The notes under the pieces: generated by a model
The model's database searches: none
The model's input: the letters and a program-made list of their open reading frames with translations, nothing else
What the model was told of the DNA's origin: nothing
Made by a program: the position numbers and the translations under genes
Source: Malacoraja senta
Lineage: Eukaryota
Assembly (NCBI GenBank): GCA_038087875.1
Contig: CM075993.1
Location: forward strand, 9,550,001-9,614,000
DNA: 64,000 bases
Direction: 5' to 3'
Shown here: positions 1 through 64,000 of the stretch, one piece after another
How the letters are laid out: the number at the start of each line of letters is the position of its first letter
Numbering within the stretch: position 1 is the first letter of the stretch

Positions 1-2
1 GC

Positions 3-284
3 GAAGACCCCCTGCATGTTGGAGGCCATATTCTCGCAGGTTTTGAGAGTGTGATCCCTTTAACTCTCCAGGAAAGAGATGCCTTGTATTTGCTGGTTCT
101 TTGCAGGTTTTCCCAGGCGCTGGTTTTCGGGACATATAATATTCTGCGTTACCCAGACAATGAAGAGTACCTACAGATCACAACAAGAACTGGCTGGAAG
201 CATTTGCACCAACTCTGGGAGCTAGGAAAAGAAGCAGTGGAGAAGATTTGGTTTGAGACGGCCAAGTCCTACCTCACTCTGTGA
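3..284 (+). CDS. hykk: Hydroxylysine kinase-like copy A, 3' part of last coding exon (gene starts upstream of the window)
   Basis: EDPLHVGGHILAGFESVIPL...TGWKHLHQLWELGKEAVEKIWFETAKSYLTL* matches the HYKK C-terminus as recalled (VGGHVLAGFES...TGWKHL...WFETAKSY); near-identical to 11380-11663 on the minus strand. Confidence 0.88.
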   Translation, partial: EDPLHVGGHILAGFESVIPLTLQERDALYLLVLCRFSQALVFGTYNILRYPDNEEYLQITTRTGWKHLHQLWELGKEAVEKIWFETAKSYLTL

Positions 285-430
285 AACCTCCATTGGTTCT
301 CAGTGCCGGAGTATCAATGCCTTTCCCACAATATCTATATTTGAAAGAAAGATTAAAAGATATTCGAGCAATATTCCGACCATCTGAAATTATATCCAGA
401 TGGATTTTAAGCCATTTTTCACTGGCATCC

Positions 431-492
431 TTTAGTTTAGTTTGGTTTAGTTTAGTTTAGTTTAGTTTATTGTCACCTATGCTGAGGTACAA
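431..492 (-). repeat. (TTTAG)n microsatellite tail plus short remnant of a LINE 3' end
   Basis: tttagtttag... run followed by tttattgtcacc; a longer version lies at 10998-11232 in the paralogous flank. Confidence 0.7.
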
Positions 493-1294
493 ATAGGTAG
501 ATGGTTGTTCAGCACTGCTCTCTGGTTTATGTTTTTCACTGTCCACCTTTCTGTCACTTTTCCCACTGTAACTGAATCAACAGTCCAAGTGTGAACCTCT
601 CTACAATCACTGAGTCCCCAGTCCAGAGCTTCCCCTGCGTGGACCTGAAACGGTGCAGTCAACCATCATGAGATGTGATGCCTGGTAAATAGTCTCACTA
701 TCCTCTGTCTGATTGTCCTGCACATACTGGAACCCAAATCTTGGAACTAATCTCCAAACCCCATACCATTCCTGATTACATAGTGGGTAATTTTCTGTCA
801 GGTTTGTGTTTGTAAATGATCTACAATCTGTACATGAATGGGATTGAAATTGCACCAAAACTCCTCCACATGTTGATTTACACTGTTATTTACATTGTCA
901 ATAGCTGAATTATCTCCCAAGGACTGTTGTGAAATGCTCTTTGAAGACCAGTTCACATACGATGTACATATTGCAAAGCAGTTTGGAGAATTTCTTCTTA
1001 ATTGCCGTTTGGCCACGTTTTTCCTTCCTCGTGTAATGCCAGAGTTCATTCATCTCCTTCCACTTCAACTCCATGCAGGCACTTTTGTCATGCACTATCC
1101 TTTGCCAGTCTCTTCCAACAACCCCCATCATCACTTCCATTGTTTACTTCTTGCTGTCTTCCATCCTTCCCGACTTGCTCTGCAATCTAAAACTTATTCC
1201 AACTTCACTTTTTCAATTTCTATCGAAAGATCACCAATTTGAAATGTTAACTCTTCTTCCCTCTCCACATTTGGTGAGAATTAGTCATAGAGTC

Positions 1295-1843
1295 ATTGTG
1301 TACAGTTTTGGTCTCCTAATTTGAGGAAGGACATCCTTGTGATTGAGGCAGTGCAGCGTGGATTCAAGAGATTGATCCCTGGGATGGCGGGACTGTCATA
1401 TGAGGAAAGATTGAAAAGACTAGGCTTGTATTCACTGGAGTTTAGAAGGATGAGGGGATCTTATAGAAACATATAAAATTATAAAAGGACTGGACAAGCT
1501 AGATGCAGGAAAAAATGTTCCCAATGTTGGGCGAGTCCAGAACCAGGGGCCACAGTCTTAGAATAAATGGGAGGCCATTTAAGACTGAGGTGAGAAAAAA
1601 ACGTTTTCACCCAGAGAGTTGTGAATTTTTGGAATTCCCTGCCACAGAGGGCAGTAGAGGCCAAATCACTGGATGGATTTAAGAGAGAGTTAGATACAGC
1701 TCTAGGGGCTGGTGGAATCAAGGGATATGGGGAGAAGGCAGGCATGGGTTAATGATTGGGGACAATCAGCCAGGATCACAATGAATGGCGGTGCTGGCTC
1801 GAAGAGCTGAATGGCCTCCTCCTGCATCTATTTTCTATGTTTC
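1295..1843 (+). mobile_element. CR1/HER1-type LINE 3' fragment
   Basis: Nearly identical to 45957-46510; ends in tttctatgtttc; absent from the paralogous site near 10195-10205. Confidence 0.85.
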
Positions 1844-1844
1844 T

Positions 1845-2175
1845 AGAGTGATACAGTGTGGAAACAAGCCCTTCACTTGCCCACATGGGCCAACATGTTC
1901 CAGCTATACTAGTCCCACCTGCCTGCGTTTGGTTCATATCCCTCCAAACTTGTTCTGTTTCTTAAACATTGTGACAGTCCCAGCCTCAACTACCTCCTCT
2001 GGCAGCTTGTGCTGTACACCCACCACCCTTTGTGTGAAAAAGCTATCCCTCAGATCCCTATTAAATCTTTTCCCCTTCACCCTGAACCTTTATCCTCTGC
2101 TCCGCGATTCCCGTACTTTGGGCAAGAGATTCTGTGCATCGACCCGATTTATTCCTCTCATGATTTTATACACAT
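1845..2175 (-). mobile_element. Older CR1-type LINE 3' fragment
   Basis: Minus-strand VYKIMRGINRVDAQNLLPKVRESRSRG resembles a CR1 ORF2 C-terminus; paralogous copy at 9955-10200. Confidence 0.65.
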
Positions 2176-2516
2176 GCATCATTTGCAGCATTTTAAATGT
2201 TTTTTTAATATAATTATGGACAGATATGGTGATGGGGCAGATGAGCAGATGAACATGGTAAATGGGACATATGTGATCATGGGATGGATATGGTGAAGGT
2301 ATGATATAATGATATGATACTGTGAGGATATGGAAGCCTAGCATGATGCAGTGCTCCTGGTGTTATGACCCAAAACCCGGAAAGATAAAAATATAAATAT
2401 TCTAACATGTGCATTGTGTTTCAATTTTATGCTGAAATTTTCCTCACATTGGTTATAAACTGGTTATAACAGAACTATGTATACATTAAAACTCTCAACA
2501 TGAAAATATTCAACAG

Positions 2517-2812
2517 TGGGCAGCACAGTGGTGCAGCTGTAGAGTTGCGACCTTACAATGCCAGAGACCTGTGTTTGATCCTGACAACGGGTGCTGTCTG
2601 TACAGAGTTTGTACGTTCTCCCTGTGACCGTATGGGTTTTCTCCAGGGGCTCGGGTTTCCTCCCACATCCCAAAGATGTACAGGTTTACAGGTTAATTGA
2701 CTTTGGTAAGTTGTTCAATTGTCCCTAGTTTGTGTAGGGTAGTGTACAGGATCGCTGGTCGGCGCAAACCTGGTGGGCCGAAGGGCCTGTTTCTGTGCAG
2801 TATCTCTAAACG
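2517..2812 (+). mobile_element. HE1-type tRNA-derived SINE
   Basis: tRNA-like head (gtggtgcagctgtagag...gtttgatcc), gagtttgtacgttctccc body, gggccgaagggcctgtttc tail. Confidence 0.8.
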
Positions 2813-3265
2813 TCTAAAGTTGCTGATTTTAAATACATGGGAATGACATTTCAAGAATCAGACATAACTCTGGATATTAGTAGGTATTGCACAGAACCAC
2901 TTTGGAATTCAGGGCCATTTTTTCATTTCACCCTTCAATCAGGTCAACATTTATTAAATGACTAGACTAAGTGGGACCCGTTGGGTCCCAGCTTCACACG
3001 GGAGGGCTGGTCCCCCAATGCAAAATTCCACCTCTCCACCAATTCCAATATTGGTGGCCAGTGGGGGGGGGGGGGCTTTCTGGAGCGCTAGTATAGGTGT
3101 TGTGGGCTGAAGGGACTGGTTTCCAGAGGGCTAGTATGGACATTGTGGGCCGAATGGGTTCTTGGGCTGGCGGCTCAGTCACTCAAGCCTGTTGTGCTGG
3201 CAGCTCACTCACTCACGGCTGGTCGGCTGGAAGTTGACTCATGGCTATTCCTTGAAATTCCATTC

Positions 3266-3525
3266 CAAGCAGGGTGCAAGGCCACCAAATTCAAATGCAG
3301 TTTCCTGCCTTCAAGCACGGTGCAAGGCCACCAAACTCAAGTGCAGTTTCCTGCCACTTCAAGCAGGGTGCAAGGCCACCAAATTCAAGTATAGTTTCCT
3401 GCCACTTCAAGCAGGGTGCAAGGCCACGAAACTCAAGTGCAGTTTCCTGCCACTTCAAGCAGGGTGCAAGGCCACCAAATTCAAGTGCAGTTTCCTGCCA
3501 CTTCAAGCTGGGTGCAAGGCCACTA
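3266..3525. repeat. 48-bp tandem repeat inside the Helitron
   Basis: Unit aagcagggtgcaaggccaccaaattcaagtgcagtttcctgccacttc, ~5 copies; a related unit occurs at 37973-38240. Confidence 0.9.
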
Positions 3526-3867
3526 AAGACAGAGAGTCGTGACCTCTGCCTCCCTCATCTTGCAGAGACCGGGCCACGGCCACACTTCTGGGTTTTATAG
3601 TCCCTCCCACCGGAAGGGGCGTGGCCTTCATGGCATGATTGACAGGAGAGAGAATCTCAACATTTCTTAAACACTAATAACTCTTTTATTTTTCATCCAT
3701 GGGATAAATCCTCGGCACCTGATGAACGGAGGGGGACTCTGAGTAAGATGGTCAAAAATCACAGCCGTATGTGGTAGCATTAGTTCTAAAATCAATATAC
3801 AGCACAAAGAGGAAGTGGTCAAGATTAGACTTTTAATTATATAGAAGGCAAGGCCACTTTTCAATAA

Positions 3868-4312
3868 GGCCAGGCCACTTTAGCATTTTCAAACCACAGG
3901 CCACTTTAGCATTTTCAAACCACAGGCCACTTTAACATTTTCAAACCAAAGGCAACTTTAGCATTTTCAAACCACAGGCAACTTTAGCATTTTCAAACCG
4001 CAGGCAACTTTAGCATTTTCAAACTGCAGGCAACTTTAGCATTTTCAAACTACAGGCAACTTTAGCATTTTCAAACCACAGGCAACTTTAGCATTTTCAA
4101 ACCACAGGCAACTTTAGCATTTTCAAACCGCAGGCAACTTTAGCATTTTCAAACCACAGGCAACTTTAGCATTTTCAAACCACAGGCAACTTTATCGTTT
4201 TCAAACCACAGGCAACTTTAGCATTTTCAAACCAAAGGCAACTTTAGCATTTTCAAACCACAGGCAACATTAGCATTTTCAAAGCAAAACACACTTTTGC
4301 ATTTTCAAACCA
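3868..4312. repeat. 26-bp minisatellite inside the Helitron
   Basis: Unit ggcaactttagcattttcaaaccaca, ~17 copies. Confidence 0.9.
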
Positions 4313-5134
4313 CATTAAGGGACAGGTCAGTGAAACCACTCACAGTTTAGTAGACATGTGTTCAGTATTATTCACAGCTCAGACGGAAAGCTGTGACCTC
4401 TCCCTCCCCCATCTTGCAGAGAACTGAGGCACCTCCACACTTCCGTGTTTTACAGTCCCTCCCCACCCCACCAGAAGGGGCGTGGCCTTCATGGCATGAT
4501 TGACAGGAGAGAGAATCTCAACATTTTTAAAATATATAATAAGTCTTTTATTTTTCATCGATGGGAAAAATCCTCTGGCCCTGCGGAGCGGAGGGGGACT
4601 CTGAGTAAGATGGCCAAAAATCACAGCCGTAAGTCGTAGTGTTTTTTCTAAAATCAATATGCAGTGCAACAGGAAGTGGTCAAGATCAGAGTATTAATTA
4701 TATAGATGCTGCGGAACTTCCATGCAGTCACAGTACCAACCTCAGTTGAAGCAGAGAACAACACTCAGATAGGCTAAATAGCTAATTTAACAACCCCAAC
4801 CAAACATACATTCTAGGCAACTGTACCTTCAATTGGACAGAGCTGGTATGTTATGACAGTAAAATGTATGTGTTTAAGATCTATCATTACAAAACCAGAC
4901 ATGCTTGAAACATTCAGCAGGTTAGACAGCATTTTTTCATGTGGGTGATAACAGATGTACTGAGTATATTTATTCATGTTACTGTGGTATTTACAGGTTT
5001 TGAGTGCATGTTGATTTGCGCTCAGAGTAGAACTGCAGATTTCTACACCTGTCTGACTGTGAAGATTACACATTCTGTGCTACAGACCACCGGAATCCAT
5101 CGTAAGGCAACACCACCCTCTTTGGAGGAGTAAA

Positions 5135-5850
5135 CCACCGGGTGGCCGTGATGGCAGCCTTGCCAACAGTCTGTCTGGCCTTTTGTCTCTTTTTTTGTTA
5201 TTTTGAGTGTGTTTTAAAAGTTTGTGTTAATATTCTCTGGTTTGTTTTAGATGGGGGGTGGGGCAAACTTTAAAAAATATATATCTTACCTTGCGACTGT
5301 TTTCCGGGTCGCTCTGCATCCTAACATCGTGGAGCTGGAGGCCTTGCTCGGGCATGACTTTGAGCCCCACCACGGGGCGTGGACTTACCTTCGGAGCATA
5401 TCCCTTGTCTGGGATCGATGCTCCAACCGCGGCCTGCAGACTTTAAACTCAAGGGCTCGCAGTCTCGGGACAGACTGAGTCCGGAACTTCATAGTCGCAG
5501 AAGGTTTTGACCAGCCCTGACCCGGTGTCAATCGCCAGCATGGGGGAGCTGACATCCCCCTGATGCAGGAGCTTGATCGCTCCGATGTGGAGGGCTCGCC
5601 GCCGGCTACTGGAATCGAGATCAACCCGTCAACGGAAGGCTCGAGGCTCCCGACTGCGGGAGAACAAAGAAGGGAAGAGATTGAACTATTTTTCGCCTTC
5701 CATCACAGTGAGGAATATGGAAGAGTCACTGTGGTGGATGTTTATGTTAAAATATATTTTGTGTATTCTGTTGCTTTTTATTAGTATGACTGTATAACAA
5801 ATCAAATTCCTCATATGTTGCAAAACATACTTGGCTAATAAAGTATGATT
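5135..5850 (+). mobile_element. GC-rich non-coding interspersed repeat (SINE-like or non-autonomous LINE derivative)
   Basis: Shares organisation and the ccatcacagtgagga...cactgtggtgg hairpin with 41420-42095 and 55395-56010; ends in ggctaataaa. Confidence 0.6.
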
Positions 5851-5904
5851 ATATTAGAATGTAACGTCGTGGGGAGGGGGGTGAAATATGAGATGTTAGC
5901 TAAA

Positions 5905-6170
5905 TTGCCAGTTGTTAAACACTTTAATTATCCTTCCCATTCCCACACAGACCTTGCTGTCCTGGGTCTCATCCATTGTCAGAGTGAGGCTAAATGCAAA
6001 TTGGAGGAACAGCATCTCATATTTTGCCCGGGCAGCTTACAGCCCAGTGGTATGAATATTGATTTCTCTAACTTCAAGTAACCCCTGCACTCCCTCTCTC
6101 TCCATCCCTCCCCCACCCAAATCACACCAGCTTTCATTCTCACCCAGCTACAGCTAACAATGGCCTGTTT
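5905..6170 (+). mobile_element. Penelope-like element fragment (end of GIY-YIG domain)
   Basis: LPVVKHFNYPSHSHTDLAVLGLIHCQSEAKCKLEEQHLIF is homologous to the C-terminus of the 20429-21085 element; paralog at 21600-21850 (-). Confidence 0.75.
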
Positions 6171-6371
6171 TTTGACATGCTGATTTGAAATTCGTTTTTG
6201 TTGATGTGGGGATGCCTGACTTTAAACATATTAAACATGTGTTGAACCGTACAGTACAAGGTTCTTGAGAGTCATCCTTTGATGTGCAGCCAGCTATAAC
6301 AACACATGACAAGTCCAAGAGAATTCTCTATACTAAGAGTAAATACAAATAGAGGATTAAATAGCATATTT

Positions 6372-6500
6372 AAGAAAGAACTGCAGATGCTGGAGAAATC
6401 AAAGGTAGACAAAAATTCTGGAGAAACAGCGGGTGAGGCAGCATCTATGGAACGAAGGAATAGGTGACGTTTCGCGGCGAGACCCTTCTTCGGACTCTGA
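6372..6500 (-). mobile_element. Penelope-like terminal repeat fragment
   Basis: gaactgcagatgctgg...ggcagcatctatgg...gtgacgtttcg...gacccttcttc; paralog at 21275-21405. Confidence 0.65.
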
Positions 6501-7692
6501 ATGTAATGTTTTAAAAGATATTAGTGCTTTTAAGAACCTATTGTGATTGGTGATAAGGAATTAGAAAGTGGACAAAATTTCAATCGGTCAATATCTGTGT
6601 AAAGGCAGATGTTTGCGAGCAGAATTTTAGAGCAGTGCGGAAACGACTGTGCTGCTCACCTTGGGCACAAGTAAATAAAGCGTGTCTGGGGAAAGAATGC
6701 AAATTGTCAGAGTCCAGTTGCATGGTGACGACAATGGGATGAGCAAAAGATACCTTGGTCAGCAGAGATGAATTGGGCTGAAGGGCCTTTCCATGCTATG
6801 ACTCCGACTGAGCCTGTGAAAATGTAAAATATTAATAATACCAGTCGTCCAACAATTTCCAAACCTCAAATTCCAAATTCTGATTTATTATAGGACTTGG
6901 ATTATAAAATCTGTGCCCTGCAGATTGACGTGTACGCTGTTGAAGGGGTGCCCGTGCTTCATGTTTAGCTAGGGGGACAGATGAGGCAGATCGATCTGCA
7001 AATTACAAATTGTAGGAGTTTGCAGAGAATTGATGGGGTTAGTTCACTCAAAAAGTGGTTAAATGTTTGAAAATATGTCAGTTGAACACAGTGGTAAAGT
7101 ACAGCGTGCAAACTCAAGGCCACAGGCAACAAGATCCCAAACACAACTGTGAAAATCCCTTTATGACATGGAAGCACTTGATACATCCTAATCATCCCAC
7201 ACATATAAGGAAGCATGTTTTCTCAGCAGTGTGTTCACTGTGTTCTGTGTGAAAGTTGTTAGTTGAATTCGATAGTTTTTGTTTTGTTTTGTTAGTTCTA
7301 ATATGTTCAGTTTTTAGTGAAAGTCTGCAGACCCTTGAATACTCCGCTCCGATACCACACAAACACTGTGTCTGAATAAAAAGCATGAAACACTACCAAT
7401 TCATCATAACTAATTAATACTACAATATTAGAATTTGTCTCGAGATTCTAAACAACACAATTTCTGTTTGTAGCTGTTAGCGTCCCCTTGGGGAGACTGG
7501 GCCGTTTTAGTTACCATCGTATTCATTCACACTCACACTGGATCCACCGCACAGATAGCTAGTCAAAGACTGGAACTTCGACGCTCTGACAGGACCTTGA
7601 TCCTTAACCAAACCACCCGTCGCAATTGCTCTTCCCTGTCTGGCGCCGCAATTGCCCCCTATATCTCTCTTGGCAAAGAATGTGATAGCGTA

Positions 7693-7944
7693 AGGGCCTG
7701 TCCCACTTGGGCGTCATTTGCGCGTCATGCAGATGGCGCGCAAAGATTTTCTACATGCCAAAATCCTGGGGCGCCATGCACGAATGTGCGTCACTGCCTA
7801 TGTCACCACCCACCATGCGCGCGTAATGCACACCATGCTCACGTAATGCGCACCATGCACGTGACACGTGCGCATCATGCGTCGTGACGCGTAAATGATG
7901 TAGCGTAAATGACGTGCAAATGGTGTCCAAGTGAGACAGGCCCT
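7693..7944. mobile_element. MITE, PIF/Harbinger-like (3-bp TSD)
   Basis: TIRs AGGGCCTGTCCCACTTGG / CCAAGTGAGACAGGCCCT; TSD GTA (7690-7692, 7945-7947); empty site in the paralog near 19458-19460. Confidence 0.85.
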
Positions 7945-8462
7945 GTACTTCAACTACTCTACACAGGAAGAAATCTGCGTTCCAGCGATAGGTTCAGTCG
8001 TTCTCCCGTATAGTGAAACTAAAGGTTAGCCATCACACTTTATTTACTTGTACACAAGGAGAGCAGCACTGTCCCAGTCACTGTACTCTGAAATTATAAT
8101 CAGAACGGTTAACTTTTGATACAGATTTTGACCCTTGGAATTGTGCGCACTTTCTCATTTCTTATCATCAATAACAATACGTTCTCCAAACATTGATATA
8201 CAAATGCAATAACACTAATACAAGTAAACCTACATGGTATTTAATCCTTTATTTAATTTTCAATATCAAGAACCATGTAGTGTGCGTCAATCCTAAAACA
8301 TTGGGGTACGTCAATGAATACCAATCAGGGACATTGATGTTCGTCAATGATTGACTAAAGGTTGTTGTGCTGCACAGCTATCCTAACCTTGGTCATACTG
8401 CAGTTTCCACAGGGAGCAACATTCACTTATTTAATGTGTTTCATTCTTCTCCTGTCTTTCAG

Positions 8463-8799
8463 ATGTCTGACTCGGATGAAGCTGCTGTAATCAGACCCTC
8501 ACTGAGTGAGGCCCAGGTGGTGGAGTTGGTCGGACGGTTGTACGGTCTGAAGGTTTCAAAAGTCAAACCACTGCCCAGTTACATGGACCAGAACTTCCAC
8601 GTCCTGGTATGCGAGACCCAGGAAGGTGGAGATCACGGGGAGAGCTACGTCCTCTAGGTTCTAAACACTGCCGAGAGCCAAGACGCTGATTTGGTGGAAG
8701 CATAAACGCGAGTCATGATGTTCCTAAACCTGAAAGGTTTTCCTACAACCACACCAATCACAACCATTGATGGCAAGATTATGTCCCTGGAGACAATCA
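8463..8799 (+). pseudogene. hykk: hykk copy B, coding exon 1 with premature stops
   Basis: ag|ATG MSDSDEAAVIRP...LPSYMDQNFHV...; TAG at 8655-8657 and TAA at 8703-8705 where copy C has AAG and CAA; donor gtgagt at 8800; 337 nt, same as copy C. Confidence 0.88.
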
Positions 8800-8966
8800 G
8801 TGAGTTTCATTAATTGTTTTTTCTGCATTTACAGATGTTTGATAATTGTCCACATTTTCATAATTCTCTGAAAATACTAAAACTAATCAGAAACATCATT
8901 TCAGCTTCGGAAGGATAAGACAGAGACAGAGTACATGACAAGAAAACTGTGTTCTCTATTTTGAAG

Positions 8967-9106
8967 GTTGTGGTGAAGAATATAAGAACCACATGGTCCG
9001 CTTGTTGACCTACCTGCCAGGAACTCAACTACTGGGGATCCCTGCAGACCCACAGATCTTGTACAAAATTGGCCGAACACTTGGTCAGATTAACATAGCT
9101 CTGACA
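8967..9106 (+). pseudogene. hykk: hykk copy B, coding exon 2 (no downstream exons found)
   Basis: ag|..CGEEYKNHMVRLLTYLPGTQLLGIPADPQILYKIGRTLGQINIALT|gtaaat; 140 nt; homology to copy C ends near 9405. Confidence 0.85.
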
Positions 9107-9279
9107 GTAAATCCATTTATTCTACTTCCAGCATTCTCTGAATAAGCCGTGTCTGAAACCAGTTTGCTTGTGTGGTTCAAATTAAAGGGCCATCTTGTGG
9201 TAACAGATCAGAACTACTTTGCACCTTGAAACAATCAGTACATCTTGAAGCATTTTTTTTAAAGGATTCCCTCTTATTT

Positions 9280-9450
9280 ACACAAAAGGTCACAAATTGC
9301 TGGAGTCGCTCAGCAGATCAGGCAGCATCTTTAGAGAAGATAGAAAAGTGACGTTTTGGATCGAGACCCTTCTTCAGACTGATTATGGGGAGGAGGGGGG
9401 AGAAGATAGCTGGAAAAGGGGGAGAGACAGGACTAAGTGTGGCAGGTAAT
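9280..9450 (-). mobile_element. Penelope-like terminal repeat fragment
   Basis: tgctggagtcgctcagc...ggcagcatct...gacgttttggatcgagacccttcttcagactga; paralog at 18030-18150. Confidence 0.65.
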
Positions 9451-9954
9451 AGATGCCTGATGTTATGAAGAAGATATTGAGACAAGTTTTTGAGAAAGAC
9501 TGGATGGACAGCACTGACATTCCCTACCAATCGGGTGTCTTATTGTGTACCCAGACAATGGTGCAAACAATGGTCTATGACAATGGTCTGTTGCTGCCAC
9601 TGCACAATAATTCTAAGAGACAGAAAACAAGACTGTCGATAACTCCACAATATTGTTCATATGTTTTAATAGTCAAGTGTGAGGAAAATTACAGCATAAA
9701 ATTGAAACACAATTCACATGTTAGAATATTTATATTTTTATCTTTCAGGGTTTTGGGTCATAACACCAGGACCACTGCATCTCGTTAGGCTACCATATCC
9801 GCACAGTATCATATCATTGTATCATCCCTTCACCATATCCATCCCATGATCACATATGCCCCATTTACCATGTTCATCCGCTCAATATCTGCCCCATCAC
9901 CATATCTGTCCACAATTATATATTTTTTAAACATTTAAAATGCTGCAAATGATG

Positions 9955-10200
9955 CATGTGTATAAAATCATGAGAGGAATAAATTGGGTAGCTGCACAGA
10001 ATCTCTTGCCCAGAGTAGGGGAATCGCGGACCAGAGGATATAGGTTCAGGGTGAAGGGGGAAAGATTTAATAGGAATCTGTGGGATAACTTTTTCACACA
10101 AAGAGTGGTGGGTGTATGACACAAGCTACCAGAGGAGGTAGTTGAGGCTGGGACATGTTGGCCCGTGTGGGCCTGTTTCCACACTGTATCACTCTATGAT
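9955..10200 (+). mobile_element. Older CR1-type 3' fragment (paralog of 1845-2175)
   Basis: Inverted near-copy of 1845-2175 with an internal deletion. Confidence 0.6.
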
Positions 10201-10997
10201 TCTATGACACTAATTCTCACCAACTGTGGAGAGGGAAAAAGAGTTAACATTTCAGGTTGGTGATCTTTCGATAGAAATGGAAAAAGTGAAGTTGGAATAA
10301 GTTTTAGATTGCAGAGCAAGTCGGGAAGGATGGAAGACAGCAAGAAGTAAACAATGGAAGTGGTGATGGGGGTTGTTGGATGAGACTGGCAAAGGATAGT
10401 GCACAACAAAAGTGCCTGCATGGAGTTGAAGTGGAAGGTGATGAATGAACTCTGACATTACTTGGGGAAGGAAAAACGTGGCCAAATGGCAAAGAAGAAA
10501 AAATTCTCCTAACTGCTTTGCAATGTGTACATCGTATTTGAACTGGTCTTCAAAGAGCATTTCACAACAGATCCTTGAGAGATGATTCAGCTATTGACAA
10601 TGTAAATAACAGTGTAAATCAACATGTGGAGGAGTTTTGGTGCAATTTCAATCCCATTCATGTACAGATTGTAGATCATTTACAAACACAAACCTGACAG
10701 AAAATTACCCACTATGTAATCAGGAATGGTATGAGGTTTGGAGATTAGTTCCAAGATTTGGGTTCCAGTATGTGCAGGACAATCATACAGAGGATAGTGA
10801 GACTATTTACCAGGCATCACATCTCATGATGGTTGGCTGCACCATTTCAGGTCCACGCAGGGGAAGCTCTGGACTGGGGACTCAGTGATTCACACTTGGA
10901 CTGTTGATTCAGTTACAGTGGGAAAAGTGACAGAAAGGTGGCCAGCGAAAAACATAAACCAGTGAGCAGTGCTGAACAACTATCTACCCCTTTGTTG

Positions 10998-11232
10998 ATG
11001 CTCGGACTATCCTTGATTGAACTTTGCTGGCTTTACCTTGCACTAAACGTTATTCCCTTATCAAGTATCTATACACTGTAAATGGATCGATTGTAATCAT
11101 GTATTGTCTTTCTGCTGACTAGTTAGCATGCAACAAAAGCTTTTCACTGTACCTCGGTATAGGTGACAATAAACTAAACTAAACTAAACTAAATTAAACT
11201 GAACTATACTAAACCAAACCAAACTAAACTAA
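10998..11232 (+). mobile_element. LINE (Rex/L2-like) 3' end with (AAACT)n tail
   Basis: aaaagcttttcactgtacctcgg...gtgacaataaactaaact; same family on the minus strand at 40855-41050 and 51020-51260. Confidence 0.6.
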
Positions 11233-11379
11233 AGGATGCCAGTGAAAAATGGCTTAAAATCCATCTGGATATAATTTCAGATGGTAGGAATATTGCTCGA
11301 TTGTGTTTTAATCTTTCTTTCAAATATAGATATTGTGGGAAAGGCATTGATACTCCGGCACTGAGAACCAATGGAGGTT

Positions 11380-11855
11380 TCACAGAGTGAGGTAGGACTT
11401 GGCCGTCTCAAACCAAATCTTCTCCACTGCTTCTTTTCCTAGCTCCCAGAGTTGGTGCAAATGCTTCCAGCCAGTTTTTGATGAGATCTGTAGGTACTCT
11501 TCATTGTCTGGGTAACGCAGAATATTATATGTCCCGAAAACCAGCGACTGGGAAAACCTGCAAAGAACCAGCAAATACAAGGCATCCCTTTCCTGGAGAT
11601 TTAAAGGGATCACACTCTCGAAACCTGCGAGAATATGGCCTCCAACATGCAGGGGGTCTTCTCTGTCCAGCGTGAGATACATTATGCAGATGGCCAAGTC
11701 ATACACATAGTAACTACTAGCCGTTTCGCCAAAGTCCAGGATGCCAGAAATCTCCAGCTCCTGCTGCATGTGACCTGCTGCATTGGAGCAATCAGCTGAT
11801 GAATGAAGAAGCTGCACAAGAATGTTGGTGTGACTGAAGTCCCCGTGAATAATGC
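11380..11855 (-). CDS. hykk: hykk copy C, coding exon 4 (last)
   Basis: ccaacag|GC ATT ATT CAC GGG GAC: IIHGDFSHTNILV...GILDFGE...WFETAKSYLTL*; contains the HxDxxxxN and DFG motifs of APH/choline-kinase-fold kinases; 476 nt. Confidence 0.92.
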
Positions 11856-12429
11856 CTGTTGGACATACAAATGTTGCAACATTTTACCATCTATACATAA
11901 CTAAAACTATGATCTTGTTATCTTCTGGTTTGCACGGTCTTTCTATTTGCGCAAAAAAGGTACGCGATAGTGCTACGCACATCGTTCTCCTCTGCTGCGA
12001 GTGTACCGTTTCGTTCCAATCGGTGGCATAATGTAAAAGTTAGCAAGGTTTAAAAATCTTTAAAATGGCGCATGCGCAGATCGATCTCCTCTCCTGCCTG
12101 TCAGCGCCGCGCGTTAGTCTCTTCTCCTGTGTAATGAACCGGATTTGATAAAGGACCTCGAGGTTAATGAGCCATTAGGAGGTACTGACCATAACATGGT
12201 CAGGTTTAATCTACAATTGGAGAGGGAGAAGGGTAGATCAGAGGTGTCAGTGTTACAGTTGAATAAAGGGGACTATGGGGCCATGAGGGAGGAGCTGGCC
12301 AAGTTACAATTGGGGCACCTTTGTCGGGCCCGTCCCCCGGGAGCAGTGCCGAACCCCGGGGGTCGTGGCGGGGTAGTGTTCATCCGATGGCTGGTAGTGC
12401 TGGCAAAGTTAATATCATGGTCAGCCGGT

Positions 12430-13437
12430 GACACCTACTCCAGCTGGTTTGAGGTCGACCAGCTGCACTCCCTCACCTCTTCGGCCGTGGTCGATAAGTT
12501 AGGCCATCATTTTTGCACTTTTGGCACCCCGGCCAGCCTGCAGTCGGACAATGGCAGCCAATTCACGAGCTCCGAGTTTAAAGCTTTCGCATCCAGATGG
12601 AACTTCCGCCATTTCACCAGTAGCCCTGAATACCCGCAAAGCAACGGTCTGGCCGAGCGCGCCGTCCGCAGTGCAAAGAACTTGCTGGAACAATGTCGCT
12701 TGTCCAACTCCGACTTCTATCTGGCCCTCCTCAACCTCCGCAACATCTCCCGCGACCCTGCCATGGGCTCCCCTGCTCAGCGGCTCATGTCTCGCGCTAC
12801 CAGACCACCGATCCCGGTGGCCCAGCGCTCCCTCATCCCCTCTGTCCTCAAGCCTGCTGCTGTTCAGGAACGCATTGCCTTTAGGCACGATGTTCAGAAA
12901 CGTTCCCATGACAGGTCCTGCCACCCACTGCCGCGCCTCTTCCCCGGCCAGGTGGTCCGCATGCAGACCCCCTCCGGTCATTCAAAGCTCGCTACCATCG
13001 TCGGCTCTGCTGGGTCGCCCAGGTCCTATCTCGTCGACCATGCTGGAACCGTTTACCGACGGTCCCGCCAACACCTGCGGCTCGTCAATGAGCCGCGGCC
13101 GCGTGCCGCGGATCCTTTTGCTCCCCCACTGCAGTTTCAGCACCCGGGCGATGCTCTGCCTGCCACTCCTCGCATGCCACGATCTCTACCCTCTCAACTC
13201 CTTCCATCCCATCCTCCTCCGGCTAGTCCTCACTCGCCTGCCCGCGCGCTGCCCGCTGCTGAACCCGCATCTCCTGCTTTTTTGCCATTATCTTCTCCGT
13301 CCCCTCCGGTTTCCCCCTTTCCAGTTCGTCTGTCCTCACCTGTGCCACTTCTTCCTGCCGGAAGGGAGGATGTCGAGATGCGAACCCGGTCGGGACGTGT
13401 TGTCAAACCGCCTGTCCGCTACGGTGATTTTGTTTAA
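12430..13437 (+). mobile_element. Ty3/Gypsy integrase core and C-terminus
   Basis: DTYS..., SDNGSQF, SSPEYPQSNGLAERAVR (D,D,E triad), RSYLV, YRRSRQHLR, RTRSGRVVKPPVRY. Confidence 0.88.
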
Positions 13438-13506
13438 CCGTTCTAGCGCATGAGACGTGGTCGCCCTGTCACTATTGTATTTGCCTTTCGTTTCCAAGGG
13501 GAAGGA

Positions 13507-13701
13507 TGTAGATGAGATATGCATGTGCCTTTAATATAGTTACCTCATCACTACTAACCACTCCCCATATCACAAGTATAATTACAACCTCCCCACCCAC
13601 ATATCGCTCTCTAGTTCCTGTGATACAGCTAGTGCCTTCTATAATGCTGCAGTATGAATAAAGGTAGTAAAGTAACGATGTGTCGTTAACGCTTCTTTAC
13701 A
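13507..13701 (+). mobile_element. Gypsy 3' LTR
   Basis: Follows purine tract aaggggaagga; TGTAGA...TTTACA termini; AATAAA at 13657-13662; CR1 resumes at 13702. Confidence 0.75.
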
Positions 13702-15344
13702 GGACACAAACAATCTTCCTGATATAGTAGTGGCCAGAGGATCTGGGGTGACGGAGGAACTGAAGGAAATCCACATTAGGCAGGAAATGGTGTTGGATAG
13801 ACTGATGGGACTGAAGGCTGATAAATCCCCAGGGCCTGATGGTCTGCATCCCAGGGTACTTAAGGAAGTGGCTCTAGAAATCGTGGATGCATTGGTGATA
13901 ATTTTCCAATAGACTCAGGATCAATTCCTTGACTAATCTTCTGGAATTCTTTGAAGATGTAACTAGGAAAATGGACAAGGGAGAGCCAGTGGATGTAGTG
14001 TACCTGGACTTTCAAAAAGCATTTGATAAGGTCCCACATAGGAGATTAGTGGGCAAAATTAGGGCACATGGTATTGGGGGTAGAGTGCTGACATGGATAG
14101 AGAATTGGTTGGCAGACAGGAAACAAAGAGTAGGGATTAACGGGTCCCTTTCAGAATGGTAGGCAGTAACTAGTGGGGTACCGCAAGGCTCGGTGCTGGG
14201 ACTGCAGCTATTTACAATATACATCAATGATTTGGAAGGGATTCAAAGTAACATTAGCAAATTTGCAGATGACACAAAGCTGGGTGGCAGTGTGAACTGT
14301 GAGGAGGATGCTATGAGAATGCAGGGTGACTTGGACAGGTTGGGGGAGTGGGCAGATGCATGGCAGATGAAGTTTAATGCGGATAAATGTGAGGTTATCC
14401 ACTTTGGTTGCAAAAACAGGAAGACAGATTACTATCTAAATGGCGTCAAGTTGGTAAAAGGGGAAGTACAACGGGATCTACGGGTCCTTGATCATCAGTC
14501 TATGAAAGTAAGCATGCAGGTACAGCAGGCAGTGAAGAAAGCGAATGGCATGTTGGCCTTTACAACAAGAGGAGTCGAGTAAAGGAGCAAAGAGGTCCTT
14601 CTGCAGTTGTACAGAGCCCTAGTGAGACCACACCTGGAGTATTGTGTGCAGTTTTGGTCCCCTAATTTGAGGAAGGACATTCTTGCTATTGAGGGAGTGC
14701 AGCGTAGGTTTACAAGGTTAATTCACGGGATGGTGGGACTGCCATATGCTATTAGAATGGAGCAGCTGGGCTTGTACACTCTGGAGTTTAGAAGGATGAG
14801 AGGGGATCTCATTGAAACGTATAAGTTGTTAAGGGTTTGGACACGCTAGAGGCAGGAAACATGTTTCCAGATGTTGGGGCAGTCCAGAACCAGGGGCCAC
14901 AGTTTAAGAATAAGGAGAAAGCCATTTAGAACGGAGACGAGGAAACACTTTTTCTCACAGAGAGTGGTGAGTCTGTGGAATTCTCTGCCTCAGAGGGCGG
15001 TGGAGGCAGGTTCTCTGGATGCGTTCAAGAGAGAGCTAGATAGGGCTCTTAAAAATAGCGGAGTCAGGTGATATGGGGAGAAGGCAGGAACGGGGTACTG
15101 ATTGCGGATGATCAGCCATGATCACATTGAATGGCGGTGCTGGCTCGAAGGGCCGAATGGCCTACTCCTGCACCTATTGTCTATTGTCCTGTCACTCCCC
15201 GGGTACGGTCCGCCTCATCCTGCTCCATCGCGTCTTTACTGGAGCTGAGGGATGCCCTGGATGGCCGGCGGAGGTCTCTAACCGGACGCAATTTCGGAGG
15301 GACTGAAAATGGCCCGGCCCAGCCCAGCTCAGCCCGGCCCGGCT

Positions 15345-15888
15345 CTCTCCCTCCTTTCCCCCCCACCTACAAACCCCTCTCCCCCCACAACCACCCCCGC
15401 CCACACACCCCTCTCCGCCAACAACCACCCCCGTCCACACAACACCTCCCTCCACAACCCATCGCCCACACCCATCCCCCCACAACCCCCCCGCCCACTC
15501 ACACCTCCCCTCACAACCCCCGCCCACACCCCCGCCCACACCACCCTCCCCGCACAAACCCCCCCACACCCATCCCTCCGACAACCCCCCCACCCACATA
15601 CCCCTCCCCCCGACAACCCCCCTCCGCCCATACACACCCACTGCCCACAAATACCTCCCTCCCCCACACACACACCCTCCCCCCTAACATATCCCTGCTC
15701 CTCCACTCCCACACCCCTCCCACCCACATACACACCTCCCCTCCCACCCCAGACCACACACCCCTACACCACCCTCTCCCCCCCTCCTACACCTCCCCGC
15801 CCACACACAACCTCCCTCCCCTCCTACCCCACAACTCCCCTGCCACACACCCCACTTCCCTCCCCCATCCCCTCCTCCCCTCCCACAC
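15345..15888. repeat. C/A-rich low-complexity tract within the Helitron
   Basis: Runs of ccccaca/ccctcccc with almost no G on the + strand. Confidence 0.9.
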
Positions 15889-16323
15889 ATGAAGAGGAGG
15901 GGGAGGGAGTGCTCGTGGATGAGGGAAAATGAGCCGTGCCTGCGCAGTTAGGGGCTATGGGTGAGTGGTGGAATATTGCGTTGGAGGAACGGGTTGCGTT
16001 GGGGGAAGGGGTGAGTGGTGGAATATTGCGTTGGGGAATGGGTTGCGTTGGGTGACCAGGGCTCCCGTGTGACTGAGACCCAACGGGTCCCACTTTGTCT
16101 AGTTCATCCCTAAAAGGCAATATGTACTCCTCAGTGTACCAGGGTTGATCCTCTGGTTGGATTTTAATGATAGAGTGAGGAATATGCCAGACCATGAGGT
16201 TACAAAGTATAGGCACAAAATGTTGGAGTAACTCAGCCAGACAGGCAGCATCTCTTCTCAACACTCTATCTGATCTGAAATGTCATTCTGTTACCCTCAT
16301 GATCAAGAAAGATAGGCACTTAC

Positions 16324-16507
16324 TTTTATGAAAGCTGTTGATATTTGGAAGTATCTTCTTCATAAATTGCTGAATAATTTCCTCCACAATTTGACGATCG
16401 CTGGTGTTCTTCACTGCGAATAGGTACTTCTGCAGCTGGTGAGTGTTTGAAAGGTTCCAGATGTTAGAATCTTGCTGCAGACGCTTAATGTTGGGGTGCT
16501 TGAATTC
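16324..16507 (-). CDS. hykk: hykk copy C, coding exon 3
   Basis: ttag|EFKHPNIKRLQQDSNIWNLSNTHQLQKYLFAVKNTSDRQIVEEIIQQFMKKILPNINSFHK|gtaagt; 184 nt; phases match the neighbouring exons; resembles recalled HYKK F.HP...FIWNL.N segment. Confidence 0.9.
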
Positions 16508-16904
16508 CTAATAATTGGACAAGTCCGTCACGCTCAACCATCACCAGTGCAGTTTTGAGGTAACTTCAAGAGAATTGTCAAGAAATTCTGTCTTTCTATT
16601 AAACCTTAACACCAATCAATCCAGGGTCAGATACTGACAAAGTTAGTCATGTTTAGAGGATAGATCTTTAAAGTGGATTAAGATGAACCGACCAATGCAC
16701 TTTAGATAATGGGAAATGTGAGGTTAACTCATTGTACACAACCAGAAGTTCAATACAAATGTTCACAACTCAATGTACAAAGCCACCTACCTCTGGCTAG
16801 TCCTTTCTCCCAAAGGCCCAACATTTATTAGGTTTCTACATCTACTGTGGCATTCTATTATAAAGCAAAAGCTTGTGGCGGACTATAAAAGTTCCACAAT
16901 GAAA

Positions 16905-17447
16905 TGTGTAGGAAGGAACTGCAGATGCTGGTTTACACTGAAGATAGACACAAAATACTGGAGTAACTCAGCGGGACAGGCAGCATCTCTGGATAGAAGG
17001 AATGGGTGAGTAGAATGCATACAAAGCATTCCAGGCTTTGTATATGCTTGATCATCAAGTACAGTTTAACAGCTTAACAGTCTACCCATTCGCTTATCGT
17101 GGACTATTGTTGTGACAGGCTGATATTTGCATATGCTCACTGGCAGTGACTGGGGAGAGATTATTTTTGGTATCTCGTTTTTCTTTTATTGTTGTTGTCT
17201 TGTTATATGTTGGCATAAGTTGTTTTTTATTTATTCTCCGTACATTCTGTCTGTAACAAATGGACAACTTTGCACTTTGCTATGTCCTGAAAACTAAATA
17301 TAAAAGATTTTGATTTAAAAAAAGAAGGAATGGGTGACATTTCAGGTTGAGAAGTCTGAAAAATGGTCACGACCTGAAACGTCACCCATTCCTTCTCTCC
17401 AGAGATGCTGCTGTCCCGCTGAGTTACTCCAGCATTTTGTGTCTACA
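16905..17447. mobile_element. Inverted pair of Penelope-like terminal repeats, interrupted by an insertion
   Basis: 16945-17009 and 17380-17447 are reverse complements of each other. Confidence 0.7.
17010..17322 (+). mobile_element. Retroposed 3' fragment with A-rich tail (L1-like)
   Basis: 15-bp TSD agaaggaatgggtga at 16995-17009 and 17323-17337; ends in gatttaaaaaa. Confidence 0.7.
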
Positions 17448-17673
17448 CAATGAAATGTCCCAGCTGGTACCAAAGCAATGTGGGGTTAATTGAACAATTT
17501 CCATATATCTTTCAAACAAAATATAGGAAAATACTAAAATGTTCAAAACTCTATAAATTTCAATTAATAGACAAAGACTGTCTGACACAAGGTCATTGAC
17601 CTGAAACTCTGTTTCCTTTTCTGGAGATACTGTCTGACCTGCTGAGCTTAATTGCAATACCTAAATACCCTAA

Positions 17674-18002
17674 AGGCCCCGTCCCACTGTATGAGTTCAT
17701 TCAAGAGTTCTCCCGAGTTTAAAAAAAAATCAAACTCGTGGTAAGCACGGGGAATGAACGTTGCGGGTATGTCGTAGCTCGGGGACGTCTCTTAGCGGCT
17801 CGTAACGCTAACGGCAGGTACTCGGGAAGACTCGCTAACGGCAGGTAAGCTCGGGAAGACTCGTGAAGATTTTACAACATGATGAAAAATGTCCACGAGA
17901 GCCCCGAATACCGACGAGCGGCCATTACCGTAAATCTCCGAGTTCGAATCAGGGCAAACTCGAGAGAGCTCTTGGATGAACTCGTACAGTGGGACAGGGC
18001 TT
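17674..18002. mobile_element. MITE of the GTCCCACT-TIR (Harbinger-like) group
   Basis: ~40-bp imperfect TIRs aggccccgtcccactgtatgagttc / gaactcgtacagtgggacagggctt; flanks TAA and TTA. Confidence 0.75.
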
Positions 18003-18321
18003 TTAGTGACTGATTATGGAGAGGCTTTCTTCTCCCCCTGCCTCTCCATAATCAGTCTGAAGAAGGGTCTTGATCCGAAACGTCACCTTTCCATCTTCTC
18101 TAAAGATGCTGCCTGATCTGCTGAGCGACTCCAGCAATTTGTGACCCTTTGTGTAAATAAGTAGGAAGCCTTTAAAAAAAAACTGCTTCAAAATGTTCTG
18201 ATTTCAAGATGCAAAGTAGTTCTGTCACCACAAGATGGTGCTTTAATTTGAACCACACAAGCAAACTGGTTTCAGACACGGCTTATTCAGAGAATGCTGG
18301 AACTAGAATAAATGGACTTAC

Positions 18322-18461
18322 TGTCAGAGCTTTGTTAATCTGACCAAGTGTTCGGCCAATTTTGTACAAGATCTGTGGGTCTGCAGGGATCTCCAGTAGT
18401 TGAGTTCCTGGCAGGTAGGTCAACAAGCGGACCATGTAGTTCTTATATTCTTCACCACAAC
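18322..18461 (-). CDS. hykk: hykk copy C, coding exon 2
   Basis: ttaag|..CGEEYKNYMVRLLTYLPGTQLLEIPADPQILYKIGRTLGQINKALT|gtaagt; 140 nt; contains the VRLLTYLPG motif of HYKK. Confidence 0.92.
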
Positions 18462-18628
18462 CTTAAAAATAAAGAACACAGTTTTCTTGTCATGTACTCT
18501 GTCTCTGTCTTATCCTTCCGAAGCTGAAAATATGTTTCTGATTAGTTTTAATATTTTCAGAGAATTATGAAAATGTGGACAATTGTCAAACATCTGTAAA
18601 TGCAGAAAAAACAATTAATGAAACTCAC

Positions 18629-18965
18629 TGATTGTCTCCAGGGACATAATCTTGCCATCAATGGTTGTGATTGGTGTGGTTGTAGGAAAACCTTTCTGGT
18701 TTAGGAACATCATGACTCGCGTTTGTGCTTCCACCAAATCAGCATCTTGGCTCTCGACAGTGTTCAGAACCTTGAGGACGTAGCTCTTCCCGTGATCTCC
18801 GCCTTCCTGGGTCTCGCACACCAGGACATGGAAGTTCTGGTCCATGTAACTGGGCAGTGGTTTGACTTTTGAAACCTTCAGACCGTACAACCGTCCGACC
18901 AACTCCACCACCTGGGCCTCACTCAGTGAGGGTCTGATTACAGCAGCTTCATCCGAGTCAGACAT
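18629..18965 (-). CDS. hykk: hykk copy C, coding exon 1
   Basis: ttcag|ATG MSDSDEAAVIRPSLSEAQ...GLKVSKVKPLPSYMDQNFHV...YVLKV...ETI|gtgagt; 337 nt; the four exons sum to 1137 nt = 378 aa plus stop. Confidence 0.92.
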
Positions 18966-20428
18966 CTGAAAGACAGGAGAAGAATGAAACACATTAAATA
19001 AGTGAATGTTGCACCCTGTGGAAACTGCAGTATGACCAAGGTTAGGGTAGCTGTGCAGCACAACAACCTTTAGTCAGTCACTGACAAACATCAATGTCCC
19101 TGATTGTTTTGGGATTGACACACACTACATGGTTCTTGATATTGAAAATTAAATAAAGGATTAAATAGCATGTAGGTTTACTTGTATTAGTGTTATTGCA
19201 TTTGTATATCAATGTTTGGAGAACGTATTGTTATTGATGATAAGAAACTAGAAAGTGCGCACAATTCCAAGGGTCAAAATCTGTATAAAAAGTTAACAGT
19301 TCTGATTGTAATTTCGGAGTAAAGTGACTGGGACAGTGCTGCTCTCCTTGTGTACAAGTAAATAAAGTGTGATGGCTAACCTTTAGTTTCACTATACGGG
19401 AGAACGACTGAACCTATCGCTGGAATGCAGATTTCTTCCTGTGTAGAGTAGTTGAAGTACGCATCACATTCGTTGCCGAGAGAGATATAGGGGGCAATTG
19501 CGGCGCCAGACAGGGAATAGCATTTGTGTCGGGTGGTTTGGTTAAGGATCAAGGTCCTGTCAGAGCCGCGAGCGTTCTGTGGGCTGGGTCCAGTGTGAGT
19601 GTGAATGAATATGATTGTAACTAAAATGGCCCAGACTCCCCAAGGGGACGCTAACAGCTACAAACAGAAATTATGGAGTTTAGAATTTCGAGACAAATTC
19701 TAATATTGTAGTATTAATTAGTTATGATGAATTGGTAGTGTTTCATGCTTTTTATTCAGACACAGTGTTTGTGTGGTATCGGAGTATTGAAGGGTCTGCA
19801 GACTTTCACTAAAAACTGAACATATGAGAACTAACAAAACAAAACAAAAACTATGGAATTCAACTAACAACTTTCACACAGAACACAGTGAACACACTGC
19901 TGAGAAAACACACTTCCTTATATGTGTGGGATGATTAGGATGTATCAAGTGCTTCCATGTCATAAAGGGATTTTCACAGTTGTGTTTGGGATCGTGTTGC
20001 CTGTGGCCTTGAGTTTGCACGCTGTTCTTTACCACTGTGTTCAACTGACATATTTTCAGACATTTAACCACTTTTTGAGTGAACTAACCCCCATCAATTC
20101 TCTGCAAACTCCTACAATTTGTAATTTGCAGATCGATCTGCCCCATCTGTCCCCCTAGCTGAACATGAAGCACGGGAACCCCTTCAACAGCGTACACGTC
20201 ATTCCGCAGGGCACAGTTTTTATAATCCAAGTCCTATAATAAATCAGAATTTGGAATTTGAGGTTCTAACTATGGCATTATTAATATTTTACATTTTCAC
20301 AGGCTCAGTCACAGTCATAGCATGGAAAGAGGCCCTTCAGCCCAATTCATCTCTGCTGACCAAGGTATCTTTTGCTCGTCCCATTGTCATCACCATGCAT
20401 TCTTTCCCCAGACACGCTTTATTTACTT

Positions 20429-21085
20429 CCCTTCCCTCCCATACCACCCCCTCCCCGGGTACTTTCCCTTGCAACCGCAAGAGATGCAACACTTGTCCCT
20501 TCACCTCCCCCCTCGACTCCATTCAAGGACCCAAGCAGTCGTTCCAGGTGCGACAGAGGTTCACCTGCATCTCCTCCAACCTCATCTATTGCATCCGCTG
20601 CTCTAGATGCCAGCTGATCTACATCGGTGAGACCAAGCGGAGGCTTGGCGATCGTTTCGCCGAACACCTCCGGTCGGTCCGCAATAACCAACCTGACCTC
20701 CCGGTGGCTCAGCACTTCAACTCCCCCTCCCATTCCGTATCTGACCTCTCTGTCCTGGGTCTCCTCCATGGCCACAGCGAGCAACACCGTAAATTGGAGG
20801 AAATGCACCTCATATTCCGCTTGGGTAGTCTACATCCTGGGGGCTTGAACATTGAATTCTCCCAATTCTGCTAGCCCTTGCTGTCCCCTCCCCTTCATCA
20901 GCCCTCTCGTTGTCTCCTCCCCTCCCCCAGCCCTCGGGCTTCTCCTCCGCCTTTTTCCTTTTTTCCTTTCTTCTCCCCACCCCCTATCAGTCTGAAGAAG
21001 GGTTTCGGCCCGAAACATTGCCTATTTCCTTCACTCCATAGATGCTGCTGCACCCGCTGAGTTTCTCCAGCATTTTTGTGTACCT
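20429..21085 (+). mobile_element. 5'-truncated Penelope-like retroelement (GIY-YIG endonuclease plus terminal repeat)
   Basis: NLIYCIRCSRCQLIYIGETKRRLGDRFAEH; 15-bp TSD acgcttta(t/g)ttactt at 20414-20428 and 21086-21100; empty site at 6669-6683. Confidence 0.92.
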
Positions 21086-21599
21086 ACGCTTTAGTTACTT
21101 GTGCCCAAGGTGAGCAGCGCTGTCCTTTCCGCACTGCTCTAAAATTCTGCTCGCAAACATCTGCCTTTACACAGATATTGACCGATTGAAATTTTGTCCA
21201 CTTTCTAATTCCTTATCACCAATCACAATAGGTTCTTAAAAGCATTAATATCTTTAAAAAAAAACTACATTCAGAGTCCGAAGAAGTGTCTCGACCCGAA
21301 ACGTCACCTTTTTCTTCGTTCCATAGATGCTGCCTCACCCGTTAAGTTTCTCCGGCGTTTTTGTCTACCTTCGATTTTTCCAGCATCTGCAGTTCTTTCT
21401 TAAACATGCTATTCAATTCTCTATTTGTATTTACTCTTAGTAAAGAGAACTCTCTTGGACTTATCATGTGTTGTTACAGCTGGCTGCGCATCAAAGGATG
21501 ACTCTCAAAAACCTTGTACTGTATGGTTCAACACATGTTCAATATGTTTAAAGTCAGGCATCCCCACATCAACCAAAACTAATTTCAAAATCAGCATGT

Positions 21600-21850
21600 C
21601 AAAAAACAGGCCATTGTTAGCCGTAGCTAGGTGAGAATGAAAGCTGGTGTGATTTGGGTGGGGGAGGGATGGAGAGAGAGGGAATGCAGGGGTTACTTGA
21701 AGTACCACTGGGCTGTAAGCTGCCCAAGCAAAATATGAGATGCTGTTCCTCCAATTTGCGTTTAGCCTCACTCTGACAATGGAGGAGACCTAGTACAGAA
21801 AGGTCTGTGTGGTAATGGGAAGGAGAATTAAAGTGCTTAGCAACTGGCAA
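21600..21850 (-). mobile_element. Penelope-like fragment (paralog of 5905-6170)
   Basis: LPVAKHFNSPSHYHTDLSVLGLLHCQSEAKRKLEEQHLIFCLGSLQP. Confidence 0.75.
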
Positions 21851-21962
21851 TTTAGCTAACATCTCATATTTCACCCCGTTCCCTTCCAACCATATCCCTC
21901 CCCACGACGTTACATTCTAATATACTCACACTTACTTTATTAGCCAAGTATGTTTCCCCTAA

Positions 21963-22060
21963 GGTACACAAAAATGCTGGAGAAACTCAGCGGGTGCAGC
22001 AGCATCTATGGAGCGAAGGAAATAGGCAACGTTTCGGGCCGAAACCCTTCTTCAGACCCT
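21963..22060 (-). mobile_element. 98-bp Penelope terminal-repeat insertion carrying a minimal hammerhead motif
   Basis: 14-bp TSD tatgtttcccctaa (21949-21962, 22061-22074); minus strand GGGT-CTGAAGA-A-GGGT-TTCG-GCCC-GAAA-CGTT-GCCT. Confidence 0.8.
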
Positions 22061-23088
22061 TATGTTTCCCCTAAAGAGGGTGGTGTTGCCTTACGATGGA
22101 TTCCGGTGGTCTGTAGCACAGAATGTGTAATCTTCACAGTCAGACAGGTGTAGAAATCTGCAGTCCTACTCTGAGCGCAAATCAACATGCACTCAAAACC
22201 TGTAAATACCACAGTAATGTGAATAAATATACTCAGTACATCTGTTACCACCCACATGAAAAAATGCTGTTTAACCTGCTGAATGCTTCAAGCATGTCTG
22301 GTTTTGTAACGATAGATCTTAAACACATGCATTTTACTGTCATAACATACCAGCTCTGTCCAATTGAAGGTACAGTTGCCTAGAATGTATGTTTGGTTGG
22401 GGTTGCTAAATTAGCTATTTAGCCGTATCTGAGTGTTGTTCTCTGCTTCAACTCAGGTTGGTACTGTGACTGCAGAGGAATTTCCACAGCATACATTTCA
22501 TTTTTACAGAGCAGCCCTCTGGGCAGACCCGAGCTAATGAATCTAGGAGACAAGAATAAGAGCACAGCACCAACAAATCAGGTACTAACACCTGGGATGA
22601 AACAGACTGTTCAACACCAGAACAACTTCAGGGAGTTATTTTGACCGCCAGCAAACAGTCAGAAACGTCCAATTTAAAGAACAGGTTTCTCCAACATCTT
22701 CAGTTGCCACACAGTGTGCTTCATCAGGGAGTGTTGTATAGATAAATAATGCAGAAAAAAAGGGTGTGCAGAATGATAAAAGTTGTATAAACAGGCCCCA
22801 GGTCTGTATTTTAATTCAGTGTTACAAAGCTGAGGACTCACAACCAAACGTTTACGTGAAGCATTCTTTCCTTGGCCATCACCGCACCATAAACAAATAG
22901 AAATAGGGAAGATGGAAGGGGTGGAAGATAAATGTACAGAGGAGGGGAAAGGAACAGAGTGATGGGTGGTGGGAGAAATATGTCTGTACTTTCAGGTTTT
23001 GTAACACTGAAAGAATTAGAATACATAACATTTCAATTTTCCCTCCCTCTCTCCCCTTCCGTCGCTCCCTCCAGCTTTACATTCTACT

Positions 23089-24266
23089 CAGGGCTGGCCT
23101 TAAGCCGAGTGGACCGATTGCTCCCAATTGGGCCCCGCGCCTAAGGGGGGCCCCGCACTAGAGTAATCCAAAGCTCCGCGCTAGGATCTTTGGAGTAATC
23201 TACTCTCAGCTCGGGTAGATCTACCCCGGGTGGAGGGGGGAAAGAGGGGTGGAGAGAGAGTAGAGGGGTGGAGGGGGAAGAAAGTGGTAGACAGGGAGGG
23301 CGGTGTATGGGGGAATGTAGAAGAGGGAGAGGGGGAGGTCCCTCGTGGTCCCAGGGCAGCGCTCCCGCCCCTCCAGTCGCCATGCTTCACGCACACAGCC
23401 CCGGCTCCACCCCTCTCTCTCCCCGGGGAGACGCGGTGAACAATACACGGAGGGCCGGGCCGGGGTTTGGAGCAACGTTTACAAACCCCGGCCTCAGCTC
23501 ACACGCGTTCGCCCGGACCCCGGCATCCGCTCCCGCCGCCGGCCCTCTCCCTCCCTTCTCCTCTTCCCTTCCCTCCCTTCCCTTCTTCACTCCCTCCCTT
23601 CTCTCCTTCCCTCCCTCCTCTCCTTCCCTCCCTCCTTCCTCTCTCTCTTTTCCCTTCTCTCCTTCCCTCCCTCCCTTCTTTCTCCCCTTCCTTCCCTCCC
23701 TCCCTTCTTTCTCTACTTCCCTCACTCCCTTCTCTCCTTCCTCCCTTCTCTCCCTCCCTCCCTTCTCTCCTTCCCTCCCACACACACACATAACGCACAG
23801 ACAACTAACATACACACACACACACAACTAAGTTAGGAAGGGTTAGAAGCCCAAAGGGTAGGATGGGGCTGAACCCAAAATTTAATGCCTGGACTGGTTT
23901 TTCGCCAATAGATATTGGTTTGCCAAGATCTAGTTAATTAAATTATTTGTTTTTCATTTCACAGTCACTAAAACAAGGGGTATTGTAACTATGTACTTTT
24001 CAGAGGTGATCTACACATTTTGTTTGCTACTTGTAGGCTTACATGTATGCAATTATATATTAAAATGTAGCTTAGATCTATTTGGTCCATTAACTCGCAG
24101 GCACTGTTTAAGCGCACATTTTGATTACTTTCCATTCTACCATAGAGATATAAAGTCTATAATAGGCTTTATTTGTGTTTCTATGATTCTACAGACCTTG
24201 GCTGGGAACCTGGGGCTCACCAAAATTGTTCCCAATTGGGCCCCCCTTCTCCTAAGGCCGGCCCTG
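23089..24266. mobile_element. Non-autonomous hAT DNA transposon
   Basis: TIRs CAGGGCTGGCCTTA / TAAGGCCGGCCCTG; 8-bp TSD attctact (23081-23088, 24267-24274); internal CT-rich tract 23545-23780. Confidence 0.88.
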
Positions 24267-24494
24267 ATTCTACTCCTCTAAAGAGGGTGGTGTTGCCTTC
24301 CCATGGATTCCAGTGGGCTGTAACACAGAATGTGTAATCTTCACAGTCAGAGAGGTGTCTGTAGTCCTATTATCCCAGTAGTCAGTGCAGAATGGAAAGC
24401 CAGCAGGATTCCATTCATTATTCCATTCCATTATTGTCATGTGTCTTATCCGGGGCACATGACAATAAACTCTCTTGAATCTTGAATCACTATC

Positions 24495-24900
24495 GATCTG
24501 CTGTGGCAGTAAGCAAATTGAAGTGGGTTCAGGTCAATACTGAGGCAGGAGTTGATTTTGCACCACAACCAATCTCTCGAAGCACTTCATCACAATGCGT
24601 GTGTAGGAAGGAACTGCAGATGCAGGTTTACACTGAAGATAGACACAAAATAACTCAGCGGGACAGGCAGCATCTCTGGATAGAAGGAATGGGTGACGTT
24701 TTGGGTCGAGACCCTTCTTCACAATGGTGTGAGTGCCACTGTTCAGTAGTTGTTGAGGCATGTCACCTTGCTCTTCTTGGGAACCAGCATGTTAAATGTC
24801 TTTCCGAAGGAAGCAGGGACGTCCGATATGGCTACCTGTTGGTCGAGTTTCTGTATTGCCAGCAAGATTCCTTCATCCAGTAGTTTTATTCCACCCAGCC
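24495..24900 (-). mobile_element. Degraded Rex/Babar-like RT fragment with an inserted Penelope end (~24600-24722)
   Basis: Minus-strand IVMKCFERLV motif; tcacaatg is duplicated around the Penelope piece. Confidence 0.5.
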
Positions 24901-25112
24901 CTCCACCAAGGCTGTTGTTGTCAACCACCTCAATTAACAATTGAACGTAGATCCTATACGCATCTGTAGTGAGACATCACTCCATTTACCCTGACGATGC
25001 GATTGACAAACTGTTTATCGCTTTGTCATGCTCATGAATTTCTATTGTCAGGAAATCTTGTGCTCTGGAGTTTAAATAACTTGTTTCTATTATGCACTGT
25101 ACCATTCGGGAC

Positions 25113-25465
25113 GACAGATGGCGCAATGGGCTAAGTGTTCGGCTGGCAACCGGAAGGTAGCCGGTTCAAATACCGCTTGGAGTGCATACTGTCGTTGTGT
25201 CCTTGGGCAAGAAACTTCACCCACCTTTGCCTGCGTGTGAATGTGTGTGAATGTGTGTGAATGTGTGTGAGTGACTGGTGGTGGTCGGAGGGGCCGTAGG
25301 CGCAGATTAGCAGCTACGCTTCCGTCAGTCTGCCCCAGGACAGAAGTAGCTCACCACCACCGAGTGTGACTGAGGAGTGAATGAATAATGCGATGTAAAG
25401 CGCCTTGAGTATTAGAAAGGCGCTATATAAATCCCATCCATTATTATTATTATTATTATTATTAT
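25113..25465 (+). mobile_element. tRNA-derived CORE-type SINE with L2-like tail
   Basis: A/B-box-like head, gtcgttgtgtccttgggcaag core, tgtaaagcgccttgag...aggcgctatataaat then (att)n. Confidence 0.78.
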
Positions 25466-26046
25466 TCCCTCCATTCCGCTGCCTCTTTCAAAGCTGTTCT
25501 GACAATATTTTCTGCACAGGTGCCTCTGAGATTTTTTCCTTCTTAAACCATGGCTTCCCCTCTACCATAGCTAAGAGTCCTTTTGCATGCACCACTGTTT
25601 CCGCCCTGTGTCTCTGAACTGAACTAAACCAAACTAAATTCCCAGCTGGTGGACAATACCGCTCACCCCCAACAGACTGGTTCCACCAAGATGCAGTACA
25701 GAATTTACCGCTGGATGCTTTCTCAGGGAAATACTTTATAACATTGTCAGATCAACTGCTACTTCAATATCATCTGTGATCTGGATGTGCAGTTTTGGCC
25801 TCAACATTGAAAAGGCATGCAAACAGATCTACACTCTGATAAAATGGGAAGATGAGGCTGGAATTCCAACCGTCGAGGAAGAAGAGAGGACAAAAATCAG
25901 AACAATAACCCAGTTAGCATGACAGGGCAACAAGACACTTCATAACAATCACAGTGATTAGGCAGGAGAAGGCATTCTGCCACTCAAGCTTGCCCTGCTA
26001 TTCAATAAGATCATAGCGATCTGTACCTCAACGTTTTTCTGCCTGA

Positions 26047-26588
26047 AGGGCCTGTCGCACTTGGGCGACCTAATCCGCGAGTTCTGGCGAGTTTGTCCTC
26101 GACTCATACTCGCAGCATGGTCGACACGAGGTCGTGGGAGGTCTTCGTAACTCTCCTTCATGCTCGAGAGTGGTCTCCGCGTACTTGAGGCCTCAGCTAG
26201 GTCGCGGCATTTTTTTCAATATGTTAAAAAATGCTCGCAAGTTAAAAAAGGTCACCATGGAAAAAATCAATACTTTTTTTACTCGTAGGTTTAGTTGTAG
26301 TAGGTCGTAGTAGGTCGGCATGTTAGTCATAGGTAATCGAGGGTAGTCAAAGGTATTCGTAGATAGTCGTAGATAGTCTTCATCATAGTTGAAGGGAGGT
26401 CGAAGGAGGTCGTCTTCACTCTCCACTATTCGGTGTCTAATTTTCCGGAAGTTAGTCGTAGCTAGTTGAAGCTGGTCTTCAACATAGTCGAAGGAGGTCT
26501 TCTGCATAGTCCAAGGAGGTCTTCAACATGTCATTTTTTCAAACTCTTCTAAACTCGCCAATTAAGTCGCCCAAGTGGGACAGCCCCT
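26047..26588. mobile_element. MITE of the GTCCCACT-TIR (Harbinger-like) group
   Basis: agggcctgtcgcacttgggcgacctaat / attaagtcgcccaagtgggacagcccct. Confidence 0.78.
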
Positions 26589-26974
26589 TTACCTAAAGAT
26601 TCTGATGTAGACAGCTATTTATGCCACTTTAGAAAGCACAGAAGGATACAAACTAAGACCTTCAGACCTGCTTCACCATTCAACACAATCATGGTTGAAC
26701 ATTCATTTCAGTACCACATTCTCATGTTTTTCTCTTTGCATTAAGGAATATGTGTAAAGATGAACACAAAGTGTTGGAGCAACTCAGCGGGTCAGGCAGC
26801 ATCTCTAAAGTAAACTGAAGGGTCCAGACCCGAAACGATACCCATCCTTTATCTTCAGAGATGCTGAGTTATTCCAGCACTTTGTGTCTATCTTTGGTCA
26901 AAACCAGTATCTGCAGTTCTTTGTATCCACATGGAATATGTCTACAACATTATTGAATATATTTAATGACTTCA

Positions 26975-27840
26975 ATACAATACAATACAATACAATTTAT
27001 TTTGTCTTTTGGACAAATTTGTCATTTGGACCCCTTGAGGTCCAAACGAAATGTCGTTCTGCAGCCATACATTACAAAACGAAAAAAGACCCGAGACACA
27101 ACACAATTTACACATACATGCATCACAGCGCTGTGATGGAAGGCAAAAAAAACGTCTTTCCACTGCACTCCCCCCCCCCCCTGATGTCAGAGTCAAAGTC
27201 AAAGCCCCCGGCGGGCGATGGTGATTATCCCGCGGCCATTAAAGCCACGCCGGTTAATGCAGGGTCGCGCACCGGGTCTTGTTCTTAGAGCCCCGGCGCG
27301 CGCTCGCAAAGTCCGGCTGCCATTCCAAGCCGCGCGGGGGGATAAAGCCCCGCTCCAGGTGCTCTTCAACCCCGCAACTCGGGCAGGAGAAGTCGCCGCT
27401 GCGGAAGCCCCGAAAAGCGGTCTCCCACCAGGGGACCCGCGGGCTTCCAGTGTTGCCGTCCGCCAGACCCACGGTTGTAGCCTCCGAATCTCCGGGGATC
27501 GGGTCGCAGCAGCGCTCCACCACAGCTCCACCCGCTCCGGACTCGGCCAGCCCCGTGACGGTGAGTAGTCCGCAGCTCCACAACTGGGGCCCCAGGTCGT
27601 TCCTGCTGGAGGCCGCTCCACGTTGCCCAGCCCCAACGACAACGGAGACCCGACAAAGAAAAGGTCGGGTCTCCCGTGCAGGGGAAAGATTTTAAAGTTC
27701 CCCCCCACACCCCCACCCCCACCCCCCCACACACATACCCCGACAAAATATTAATAAAAAACTACATAAAAACGAGACAAAAATAATAAAAGACAGACGG
27801 ACTGCAGAGGCCGCTGCAAACAAGAGTGGCGCCGCCCACC
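26975..27840 (-). mobile_element. GC-rich interspersed repeat related to 5135-5850
   Basis: Same layout on the minus strand (GC core, T-rich linker, catcacag/ctgtgatgg hairpin); (caata)n at the 3' end. Confidence 0.55.
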
Positions 27841-27899
27841 GATACCTACAATGCCGTCTCTGGTGGACAATTCCAACTTTCAGTGGCACAGCCGGTAGA

Positions 27900-28180
27900 A
27901 CCAAATGTAATATCGGGAGCTCGCGGGTCCGGGTGAGAGACCGCTTTCCGGAGCTCCCGCAACGCAACTTCTCCCGCCCGTGTTGGAACGACCCGGAGCG
28001 GGGCCATAAATCGCCCAGCACGGCTTTAATGGCCGCGGGACATTCCAGCGCCCGCCGGGGGCTCCAACTTGTGACTTTTGGGCCCGGAGCGAGGAATTGT
28101 TTTGTTTGTATGGCTGTGGAAACGGAGTTTCGTTTGAGCCTCTTTGAGGTTCAAATGACATGAAGAAATAAAATCATCAT
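27900..28180 (+). mobile_element. GC-rich repeat fragment, same family as 56019-56300
   Basis: Shares gggaca.ccagcgcccgccgggggctcc and gtatggctgt.gaaac.gagt.tcgtttgagcctc. Confidence 0.55.
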
Positions 28181-28281
28181 CAAAATCTTTCTGTGAAATC
28201 GCCTCCTCTCATTTCTTCCACTTCCAATGAATATGTACCTAACCAACTCATTGTCTCCTCCTTCATCAGCCATGCTGCCCC

Positions 28282-28470
28282 AAGGTAGACAAAAGTGATG
28301 GAGAAACTCAGCGGGTGCGGCAGCATCTATGGAGCAAAGGAAATTGGCAACGTTTCGGGCCGAAACGTTGCCTATTTCCGTCGCTCCATAGATGCTGCCG
28401 TACCCGCTGAGTTTCTCCAGCACTTTTCTCTGCCTTCAATTTTCCAACATCTGCAGTTCCTTCTTGAATA
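28282..28470. mobile_element. Palindromic (tail-to-tail) Penelope terminal repeats
   Basis: Arms 28282-28358 and 28360-28436 are imperfect reverse complements around one base at 28359. Confidence 0.8.
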
Positions 28471-28691
28471 TTGCTGTCCCAAGAATCAGTCCGATGAAAA
28501 TTTGTTGCTCTCTGTTCATGAAAAGAAAATCATCCCTTATGTAAGAAGACGAAAACTGGATACAAAATTCCTGATGGAGCCTCATCAAAGCACTGTCCAG
28601 CTGCAGCAAGACATGCTTGCTCTTGAACTCACAACCCTGTCATTTGCTTTTCTACCTGCTTGCTGCACTTGAACCTGAACACTTGAATGGA

Positions 28692-28982
28692 ACGGTGGCG
28701 CAGCGGGAGAGTTGCTGCCTTACAGCACCTGAGACTCGGGTTTAATCCTGACTACGGGTGCTGTCTGTACGGAGTTTGTACGTTCTCCCCATGACCTGTG
28801 TGGGTTTTCTCTGAGATCTCCAATTTCCTTCCACAATCCAAAGACGTTTGTAGGTTTGTAGGTTAATTGTAAATTGTCCCTAGTGCGTTTAGGATTGCGT
28901 TAGTGTGCGGGGATCACTTCTCGGTGTGGACTCGGTTGACCGAAGGGCCTGTTTCCGTGCTGTATCTGTAAACTAAACTAAA
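28692..28982 (+). mobile_element. HE1-type SINE
   Basis: acggtggcgcagcgg head; gagtttgtacgttctcccc body; (taaac)n tail. Confidence 0.82.
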
Positions 28983-31900
28983 GCTTGCTTTCAACAACTG
29001 CTGCACACATACAGCCAGATTATGATGCTTCTTTCCGTTTCCATTTAGATAATAATCTGGTTTTTATAATCAACATTTAGCAACGTTAAATATTTGCCAT
29101 GCATTTTCCCAATCACACAACTAGTCTATATCACTTTGAGCCTCTTTGCATCCAACTCACGGCTTATGTGCCCTCTCCAGCTTAGAACTGTCGGTAAACT
29201 TGAATTGAATTCCCTCATCCAAACCATTGATGTTCAGTATGTGATACTGTAGTGTAAACACTAATCACTGCAGAAAGATGGCATCTGCAGAGTTCGAGTT
29301 ATGAGGAGAGACTGGATAGGTGTTTTTTTCTCTCTAGAGGCTGAGGAAGCTGAGGGGAGACCTTGCAGAGATTTTTAGAGTAATGTGAGGCATAGCTGAG
29401 TTACTCCAGCATTTTGTGTCTATCCTTGCTTAGTTGTTGGCCATGAACTGTGTACAGGGCTAGAAAGAAACTACAGTGAAAGACTAATAATCCACTCGCT
29501 GACTATTTGTGTATCCTGATGATTTAACATCTGGCTCATCAGATGATATTTGCCACTCTCCTTCCCACACAGTGAGATGGCAGTTTGCATGTTCCCTTTA
29601 AATATCCCCAGTTTACTGGAAAGTACATTATAGTATCATGCACTATCTATATAATTAAAAGTCTAAACTTGACCACTTCCTGTTTGCACTGTATACCGAT
29701 TTTAGTAAAAACGCTACCACTTACGGCTGTGATTTTTGGTCATCTTACTCAGAGTCCTCCTCCAGCTGTCAGGGCCAGAGGATTTTTCTCATCGATGAAA
29801 AATTAAAGACTTATTAATGTTTTAAAAATGTTGAGATTCTCTCTCCTGTCAATCACACCATGAAGGCCACGCCCCCTCCAATGGCAGGGGAGGGACTATA
29901 AAACCCAGCAGTGTGGACATGCCTCAGTCTCTGCAAGATGGGGGAGTGAGAGGTCACGACTCTCAGTCTGAGCTGTGAATAACACTGAACACATGTCTAC
30001 TAAACTGTGAGTGTAGTTTTACTGACCTGTGAGTGCCCTTAATGTGGTTTGAAAATGAAGTTTGAAAATGAAAATGTGGTTGGTTTGAAAATGAAAATGT
30101 GGTTGGTATGAAAATGAAAATGTGGTTGGTTTGAAAATGAAAATGTGGTTGGTTTGAAAAAGAAAATGTGGTTGGTTTGAAAATGAAAATGTGGTTGGTT
30201 TGAAAATGCGGTTGGTTTAAAAATGTGTTTGGTTTGAAAATGAAAATGTGGTTTGAAAATCTATAATATTAAAAGTCTAAATTTGACCACTTCCTGTTTG
30301 CACTGTATATTGATTTTACAAAAAATGCTACCACATACAGCTGCGATTTTTGGCCATCTTACTCAGAGTCCTCCTCCAGCTGTCAGGGCCAGAGGATTTT
30401 TCCCATCGATGAAAAATAAAAGACTTATTAATGTTTAAAAAATGTTAAGATTCTCTCTCCTGTCAATCATGCCAGGAAGGGTACGCCCCTCCCGGTGAGA
30501 GGTGGGAGGGACTATAAAATCCGGAAATGTGGACGTGCCTCAGTCTCTGCAAGATGGGGGAGCAAGAGATCACGATTCTCAGTCTGAGCTGTGAATAACA
30601 CTGAACACATGTCTACTAAACTGAGTGTGGTTATACTGACCTGTGAGTGCCCTTAATGCAGTTTGGAAATGAAGTTTGAAAATGAAAATGTGGTTTGTTT
30701 GAAAATGTGGTTGGTTTGAAAATGAAAATGTGGTTGGTTTGAAAATGAAAATGTGGTTGGTTTGAAAATAAAATGTGTTTGGTTTGAAAATGAAAATGTG
30801 GTTGGTTTGAAACTGAAAATGTGGTTGGTTTGAAAATGTGGTTGGTTTGAAAATGTGGTTGGTTTAAAAATGTGGTTGGTTTGAAAATGAAAATGTGGTT
30901 GGTTTAAAAATGAAAATGTGGTTTGATAATGAAGTTTGACAATGAAAATGTGGTTTGGAAATGAAGTTTGAAAATGAAAATGTGGTTGGTTTTAAACTGT
31001 GGTTGGTTTGAAAATATGGTTGGTTTGAAAATGTGGTTTGTTTGAAAATGTGGTTTCAAAATCTATTTAATTAAAAGTCTAAACTTGACCACTTCCTGTT
31101 TGCACTGTATATTGATTTTAGAAAAAACGCTACCACTTACGGCTGTGATATTTGGCCATCTTACTCAGAGTCCCCCTCCAGATGTCAGGGCCAAGGGATT
31201 TTTTCCATCGATGAAAAGTAAAAGACTTATTAATTTTTTTAAATGTTGAGATTCTCTCTCCTGTCAATCACGCCATGAAGGTCACGCCCCTTCCGGTGGG
31301 AGGGGGAGGGACTATATAACCCGGAAGTGTGGACGTGCCTCAGTCTCTTTAAGATGGGAGAGCGAGAGGTAACGACTCTGAGCTGTGAATAACACTGAAC
31401 ACTGAACACATGTCTACTAAACTGTGAGGGTGGTTTTACTGACCTGTGAGTGCCCTTAATGTGGTTTGAAAATGAATCTTGAAAATGAAAATATGATTGG
31501 TTTGAAAATGAAAATGCGGTTGGTTTGAAAATGAATATGTGGTTCGTTTGAAAATGTGGTTTGAAAATGAAAATGTGGTTTGAAAATGAAAATGTGGTTG
31601 GTTTTAAAATGTGGTTGTTTGAAAATGTGGTTGGTTCAAAAATGAAAATGTGGTTTGAAAATGAAAATGTGGTTGGTTTGAAACGGGTTAGTTTGAAAAT
31701 GTGGTTGGTTTAAAAATGAAAATGTGGTTGGATTGAAAATGTGGTTGGTTTTCAAATATGGTTGGTTTGAAAATGTGGTTGGTTTGAAACTGGTTGGAAA
31801 ATGAAAATGTGGTTGTTTTGAAAATGTGGTTGGTTTAAAAATGTGTTTGGTTTGAAGATGTGGTTGGTTTGAAAATGTGGTTGGTTTGAAAATGTGGTTG

Positions 31901-34900
31901 GTTTGAAAATTAAAGTGTGGTTGGTTTGAAATGAAAATGTGGTTGGTTTGAAAATGAAAATGTGGTTGGATTGAAAATGAAAATGTGGATGGTTTGAAAA
32001 TGTGTTTGGTTTTAAAATGTGCTTGGTTTGAAAATGTGGTTGGTATAAAAATGAAAATGTGGTTTGATAATGAAGTTTGAAAATGAAAATGTGGTTGGAT
32101 TGAAACTGGTTGATTTGAATATGTGGTTGGTTTGAAAATGTGGTTTGTTTGAAATTGAAAATGTGGTTTCAAAATCTATATAATTAAAAATCTAAACTTG
32201 AACACTTCCTGTTTGCACTGTATATTGATTTTAGAAAAAACGCTACCACTTACGGCTGTGATTTTTGGCCATCTTACTCAGAGTCCCCTTCCAGATGTCA
32301 GGGCCAGGGGATTTTTTCCATCGATGAAAAATATAAGACTTATTAATGTTTTAAAAATGTTGAGATTCTCTCTCCTGTCAATCACGCCATGAAGGTCACG
32401 CCCCTTCCGGTGGGAGGGGGAGGGACTATATAACCCGCAAGTGTGGACGTGCCTCAGTTTCTTTAATGATGGGAGAGCGAGAGGTAACGACTGTCTGAGC
32501 TGTGAATAACACTGAACACTGAACACATGTCTACTAAACTGTGAGGGCGGTTTTACTGACCTGTGAGTGCCCTTAATGTGGTTTGAAAATGAATCTTGAA
32601 AATGAAAATGTGGTTGGTTTGAAAATGAAAATGTGGTTGGTTTGAAAATGAAAATGTGGTTCGTTTGAAAATGTGGTTTGAAAATGAAGATGTGGTTGGT
32701 TTTAAAATGTGGTTGTTTTGAAAATGTGGTTGGTTTAAAAATGAAAATGTGGTTTGAAAATGAAGTTTGAAAATGAAAATGTGGTTGGTTTGAAAATATG
32801 GTTGGTTTGAAAATGTGGTTGGTTTGAAACTGGTAGGAAAATGAAAATGTGGTTGTTTTGAAAATGTGGTTGGTTTGAAAATGTGGTTGGTTTGAAGAAG
32901 TGGTTGGTTTGAAAATGAAAATGTGGTTGGACTGAAAATGTGGTTGGTTTGAAAATATGGTTGGTTTGAAAATGTGGTTGGTTTCAAACTGGTTGGAAAA
33001 TGAAAATGTAGTTGTTTTGAAAATGTGGTTGGTTTGAAGATGTGGTTGGTTTGAAAATGTGGTTGGTTTGAAAATGAAAGTGTGGTTGGTTTGAAATGAA
33101 AATCTGGTTGGTTTGAAAATGAAAATGTGCTTGGATTGAAAATGAAAATGTGGTTGGTTTTAAAATGTGGTTGGTTTTAAAATGTGGTTGGTTTGAAAAT
33201 GCGGTTGGTATAAAAATGAAAATGTGGTTTGATAATGAAGTTTGAAAATGAAAATGTGGTTGGTTTGAAACTGTGGTTGGTTTGAAAATGTGGTTGGTTT
33301 GAAATTGAAAATGTGGTTTCAAAGTCTATATAATTAAAAATCTAAACTTGAACACTTCCTGTTTGCACTGTATATTGATTTTAGAAAAAACGCTACCACT
33401 TACGGCTGGGATTTTTGGCCATCTTACTCAGAGTCCCCTTCCAGATGTCAGGGCCGGTTTTTTTTTTCATCGATGAAAAATATAAGACTTATTAATGTTT
33501 TAAAAATGTTGAGATTCTCTCAGCCTGTCAATCACGCCATGAAGGTCACGCCCCTTCCGGTGGGAGGGGGAGGGACTATATAACCCGGAAGTGTGGACGT
33601 GCCTCAGTCTCTTTAAGATGGGAGAGCGAGAGGTAACGACTCTGTCTGAGCTGTGAATAACACTGAACACTGAACACATGTCTACTAAACTGTGAGGGCG
33701 GTTTTACTGACCTGTGAGTGCCCTTAATGTGGTTTGAAAATGAATCTTGAAAATGAAAATGTGGTTGGTTTGAAAATGAAAATGTGGTTTGTTTGAAAAT
33801 GAAAATGTGGTTCGTTTGAAAATGTGGTTTGAAAATGAAAATGTGGTTGGTTTTAAAATGTGGTTGTTTTGAAAATGTGGTTGGTTTAAAAATGAAAATG
33901 TGGTTTGAAAATGAAGTTTGAAAATGAAAATGTGGTTGGTTTGAAAATGTGGTTGGTTTGAAAATATGGTTGGTTTGAAAATGTGGATGGTTTGAAAATG
34001 TGGTTGGTTTGAAGATGTGGTTGGTTTGAAAATGAAAATGTGGTTGGACTGAAAATGTGGTTGGTTTGAAAATATGGTTGGTTTGAAAATGTGGTTGGTT
34101 TGAAACTGGTTGGAAAATGAAAATGTAGTTTTGAAAATGTGGTTGGTTTGAAGATGTGGTTGGTTTGAAAATGTGGTTGGTTTGAAAATGAAAGTGTGGT
34201 TGGTTTGAAATGAAAATCTGGTTGGTTTGAAAATGAAAATGTGGTTGGATTGAAAATGAAAATGTGGTTGGTTTTAAAATGTGGTTGGTTTGAAAATGCG
34301 GTTGGTATAAAAATGAAAATGTGGTTTGATAATGAAGTTTGAAAATGAAAATGTGGTTGGTTTGAAAATGTGGTTGGTTTGAAGAAGTGGTTGGTTTGAA
34401 AATGAAAATGTGGTTGGACTGAAAATGTGGTTGGTATGAAAATATGGTTGGTTTGAAAATGTGGTTGGTTTGAAACTGGTTGGAAAATGAAAATGTAGTT
34501 GTTTTGAAAATGTGGTTGGTTTGAAGATGTGGTTGGTTTGAAAATGTGGTTGGTTTGAAACTGAAAGTGTGGTTGGTTTGAAATGAAAATCTGGTTGGTT
34601 TGAAAATGAAAATGTGGATGGATTGAAAATGAAAATGTGGTTGGTTTTAAAATGTGGTTGGTTTGAAAATGCGGTTGGTATAAAAATGAAAATGTGGTTT
34701 GATAATGAAGTTTGAAAATGAAAATGTGGTTGGTTTGAAACTGTGGTTGGTTTGAAAATGTGGTTGGTTTGAAAATGTGGTTGGTTTGAAATTGAAAATG
34801 TGGTTTCAAAGTCTATATAATTAAAAATCTAAACTTGAACACTTCCTGTTTGCACTGTATATTGATTTTAGAAAAAACGCTACCACTTACGGCTGTGATT

Positions 34901-36167
34901 TTTGGCCATCTTACTCAGAGTCCCCTTCCAGATGTCAGGGCCGGGTTATTTTTTCCATCGATGAAAAATATAAGACTTATTAATGTTTTAAAAATGTTGA
35001 GATTCTCTCAGCCTGTCAATCACGCCATGAAGGTCACGCCCCTTCCGGTGGGAGGGGGAGGGACTATATAACCCGGAAGTGTGGACGTGCCTCAGTCTCT
35101 TTAAGATGGGAGAGCGAGAGGTAACGACTCTGTCTGAGCTGTGAATAACACTGAACACTGAACACATGTCTACTAAACTGTGAGGGCGGTTTTACTGACC
35201 TGTGAGTGCCCTTAATGTGGTTTGAAAATGAATCTTGAAAATGAAAATGTGGTTGGTTTGAAAATGAAAATGTGGTTCGTTTGAAAATGAAAATGTGGTT
35301 CATTTGAAAATGTGGTTTGAAAATGAAAATGTGGTTGGTTTTAAAATGTGGCTGTTTTGAAAATGTGGTTGGTTTAAAAATGAAAATGTGGTTTGAAAAT
35401 GAAGTTTGAAAATGAAAATGTGGTTGGTTTGAAAATGTGGTTGGTTTGAAAATATGGTTGGTTTGAAAATGTGGATGGTTTGAAAATGTGGTTGGTTTGA
35501 AGATGTGGTTGGTTTGAAAATGAAAATGTGGTTGGACTGAAAATGTGGTTGGTTTGAAAATATGGTTGGTTTGAAAATGTGGTTGGTTTGAAACTGGTTG
35601 GAAAATGAAAATGTAGTTGTTTTGAAAATGTGGTTGGTTTGAAGATGTGGTTGGTTTGAAAATGTGGTTGGTTTGAAACTGAAAGTGTGGTTGGTTTGAA
35701 ATGAAAATCTGGTTGGTTTGAAAATGAAAATGTGGTTGGATTGAAAATGAAAATGTGGTTGGTTTTAAAATGTGGTTGGTTTTAAAATGTGGTTGGTTTG
35801 AAAAAGCGGTTGGTATAAAAATGAAAATGTGGTTTGATAATGAAGTTTGAAAATGAAAATGTGGTTGGTTTGAAACTGTGGTTGGTTTGAAAATGTGGTT
35901 GGTTTGAAAATGTGGTTGGTTTGAAATTGAAAATGTGGTTTCAAAGTCTATATAATTAAAAATCTAAACTTGAACACTTCCTGTTTGCACTGTATATTGA
36001 TTGTAGAAAAAACGCTACCACTTACGGCTGTGATTTTTGGCCATCGTACTCAGAGTCCTCCTCCAACTGTCAGGGCCAGAGGATTTCTCCCATCGATGAA
36101 AAATAAAAGACTTATTAAAGTTTTAAAGATGTTGAGATTCTCTCTCTTGTCTATCACGCCATGAAGG

Positions 36168-36342
36168 CCACGCCCCTTCCGGTGGGAGGGGAGGGGCTAT
36201 AAAACTCGGAAGTGTGGACGTGCCTCAGTCTCTGCAAGATGGGGGAGTAAGAGGTCACGATTCTCAGACTGAGCTGTGAATCACACTGCACACTGAACAC
36301 ATGTCTACTAAACTGTGAGTGTGGGTTTACTGACCTGTGAGT
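36168..36342 (+). promoter_or_regulatory. Representative promoter, first exon and splice-donor cassette of a Helitron head
   Basis: CCACGCCCC 36168-36176, CTTCCGG 36176-36182, TATAAAA 36198-36204, CGGAAGT 36207-36213, Inr-like TCAGTCT (A at 36227), CAAGATGG, GTGAGT at 36315 and 36337. Motif-based only. Confidence 0.5.
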
Positions 36343-37972
36343 GCCCTTAATGTGGTTTGAAAATGAAGTCTGAAAATGAAAATGTGGTTGGTTTGAAAAT
36401 GTGGTTGATTTGAAAATGAAAATGTGGTTGGTTTGAAAATGAAAATGTGGTTTGTTTGTAAATGTGGTTGGTTTGAAAATGTGGTTTGTTTGAAAATGTG
36501 GTTGGTTTTAAACTGGTTGGACAATGAAAATGTGTTGGTGTGAAAATGAGGTTGGTTTGGTAATGTGGTTGGTTTGAAAATGAAAATGTTGGTTTGAAAA
36601 TGAAAATGTGGTTGGTTTGAAAATGAAAATGTGGTTGGTTTGAAAATGAAAATGTGGTTGGTTTCAAAATGTGGTTGGTTTGAAAATGTGGTTGGTTTGA
36701 AACTGTGGTTGGTTTGAAACTGGTTGGAAAATGAAAATGTGGTTGTTTTGAAAATGTGGTTGGTTTGAGAATGTGGTTGGTTTGAAAATGTGGTTGGTTT
36801 GAAAATGTGGTCAGAAAATGAAAATGTAGTTGGTTTGAAAATGAAAATATATTTGGTTTGAAAATGAAAATGTGGTTGGTTTGAAAATGTGGTTGGTTTT
36901 AAAATGTGGTTGGTTTGAAAATGTGGTAAGTTTAAAAATGAAAGTGTGGTTTGAAAATGTAGTTTGAAAATGAAAATGTGGTTTGAAAATGAAGATTGAA
37001 AAAGAAAATGTGGTTGGTTTGTAAATGTGGTTGGCTTGAAAATGTGGTTGGTTTGAAAATGTGATTGGTTTGAAAATGAAAATGTGGTTGGTTTGAAAAT
37101 GAAAATGTGGTTGGTTTGAAAATGTCGTTGGTTTGAAAATGAAAATGTGGTTGGTTTGAAAATGAAAATGTGGTTGGGTTGAAAATTAAAATGTGGTTGG
37201 TTTGGAAATGAAAATGTGGTTTGAAAATGAAGTTTGAACATGAAAATGAGATTTGAAAATGAAGTTTGAAAATGAAAATGTGGTTGATTTGAAACTGGTT
37301 GGTTTGAAAATGTGGTTTGAAAATGTGTTTGGTTTGAAAATGAAAATGTGGTTTGAAAATCTATATAATTAAAAGTCTAAACTTTACCACTTCCTGTTTG
37401 CACTGTATATTGATTTTAGAAAGAACGCTACCACTTACGGCTGTGATTTTTGGCCATCTTACTCAGTCCCCCTCCAGCTGTCAGGACCAGAGGATTTTCC
37501 CATCGATGAAATATTAAAAAACGTATTAATGTTTTTAAAATGTTGAAATTCTCTCTCCTGACAATCACGCCATGGCGACGCCCCTTCCGGTGGGAGGGCG
37601 GGGGGAATATAAAATCCGGAAGTGTGAATGTGCCTCAGTCTGCAAGATGGGGAGGGAGAGGTCACGACTCTCAATCTGAGCTGTGAATCACACTGAACAC
37701 TGAACACATGTCTACTAAACTGTGATTGTGGGTTTACTGACCTGTCAGAAAATGAAAATGTGGTTTGAAAATGAAGTTTGAAAATGAAAATGTAGTTGGT
37801 TTGAAACTGCTTGGTTTGAAACTGTGGTTGGTTTGAAATTGTGGTTGGTTTGAAAATGTGGTTGGTTTGAAAATGTGGTAGAAATGAAAATGTGTTTTGA
37901 AAATCTATATAATTAAAAGTCTAATCTTGACCACTTCCTGTTTGCGCTGTATATTGATTTTAGAAAAAACGG

Positions 37973-38240
37973 ATTTGGTGGCCTTGCACCCTGCTTGAAA
38001 TGGTATGAAACTGCACTTGAATTTGGTGGCCTTGCACCCTGCTTGAAATGGTATAATACTGCACTTGAATTTGGTGGCCTTCCACCCTGCTTGAAATGCT
38101 ATGAAACTCCATATGAATTTGGTGGCCTTGCACCCTGCTTGAAATGGTATGAAACTGCATTTGAATTTGGTGGCTTGCACCCTTTTTGAAATGGTATGAA
38201 ACTGCATTTGAATTTGGTGGCCTTGCACCCTGCTTGAAAT
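37973..38240. repeat. 48-bp tandem repeat
   Basis: atttggtggccttgcaccctgcttgaaatggtatgaaactgcacttga, ~5.5 copies; reverse-complement variant of 3266-3525. Confidence 0.9.
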
Positions 38241-38505
38241 CACGTCCACGCCGGTCATCGATCACTCGTTCACACTAGTTCTATGTTATCCCACTTTCTT
38301 ATCCACTCCCTACACACTCGGGGCAATTTACAGAGGCCAATTAACCTGAAAACCCGCTCGTCTTTGGGAAGAACCCAGAGCACCCGAAAACCCATGTGGT
38401 CACAGGGAGAACATACAAACTCCACATGACAAGCACTTGAGGTCAGGATGGAACTGGGTCACTGGCACTGTGAGGTAGCAGCACTACCAACTGCACCACT
38501 GTGCT
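38241..38505 (-). mobile_element. HE1-type SINE
   Basis: Reverse-complement homology to 42640-42900. Confidence 0.7.
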
Positions 38506-38999
38506 ATCGAATAGAATAACATACAAGAATCCAGAAAATCTGCAAATGCAGAACCACCTCAGTCTTGAGCAGGCCAGATTAATGGAATTTTATTGTACAA
38601 TCATTCGTGCATCATCATTGTCCTCAATGCCATGGAAATACTTCTATAAGGTAAGGAAACCTGCATTGCCAAATGTAATATTGTTGTTTTATTTCTTTGT
38701 ATCAAATGTTCCATCAAATGCAAGAAAGGAAATAGTCACAAATTCACAAATATGTTCTTCGCTCGAATGATGTAGGAAGGGTCATCAAACTGAAAAGTTA
38801 ACTCTGTCTCTTTGTCCATAGATGTGGACTGACATGCTGAATGATTCCAGCTTTTTCTTTTTTTGATTTAGATTTTTAGCAAGTAGTCTTTTGATTTTCA
38901 TCAGCATCAGGATAGGGAGGGGAACTACAGTGCCATCATCTGGTCAGATATATAGTTGGAAATTTAAAATACTCTCAGCCCTAAAAAAGAATAGTCTAA

Positions 39000-39145
39000 T
39001 TCTGAAGAAGGGTCTTGACCAGGGTCTGAAGAAGGCTCTCGAAACGTCACCCATTCCTTCTCTCCAGAGATGCCGCCTGTTCCGCTGAGTTACTCCAACA
39101 TTTTGTGTCTCTCCGGTGTAAACCAGCATCTTTAGTTCGTTCCTG
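39000..39145 (+). mobile_element. Penelope terminal repeat with a duplicated hammerhead core
   Basis: ctgaagaagggtcttgacc then gggtctgaagaaggctctcgaaacgtcaccc. Confidence 0.65.
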
Positions 39146-39211
39146 AATAGTCTAATTTCATATTTCCATGAAAAGAATGCTTATAAGTATTAAAACAATC
39201 ATGTGAGGGCA

Positions 39212-39615
39212 CTGGGCCTGTACTCGCTAGAGGAAGAGGGGGGACCTCATTGAAATGTAATGAATAGTGGAAGGCCTGGATAGAGTAGATGTGGAGAGGA
39301 TGTTTTCACTAGTGAGAGAGCCTAAGACCAGAGGGCACAGCCTCAGAATAAAAGGGACATACCTTTAGAAAGGAGATGAGGAGGAATTTCTTTACTCAGA
39401 GGGCGGTGAATCTGTGGAATTCATTGCCGCAGACAGCTATGGAGGTCAAGTGATTAGGTATTTTTAAGGTGCAGATTGACAGATTCTTGATTAGTATGGG
39501 TGTCAGGGTTATGGGGAGAAGGCAGGACAACGGGGTTGAGAGGGAAAGATAGACCAGCCATGAGTAGACTTGATGGGCAGAATGGCCTAATTCTGCTCCC
39601 ATAACTTATGTACTT
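39212..39615 (+). mobile_element. Old CR1 3' fragment
   Basis: ctgggcctgtactcgctaga...gtgaatctgtggaattcattgcc...gaatggcctaattctgctcc. Confidence 0.7.
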
Positions 39616-39837
39616 AGGTTCACTGTCAAATGCTGCAAGCTCTTTGAAAGAACTATCTGATCATTCCCACTCTTGAACCTTCTCCAAATATCACTGTAAA
39701 TATTAATGTTGATATGCATCAGAAAGAAATACACGCTGTTACGTAGCTGATGGTAGAAGCTTAGGATATCTCAAACTGTTTTACAGACAACAGCCAATAA
39801 TGTACTTCTTAAGTGTGGTTATTTTTGTAGAATGGGG

Positions 39838-40342
39838 TGTGTCGCTGTGAGTGTGTCACGGTGTCACTGTGAGTGTGTCACTGAGTGTGTCACTGAGTGT
39901 GTCACTGTGAGTGTGTCACTGCGTGTGTCACTGCATGTATCACTGTGAGTGTGTCACTGCATGAGCGTCACCGTGAGTGTGTCACTGTGAGTGTATCGCT
40001 GTGAGTGTGTCACTGTGAATGTGTCACTGAGTGTCACTGAGTGTGTCACCGTGAGTGTGTCACTGTGAGTGTGTCACAGTGAGTGTGTCACTGAGTGTAT
40101 CACTGTGAGTGTGTCACTGCGTGGATCACTGTGAGTGTGCCACTGTGAATGTGTCACTGAGTGTGTCACTGTGAGTGTGTCTGTGAGTGTGTCACTGTGA
40201 GTGTGTCACTGTGTGTCACTGTGAGTGTATCACTGTAAGTGTGTCTCTGTGAGTGTGTCACTGAGTGTGTCACTGGGTGGTGTGTCACTGTGAGGGTATC
40301 ACTGGGTGGTGTGTCACTGTGAGTGTGTCAATGTGAGTGTGT
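39838..40342. repeat. (GTGTCACTGTGAGT)n-type minisatellite
   Basis: ~35 degenerate units of 12-14 bp. Confidence 0.92.
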
Positions 40343-40617
40343 CTTTGGGATTAATACCAGGTGCACGTCCCCACTGTATCGGCGGGCGGGCAGGTTGCAA
40401 TCGGATGTCCTCACTCCACCAGTTATCTCTCTGATCAAACGCTCCCTACTGCACGCTCACGAATGTAACATGAGACCACGTGCTTTAACTGAACCGAATA
40501 AACCAGTTAGCTGGTTACTGTTATGCTGCCTTTAGTAGAGTTACTTCTCTTTTTCTCTTAGATCAGCCTGTGGTGTCTTAAAAATCACTCTGCTGAGCCA
40601 GAAGCAGCTAACCTGAA

Positions 40618-40672
40618 ATGGGGCCATGCGTTAGGTTGGTGGCTCTGTTCCTCCTCTCCCGCTACCTGACAG
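40618..40672 (+). CDS. Putative signal-peptide exon of an unidentified gene
   Basis: ATG MGPCVRLVALFLLSRYLT + G|gtgaga (55 nt, phase 1); hydrophobic core; upstream pyrimidine tract plus TAG ending at 40561. Confidence 0.55.
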
Positions 40673-40854
40673 GTGAGAACGATGCCAGTGTATTTTTCAC
40701 AGCTTCTGGCTGCATCTCTGTGGGGGAGTGTAAAAGCTGAACAATATTATTTGTATTAGAGTCTTTGATGTTGCAGTTTAATTGTGGGCAATTGGTTAAA
40801 AATTGGTACAGGTGAGGTTATAGTTTTTAGTTTTTTATAAGATGTTATATATTT

Positions 40855-41285
40855 TTAGTTTAGTTTAGTTTATTGTTTACAGTGAAAAGCTCTTTTGTTG
40901 CGTGCTATCCATCTAGTGGAAAGACTATACATGATTATAATCGAGCTGTCCACAGTGTACAGATACAGGATCAAGGGAATAATGTTTAGTGCAAGATAAA
41001 GTCCAGTAAAGTCTGATTAAAGATAGTCCCAGGGTCTCCAATGAGGTGAATGGTAGCTGAGGACCACTCTCTAGTTGGTGATAGAATGGTTTAGTTGCCT
41101 GACAACAGCTGGGAAGAAACGGTCCCTGAATCTGGAGGTGTGCTTTTTCACACTTCTGTACCTCTTGCCCGATGGGAGAGGGGAGAAGAGGGAGTGACTG
41201 AGGTGAGACTGGTCCTTGATTATGTTGCTGGCCTTGACGAGGCAGCGTGAGGTGTAGATGGAGTCAATGGAAGGGAGGTTGGATG
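40855..41285 (-). mobile_element. Rex/Babar-like LINE 3' part
   Basis: Homologous to 51020-51450; the minus strand reads LPSIDSIYTSRCL...LPSGKRYRSVK-type peptide. Confidence 0.7.
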
Positions 41286-41419
41286 TGATTTTGTCACAGT
41301 CAATGGTTGAGGCATTTTTGAAAGGACGATAGTGTTAAAATATATATTCTCATTCTATTATGAGATTTTGAGATTTCATAATCTCATAGATAGATTATCT
41401 ACCTAGATAAAATAGATCT

Positions 41420-42095
41420 ATTTATTTTTAATATGTGTTAAAAAGTATGTTTTAGTGTTCTTTGGTTTGTTTTATGTGGGCGGTGGGGTGGGGATGGAGG
41501 AAACTTTTTTTTCAATCTCTTACCTCGACGGAGATTCGATTTTTTTCCGTTTCGTATCTCTGTCCCCACTGCGGCCTAACATCTTGGAGTTGGCGGCCTT
41601 TCCTGGGAACCGACGGGCGCTCCACGCCGCGGGAGTCTGCGGGACGTCAACATCGCGGAGCTTGCGATCCCTTTGCCGGGGATCGAAGCTCCAACCGCGG
41701 GGCCTGTGGACTTTAACATAGTGAAGCCCGCGGTCTCTGGTAAAGAAGAGGCCGACTCGGGAGCTCCATGCCGCGGAGAGAGTTTCAACCGCCCCGACGC
41801 GGGAGTTTCGATCACCCCGACGGGGGCTTCGACCGCTGGCCGCGGGGGCTTTGATCGCCCCGACTGCAGATGGTTTGACTGCCCCGACCGTGGGAGAACA
41901 AAGAGGAAGAAGATTGAACTTTATTGCCTTCCATCACAGTGAGGAATGTGGAATCCACTGTGGTGGATGTTTATATTAACTTTTATGTGGGTGTGTGTCT
42001 TGTTGCTTTTCACTTAGTATGGCTGTATGGCAACTCAAATTTCACTGTACCTTAACTGGTACATGTGACAATAAACTGACTTTGAAACCTTGAAA
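41420..42095 (+). mobile_element. GC-rich interspersed repeat, family of 5135-5850
   Basis: cctaacatc.tggag.tgg, ctccaaccgcgg, ggagaacaaaga, ccatcacagtgaggaat...cactgtggtggatg. Confidence 0.65.
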
Positions 42096-42639
42096 TCTTG
42101 AAACAAATCTACATGGAGATTGGTGTGTACATGAGTAGGGGATAGAGTCTTTACAGGAAGCAGGGTGGGAAGAAGTGTAGTCTAGATATCTGTGGGAGTC
42201 AGTGGGTTTATAATAGATGTCAGTTGATAGTCTATCTTCTGTGATGGATGGACTGCTCTGAATCTACGTCGAGGTGAGATTGATCCCTTCTGCTAAAGTC
42301 TGAGAGAGGGCTTTGGTCTGTGTGGTGTGTGGGTGCCCAAACAATGCGGGTTTTCCCCCTGCACTGTACAATGCTGGGGGCAGCTGCCCACAACTTCCTC
42401 ACTGTGAAGCTGAGAACACAATAGCACAAGGACCAAAGTTCCTCTCCAGCAGGATTGTCAACCTCAGAAAAAGCAAGTTCCTGTCATTCACAGAAACAAG
42501 GAACTACAGATCTACATTCCCTTTGCCCTGTTTTCGCACCTTCACACCTCCTGATCTATCTATCTCCCTCCCCCCTGACGTCATTCTGAAGAAGAGTCTT
42601 GACCCGAAATATCACCCATTCCTTCTCTCCAGGAAGCAA

Positions 42640-42950
42640 CTGGTGCAGCGGGTAGAGCTGCTGGCTCGAAGCACCAGAGACCCGAGATCGATCCTGACCT
42701 CAGGTGCTGCCTGTGTGGAGTTTGCACCTTCTCCCTGTGACTGCACGGGTTTCCTCCGGGTGCTCCAGTTTCCACCCACATCACAAACACGTACGTACTT
42801 GTAGGTTAATTGGTCTCTGTAAATTACCCTTAGTGCATAGGGACTGGTTGAGAATGTGGGATAACATAGAACTAGGGTGATCAATGGTCGGTGTGGACTC
42901 GGTGGGCTGAAGGGCCTGTTTCCATGCTGTATCACTAAACTAAACTAAAT
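42640..42950 (+). mobile_element. HE1-type SINE, preceded by a Penelope end at 42585-42632
   Basis: ggtgcagcgggtagagctg head; gtggagtttgcac body; (taaac)n tail. Confidence 0.78.
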
Positions 42951-42969
42951 TCAATTCAATTCAATTAAA

Positions 42970-43600
42970 TTTTTTCAATTCAACTTTAATTGTCATTGCA
43001 CAGATACAAGTATGGGTACAACGAAATGCAGTCTAGCGTCTGCTCGTAGCAATATTGCAATATAGAAATAAAAACACAGAACAAGAACAATATACAGAAT
43101 AAAATACAGAATAAAATACAGAATGAGCAAACAATGTGGACGGAGAGACTGGAGAAATCTATCGGGGGGACTCCGAGTTCAGCAATGTGATAGTGTTGTT
43201 GAAGAAGCTGTTCCTCATCCTGCTTGTACGAGACCTGAGGCTTCTGTACCGCCTCCCTGATGGGAGGAGGGCAAACAGTCCATGGTTAGGGTGGGAGGGG
43301 TCCTTGATGATCTTCCCGGCCCGTCCCAGACACCGTTTTCGGTGAAGGGCATCCATTGCAGGGAGCGGGGGCACCGATGATGTACTGAGCGGTCGGTCTT
43401 CACCACCCGTTGTTGTGCCTTCCTGTCAACTACCGTGTAACTACTGTACCATGCCGTGATGCAGGTGGTCAGGATGCTTTCGATGGTACAGCGGTAGAAG
43501 TTGGTCAGGATCTGGGGGGACAGGTGAGTTTTCTTGAGCCTCCTCAGGAAGTAAAGGCGCTGCTGCGCCTTCTTGATCAGTTTGGAGGTATTGAGGTCAT
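42970..43600 (-). mobile_element. Rex/Babar LINE 3' part
   Basis: RCLGRAGKIIKDPSHPNHGLFALLPSGRRYRSLRSRTSRMRNSFF. Confidence 0.82.
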
Positions 43601-44219
43601 GTAATGGGAGATCTCCATCCAGTGTGTGATGGGTGGGCGTGTGCTTCTGCCCAGTCTCTGCACCAGAGGGGGCAGCTCCATGCCTGGGGGGGGGGGGGGG
43701 GGGGGAGAGAGGAAGGGGGAGGGGGGAGGGTTGCTGTTTCCAATCAGCTTGTGGTATTGGTGACTCCAGTTAGATGCTGCATACTGTGTCCAGACTGCAC
43801 TGCTGTAACTGGGAACTGTGTTCTATGCTCGGGCCCTGTAACTGGGAATAAAAATCACAAATCTGCAATGGCAGAAATTTGAAATAAAATACAGAAAATA
43901 CTGGAAACACTCAACAGGTCGGGCAGTATCTGTGGAAGGAAAAGCAAAATGCTGCCTGACCTGCTAAGTGTTTCCAACATTTTCTGTTCAATGTAACAGG
44001 GGGTTCAGATGGCTCACTTGCAGTTTTGTCTAGAGACTGTAATTGGGGAATCCTTTGTCATTATGGACCTCTTTATCAAGCTGTATGCTAATGTAACTCC
44101 TGTCCTCAGTCTGCTGAGCCCCATTTACTGACAGTGTGGGTGCAGATAACAGCTGGCTAGCAGAGTATGCAATGTGCCAGTGAGTGGCTGTGTATAAGGG
44201 CATGTGATAGCAGCAGAAT

Positions 44220-46515
44220 TCGAGGTAAAGGAACCGCTTGGAGGTAGTGATCATAACATGATTTGTTTTAATCTGCAATTTGAGAAGGAGAAGGTTAAAT
44301 CGGAAGTGTCAGTGATGCAGTTGAACAAATGGGACTATGAAGGCAGGAGAGAGGAGCTGACCAAGGTAGACTGGAAAGGGATCCTAGCAGGAATGACGGT
44401 GGAACAGCAATGGCAGGAATTTCTGGGCATAATCCGGAAGATGCAGGATCATTTCATTCCAAAAAGGAAGAAAGATTCTAAAGGGAGTAGGGGCAACCGT
44501 GGCTGACAAGAGAAGTTAGGGATAGAATAAAACTAAAAGAAAAGATGTATAACACAGCAATGAGTAGCTGGAAGCCAGAGGATTGGGACACTTTCATAGG
44601 ACAACAGAAGGAAACAAAACAGGCGAGGGGAAGCTGGCCAGGAATATAAGAAGGACAGTAAAAGCTTCTTTAGATATGTTATGGGAAAAAGAGTAGCAAA
44701 GTCAAATGTGGGTCCCTTGAAGGCAGCCACGGGTGAAATTATTATGGGTAACAAGGAAATGGCAGAAGAGTTGAACAGGTACTTCGGATCTGTCTTCACT
44801 AAGGAAGACACAAACAATCTCCCAGATGTACTGGAGGACAGAGGGTCTAAGGATGTAGAGGAACTGAAATAAATTTTCAATAGGCGAGAAATAGTATTGG
44901 GTAGGCTAATGGGACTGAAGGATGATAAATCCCCTGGGCCGGATGGTCTGAATCCCAGGGTCCTCAGGGAGGTGGCTCTAGAAATAGTGGATGCATTGGT
45001 GATCATTTTCCAATGTTCAATAGATTCAGGGTCAGTTCTTGTGGATTGGTGGATAGCTAATGTTATCCCACTTTTCAAGAAAGAAGCGAGAGAGAAAACG
45101 GGGAATTACAGACCAGTTAGCCTGACTTCGGTGGTGGGAAAGATGCTGGAGTCAATTATTAAAGAGGTAATAATGGGGCATTTGGATAGCAGTAAAAGGA
45201 TTAGTCCAAGTCAACATGGATTTATGAAAGGGAAATCATGCTTGACTAATCTTCTGGAACTTTTTGAGGATGTGACAAGTCAAATGGATGAAGGGGAGCC
45301 AGTGGATGTAGTGCATCTAGACTTTCAGAAAGCCTTTGATAAGGTCCCACACGGGAGACTGGTGACTAAAATTAGAACACATGGTATTGGGGGTAGGGTG
45401 TTGACGTGGATAGAAAATTGGTTGGCAGACAGGAAGCAAAGAGTAGGAGTGAACGGATCCTTTTCAGAATGGCAGGCAGTGGCGAGTGGAGTGCCGCAAG
45501 ACTCAGTGTTGGGGCCGCAACTGTTTACCATATATATTAATGATTTGGAAGAGGGAATGAGGAGCAACATTAGCAAGTTTGCGGATGACACAAAGCTGGG
45601 TGGCAGTGTGAGCTGTGAAGACGATGTTAGGAGGTTGCAGGGTGACCTGGACAGGTTGAGTGAGTGGGCAGATGCGTGGCAGATGCAGTATAATATAGAT
45701 AAATGTGAGGTTATCCACTTTGGCGGCAAAAACAAGGGAGCAGATTATTATCTCAATGGGGTTAGGTTAAGTAAGGGGGAGGTACACCGAGACCTGGGCG
45801 TCCTTGTACACCGGTCACTGAAAGTTGGCGTGCAGATACAGCAGGCAGTGAAGAAACCTAATGGAATGTTGGCCTTCATAACAAGAGGATTTCAGTATAG
45901 GAGTAAAGGGGTTCTTCTGCAGTTGTATAGGGCTCTGGTAAGACCACATCTGGAGTATTGTGTACAGTTTTGGTCTCCTAATTTGAGGAAGGACATATTT
46001 GTGATTGAGGCAGTGCAATGTAGGTTCACAAAATTGATCCCTGGGATGGTGGGACTGTCATATGAGGAAAGATTGAAAAGACTAGGCTTGTATTCACTGG
46101 AGTGTAGAAGGATGAGGGGGGATCTTATAGAAACATATACAATTATAAAAGGACTGGACAAGCAAGATGCAGGAAAAATGTTCCCAATGTTGGGCGAGTC
46201 CAGAACCAGGGGCCACAGTCTTAGAATAAAGGGAAGGCCATTCAAGACTGAGGTGAGAAAAAACATTTTCACCCAGAGAGTTGTGAATTTGTGGAATTCC
46301 CTGCCACAGAGGGCAGTGGAGGCTAAATCACTGGATGGATTTAAGAGAGAGTTAGATAGAGTTCTAGGGGCTAGTGGAATCAAGGGATATGGGGAGAAGG
46401 CAGGCACGGGTTATTGATTGGGGACGATCAACCATGATCACAATGAATGGCGGTGCTGGCTCGAAGAGCCGAATGGCCTCCTCCTGCACCTATTTTCTAT
46501 GTTTCTATGTTTCTA
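44220..46515 (+). mobile_element. CR1 LINE, 5'-truncated; RT region open for 506 aa (44897-46417)
   Basis: [43 protein letters not shown]; (ttctatgt)n tail; stops upstream of the ORF. Confidence 0.95.
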
Positions 46516-47099
46516 ATTAGGCCATTCGGCCCATCAGGTCTACTCCTCCATTGAATCATGGCTGATCTATCTCTCCCTTCTAACCACTGTGTCAGAGGCC
46601 TCAGCTAATTGTCCAGCGTGGGGAAAGTGTACACAGATTACATGGTGCAGGACCCAGGAGATTGCACAGATTGCAAGCATTTCTCTGTTGTTGCTAGCAG
46701 TTGATTCAGAGACACACAACATTATGGTGAACGTGTAACAGCTGATAGAGCCAAAGCCTCACTGGTGCATCAGAGACCTAGGTTCAACCCCGACCTTGAA
46801 TGCTGCATGTGTGGATACTAATTGGAGTGACATCCAAAGGTCTGGAAAAAACTTGGTCTGACATTACCAAATGTACAAGGGTGCCAGATTATCAGAGGTT
46901 TAGTGTAGTCCCCATTTCACTTGGGCTGAGAAGACACCAGCCATAAACTGGCACCGAATGATGAAGATACATTGAATGGAGATAACTGTGCAACTGTAGG
47001 GAAGGAGGATCAGTAGGGAGGAGGTGTGTACCAGTGCCACGTGCCAGTCAGAGTTGAAATAGGAAGATATTTCAGATGAATACGTGGCTTGAAAAATGG

Positions 47100-49790
47100 T
47101 GCAAGGGGGAGGGATTCAAATTTCTAGGGCATTGGAACCAGTTCTGGGGGAGGTGGGACCAGTACAAACAGGAGGGATAGACAGAAAGGAAAAGGAGGTA
47201 GGGTAGCATTGCTGGTTAGAGAGGAGATTAACGCAATAGAAAGGAAGGACATTAGCTTGGAGGATGTGGAATCGATATGGGTAGAGCTGCGAAACACTAA
47301 GGGGCAGAAAACGCTAGTGGGAGTTGTGTACAGGCCACCTAACAGTAGTAGTGGAATTGGTCTGCACCTGGGCTGGAATGGAACCAATGTCCTTGGGAGA
47401 GTGTTTGCTAGTGCTGTCGGGGAGGATTTAAACTAATGTGGCAGGGGGATGGGAGCATGAGCAGAGAGACAGAGGGGTGTAAAATGAGGGTAGAAACAAT
47501 AGGTAGCAAGGTGAAAAGTAAAAGTGGCAGGCAGACAAATCCAGGGCAAAAATCACAAAGGGCCACTTTTCAACATAATTGTATAAGGGGTAAGAGTGTT
47601 GTAAAAACAAGCCTGAAGGCTTTGTGTCTCAATGCAAGGAGCATTCGTAATAAGGTGGATGAGTTGAATGTGCAGATAATTATTAATGAATACGATATAG
47701 TTGGGATCACGGAGACATGGCTCCAGGGTGACCAAGGCTGGGAGCTGAACATCCAGGGATATTCAATATTCAGGAGGGATAGACAGAAAGGAAAAGGAGG
47801 TAGGGTAGTGTTGCTGGTTAGAGAGGAGATTAACGCAATAGAAAGGAAGGACATTAGCTTGGAGGATGTGGAATCGATATGGGTAGAGCTGCGAAACACT
47901 AAGGGGCAGAAAACGCTAGTGGGAGTTGTATACAGGCCACCTAACAATAGTAGTGGAGTTGGGGATGTCATCAAACAGGAAATTAGAAATGCGTGCAACA
48001 AAGGTAAAACAGTTATAATGGGTGACTTCAATCTACATATAGATTGGGTGAATCAAATTGGCAGGGGTGCTGAGGAAGAGGATTTCTTGGAATGTATGCG
48101 GGATAGTTTTCTAAACCAACATGTAGAGGAACCAACAAGAGAGCAGGCTATTCTAGACTGGGTATTGAGTAATGAGGAAGGGTTAGTTAGCAGTCTTGTT
48201 GTGCGTGGCCCCTTGGGCAAGAGTGACCATAATATGGTTGAGTTTCTTCATTAGGATGGAGAGTGACATAGTTAATTCAGAAACAAGGGTTCTGAACTTA
48301 CAGAAAGGTAACTTTGAGGGTATTAGACGTGAATTGGCCAAGATAGACTGGCAATTGATTCTTAAAGGGTTGACGGTGGATATGCAATGGAAGGCATTTA
48401 AAGTCCGCATGGATGAACTACAACAATTGTTCATCCCAGTTTGGCAAAAGAATAAATCAGGGAAGGTAGTGCATCCGTGGATAACAAGGGAAATCAGGGA
48501 TAGTATCAAAACAAAAGATGAAGCATACAAATTAGCCAGAAAAAGCAGCCTACCTAATAAGTAGTAGAGTGGATAAGGGAGAACCAGTGGATGTGTTATA
48601 TTTGGACTTTCAGAAGGCTTTTGACAAGGTCCCACATAAGAGATTAGTATGCAAACTTAAAGCCAATGGTATTGGGGGTTCAGTATTGATGTGGATAGAG
48701 AACTGGCTGGCAGACAGGAAGCAAAGAGTAGGAGTAAACGGGTCCTTTTCACAATGGCAGGCAGTGACTAGTGGGGTACCGCAAGGCTCAGTTCTGGGAA
48801 CCCAGCTATTTACAATATATATTAATGATTTGGATGAGGGAATTGAATGCAACATCTCCAAGTTTGCGGATGACACAAAGCTGGGGGGGCAGTGTTAGCT
48901 GTGAGGAGGATGCTAGGAGGCTGCAAGGTGACTTGGATAGGTTGGGTGAGTGGCCAAATGCATGGCAGATGCAGTATAATGTGGATAAATGTGAGGTTAT
49001 CCACTTTGGTGGCAAGAACAGGAAAGTAGACTATTATCTGAATGGTGGCCGATTAGGAAAAGGGGAGATGCAACGAGACCTGGGTGTCATGGTACACCAG
49101 TCATTGAAAGTAGGCATGCAGGTGCAGCAGGCAGTGAAGAAAGCGAATGGTATGTTAGCATTCATAGCAAAAGGATTTGAGTATAAGAGCAGGGAGGTTC
49201 TACTGCAGTTGTACAGGGCCTTGGTGAGACCACACCTGGAGAATTGCGTACAGTTTTGGTCTCCTAATCTGAGGAAAGACATTCTTTCCATAGAGGGAGT
49301 ACAGAGAAGGTTCACCATACTGATTCCTGGGATGGCAGGACTTTCATATGAAGGATAGACTCGGCTTGTACTCGCTAGAATTTAGAAGATTGAGGGGGGA
49401 TCTTATAGAAACTTACAAAATTCTTAAGGGGTTGGACAGGCTAGATGCAGGAAGATTGTTCCCGATGTTGGGGAAGTCCAGAACAAGGGGTCACAGTTTA
49501 AGGATAAAGGGGAAATCTTTTAGGACCGAGATGAGAAAAAAAAATTCACACAGAGAGTGGTTAGTCTATGGAATTCTCTGCCACAGAAAGTAGTTGAGGC
49601 CAGTTCATTGGCTATATTTAAGAGGGAGTTACATGTGGCCTATGTGGCTAAAGGGATCAGGGGGTATGGAGAGAAGGCAGGTACAGGATACTGAGTTGGA
49701 TGATCAGCCATGATCATATTGAATGGCGGTGCAGGCTCGAAGGGCCGAATGGCCTACTCCTGCACCTATGTTTCTATGTTTCTATGTTTC
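47100..49790 (+). mobile_element. CR1 LINE with ORF1 end, APE endonuclease and RT; internal deletion near 48555
   Basis: LNARSIRNK, GITETWL, VYRPP, MGDFN, ILDWVL, SDHN; RT motifs with frameshifts; (ttctatgt)n tail. Confidence 0.93.
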
Positions 49791-49819
49791 TATCACATTA
49801 CATTGAAGGCCACTTTGTT

Positions 49820-50745
49820 CAAGTCAAGTTTATTTGTCACATACACATACGAGATGTGCAGTGAAATGAAAAGTGGCAATGCTTGCGGATTGTGCAAAAA
49901 AACCCTACCAAACAGAATAGAACAGAATCAGTAATTACTTATTTATGAGAAAAAAACAGCAATTTTAAAAAGACACCACACAACAGTAAATTGGTTCAGT
50001 AAGTTAGTCCCTGGTGAGATAAGAATTTACAGTCCTAATGGCCTCTGGGAAGAAACTCCTTCTCATCCTCTCTGTTTTCACAGCATGGCAATGGAGGCGT
50101 TTGCCTGGCCGTAGCAGCTGGAACAGTCTGTTGTTGGGGTGGAAGGGGTCCCCCATAATGTTGCTGGCTCTGGATCTGCACCTTCTGATGTATAGTTCCT
50201 GCAGGGGGGCGAGTGTAGTTCCCATAGTGCGTTCGGCCGAAAGTACTACTCTCTGCAGAGCCTTCTTGTCCTGGGCAGAGCAGTTCCCAAACCAGATTGT
50301 GATGTTGCCGGACAAGGTGCTTTGTACAGCCGCTGAGTAGAAGCACTGGAGGATCCTCAGAGACACTCTGAATTTCCTCAGCTGCCTGAGGTGGTAAAGG
50401 TGCTGCCTTGCCTTACTCACCAGTGCGGCAGTTTGTGTGATGTCCATGTCAGATCATTTAAAGCAGCTCACCCTATCCACAGTATCCCCATTTATCTTCA
50501 GTGGCGTGTAAGTCCTCGGATGTTGTGCCCTCCTAAAGTCCACGATCAGCTCCTTAGTTTTTTTGACATTCAAGAGGAGGCTATTGTCCTGACACCAGGG
50601 TGCCAGATCAGCCATCTCTTCCCGGTAGGCCTTCTCATTATTTTCGGTGATCAGGCCCACCACCATAGTGTCATCAGCAAACTTGATTATAGAGTTGGAG
50701 CTGAACCTAGCCACACAGTCATGTGTGTACAGGGAGTACAGTAGG
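49820..50745 (-). mobile_element. Rex/Babar LINE (RT and C-terminus)
   Basis: LYSLYTHDCVA...IIKFADDTMVVGLI...LLLNVKKTKELIVDFR...RRSFFPEAI. Confidence 0.88.
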
Positions 50746-51019
50746 AAGATGGGAAGATGGAGGATGTTGACCAACACGTTCTAGGACAGGATATACATTT
50801 GAACGTATCTCAAACGCTTTCCCTTGAGGTGAAGATAAATAGTGCTGGCTACCTATGTACAATGGGCTGATGAGTTAAAGGGAGACAAACTGCTGGGTTG
50901 AAATGCAATGGATCCAGTTATCTATCATGATGATGGACTGGATGGTTACAGCACAGAAGGGGGCCATTTTGCTCGTCTCATCCCTACTAGAGCAACCTTT
51001 TAGTTCCATACAATGGCTC

Positions 51020-51640
51020 TTTAGTTTAGTTTAGTTTAGTTTATTGCCACACATATCAAGGTACGGTGAAAAGGTTTTGTTCCGTGCTAACCAGTCAGTG
51101 GAAAGACAATACATGATTACAATCGTGCCATTTACAGTGTACAGATAGATGATACAAGGAATAACGTTTAGCGCAAGCTAAAGTCAAGTAAAGTCCAATC
51201 AAAGATAGTCCGAGGGTCTCCAATGAGGTAGATAGTAGCTCAGGACTGCTCTCTAGTTGTTGGTAGGATAGTTGAGTTGCCTGATAACTGGCCCTGAATC
51301 TGGAGGTGTGAGTTTTCACACTTTTATACCTTTTGCCCGATGATAGAGGGGGGATGTGAGAGTGGCCGGGGTGCGACTTGTCCTTGATTATGCTGGTGGT
51401 CTTGCCGAGACAGCTTGGGGTGTAAATAGAGTGAATGGAAGGGAGGTTGGTTTGTGTGATGGCCTGGGCTGTGCCCACAATTCTCTGCAATTTCTTGCCG
51501 TATTGGATGGAGCTGTTCCCAATCCATGCTGTGATGCATCCCGATAAAATGCTTTCTGCAGCACCTCTGTAGTTGGTGAGAGTTGTTGGGGACATGTCGA
51601 ACTTCCTAAGCCTTCTAAGGAAGAAGAGGTGCTTTTTCCG
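51020..51640 (-). mobile_element. Rex/Babar LINE 3' part
   Basis: LFFLRRLRKF...ESILSGCITAW.GN...SGKRYKSVKT; (tttag)n tail. Confidence 0.8.
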
Positions 51641-52569
51641 TAGCCTCACAAATATGGCGACTTCCCTCGAAGAACATAAAAGAGCCACATGTTCCTGACT
51701 CCAATCAAATGCTGCAATTTTTTTTATCCATGTGCCTCTTAATTCTCTTCCTCTTTCCTTTGAAACTCTAGTCCTTGCCCCTTACTAAAAGTAATGCTCT
51801 TTCTTATCAAAAGTAGTGCTGATCCTTATCAACATTTGTCAAAGCTCCCCTCAGTTTTCTCTTCTCCATAGAAAACAGTCCAGCCCCTGTATTCTATCCT
51901 TGTAACTAGACCCTCAACTTAGGAATCATTGTTGTAAATCATCTCTGGACTTCTCCCTAACTTCTTACCAACTTCTTATTGTGACCAGAATTGAACACAT
52001 TACTCTGGTTGAGGCCAGCTGCGTTTATACTTCTGCTTTTCTGCTTTTATACGCTGCCTTTTTTGATGAAGCCCAGATTTTTACCCCCTGTCCTCCTGCC
52101 CAGCTAATTTCAGTGACATACGCCATGATACTCACTCCAGCACTTTGTGTCCTTTGGTGTATTAACCAGAATCTGCTGTTCCTGCTTTCCGCAAGAGAAC
52201 ATGCAAATCCAATACAGTTACAGTATTACAGGAGGCAGGCAGCACCACGACTTCTGTGCCACTTTACATAAACATACACCAGTACAACACAGGAACAGGC
52301 TTCTGATTTTTACCTTGAATGGATCATACTGCAAGCAATACCCTTTTCTATCCATGTGCGTGGCAAATATTTTTGGATCGCATTAACATTCACAGCTAAT
52401 CTTTCATTTCTCATATTAATTTTACTTCCCCTCTGACTCTTCTATACAGAATCTGGTGTTTGCAACCCGACATTTGTCACAACTAATTAGCCTTTTCTCC
52501 CAACTCTGGCGGGGAGCAAGTACCACTGACTGTGGGCATGGATTGGATTGACTGAGGTGGTGTTTACTT

Positions 52570-52922
52570 TAGTTTAGTTTAGAAATAGAGAGTGCGGAAA
52601 CAGGCCCTTCGGCCCTCCGAGTCCTTGCCGACTGGCGATCCCCGCATACTTACATTGTCCGACATGTCTTTGGAGTGTGGGAGGAAACCGGAGATCCCGG
52701 AGAAAACCCATGCAGGTCACGGGGAGAACGTACAAACTCCGTACAGACAAGATCATCCTTCAGCCTCCTGTGTTGATGTCCTTGCCAGCCAAATCTCTCT
52801 CTATAACTCAGGCCCTCCAGTCCTGGCAACACCCTTATATTTCAGAGATATATTTCCAAGGGTAGGATTGAACCCGGGTGCTGTGAGGCAGCAGCTCTAC
52901 CAGTTGCGCTATTGTGCCGCCC
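52570..52922 (-). mobile_element. HE1-type SINE, interrupted
   Basis: ggagaacgtacaaactccgtacagac; head at ~52870-52922. Confidence 0.7.
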
Positions 52923-52981
52923 TTTTTAAGACTATTTCCCTGGAGCGATGGACGCTGTGGGGTGACTTTATAGAAGTGTGT

Positions 52982-53181
52982 NNNNNNNNNNNNNNNNNNN
53001 NNNNNNNNNNNNNNNNNNNNNNNNNNNNNNNNNNNNNNNNNNNNNNNNNNNNNNNNNNNNNNNNNNNNNNNNNNNNNNNNNNNNNNNNNNNNNNNNNNNN
53101 NNNNNNNNNNNNNNNNNNNNNNNNNNNNNNNNNNNNNNNNNNNNNNNNNNNNNNNNNNNNNNNNNNNNNNNNNNNNNNNNN
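52982..53181. other. Assembly gap (200 N)
   Basis: Run of N. Confidence 1.
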
Positions 53182-53537
53182 GCCATGTTTTCATGTTGTA
53201 TAATTCTATCAATCTGAATCCACAAATGTCAGGCCGTGACCCAAGCTCTCCTTGTCTGTCAAACCTTCCATCCCAGGACTCAGGCTGGTGAACCCTGCCT
53301 GCATTTTCTCCAGAGCAAGAACATCTTTCCTCAGATACGGAGAGCAAAATTGCACACAGTACTCAAAGCAGCTCTCACCAAGGCCCTGTGCCTGTACTCA
53401 AGTGGTCTCAGTATGAAGGCCAGTGTACAGTTTATCTCTTTATTCACCCGCTGCATGTGTGCATCTTAAGCAACTAATGCAAAAGCACAACCAAGTCTTG
53501 TTGCACCTCACATTTCTTAATCATTTAGATATTATAA

Positions 53538-55225
53538 ACAATAGACAATAGACAATAGGTGCAGGAGTAGGCCATTTGGCCCTTTGAGCCAGCACCGCCA
53601 TTGAATGTGATCCTGGCTGATCATCCCCAATCAGTACCGCGTTCCTGCCTTCTCCCCATATCCCCTGACTCCGCTATTTTTAAGAGCCCTATCTAGCTCT
53701 CTCTTGAAAGCATCCAGAGAACCTGCCTCCACCGCCCTCTGACGCAGAGAATTCCACAGACTCACCACTCTCTGTGAGAAAAAGTGTTTCCTCATCTCCG
53801 TTCTAAATGGCTTACTCCTTATTCTTAAACTGTGGCCCCTGGTTCTGGTCTCCCCCAACATCGGGAACATGTTTCCTGCCTCTAGCATGTCCAAGCCCTT
53901 AACAATCTTATATGTTTCAATGAGATCTCCGCTCATCCTTCTAAACTCCAGAGTGTACAAGCCCAGCTGCTCCATTCTCTCAGCATATGGCAGTCCCGCC
54001 ATCCCGGGAATTAACCTTGTAAACCTACGCTGCACTCCCTCAATAGCAAGAATGTCCTTCCTCAAATTAGGGGACCAAATCTGCACACAATACTCCAGGT
54101 GTGGTCTCACTAGGGCTCTGTACAACTGCAGAAGGACCTCTTTGCTCCTATATTTGATTCCTCTTGTTATAAAGGCCAACATGTCATTCGCTTTTTTCAC
54201 TGCCTGCTGTACCTGCATGCTTACTTTCATAGACTGATGTACAAGGACCCCCAGATCCCGTTGTACTTCCCCTTTTCCCAACTTGAGGCCATTTAGATAG
54301 TAATCTGCCTTCCTGTTTTTGCTACCAAAGTGGATAACCTCACATTTATCCGCATTAAACTTCATCTGCCATGCATCTGCCCACTCCCCCAACCTGTCCA
54401 AGTCACCCTGCATTCTCATAGCATCCTCCTCACAGTTCACACTGCCACCCAGCTTTGTGTCATCTGCAAATTTGCTAATGTTACTTTGAATCCCTTCATC
54501 CAAATCATTGATGTATATTGTAAATAGCTGCGGTCCCAGCACCGAGCCTTGCAGTACCCCACTAGTCACTGCCTGCCATTCTGAAAGGGACCCGTTAATC
54601 CTTACTCTTTGTTTCCTGTCTGCCAACCACTTCTCTATCCATGTCAGCACTCTACCCCCAATACCATGTGCCCTAATTTTGCCCACTAATCTCCTGTGGG
54701 ACCTTATCAAATGCTTTCTGAAAGTCCAGGTACACTACATCCACTGGCTCTCCCTTGTCCATTTTCCGAGTTACATCTTCAAAAAATTCCAGAAGATTAG
54801 TCAAGCATGATTTCCCCTTTGTAAATGCTGACTCGGACCGATCCTGTTACTGTAATCCAAATGTCCGGCTCTCATCTTTTATAATTGACTCCAGCATCTT
54901 CCCCACCATCGATGTCAGGCTAACTGGTCTATAATTCCCCATTTTCTCTCTCCCGCCTTTCTTAAAAAGTGGGATAACATTAGCTACCCTCCAATCCACA
55001 GGAACTGATCCTGAGTCTATAGAACATTGGAAAATTATCACTAATGCATCCACGATTTCTAGAGCCACTTGCTTAAGTACCCTGGGATGCAGACCATCAG
55101 GCTCTGGGGATATATCAGCCTTCAGTCCCATCAGTCTATCCAACACCATTTCCTGCCTAATCTGGATTTCCTTCAGTTCCTCTGTCACCCCAGATCCTCT
55201 GGCCACTACTATATCAGGAAGATTT
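53538..55225 (-). mobile_element. CR1 LINE, same subfamily as 12131-15186
   Basis: ORFs 54847-55272 and 53631-54710 carry RT motifs; (acaatag)n tail at 53538-53558. Confidence 0.93.
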
Positions 55226-55394
55226 TTTCTGTCCTCCATAAACCTTGCTTCTTCATATTGGCCCATGAACAATAATATACAATACTCAGTCCAGGATGGC
55301 CTGCACTCCAGATTAGTTCCTCAATATATTGGTCCATAAAACAATCCTAAATACATTCCAAGAATTCCTTCTTCACGGTATAGCATCAAAGTTC

Positions 55395-56010
55395 ATAATC
55401 ATAATTATAATCATAATTTATTAGCCAAGTGTATTTTGCAACATACGAGGAATTTGGTTTGCCATACAGTCAAAACAAAAAAGCAACAAGACACACAACT
55501 ACATAAAAATTTGATATAAACATCCACCACAGCAGCTCCTCCACATTCCCCAATGTGATGGAAGCATTAAAGTCTTATCTTCTTTCCTCCTTTCCTCCCG
55601 CGGTCGGGGGAGTCGAACCTTCCGCAGCCGGCGATCGAGCTCCCACGTCGGGGCGGTCTAAGCTCCAGCATTGTGACAGTCGAAACACCTGCGGCTTGGA
55701 GTTCCTGAAATCGGTCCCTCGCCAGGGACAGCGAGCTTCATGATGTTAAAGTCCGCAGGCTCCCGCAGGTTGGAGCTCTAGAAGTCCCAGCAAGAGGCCG
55801 CCAACTCCACGATGTTAGGCCGCAGTGCAGACGGAGATACAACACGGAAAACTTCGCATCTCCATCGAGGAAAGAGATAAAAAAAGTTGCCACCACCCCC
55901 CACAAATACAAAAACTAAAGATAAGCTAAAACATACATTTTACAATAAACTAAAAACACAAAGAATGAAAAAGACAAAGACAGACCGTTTGCGAGGCAGC
56001 CATCGTGCAA
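55395..56010 (-). mobile_element. GC-rich interspersed repeat, family of 5135-5850
   Basis: Same ttattagccaagt...ttttgcaacata.gaggaatttg tail and gatgttaggccgcagt as 5135-5850 and 41420-42095. Confidence 0.65.
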
Positions 56011-56018
56011 GTTGATCC

Positions 56019-56300
56019 GTGGGACATGCCAGCGCCCGCCGGGGGCTCCCCGTTGAAACATTAGGACCTGGAGCGGGGCCGTACATCGCCCGGCGTGGCC
56101 TTAACGGCCGTGGGACTTACCATTGCCCGCCTGGGGGCTTTAATGGAACACAGGGGAGAGAAAAGACTTTGCCTTCCATCACAGTGAGGAGGAGATTCAC
56201 TGTGATGGATGTTTGTGTGAATTGAATTGTTTGTGTTTCTTGTAGGAATTGTTTATTTTTGTATGGCTGTAGAAACAGAGTGTCGTTTGAGCCTCATTAA
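56019..56300 (+). mobile_element. GC-rich repeat fragment, family of 27900-28180
   Basis: Shared motifs; ccatcacagtgagga...cactgtgatggatg hairpin. Confidence 0.55.
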
Positions 56301-56304
56301 GGTC

Positions 56305-59300
56305 CATTCTTCATATACTTCGAAATCTAGAGGTACGTCAATCATTATTCGAAAAGGTATACCATTCAAAGCAAAGAATACCATAACAGATAAGGAAGGG
56401 AGATATTTGATAGTTACCGGAGAGATTCACGCTACTCCAATTACCTTGGTAAATATATACGCGCCTAACTTTGATAATCCTCATTTTTTCAATAAAATGC
56501 TGAACATAATCGCAGAATCTAATTACCAAAATGTTATAATAGGAGGAGACTTTAACTGTGTTTTAGATCCGTATTTAGATAAATCTAGCCAAAAACAGAG
56601 AGGTAATACGAAATCTAAAACTAGTGAACTCTTAAATACTTACATAAATAATACCAATATAACAGATGTTTGGAGAATTGCTAATCCGACTGGCAGGGAA
56701 TACTCGTTTTATTCAATGGTACACAAAACATACTCACGTATAGATTATTTCCTGGTGGATACAAAATTAATCCCTTACACTGTGAACCCAATATACCATA
56801 CCAACTCGATTTCAGACCATTCACCGCTAACTTTCTTTTTAAAACTGGGAAGAATGTCTAAGAACAAATCGTTTTGGAGGTTTAATCCTCAAATCCTAAA
56901 AGACCCGCAAGGAAGTATATATCTAAAAAAACAAATGGACGTCTTTTTTGAAATAAATGACACTCCAGATATATCGCCTACTTTACTATGGGAATCTTTT
57001 AAAGCATTTATTAGAGGTGTTATAATCTCATACCAAGCTTTTCAAAATAAAAAGAATAAGACAGTTAGAAGAACAAATTAGGCAACTGGATATAGATAAT
57101 GCTAAAGATCCATCTATGGATAGACATAATAAAATAATAATTCTGAAATTTAAATTAAATAAATTATTATCAGCCAAACTTATAAGACTTTTCCAAATTA
57201 CAAGACAGGAACACTTTGAATTTGGGGATAAACCACATAAACCTTTGGCTCGTCAGATAAAAAAACGAGAAAAAGAACACACGATTCAAAAGATTAAATC
57301 AGATAGAGGGGAATCATTAACTTTACCGAATGATGTTAATAAAAGATTTGCGCAATTTTATGAGAATTTGTACACATCCAAAACGACAATGGACACCAAT
57401 AAAATTACAGAGTTCTTGGATAACTGTAATCTTCTAAAGTTAGTTGAAGGAACAAGAGGAATTGGGTGCACAAATTTCAATTAAGGAATTAGAAGACACA
57501 ATAAATTCATTAAAGAATGGAAAAACTCCAGGTCCTGACGGATTTAATAATGAATTTTATAAAAGTTTTCATGACAAAATTATACCACGTTTACAAAAAA
57601 TGTATCAATATGCCTTTAAAGAACAAATATTACCTGATACATTAGCTGAATCAACGATCAAATTAAGACTCAAAAAAGACAAAGATATAGAAGAACTGGG
57701 TTCATATAGAGCTATAGCATTGTTAAATACAGATCAAAAAATATTAGCGAAAACATTAGCTAGAAGATTAAGTAAATATATTAGTAAATTAATAAACCCA
57801 GATCAAACGGGGTTTATCCCTAAGAGACATTCATCTAATAATATGAGACGGCTACTCAATATAATGCACTCACACAAAACCGAAGAACAAGAATTATCAA
57901 TTATTTCGTTGGACGCTGAAAAAGCATTTGATCAAGTAGAATGGAATTATATGGATAAAGTATTACAAAAATTCCAATTGGGAGAGAATTTCATTTATGG
58001 ATTAAATTATTATATAATAAGCCTACAGCTAGAATATTAACTAATAACATATTATCTTCGAAATTCCAATTATCAAGGGGTAACAGACAAGGATGCTCAT
58101 TGTCACCGCTGTTATTTGCTCTTATAATTGAACCTTTAGCGGAAAAAATTAGAATACATCCAGATATCCATGGCTATAACACTAAATATTCAAATAATAA
58201 AATATCTTTATACGCGGATGATATATTATTGTACATCACAAAACCTCAAATTACTATACCAAACATATTAAATCTAATTGAGGATTTTGGATCCTTTTCT
58301 GGATACAGAATAAATTGGAATAAAAGTGAAATTATGTCAATAAAACCGAAAGACTCAACACATCTCTTAAAATTCCCTTTTAAAATAGCTACAGAAAAAT
58401 GTAAATACTTGGGTATTGAAATTACCAGAACATATCAAGGCATGTTCAAAGCAAATTATAATCCTCTACTTAATAAATTAAATACATTAATTAAATTCTG
58501 GAAAACGCTTCCGATGTCTTTAATAGGCCGAATAAATGCAATAAAAATGATCTTTTTACCACAAATTCTATACCTATTTCAATCAATTCCTATATATTTA
58601 CCAAAGAAGTTTATAAAAAAATTGGATTCAGACATTACTAATTTTATATGGGATTATAAATCCCATAGAATACAAAGAACACATTTGAACAAACCTAAAG
58701 TATTAGGGGGCTTAGCACTCCCTAACGTTATGTACTATTATTGGTCAGTAAATATTAAAAATATGATTCAACTGATGGACAACTCTGCCCAGCAGGTGGA
58801 CTGGATTATAATGGAGAGAGAAGACAGCTCCTCTTGTAATATTGGAGCGATCCTCCTCTCACCAATGAAATTGAATAATATAAATTATAACAAAAAAACA
58901 ATTATACATAGTACAATTAGAACTTGGAAACAAATAAAACAAAATTTAAAATTAAGAAATCTATTGCTTTTATCCCCAAAAGTTAATAACCCTTCGTTTA
59001 AACCCTCCATTATAGACAAATCATTTATACAATGGGAAAGATTAGGAATTAAAATGCTCGGAGACTTGTATGAAACTGGAAAATTACTATCATTCCAACA
59101 ATTACAAATAAAATATAATCTGGGAAACAATCAATACTTTAAATATTTTCAAATATGTGATTATCTGAAAAAATATACAAAAGATCATTATAACATGTCA
59201 CCAGATGTACTGGACGAAGCAATGCAGATAAAAGCCGAATCAGCAAACTTAATATCTTATTTGTATAATATTATCTTAAATGTAGAAATACCAACTACGG

Positions 59301-60438
59301 AAGGTATTAGAAGAGACTGGGAATAAGAATTAGCTATTAAAATTTAAAAGGAGAGGTGGAATGAACATTTATTGAATGTGCAAAAATGCTCCATTAATGT
59401 AAGACACACTTTAATACAATTCAAAATTTTACACAGATTATATTATTCAAAAACCAAAATTAATAAAAATTTCCCCAATGTATCACCTATTTGCGATAAA
59501 TGTCAGTCTCAAGAAGCGCACTCATTTGTTTTTTGTACAAAAATTCAAAAATTTTGGATTGAAATTTTTGAAATCTTTACAAAATTATTTAAAATAAAAC
59601 TGACACCAAAAGCAGAATGGATTGTCTTCGGAACAATGGAAGATAGCCCTGAACTAAATGTGTTTCAAAAGAACCTATTTGATTACGGGTTAATAACTGG
59701 AAAAAAGCTTAAAACATTGTGTTTTTGATTTTTTTGTCTTTGGATCGAATTCCATCTTTAATTTGTGTATTGGTGATGTCTTTATTATTTATTTTACTCC
59801 GATTATATGTTTTTTTACTTGTTAAATTTTGTACGGTGTCCTTGAGACTCTTGAAAGGCGCCCATAAATAAAATTATTATTATTATTTTTATTATCCTAA
59901 AATTTTGGAAAAATGCTCCAATACCAACTATAAACATGTGGATTTCAAACATGTTTGAAACATTACACCTGGAAGAGATAAGACTCCTCCTGGCAGGCAA
60001 ATCAGATCACTTCCATCTGACGTGGTCTTCATTTAGAGAACTATTACAAGCATTAGGTGTAAAAGTACTTTAAAAAGGTACCGATGTCAGGACTTGGTAA
60101 ATGGGGATGAAAGGTGGCGAGTTGGTATATCCCATTTGCGTGATGCTCATAATAGAGTACTTGTTTTTCTCTCTTCTCTTCTTTCTCTTTTTTTCTTCTT
60201 TAGGGTCTATCTCTTCTCTCTAATTTCTCTTCTACAGGGTCTCTGTTCTTTCCTGTTGACACGTTTTTACACTTTCACTATTTTCCTTCACTTTCTCTTT
60301 TTTCTTAATTTCAACCTTTTCTTTCTATTAGCTTTAAAAAATGAAGGAGTACATTTATTGTAATAAGATATACGTGATGAGTACTAATGTAATTTTTTGT
60401 AATTTAATGTACTTCTAATAAATAAAATTAAAAAAAAA
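56305..60438 (+). mobile_element. 5'-truncated L1 LINE (ORF2 EN-RT-Cys domain, frameshifted) with 3' UTR and poly(A)
   Basis: NIYAPN, IGGDFN, YSRIDYF, ISDHSPL, KTPGPDGF, SLDAEKAFD, LYADD, CDKC; T-rich 3' UTR; aataaa plus A run at 60417-60438. Confidence 0.95.
59711..59893 (+). mobile_element. L2-type 3' tail inserted in the L1
   Basis: Interrupts GLITGKKL|ILKFWK; ends gtccttgag...gaaaggcgcccataaataaa(tta)n. Confidence 0.6.
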
Positions 60439-60520
60439 TTTTTTTTAAAAGGTTCAAATGAAATGGAATAAATATTGTATATTGTATTGGTTACATTTTT
60501 ACCCTTATATTCGAGCCTAC

Positions 60521-61127
60521 ACCGCCATTCAATATGATCATGAGTGATCATCCAACTCAGTATCCTGTACCTGCCTCTCCATACCCCCTGATCCCTTTAG
60601 CCACAAGGGCCACATCTAACTCCCTCTTAAATATAGCCAATGAACTGGCCTCAACTACCTTCTGTGGCAGAGAATTCCACAGATTCACCACTCTCTGTGT
60701 AAAAAAATATTTTCTCATCTCAGTCCTAAAAGACTTCCCCCTTATCCTTAAACTGTGGCCCCTTGTTCTGGACTTCCCCAACATCGGGAATAATCTTCCT
60801 CCATCTAGCCTGTCCAACCCCTTAAGAATTTTGTACGTTTCTATAAGATCCCCCCTCAATCTTCTAAATTCTAACGAGTACAAGCCGAGTCTATCCAGTC
60901 TTTCTTCATATGAAAGTCCTGCCATCCCAGGAATCAGTCTGGTGAACCTTCTCTGTACTCCCTCTATGGCAAGAATGTCTTTCCTCAGATTAAGAGACCA
61001 AAACTGTACGCAATACTCCAGGTGTGGTCTCACCAAGACCCTGTACAACTGCAGTAGAACCTCCCTGCTCTTATACTCAAATCCTCTTGCTATGAATGCG
61101 AACATACCATTCGCTTTCTTCACTGCC
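60521..61127 (-). mobile_element. CR1 3' fragment
   Basis: KKANGMFAFIARGFEYKSREV...GIRGYGE, same subfamily as 49130-49700. Confidence 0.9.
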
Positions 61128-61380
61128 TATTTATTATTTCATACATCTCTAATTTCCCACTTAATGTCATTACTACTACTTTTTTGGGATCTGTATTTAA
61201 CTTCCAGTAACATTCTGTATTTCTTGGTTTAACCCATCCATATTCAGAGCGACAAATCACATTCAGAGTTGCACTAATCTCCTCTTTAATCAACAATAGC
61301 AGCTCACCTTCCATTCCAGAACATCTGCCCTTCCCACTGATCTGAATAATCTTTCTGCCAATGTTGCCTTTTTTTTCTAG

Positions 61381-61605
61381 GGGTATTCACTTCCCAAGAG
61401 GACAGCGGAGAGAAAGAATGCCCCAAATTCAAGGTCTGCAATCAGAAAGCAGAACCTGTGATAAATATTTCAGATGAACTTTCGTCTTTGCAAGAGGAGC
61501 TACATAAGCGGATGGTTCAGCATTCCTGTGAATCCCCACGCTGCCAATTCTGTGTCCAGCTAACGTGTAAAAAACATCTTTTGTCTCTCTTAATAAAGAA
61601 GGATG
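61381..61605 (+). CDS. Putative internal exon (phase 1-1) of the unidentified Cys-rich protein
   Basis: Strong acceptor gccttttttttctag|; open for 225 nt: (G)VFTSQEDSGEKECPKFKVCNQK...SCESPRCQFCVQLTCKKHLLSLLIKKD; donor G|gtacgt; non-repetitive. Confidence 0.62.
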
Positions 61606-62634
61606 GTACGTAACCATGGGAAATGTCAGGAGAGGTATCGAGCTCCAGAGGGTGAAGGCGGGAAGAATTGGTGGAGAACGGGCAGGAGATTTAGAGAAGA
61701 TCGCAGGTTTAGAGAAGGTGCAGACTGATTTCCGGGATTGGTTCTGGCTGGGCAAGTCTCATAGATTGGGAAATAATAACGGAAGCTTTCAGAGAGGTAT
61801 CTGGAGAATCAATATGAACAGAGAGTAAAGGGCGGTACCTGGGATATTTTCACGAGGACTAGTGGAACATCATAGAGTTATACAGCACGGTTGTTCAGCC
61901 CAACTGGTACATGTTGACCAAGATGTCCACCTGAGCTAGTATCCTTTGCTTGTGTTTAGCTCATATCCTCTCAACCATATACCCTGTCCAAATGTCTTTG
62001 AAACATTGTAATTGTACTGACCTGTACAGCTTCCTTGGCAGCTCCTTCCATAGACCCTCTGTGTGAAGTTGCCCCTTAGATCCCTTTAAATCTTTCCCCT
62101 CTGTGGCAATCTCAGGATTACCCGAGCAGCTCAATCTATGCCTCTGTGTGTGGCTGCAGTCCCTCATGTCCATGGGCTGGAAGAAGCTCCGGCCACTCAG
62201 TCTTAGCCTGAGACTACTTGATTAGTGCGGGTGTCAAGGGTCATGGGGCGAAGGCAGGAGAATGGGGTTAGGAGGGAGAGATAGATCAGCCACGATACAG
62301 AACAGAACAGCCATAGACTTGATGGGCCAAATGGCCTAATTCTGCTCCAATTACTTATGACCTTATGACACGTCTGTTAAATTCCATCAGGTGAGGTATA
62401 ATAAATATTAAAATGATATTTTAAAGCAGTCAGTGGGAAAATGTTACAGTCTTTAGCATGAAATTACCACTCTTGCCGATAAATAGGAACTAGTGAGAAA
62501 TGAGAAGTGACCAGTTGAATATCAAAGGGGATGTATAACTCCTGTAAAGTAGCCCCGTGGTGATTAGTATTGTAATAACTATTTTTTCCCTCTCGTGTAT
62601 GAATCATGTCAATTTTCTTCTAAACCATTTATAG

Positions 62635-62973
62635 CAGAAAAACAGAATGAGGTTGGACTGCGCCGTAGTTGGAGGAAAGCAGGACAAAACACTCCACAAT
62701 GGAACGAGTGCCTGTGTTCTGATCGTGATGGCGGTACATCACCACCATGCTGCTGTGTGTCAACATCAGAAAGCTCAGAAAATCAGGCTGGCTCAGCCGA
62801 GCAGAACGAAAATTCTTGCCACTTGGACAAGCTGGAGGATGTCCATTGTGATAGCCAATACCGTAAGCTTTTAAAAACTGTAGCATGCAACTCCCTTATC
62901 CGGCTGCAGCAAGGTGGAGAACCTACGTCCAACTCCGGATCAACACCTGCAACAACAAGTCCAACAAATGGCG
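62635..62973 (+). CDS. Putative internal exon (phase 1-1), Cys-rich then Ser/Thr-rich
   Basis: ccatttatag|; open for 339 nt: (A)EKQNEVGLRRSWRK...WNECLCS...PPCCCV...SCHL...VACNSL...TPATTSPTNG; donor G|gtaagc. Confidence 0.62.
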
Positions 62974-63218
62974 GTAAGCATGAATAAAAGATTCAATCAC
63001 AGAGTGAGCAGTTGCATCCATTATAATTTGATTCAATATCCTTCACTCTTGTCCCATTCCAGATTCCAACTTGCCCAGAGACCAGGGACTATAAATATTT
63101 ATTTAAGTTTATTTTGTCACGTGTACCAAAGTACAGTGAAGAGCTTTTGTTTGCGTGCTATCCCGTCAAAGATACATGATTACAATCAAGCCGTCCACAG
63201 TTCACAAATAAAGGGAAC

Positions 63219-63535
63219 TGTAGCGGCTCCTAGTACTTGGTTCTTGGTTTCTTGGTCCTCCAAAATATTCCAAATGGAATTTAAACTGGAGGTGGCCTGG
63301 GTAATGTCAAACCCTCGCTATTGGCTGGCGCGGTCACGTGAGCGCGGGAGCGTTTTTCACGTTTTTTTTGGCAAACCATTCATTCGAGCTCCACGCGGTT
63401 CGAGTGAGCTTCGTTAATTTTGGCTGTGTTATATCGACTCGGGTAATCGCTTTATTTTCGTTTAAAAATAAAGAACTTTGTTATACCCGACTGTCTCGAT
63501 TCGCCAAAGTACAGCATTTAGTTCAAAGACGTTGA
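63219..63535 (+). mobile_element. Possible solo LTR
   Basis: Starts TGTAGCGGC; CpG-rich; ATTGG, CACGTG and AATAAA; interrupts a Rex-like 3' end; no clear terminal CA. Confidence 0.35.
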
Positions 63536-63547
63536 AATCTGATAAAG

Positions 63548-63828
63548 TTTAGTTTAGTTTAGAGATACAGCGTAGAAGCAGGCCCTTCGGCCCACCAAGT
63601 CCACACTGGCTAACGGTCAACCATTCACACTAGGTCTATCCTACACACTGGGGACAATTTACAGAGGCCAATTAACCTACAAACCCACACGTGTTTGGAA
63701 TGTGGGAGGAAACCGGAGCACGGCCACAGGGAGAACGTACAAACTTTGTACAGACAGCACCCGCAGTCAGAATCGAACCTGGGTCCGAGGTGTTGTAAGG
63801 CAGCAACTCTACTGCTGCACCACTGAGT
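63548..63828 (-). mobile_element. HE1-type SINE
   Basis: ggagaacgtacaaact...cagcacccgcagtcag...gtaaggcagcaactctac; (tttag)n tail. Confidence 0.8.
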
Positions 63829-64000
63829 CGCTCCAAGCATGACTAAAGATAGTTTAACGGTCTCCAATGAGGTAGAGAGGTTGTCAGGACTGTACTCTAG
63901 CCGATGGGAGGATTTATGTAGTTGCCTGATTACAGCTGTGAAGAAAGGCTCGGAGGTGTTGTGAACTGAACCTGACATTAACTCTGTTCTGCAGAATGGA

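What the first reader, a model, noticed from the sequence alone, without database searches (positions are those of the whole stretch)
29860..37745. Each Helitron head carries a correctly spaced Pol II promoter, short exon and splice donor
Seen in the unit at 35947: GC/KLF box, two opposed ETS cores flanking TATAAAA, an Inr-like TCAGTCT with its A 29 nt after the first T of TATA, YY1-like CAAGATGG just downstream, then GTGAGT donors at 36315 and 36337. Further ETS (CACTTCCTGT) and, in most units, YY1-like (GCCATCTT) motifs lie upstream. The layout recurs with minor changes in all eight full heads (TATAAAA or TATA(T)AA). Knowledge: bat Helitrons are known to disperse captured promoters. Inference: a mobile, tandemly amplified promoter battery that could create transcripts or act as an enhancer cluster between hykk and the downstream gene.
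Basis: partly seen in the sequence, partly recalled or inferred. Interest (0 to 1): 0.72.

Follow-up and report, generated by a model that had tools for sequence, protein, structure and literature searches.

The report
Promoter-carrying Helitron array in a skate
A common jumping gene in a skate-like fish carries a promoter-shaped start; eight tandem copies of that start sit 2.3 kb in front of a membrane-protein gene, but they are mutating like dead DNA and no activity has been shown.

Summary
The motifs are there and exceed chance. TATA to Inr-A is 29 nt in 8 of 8 heads; TATA+Inr arose in 20 of 20,000 shuffles, and with GC box plus ETS in 0. The full layout survives in only 4 of 8 heads. The heads are 5' ends of a high-copy non-autonomous Helitron family of skate-like fishes. 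A second copy in the window has the hairpin and CTAG end; the array lacks it. The eight heads are inherited duplicates. Best reading: an ancestral promoter, probably the transposon's own, carried as a decaying passenger and amplified by unequal exchange. New context: a host membrane-protein gene on the same strand begins with an acceptor-bearing exon at 40562, 2.3 kb past the array, and a spliced Helitron leader would leave its start codon usable. Co-option is possible (about 0.2) but untested. Both ingredients have precedents: bat HelibatN3 and plant arrays with many 5' ends.

The parts
29646..38240 (+). Whole array: 8 full Helitron heads, each followed by a 17/23-bp minisatellite, then a 68-bp head and a 48-bp repeat. 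No family 3' end.
29646..30040 (+). H1, outermost head, A|TC insertion junction; predicted +1 at 29926; both proximal ETS cores lost
30260..30655 (+). H2; +1 at 30542; first ETS core, strict KLF box and first donor lost
31062..31458 (+). H3; +1 at 31342; full layout; 5' part old type, 3' part of the H4-H6 type
32175..32575 (+). H4; +1 at 32456; second ETS core and downstream YY1-like motif broken; recent duplicate
33325..33726 (+). H5; +1 at 33606; full layout; recent duplicate
34812..35214 (+). H6; +1 at 35094; full layout; 99% identical to H5
35947..36349 (+). H7; full layout; the last head that still has donors; mosaic (columns 16 and 28 like H4-H6, the rest old type)
36168..36242 (+). H7 core promoter: KLF-like box, ETS, TATA 36198, ETS, Inr (A 36227), YY1/Kozak-like AAGATGG
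36227..36336 (+). H7 predicted first exon, 88 or 110 nt to the donors at 36315 and 36337, with two short upstream ORFs
   Evidence: inferred, not shown as RNA
37360..37748 (+). H8; +1 at 37637; core promoter intact, both donors lost
37904..37972 (+). H9, 68-bp internal copy of the 5' end, joined to the 48-bp repeat; the same junction occurs in another organism
37973..38240 (+). 48-bp repeat, 5.6 copies, shared with family copy E2
38241..38505 (.). SINE-like dispersed repeat abutting the array; holds the CTAG at 38276-38279 that mimics a Helitron end
   Evidence: the SINE label is recalled
40562..40672 (+). First coding exon (signal peptide, ATG 40618) of a type I membrane-protein gene; preceded by the strongest acceptor-like site in 29600-40700 (17 of 18 pyrimidines)
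2962..4706 (-). E2, dispersed family copy: full head, 26-bp minisatellite, internal 315-bp head at 3845, 48-bp repeat, hairpin and CTAG|T end

Best explanation
Each head is the first ~400 bp of a non-autonomous Helitron1-type element. It contains a real, old Pol II core promoter (KLF/ETS sites, TATA, Inr) and a short first exon. Most likely this is the promoter that drove the transposase of the autonomous parent, kept because it lies next to the 5' end needed for rolling-circle mobilisation (inferred). The family's basic unit is full head, minisatellite, short second head, 48-bp repeat, 3' end (shown in E2; inferred for one foreign contig). With heads on both sides of the minisatellite, the head+minisatellite unit can multiply. 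Five heads, now about 10% apart, arose early by a rolling-circle concatemer or unequal exchange (inferred). H4-H6 were added later by unequal exchange inside the heads (shown by the H3/H7 mosaics). The 3' end was lost. Since then the copies have decayed as neutral, probably methylated DNA, so the 'battery' is a by-product. Residual activity from the four intact heads is possible but unselected.
For: Layout beyond chance: 0 of 20,000 shuffles reach TATA+Inr+GC+ETS. Helitron ends: A|TC at 29646 and 4706; a paralogous stretch without the element reads A|T at the same base; 7 and 14 contigs of two other organisms stop matching exactly at the TC, with varied flanks whose consensus ends in A; hairpin (z -2.7) and CTAG|T in E2. 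High copy: 191, 495, 51 and 6,577 contigs laid on H7 in 4 of 4 runs from 4 coded organisms. The cassette is also in dispersed copy E2a and in the more diverged internal head E2b, so it predates this locus. Neutral decay: 29/484 vs 141/2185, p=0.76; CpG 17/126 vs 153/2543, p=0.002. Mosaic heads. Precedents for a Helitron's own promoter: HSEs in the RepHel promoter of Caenorhabditis Helitrons (PMC6927752, passages); ChIP peaks at the presumed promoter of Xenopus Heli1Xen1 (PMC12001565, Results part 1 of 3). Arrays with many 5' ends and one 3' end: Xiong et al. 2016 as recounted in PMC12628747 and PMC6591975 (passages).
Against: No copy linked to a RepHel gene was seen, so 'own promoter' is untested. 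The anatomy (promoter, a few codons, donor, right behind the 5' end) matches bat HelibatN3, whose promoter is captured (PMC4778049). A 68-bp head is enough to start one family form (H9), so the remainder could be captured DNA. The conservation test pools 7 lineages and cannot exclude constraint on one head. TATA, Inr and their 29-nt spacing survive in 8 of 8 array heads, and the array faces an acceptor-bearing host exon 2.3 kb away.
Confidence: 0.45

Rival explanations
1. Captured host promoter, as in HelibatN3: a short Helitron 5' end picked up a host gene's promoter, first exon and donor, spread family-wide, and now decays as a passenger here.
For: Same anatomy as HelibatN3 (promoter, six codons, donor; PMC4778049); here an ATG 13 nt before the first donor gives four codons plus two bases. 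Bat Helitrons captured promoters from 15 genes and such elements reached high copy number (PMC4224331, passages). A 68-bp head exists as a separate form.
Against: No source found: nothing beyond short matches (best E 0.25) elsewhere in the window, and no host genome could be searched. E2b carries the promoter without donors, and H9, E2b and full heads can be read as nested deletions of one longer 5' end.
Confidence: 0.25
2. Co-option: one or more heads (H7 is the nearest with donors) supply an alternative first exon to the membrane-protein gene at 40562, or the array acts as its upstream enhancer.
For: Same strand, with the array ending 2.3 kb before the exon. The exon has the best acceptor-like site of the region, which suggests a separate upstream non-coding exon. 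Joining H7's exon to it gives a 144- or 166-nt leader whose two upstream ORFs stop before the main ATG, whereas the nearest strong donor in unique DNA (38651), tested with an exon from 38506, gives ORFs overlapping that ATG. HelibatN3 acts as an exon trap experimentally, and Helitron motif clusters regulate neighbours in Caenorhabditis. The minisatellite holds 197 RUNX-like and 87 IRF-like words (motifs recalled).
Against: Motifs are not preferentially conserved and CpGs are hypermutated. The head closest to the gene (H8) has lost both donors. The gene has relatives in four sharks, so it had its own promoter; a GC box and an E-box lie within 200 bp of 40562 (motifs recalled). With thousands of family contigs, some copies will lie near genes by chance. 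Short tandem units match some factor's motif easily.
Confidence: 0.22
3. The motifs are a chance cluster or a structural palindrome in a GC-rich patch, multiplied eightfold by duplication.
For: The motif set was chosen after the fact; the copies are not independent; the donors are a local duplicate and one donor arises in 4% of shuffles; the constant spacing has about a 0.21 chance under the observed indel rate.
Against: Even shuffles that keep the GC-rich core give TATA+strict Inr in 39 of 20,000 and the composite in 0; 0 of 131 background tiles pass beyond TATA+loose Inr. The region does not fold better than its shuffles (z -0.85).
Confidence: 0.05
4. The tandem array is partly an assembly artefact.
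For: H4-H6 are 98-99% identical; no laid contig spans even one head.
Against: Heads and spacers differ in sequence and length (units 544-1487 bp); five heads are about 10% apart; the head-minisatellite-head junction exists in another organism.
Confidence: 0.03

Closest known systems
HelibatN3 of Myotis bats (NUBPL promoter capture; PMC4778049 and PMC4224331, passages read)
   Same: Non-autonomous Helitron with a promoter, a few codons and a splice donor close behind the 5' end; high copy; could trap a downstream acceptor.
   Different: HelibatN3's promoter is a proven capture with shown activity. Here no source gene and no transcript are shown, the cassette is TATA-type, and it is repeated eight times in tandem.
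Helitron arrays with many 5' ends and one 3' end (Xiong, Dooner and Du 2016; not read, seen only as recounted in PMC12628747 and PMC6591975)
   Same: Tandem, partly decayed, 3'-truncated units; amplification from internally repeated sequence.
   Different: Described in plants and mostly centromeric. Here it is a vertebrate gene-flanking locus, each unit bears a promoter, the later growth shows unequal-exchange mosaics, and the 3' end is missing.
HSE-bearing Helitrons of Caenorhabditis (PMC6927752, passages read)
   Same: Regulatory sites thought to come from the transposase promoter, clustered in non-autonomous copies upstream of host genes.
   Different: There binding and induction were measured. 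Here a whole core promoter with a donor is repeated and nothing is measured.
Xenopus Heli1Xen1 and Heli2Xen (PMC12001565, abstract and Results part 1 of 3 read)
   Same: Vertebrate Helitrons with many short non-autonomous copies, internal minisatellites, tandem arrays of 2-7 units and a presumed 5' promoter.
   Different: Sequence relationship not tested: the consensus FASTA supplement could not be read.

Membership tests
Helitron1 (canonical), non-autonomous | 5' end TC, inserted after an A | tested here: met
   A|TC at 29646 and 4706; same breakpoint in 7 and 14 contigs of two other organisms; paralogous A|T site
Helitron1 (canonical), non-autonomous | 3' end CTRR preceded by a short hairpin and followed by T (family level) | tested here: met
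   E2 ends CTAG|T at 2962 with a hairpin, z -2.7; a similar end at 16043-16103 did not fold above its shuffles
Helitron1 (canonical), non-autonomous | 3' end present on this array | tested here: not met
   The 48-bp repeat runs into a different dispersed repeat at 38241; no hairpin (z +1.45). The array is a 3'-truncated copy.
Helitron1 (canonical), non-autonomous | No target-site duplication | tested here: inconclusive
   None at E2, but E2's 3' flank does not match the paralogous empty site, so its two flanks may come from different insertions
Helitron1 (canonical), non-autonomous | Shares ends with an autonomous RepHel element | not testable with these tools
   No genome held; no RepHel hit among 75 + 142 ORFs scanned outside the array
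Promoter-capturing Helitron (HelibatN3 type) | Promoter, short exon and donor inside the element | tested here: met
   By sequence layout only; complete in 4 of 8 heads
Promoter-capturing Helitron (HelibatN3 type) | Homology to a host gene's promoter | not testable with these tools
   Only the window could be searched; no match
Promoter-capturing Helitron (HelibatN3 type) | Transcripts that start in the element and splice to host acceptors | tested here: inconclusive
   No RNA holder listed; only contigs could be laid
Multi-5'-end Helitron tandem array | Several 5' ends head to tail without internal 3' ends | tested here: met
   Nine TC starts; the family 3' end is not found in 29646-38240
Co-opted (domesticated) promoter or enhancer | Motifs more conserved than flanking element sequence | tested here: not met
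   29/484 vs 141/2185, p=0.76; core motifs 22/294

The most novel reading that the evidence does not exclude
A Helitron whose 5' end flanks its own minisatellite on both sides expands like a VNTR of complete promoters. At this locus the array supplies alternative first exons, or an ETS/RUNX-rich enhancer, to a cartilaginous-fish receptor-like gene with tyrosine motifs, so head number could tune its expression between individuals or species.
Probability: 0.17. Interest if true: 0.7.

Novelty: new member of a known kind. Interest (0 to 1): 0.42.

Why it matters
Even as a passenger, the family places a ready-made TATA promoter with a donor at many sites in skate genomes, the same raw material that rewired bat genes. 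My searches found no paper on it (listings only, and the library lacks most subscription papers). This locus is a good test case because the array faces an acceptor-bearing host exon: one long-read or capped-RNA data set would show whether a tandem Helitron promoter array has been adopted. Finding the autonomous parent would also define a vertebrate Helitron's own core promoter, which the papers I read describe only as presumed.

Tried and rejected
Own genome: none held. RNA: no RNA holder listed among 18 runs. I laid 4 of the 18 (three guessed RNA, one unlabelled; all contigs). No joint or loose end at 36315 or 36337 was among those shown, 344 loose ends were not shown, and contigs cannot show starts or levels. 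This is no evidence either way. Pattern scans: 0 hits in viral contigs and 0 in metagenomes. A second pattern gave 2 metagenome loci; the printed alignment rows (first 30, all for L001) showed only the 20-nt seed, L002's rows were cut off, and I treated both as chance. Rfam: 0 matches. Earlier scan findings: nothing for this place or sequence, and 8 unrelated Helitron notes. My first reading of CTAG at 38276-38279 as the array's 3' end was rejected. A weak CD4-tail Pfam hit at 61346 (E 0.002) was the wrong frame of a real exon. A hairpin explanation of the opposed ETS cores was rejected. The constant 29-nt spacing as a sign of selection was rejected (chance about 0.21). The Atlas search for the downstream protein gave leads under 0.9 only. 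Supplements: the Helraiser PDF and the Heli1Xen1 FASTA could not be read; both bear on the native-promoter question. Of 172 short unmasked ORFs beyond 38300, 142 were scanned; the 30 skipped lay in LINE-like stretches. The 66 between 19000 and 29646 were not scanned.
Full report
Observation. The stretch 29646-38240 holds eight ~400-bp heads separated by a 17/23-bp minisatellite, then a 68-bp ninth head and a 48-bp repeat. Across the eight heads, TATA, Inr and the 29-nt spacing are in 8/8, both proximal ETS cores in 5/8, the downstream AAGATGG in 7/8, the second GTGAGT in 7/8 and the first in 2/8. The complete layout passes in 4 of 8 heads. For one head the layout is far from chance: TATA with a strict Inr in 20 of 20,000 shuffles, with GC box and ETS in 0, and nothing beyond TATA plus loose Inr in 131 background tiles. 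The motif definitions are recalled consensus patterns chosen after seeing the sequence. The donors alone are weak: 4% by chance, and the pair is a 22-bp duplicate. A real hykk donor in this window also has GTGAGT with a non-consensus exon side, so such donors can be used.

What the heads are. They begin A|TC. A second copy, E2, lies on the minus strand from 4706 to 2962 with a full head, a different minisatellite, an internal 315-bp head, the same 48-bp repeat and a hairpin plus CTAG|T end. A paralogous stretch near 22492 matches E2's 5' flank up to the A and carries no element. Laying public contigs on H7 gave 191, 495, 51 and 6,577 contigs in 4 of 4 runs from four coded organisms, with 7 and 14 contigs breaking off exactly at the TC in two of them. 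The host is a skate-like batoid by its hykk-like protein (best named hit 83%, Rhinoraja). This is a high-copy non-autonomous Helitron1-type family. The array itself has no family 3' end: the CTAG at 38276-38279 lies in another dispersed repeat found twice more in the window and has no hairpin.

How the array grew. In one run, a 251-nt contig covers the end of a full head, and a joint of the same depth leads through 26 letters of minisatellite back to the TC start. A loose end after head position 68 enters the 48-bp repeat. The four lengths add up to 251, so I infer one record. The E2b-type junction also appears in two runs. The two-headed unit is therefore a family structure, not a local accident. 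In the array H1, H2, H3, H7 and H8 are about 90% identical and H3-H6 are 96-99% identical. H7 shares columns 16 and 28 with H4-H6 but lacks their later diagnostic bases, and H3 is the reverse, which is what unequal exchange inside the heads leaves. How the first five arose cannot be told from these data; a rolling-circle concatemer of a template without a 3' end is the published model for such arrays (Xiong 2016, seen only through PMC12628747 and PMC6591975).

Is it maintained? Counting H3-H6 as one lineage and including E2a and E2b, motif sites changed in 29 of 484 site-lineage pairs and other sites in 141 of 2,185 (p=0.76); the six core motifs changed in 22 of 294. CpG sites changed in 17 of 126 against 153 of 2,543 (p=0.002), as expected for germ-line methylation (inference). 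The constant spacing has about a 0.21 chance at the observed indel rate. The test cannot exclude constraint on a single head.

Neighbours. A complete hykk-like gene runs on the minus strand from 18974 to 11383, so the array points away from it, 10.7 kb off. Downstream, an open frame at 61350-61610 matched one unnamed 386-residue protein at 69%, which maps to 40618-40677, 61362-61607 and 62571-62972 on the plus strand. The first two exons join in frame at GT-AG sites. Its four relatives are uncharacterised shark proteins sharing the membrane and tail region, two with immunoglobulin domains, and all with tyrosine motifs in the tail. The first coding exon starts at 40562 behind a 17-of-18 pyrimidine acceptor-like site, the best in 29600-40700. 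An H7 exon spliced to it would give a 144- or 166-nt leader with two short upstream ORFs ending before the main ATG. This is the geometry in which HelibatN3 traps exons (PMC4778049). It is a possibility only; the gene's true first exon is unknown.

Origin of the promoter. For a native origin: it lies 220-390 bp inside the 5' end, occurs in the older internal head too, and Helitrons' own promoters are described or presumed in Caenorhabditis and Xenopus. For capture: the HelibatN3-like anatomy, the existence of a 68-bp minimal head, and the bat precedent of 15 captured promoters. Neither could be tested without a genome. I put native at about 3:2 over captured.

Verdict. Shown: motifs, non-random layout, Helitron-type ends at family level, inheritance by duplication, neutral-like decay, position before a same-strand host gene. 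Inferred: promoter function, native origin, methylation, early amplification route. Not shown: any transcript. Weights: native promoter as passenger 0.45, captured promoter as passenger 0.25, co-opted for the downstream gene 0.22, chance 0.05, artefact 0.03. Both ingredients are known kinds. Searches for Helitrons in skates or elasmobranchs listed 0, 1 and 9 papers, none on this family by title (listings only). New member of a known kind, interest 0.42.

Noticed in passing
window 1-22492: Large inverted partial duplication of the hykk-like gene: exons 1-2 at 8454-9106 (+) and part of the last exon at 3-281 (+) mirror the complete gene on the minus strand. One duplicated block ends exactly at the 5' end of Helitron copy E2.
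   Followed up: partly
window 15189-16103 (+): Third element with the same Helitron-type 3' end (CTAG|T at about 16103) inside a hykk intron, with a C-rich internal repeat and no copy of the head.
   Followed up: partly
window 30040-37900: The minisatellite contains 197 RUNX-like (TGYGGTY) and 87 IRF-like (GAAANNGAAA) words, against 16 and 6 in the rest of the window. Motifs are recalled, and a short unit can match by chance.
   Followed up: partly
window 36218 and 36223: In three of four laid runs most depth reads G at both places, which gives a second KLF-like box after the second ETS core and a mirror KLF-ETS / ETS-KLF layout around TATA. The window's heads belong to a subfamily without it (motif recalled).
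   Followed up: no
window 40562-62973 (+): Uncharacterised type I membrane-protein gene; shark relatives have immunoglobulin domains, while the skate-type ectodomain matched no Pfam family.
   Followed up: partly
window 39837-40343: 14-bp microsatellite rich in GTGAGT words directly before the acceptor at 40561; it shares a 12-nt word with the Helitron donor.
   Followed up: no
window 38574-38650 (+): Unique stretch ending in a strong donor (AAG|GTAAGG at 38651) with an open frame; a possible exon of unknown status.
   Followed up: partly
window 27190-28080: GC- and CpG-rich element bounded by inverted repeats (27191-27278 with 28076-27990); looks like another transposon, not a host CpG island.
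   Followed up: no
window 12118-13434 and 20125-20871: An integrase-core ORF (PF00665) inside a hykk intron and a weak GIY-YIG ORF just upstream of hykk.
   Followed up: no

Follow-up and report, generated by a model that had tools for sequence, protein, structure and literature searches.

An array of nine Helitron 5′ ends (heads) was identified by sequence comparison, from the assembly only, in a 64,000-nucleotide window of Malacoraja senta (GCA_038087875.1, contig CM075993.1, positions 9,550,001 to 9,614,000), and we lean towards regarding it as a dead non-autonomous Helitron1-type element that expanded in place from one junction, mainly by host recombination. On this reading the array is a compound tandem repeat that evolves neutrally, and no function was shown for it. 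The original prediction stood for the Helitron family identity and for unequal exchange among the central units, was not supported for repeated self-insertion, and was too strong in the label of a higher-order satellite.

All nine heads lie on the + strand, as had been predicted, and start at 29646, 30260, 31062, 32175, 33325, 34812, 35947, 37360 and 37904; eight of them were matched by a regular expression for the head start, which missed the head at 30260, reading TCTATAATAT. Heads H1-H8 are 385-392 bp long with pairwise identities of 88.7-99.2%, and H9 has 68 bp only. Spacers between heads are a 13/17/23-bp minisatellite, and the nine units measure 544-1487 bp, in a total of 8.6 kb. From the outer 5′ end, and on the + strand throughout, the array consists of H1 (29646-30030, 385 bp, placed by head alignment), spacer 1 (30031-30259, 229 bp), H2 (30260-30644, 385 bp), spacer 2 (30645-31061, 417 bp), H3 (31062-31447), spacer 3 (31448-32174, 727 bp), unit 4 (32175-33324; H4 at 32175-32564, then spacer 4), unit 5 (33325-34811; H5 at 33325-33715, then spacer 5), unit 6 (34812-35946; H6 at 34812-35203, then spacer 6), H7 (35947-36338), spacer 7 (36339-37359, 1021 bp), H8 with its 158-bp spacer (37360-37903; H8 at 37360-37745), the cut H9 (37904-37971) and 5.6 copies of a 48-bp tandem block (37972-38240). 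Head plus spacer is reiterated and the 48-bp block occurs once, at the array end, in agreement with the original prediction. The base before TC is A in 6/9 heads, including the first, for which A|TC had been noted, and G in H5-H7.

The heads are homologous, as had been proposed, to the 5′ end of a two-headed relative at 2962-4706 on the - strand (element A, recognised by its termini, repeats and homology), which is composed of an outer head A1 (from 4706), a 26-bp minisatellite (3871-4314), an inner head A2 (3528-3845), a 48-bp block (3257-3527, homologous to that of the array) and a 3′ part. Identity of the array heads was 86.9-91.0% to A1 and 84.4-92.6% to A2. All nine array heads and both heads of element A start with TCTAT, the homology between H1 and A1 ends at this start, and the left flank of H1 is unrelated to the 5′ flank of element A. 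At the 3′ end of element A, a hairpin (2973-2989) is followed 11 nt later by CTAG, giving CTAG|T, and a second copy of this terminus (16043-16102, + strand, 87% over 62 nt) also ends in CTAG|T in a different flank, so that the family has the CTRR end preceded, at a distance of about 10 nt, by a hairpin; the bases next to the ends are A before TC at H1 and A1 and T after CTAG at the two 3′ ends. The head is dispersed at high copy, its summed contig depth in run X20 being 2e5-1e6 versus 27 for a single-copy flank contig, a sum which is not a true copy number and which was also very high in three other runs. Assignment of the family to the non-autonomous Helitron1 (HLE1) type, at high copy in the skate, appears supported by the TC start, the hairpin-CTAG end and the high depth. 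Element A had been described as a complete Helitron with two heads, and both termini and the two heads were recovered; a clean insertion was not shown, its inner junction reading T|TC and a paralogous site at 22492, which reads CA|TA at the 5′ junction, matching its 5′ flank and not its 3′ flank. Neither an empty-site joint nor a piece across the flank-H1 junction was present among the contig matches listed, which is uninformative either way. No RepHel partner and no Pfam match to a Helitron, PIF1 or helicase family were obtained in 189 frames, nearly all of them from 358 frames of at least 55 aa outside repeats and mostly beyond 16 kb, with array frames excluded; Rfam gave 0 matches, and exact patterns gave 0 loci in metagenome (two patterns), genome and viral contigs.

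The eight inner junctions of the array share one phase, AAT-GTG[G/T]TTT[G/C]AAA[A/G]|TC. This class, which was defined post hoc after inspection of the data, makes up 10 of the 157 comparable AAAA|T sites in non-redundant spacers and is a rare minisatellite variant, and the chance of four independent lineages falling within it is ~3e-4 to 2e-5. Because all eight junctions lie at the same rare variant, they point to descent by copying from one founding junction, probably laid down when one copy inserted into another at A|T, and the repeated independent re-initiation or self-insertion originally proposed was not borne out. Against a single founder, the shared phase would also follow from a target preference, the inner junction of element A differs (T|TC), and 19 contigs of run X19 carry minisatellite-like letters before the head position 29654 (agreement 0.64); the different junction in X19 may reflect such joins arising repeatedly elsewhere.

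The central units form a clade of four (H3-H6, support 100/99), so the earlier statement that central units share variants while the edges diverge was correct as to the clade and too narrow as to its members, which had been given as the units at 33325 and 34812. Divergence within the clade is graded, with 0.71% between units 5 and 6, 1.61% between units 4 and 6 and 4.55% between units 3 and 4. H7 is chimeric, with central-type states at 2/2 sites at its start and 0/13 in its edge-type body (Fisher p 0.0095, based on two sites at the start), and the crossover was placed between alignment columns 28 and 115. H3 has the complementary pattern, edge-type in its first 28 columns (0/2 central states) and central-type in its body (10/13), which is not significant (p 0.095). 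Since H7 is recombinant, the duplicated unit is read as beginning inside the head and not at TC. Spacer variants are common to neighbouring units only, motif counts placed two central-clade variants at the 3′ end of spacer 2, and spacer 5 contains an internal duplication of ~370 bp (period 373, 97%). The later growth can be ascribed, as the sequence itself demonstrates, to host unequal exchange, and this part of the original prediction was supported by the graded divergence and by the chimeric H7. The expression 'turning into a higher-order satellite' was an overstatement: multimer repeats more alike than monomers were found in units 3-6 only (95-99%) and in the 373-bp repeat of spacer 5, the array is a single 8.6-kb locus with no spread shown, and its units of 544-1487 bp, with outer heads ~10% apart, do not make a long homogeneous array of regular period.

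Beyond the central clade, the head tree contains five older lineages ~10% apart, which form an unresolved star with 8-12 private changes per lineage, at most one shared change per grouping and inner branches without support. Clades by position were neither shown nor rejected (p-AU 0.2). H1-H8 carry four states unlike both A1 and A2, and at three sites they carry minority states, ~87-90% of summed X20 contig depth reading otherwise; as a single clade they received a support of only 83/89 to 90/85. H9 shares T22 with both heads of element A, and G43 with A2; H1-H8 all differ at both sites. A 7-bp duplication is common to the contiguous H3-H8, T113 (H1, H2 and H7) is at odds with it, and two changes (columns 343 and 386) are common to H7 and H8.

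This star is the exact prediction of a one-shot rolling-circle concatemer and counts against the preferred explanation; because the older lineages have this form, an early rolling-circle burst behind them is possible. In the corresponding alternative, which we hold tentatively and as clearly the less probable, the early units arose together, as in the model of Xiong, Dooner and Du 2016, when RepHel rolled on a terminator-less circle of head and minisatellite and the resulting concatemer was inserted, units 3-6 being later host duplications. The one shared junction, the precise A|TC of the outer end and the model itself, which predicts several 5′ ends and one 3′ end (review in PMC12628747, in the portion consulted), are in its favour, and the star of the five older lineages would fit units in 5′ phase and of one age, as expected for arrays of the type of Xiong. 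Units 3-6 do not fit, and a concatemer cannot yield such out-of-phase, graded units; moreover, the 7-bp duplication and the changes shared by H7 and H8 suggest some stepwise history between neighbours. Somewhat more doubtful is a family-wide form of this process, in which RepHel would multiply heads by rolling terminator-less circles of head and minisatellite, insert the multi-headed products at many loci as concatemers, and leave them to be homogenised by host recombination into kilobase higher-order repeats; if it is a family-wide habit, skates would provide a vertebrate series in which the passage from transposon to satellite is dated. Serial self-insertion, each head coming from a different dispersed copy at one per round, is improbable. 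The older heads are ~10% apart, near their distance to A1 (87-90%), A|TC is found at 6/9 junctions, and another minisatellite-head join exists in the 19 X19 contigs, yet such insertions should mostly hit the common AAAA|T sites of the 17- and 23-mers, whereas all four lineages belong to the 13-mer class; the four states shared by H1-H8 against A1 and A2 and the absence of stranded 3′ ends also speak against it. An origin of part of the array as an assembly artefact, e.g., haplotypes or noisy reads placed in tandem, is very improbable, for although units 5 and 6 share 99.3% identity and the array is known here from the assembly alone, most heads are 2-11% apart with structured shared variants, and units 5 and 6 differ at 8/1131 aligned sites, the flank differing at 0/466 and 1/461 from two runs of organism E. 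In two other organisms this flank shows ~7% divergence.

The 3′ part of element A (295 bp) had no match within or beside the array, and the array itself has no Helitron 3′ terminator. CTAG|T does occur just past it (38275-38279); the CTAG (38275-38278) lies in an element at 38244-38505 on the - strand, which we take to be a SINE and which has lost its tail and ~45 nt at the 3′ end, and CTAG occupies the same place in 2/5 other SINE copies aligned. This site was rejected as the 3′ end of the array, being SINE sequence without a strong hairpin upstream (-3.5 kcal/mol, against -11.6 for the end of element A). The predicted absence of hairpin and CTAG was therefore right for the terminator, and a CTAG|T is present, but in the SINE. 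As nothing here corresponds to the 3′ part of element A and the CTAG is SINE sequence, the array is a truncated Helitron derivative and not an intact element. The SINE is truncated at its junction with the 48-bp block, and from this junction we infer a deletion that removed the Helitron terminator. CACTA, common to both flanks, was considered as a target duplication and treated as chance, having 5 bp with the right copy within the SINE.

Under the preferred explanation, expansion in place from one junction, a family member would first have inserted at A|T in the minisatellite of another member, and a transposition event starting at the outer TC and stopping at the first terminator would have given an element with two heads, as seen in element A. 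H9 and the 48-bp block would represent the inner element, and H1-H8 would derive from the outer head. PMC5148889, in the part drawn on here, describes how additional 5′ ends can come about by self-insertion. The lone head-minisatellite-head junction would then have been copied into the five older lineages ~10% apart, a step partly visible in the data and assigned to tandem duplication by host recombination over a short time. Later unequal exchanges with breakpoints in a head and in spacers, the step read directly from the sequence, turned one unit into four copies on three separate occasions, spacers being resized by slippage, and a deletion would finally have taken the 3′ terminator together with the end of the adjoining SINE.

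A layout of many 5′ ends and one 3′ end has been reported in plants and fungi, to judge from the portions of the sources cited below, and is extended here to cartilaginous fish; no paper on multi-headed Helitron arrays in skates or sharks was found in literature listings. Plant tandem arrays of truncated Helitrons (Xiong, Dooner, Du 2016, as excerpted via PMC12628747, PMC6591975 and PMC5148889) have several to several hundred units and resemble the skate array in their tandem layout, in which several 5′ ends go with no more than one 3′ end. Unlike them, the skate locus lies near hydroxylysine-kinase-like genes, has a minisatellite in each unit and has lost its terminator by a putative deletion, and its younger units, not being in phase with TC, arose by recombination. 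In Fusarium oxysporum, FoHelis with multiple 5′ termini and one 3′ terminus were attributed to self-insertion with excision beginning at the outermost 5′ end, and are non-canonical Helitrons with duplications typically <200 bp (PMC5148889, in part), whereas the skate array has nine units of 0.5-1.5 kb and its family carries TC and CTAG as canonical ends. In Xenopus laevis, tandem arrays derived from Helitrons (monomers 121-1996 nt, 2-7 repeats) are likewise from a vertebrate, with minisatellites inside elements, but 39/43 consist of a 166-bp minisatellite internal to a Helitron2 family, and no repeated 5′ head is described in the available part of that source (PMC12001565). HSymSHlR and HSymSR of Hydractinia share a 372-bp Helitron-like unit with a minisatellite and local amplification; they occupy 26% of the genome, are subtelomeric, and their unit is not called a 5′ terminus in the portion available (PMC11934779), as against one 8.6-kb locus in the skate. 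DINE-TR1 and Cg170 are expanding Helitron/Helentron internal repeats, with forms carrying element sequence on one side; according to the parts of PMC12628747 and PMC9659126 used, they amplify the internal repeat alone, whereas the skate unit includes the terminal head.

As a single locus the array is a curiosity, and it offers a small, clean case of a Helitron becoming a compound tandem repeat, the order of steps, from a single founding junction through an old burst of units and subsequent duplications out of phase to the loss of the terminator, being readable from its letters alone. If many loci show this layout, skate genomes could discriminate between a rolling-circle and a recombination origin of transposon-derived satellites. 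Long open frames rich in N, Q, P, H and F within the array were rejected as genes, being minisatellite translations, and the neighbours of the locus are hydroxylysine-kinase-like genes.

Nine copies of a Helitron 5′ end (heads H1-H9) were located on the forward strand at 29646-38240, starting at 29646, 30260, 31062, 32175, 33325, 34812, 35947, 37360, and 37904, respectively. H1-H8 are 385-392 bp long, and the 68-bp H9 adjoins a 48-bp tandem block (37972-38240) that occurs only once. The spacers between heads (158-1096 bp) consist of a single minisatellite in 13-, 17-, and 23-bp versions, and spacer 5 contains a 373-bp repeat. The base before TC gives A|TC in six of the nine heads and G|TC in H5-H7. 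Array heads were 84-93% identical to both heads of a related two-headed Helitron, element A (2962-4706, reverse strand), with BLAST E < 1e-85 for full heads, far beyond chance. The nine starts, the single 48-bp block, and the homology to element A confirm the array of the original prediction.

Canonical Helitron1 termini consist of an A|TC start, a hairpin, and CTAG|T. Element A starts with A|TC and ends with a hairpin (7-bp stem) followed 11 nt later by CTAG|T. CTAG|T also terminates another 3′ end (16043-16102; 87% identity to that of element A over 62 nt), which has a different flank. Helitron insertion at A|T is also stated in PMC11934779. Contigs covered the head with a summed depth of 1e4-1e6 in all four sequencing runs aligned (three organisms); in one of them, X20, the summed depth, which is not a copy number, was 2e5-1e6 for the head versus 27 for the flank contig, indicating a dispersed, very high-copy family. 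No frame for the autonomous transposase RepHel was found among 189 frames scanned. An element at 15190-16102, with a 3′ terminus like that of element A, a body of C-rich degenerate repeat, and no head of the array family, is probably a sister non-autonomous family. The 13/17/23-bp minisatellite (30031-38240) and the 26-bp minisatellite within 3257-4314 have a common core word, and the end of the 26-bp array of element A is similar to the beginning of the 48-bp unit, which suggests from sequence likeness that the internal repeats of the family are all related.

The 295-bp 3′ part of element A had no match at the array. The sequence after 38243 aligned with SINE copies elsewhere in the window, with CTAG at the equivalent place in two of five, and this SINE lacks about 45 nt and its tail; on the simplest reading, one deletion would have removed both terminator and SINE end. 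The array, a truncated derivative of a Helitron1-type family, works like the known Helitron arrays with multiple 5′ ends. Plant arrays have several 5′ ends with a single 3′ end, according to a review (PMC12628747, reporting Xiong et al. 2016) and to PMC6591975, and multiple 5′ termini in fungi are described in PMC5148889. In Xenopus laevis, 39 of 43 reported tandem arrays derived from Helitrons are internal minisatellites (PMC12001565), and in Hydractinia a Helitron-like unit of 372 bp is accompanied by a minisatellite (PMC11934779). Composite transposition and general background are covered by PMC4224331, PMC9659126, and bioRxiv 10.64898/2026.07.30.741882. A literature search, with Repbase, most subscription papers, and supplements outside its scope, returned no such array in cartilaginous fish. 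The array had also been taken to be turning into a higher-order satellite; the sequence does not establish satellite character, and points to a truncated Helitron derivative at one locus.

At all eight inner junctions, a short 13-bp variant lies directly before TC, a class comprising 10 of 157 AAAA|T sites (spacers 1, 2, 3, 7, and 8). With the junctions before H3-H7 counted as one lineage, four lineages are left, and the chance of all four falling in this class under random choice is about 3e-4 to 2e-5, the class having been defined post hoc, after the data were seen, and a target preference fitting too. H9 has T22, as in the outer (A1) and inner (A2) heads of element A, and G43, as in A2; H1-H8 all differ at both. 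Junction sharing and H9 states fit a single founding junction, formed when an H9-type element would have entered the minisatellite of another copy, and subsequent transposition of the stretch that starts at the outer TC and stops at the first terminator. A route of self-insertion and outer-end transposition is drawn for Fusarium elements in PMC5148889. At 29810, 29917, and 29922, H1-H8 share states that are in the minority in X20, in which 87-90% of the depth reads G (40 of 124 rows); since A1 shares them, they mark the subfamily rather than the array locus.

H1, H2, the ancestor of the central units (3-6), the H7 body, and H8 have 8-12 private changes each, no grouping has more than one shared change, and clades by position were neither shown nor rejected (p-AU 0.2). 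We lean slightly towards quick host duplications as the explanation of these old lineages. Their production as a rolling-circle concatemer, which predicts the star-like pattern seen, is less probable. A 7-bp duplication common to H3-H8 and two changes common to H7-H8 give a hint that early growth may have been stepwise; T113 and two other sites conflict with that grouping. Each head is 4-6% from the array consensus, and the left flank differed from two other organisms at 33 and 31 of 463 sites. If rates were alike, and with the caveat that the heads are CpG-rich, the old units would predate the split from these organisms, and most or all central expansion would be later. One observation speaks against an origin confined to the locus: in run X19, 19 contigs had minisatellite-like letters before head position 29654 (agreement 0.64), a different junction.

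H3-H6 form a clade (support 100/99), and the graded divergence of whole units (head plus spacer; 0.71% for 5 vs 6, 1.61% for 4 vs 6, and 4.55% for 3 vs 4) indicates that duplication took place on three or more separate occasions. Among 15 sites that distinguish H4-H6, H7 carries the central state at 2/2 in the first 60 columns and 0/13 thereafter (p 0.0095), and H3 at 0/2 early and 10/13 later sites (p 0.095). From these chimeric patterns, both ends of the duplicated unit lie within heads, one in each of two successive copies. Two spacer-end variants were restricted to spacers 2-6 and extend one unit beyond the head-body clade, which indicates a further crossover inside a spacer. The original prediction is partly supported: Helitron identity and unequal exchange among the central units hold, and repeated independent re-initiation or self-insertion is not supported; re-initiation at TC would not give unit ends inside heads. 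Units 5 and 6 differ at 8/1131 aligned sites, more than the 0/466 and 1/461 sites at which the flank differed from two runs of one organism, and the other units are further apart. A tandem haplotype error in the assembly is unlikely, although it may still apply to units 5 and 6.

One boundary of a duplicated segment coincides precisely with the 5′ terminus of element A (4706/4707; paralog 22492). The paralog matches the 5′ flank up to CA|TA and not the 3′ flank, so that element A as one clean insertion is not proven; it may mark the breakpoint of a rearrangement or combine two insertions in one chimera. Inverted segmental duplications (89-97%; 3-2448 vs 9678-11661 and 4706-9410 vs 18024-22492) carry a hydroxylysine-kinase-like gene, with exon frames 96% (18618-19073, reverse, vs 8355-8810, forward) and 95% (11383-11883, reverse, vs 3-281, forward) alike in protein; between the copy at 8355 and the inversion point (near 9.4-9.7 kb) there is no downstream exon. 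The exon at 11383-11883 of this skate window matches Pfam APH. Among its named relatives, the closest are hydroxylysine kinase-like proteins from Rhinoraja longicauda (83%), followed by other rays and sharks, three closer matches carrying no name. A 439-codon open frame at 12118-13437 (forward) with an integrase core (Pfam rve) is likely an LTR-retrotransposon fragment in the intron of the kinase gene, and a frame at 20125-20874 (forward) with a weak GIY-YIG match, below the curated cut-off, is presumably a Penelope-like fragment. Most of the remaining window consists of LINEs, SINEs, and other repeats, including a LINE (56221-59728, forward) that is AT-rich and frameshifted and has endonuclease and reverse transcriptase domains, and an unrelated 14/26-bp minisatellite (39837-40343); a 200-N assembly gap (52982-53181) lies 15 kb beyond the array.
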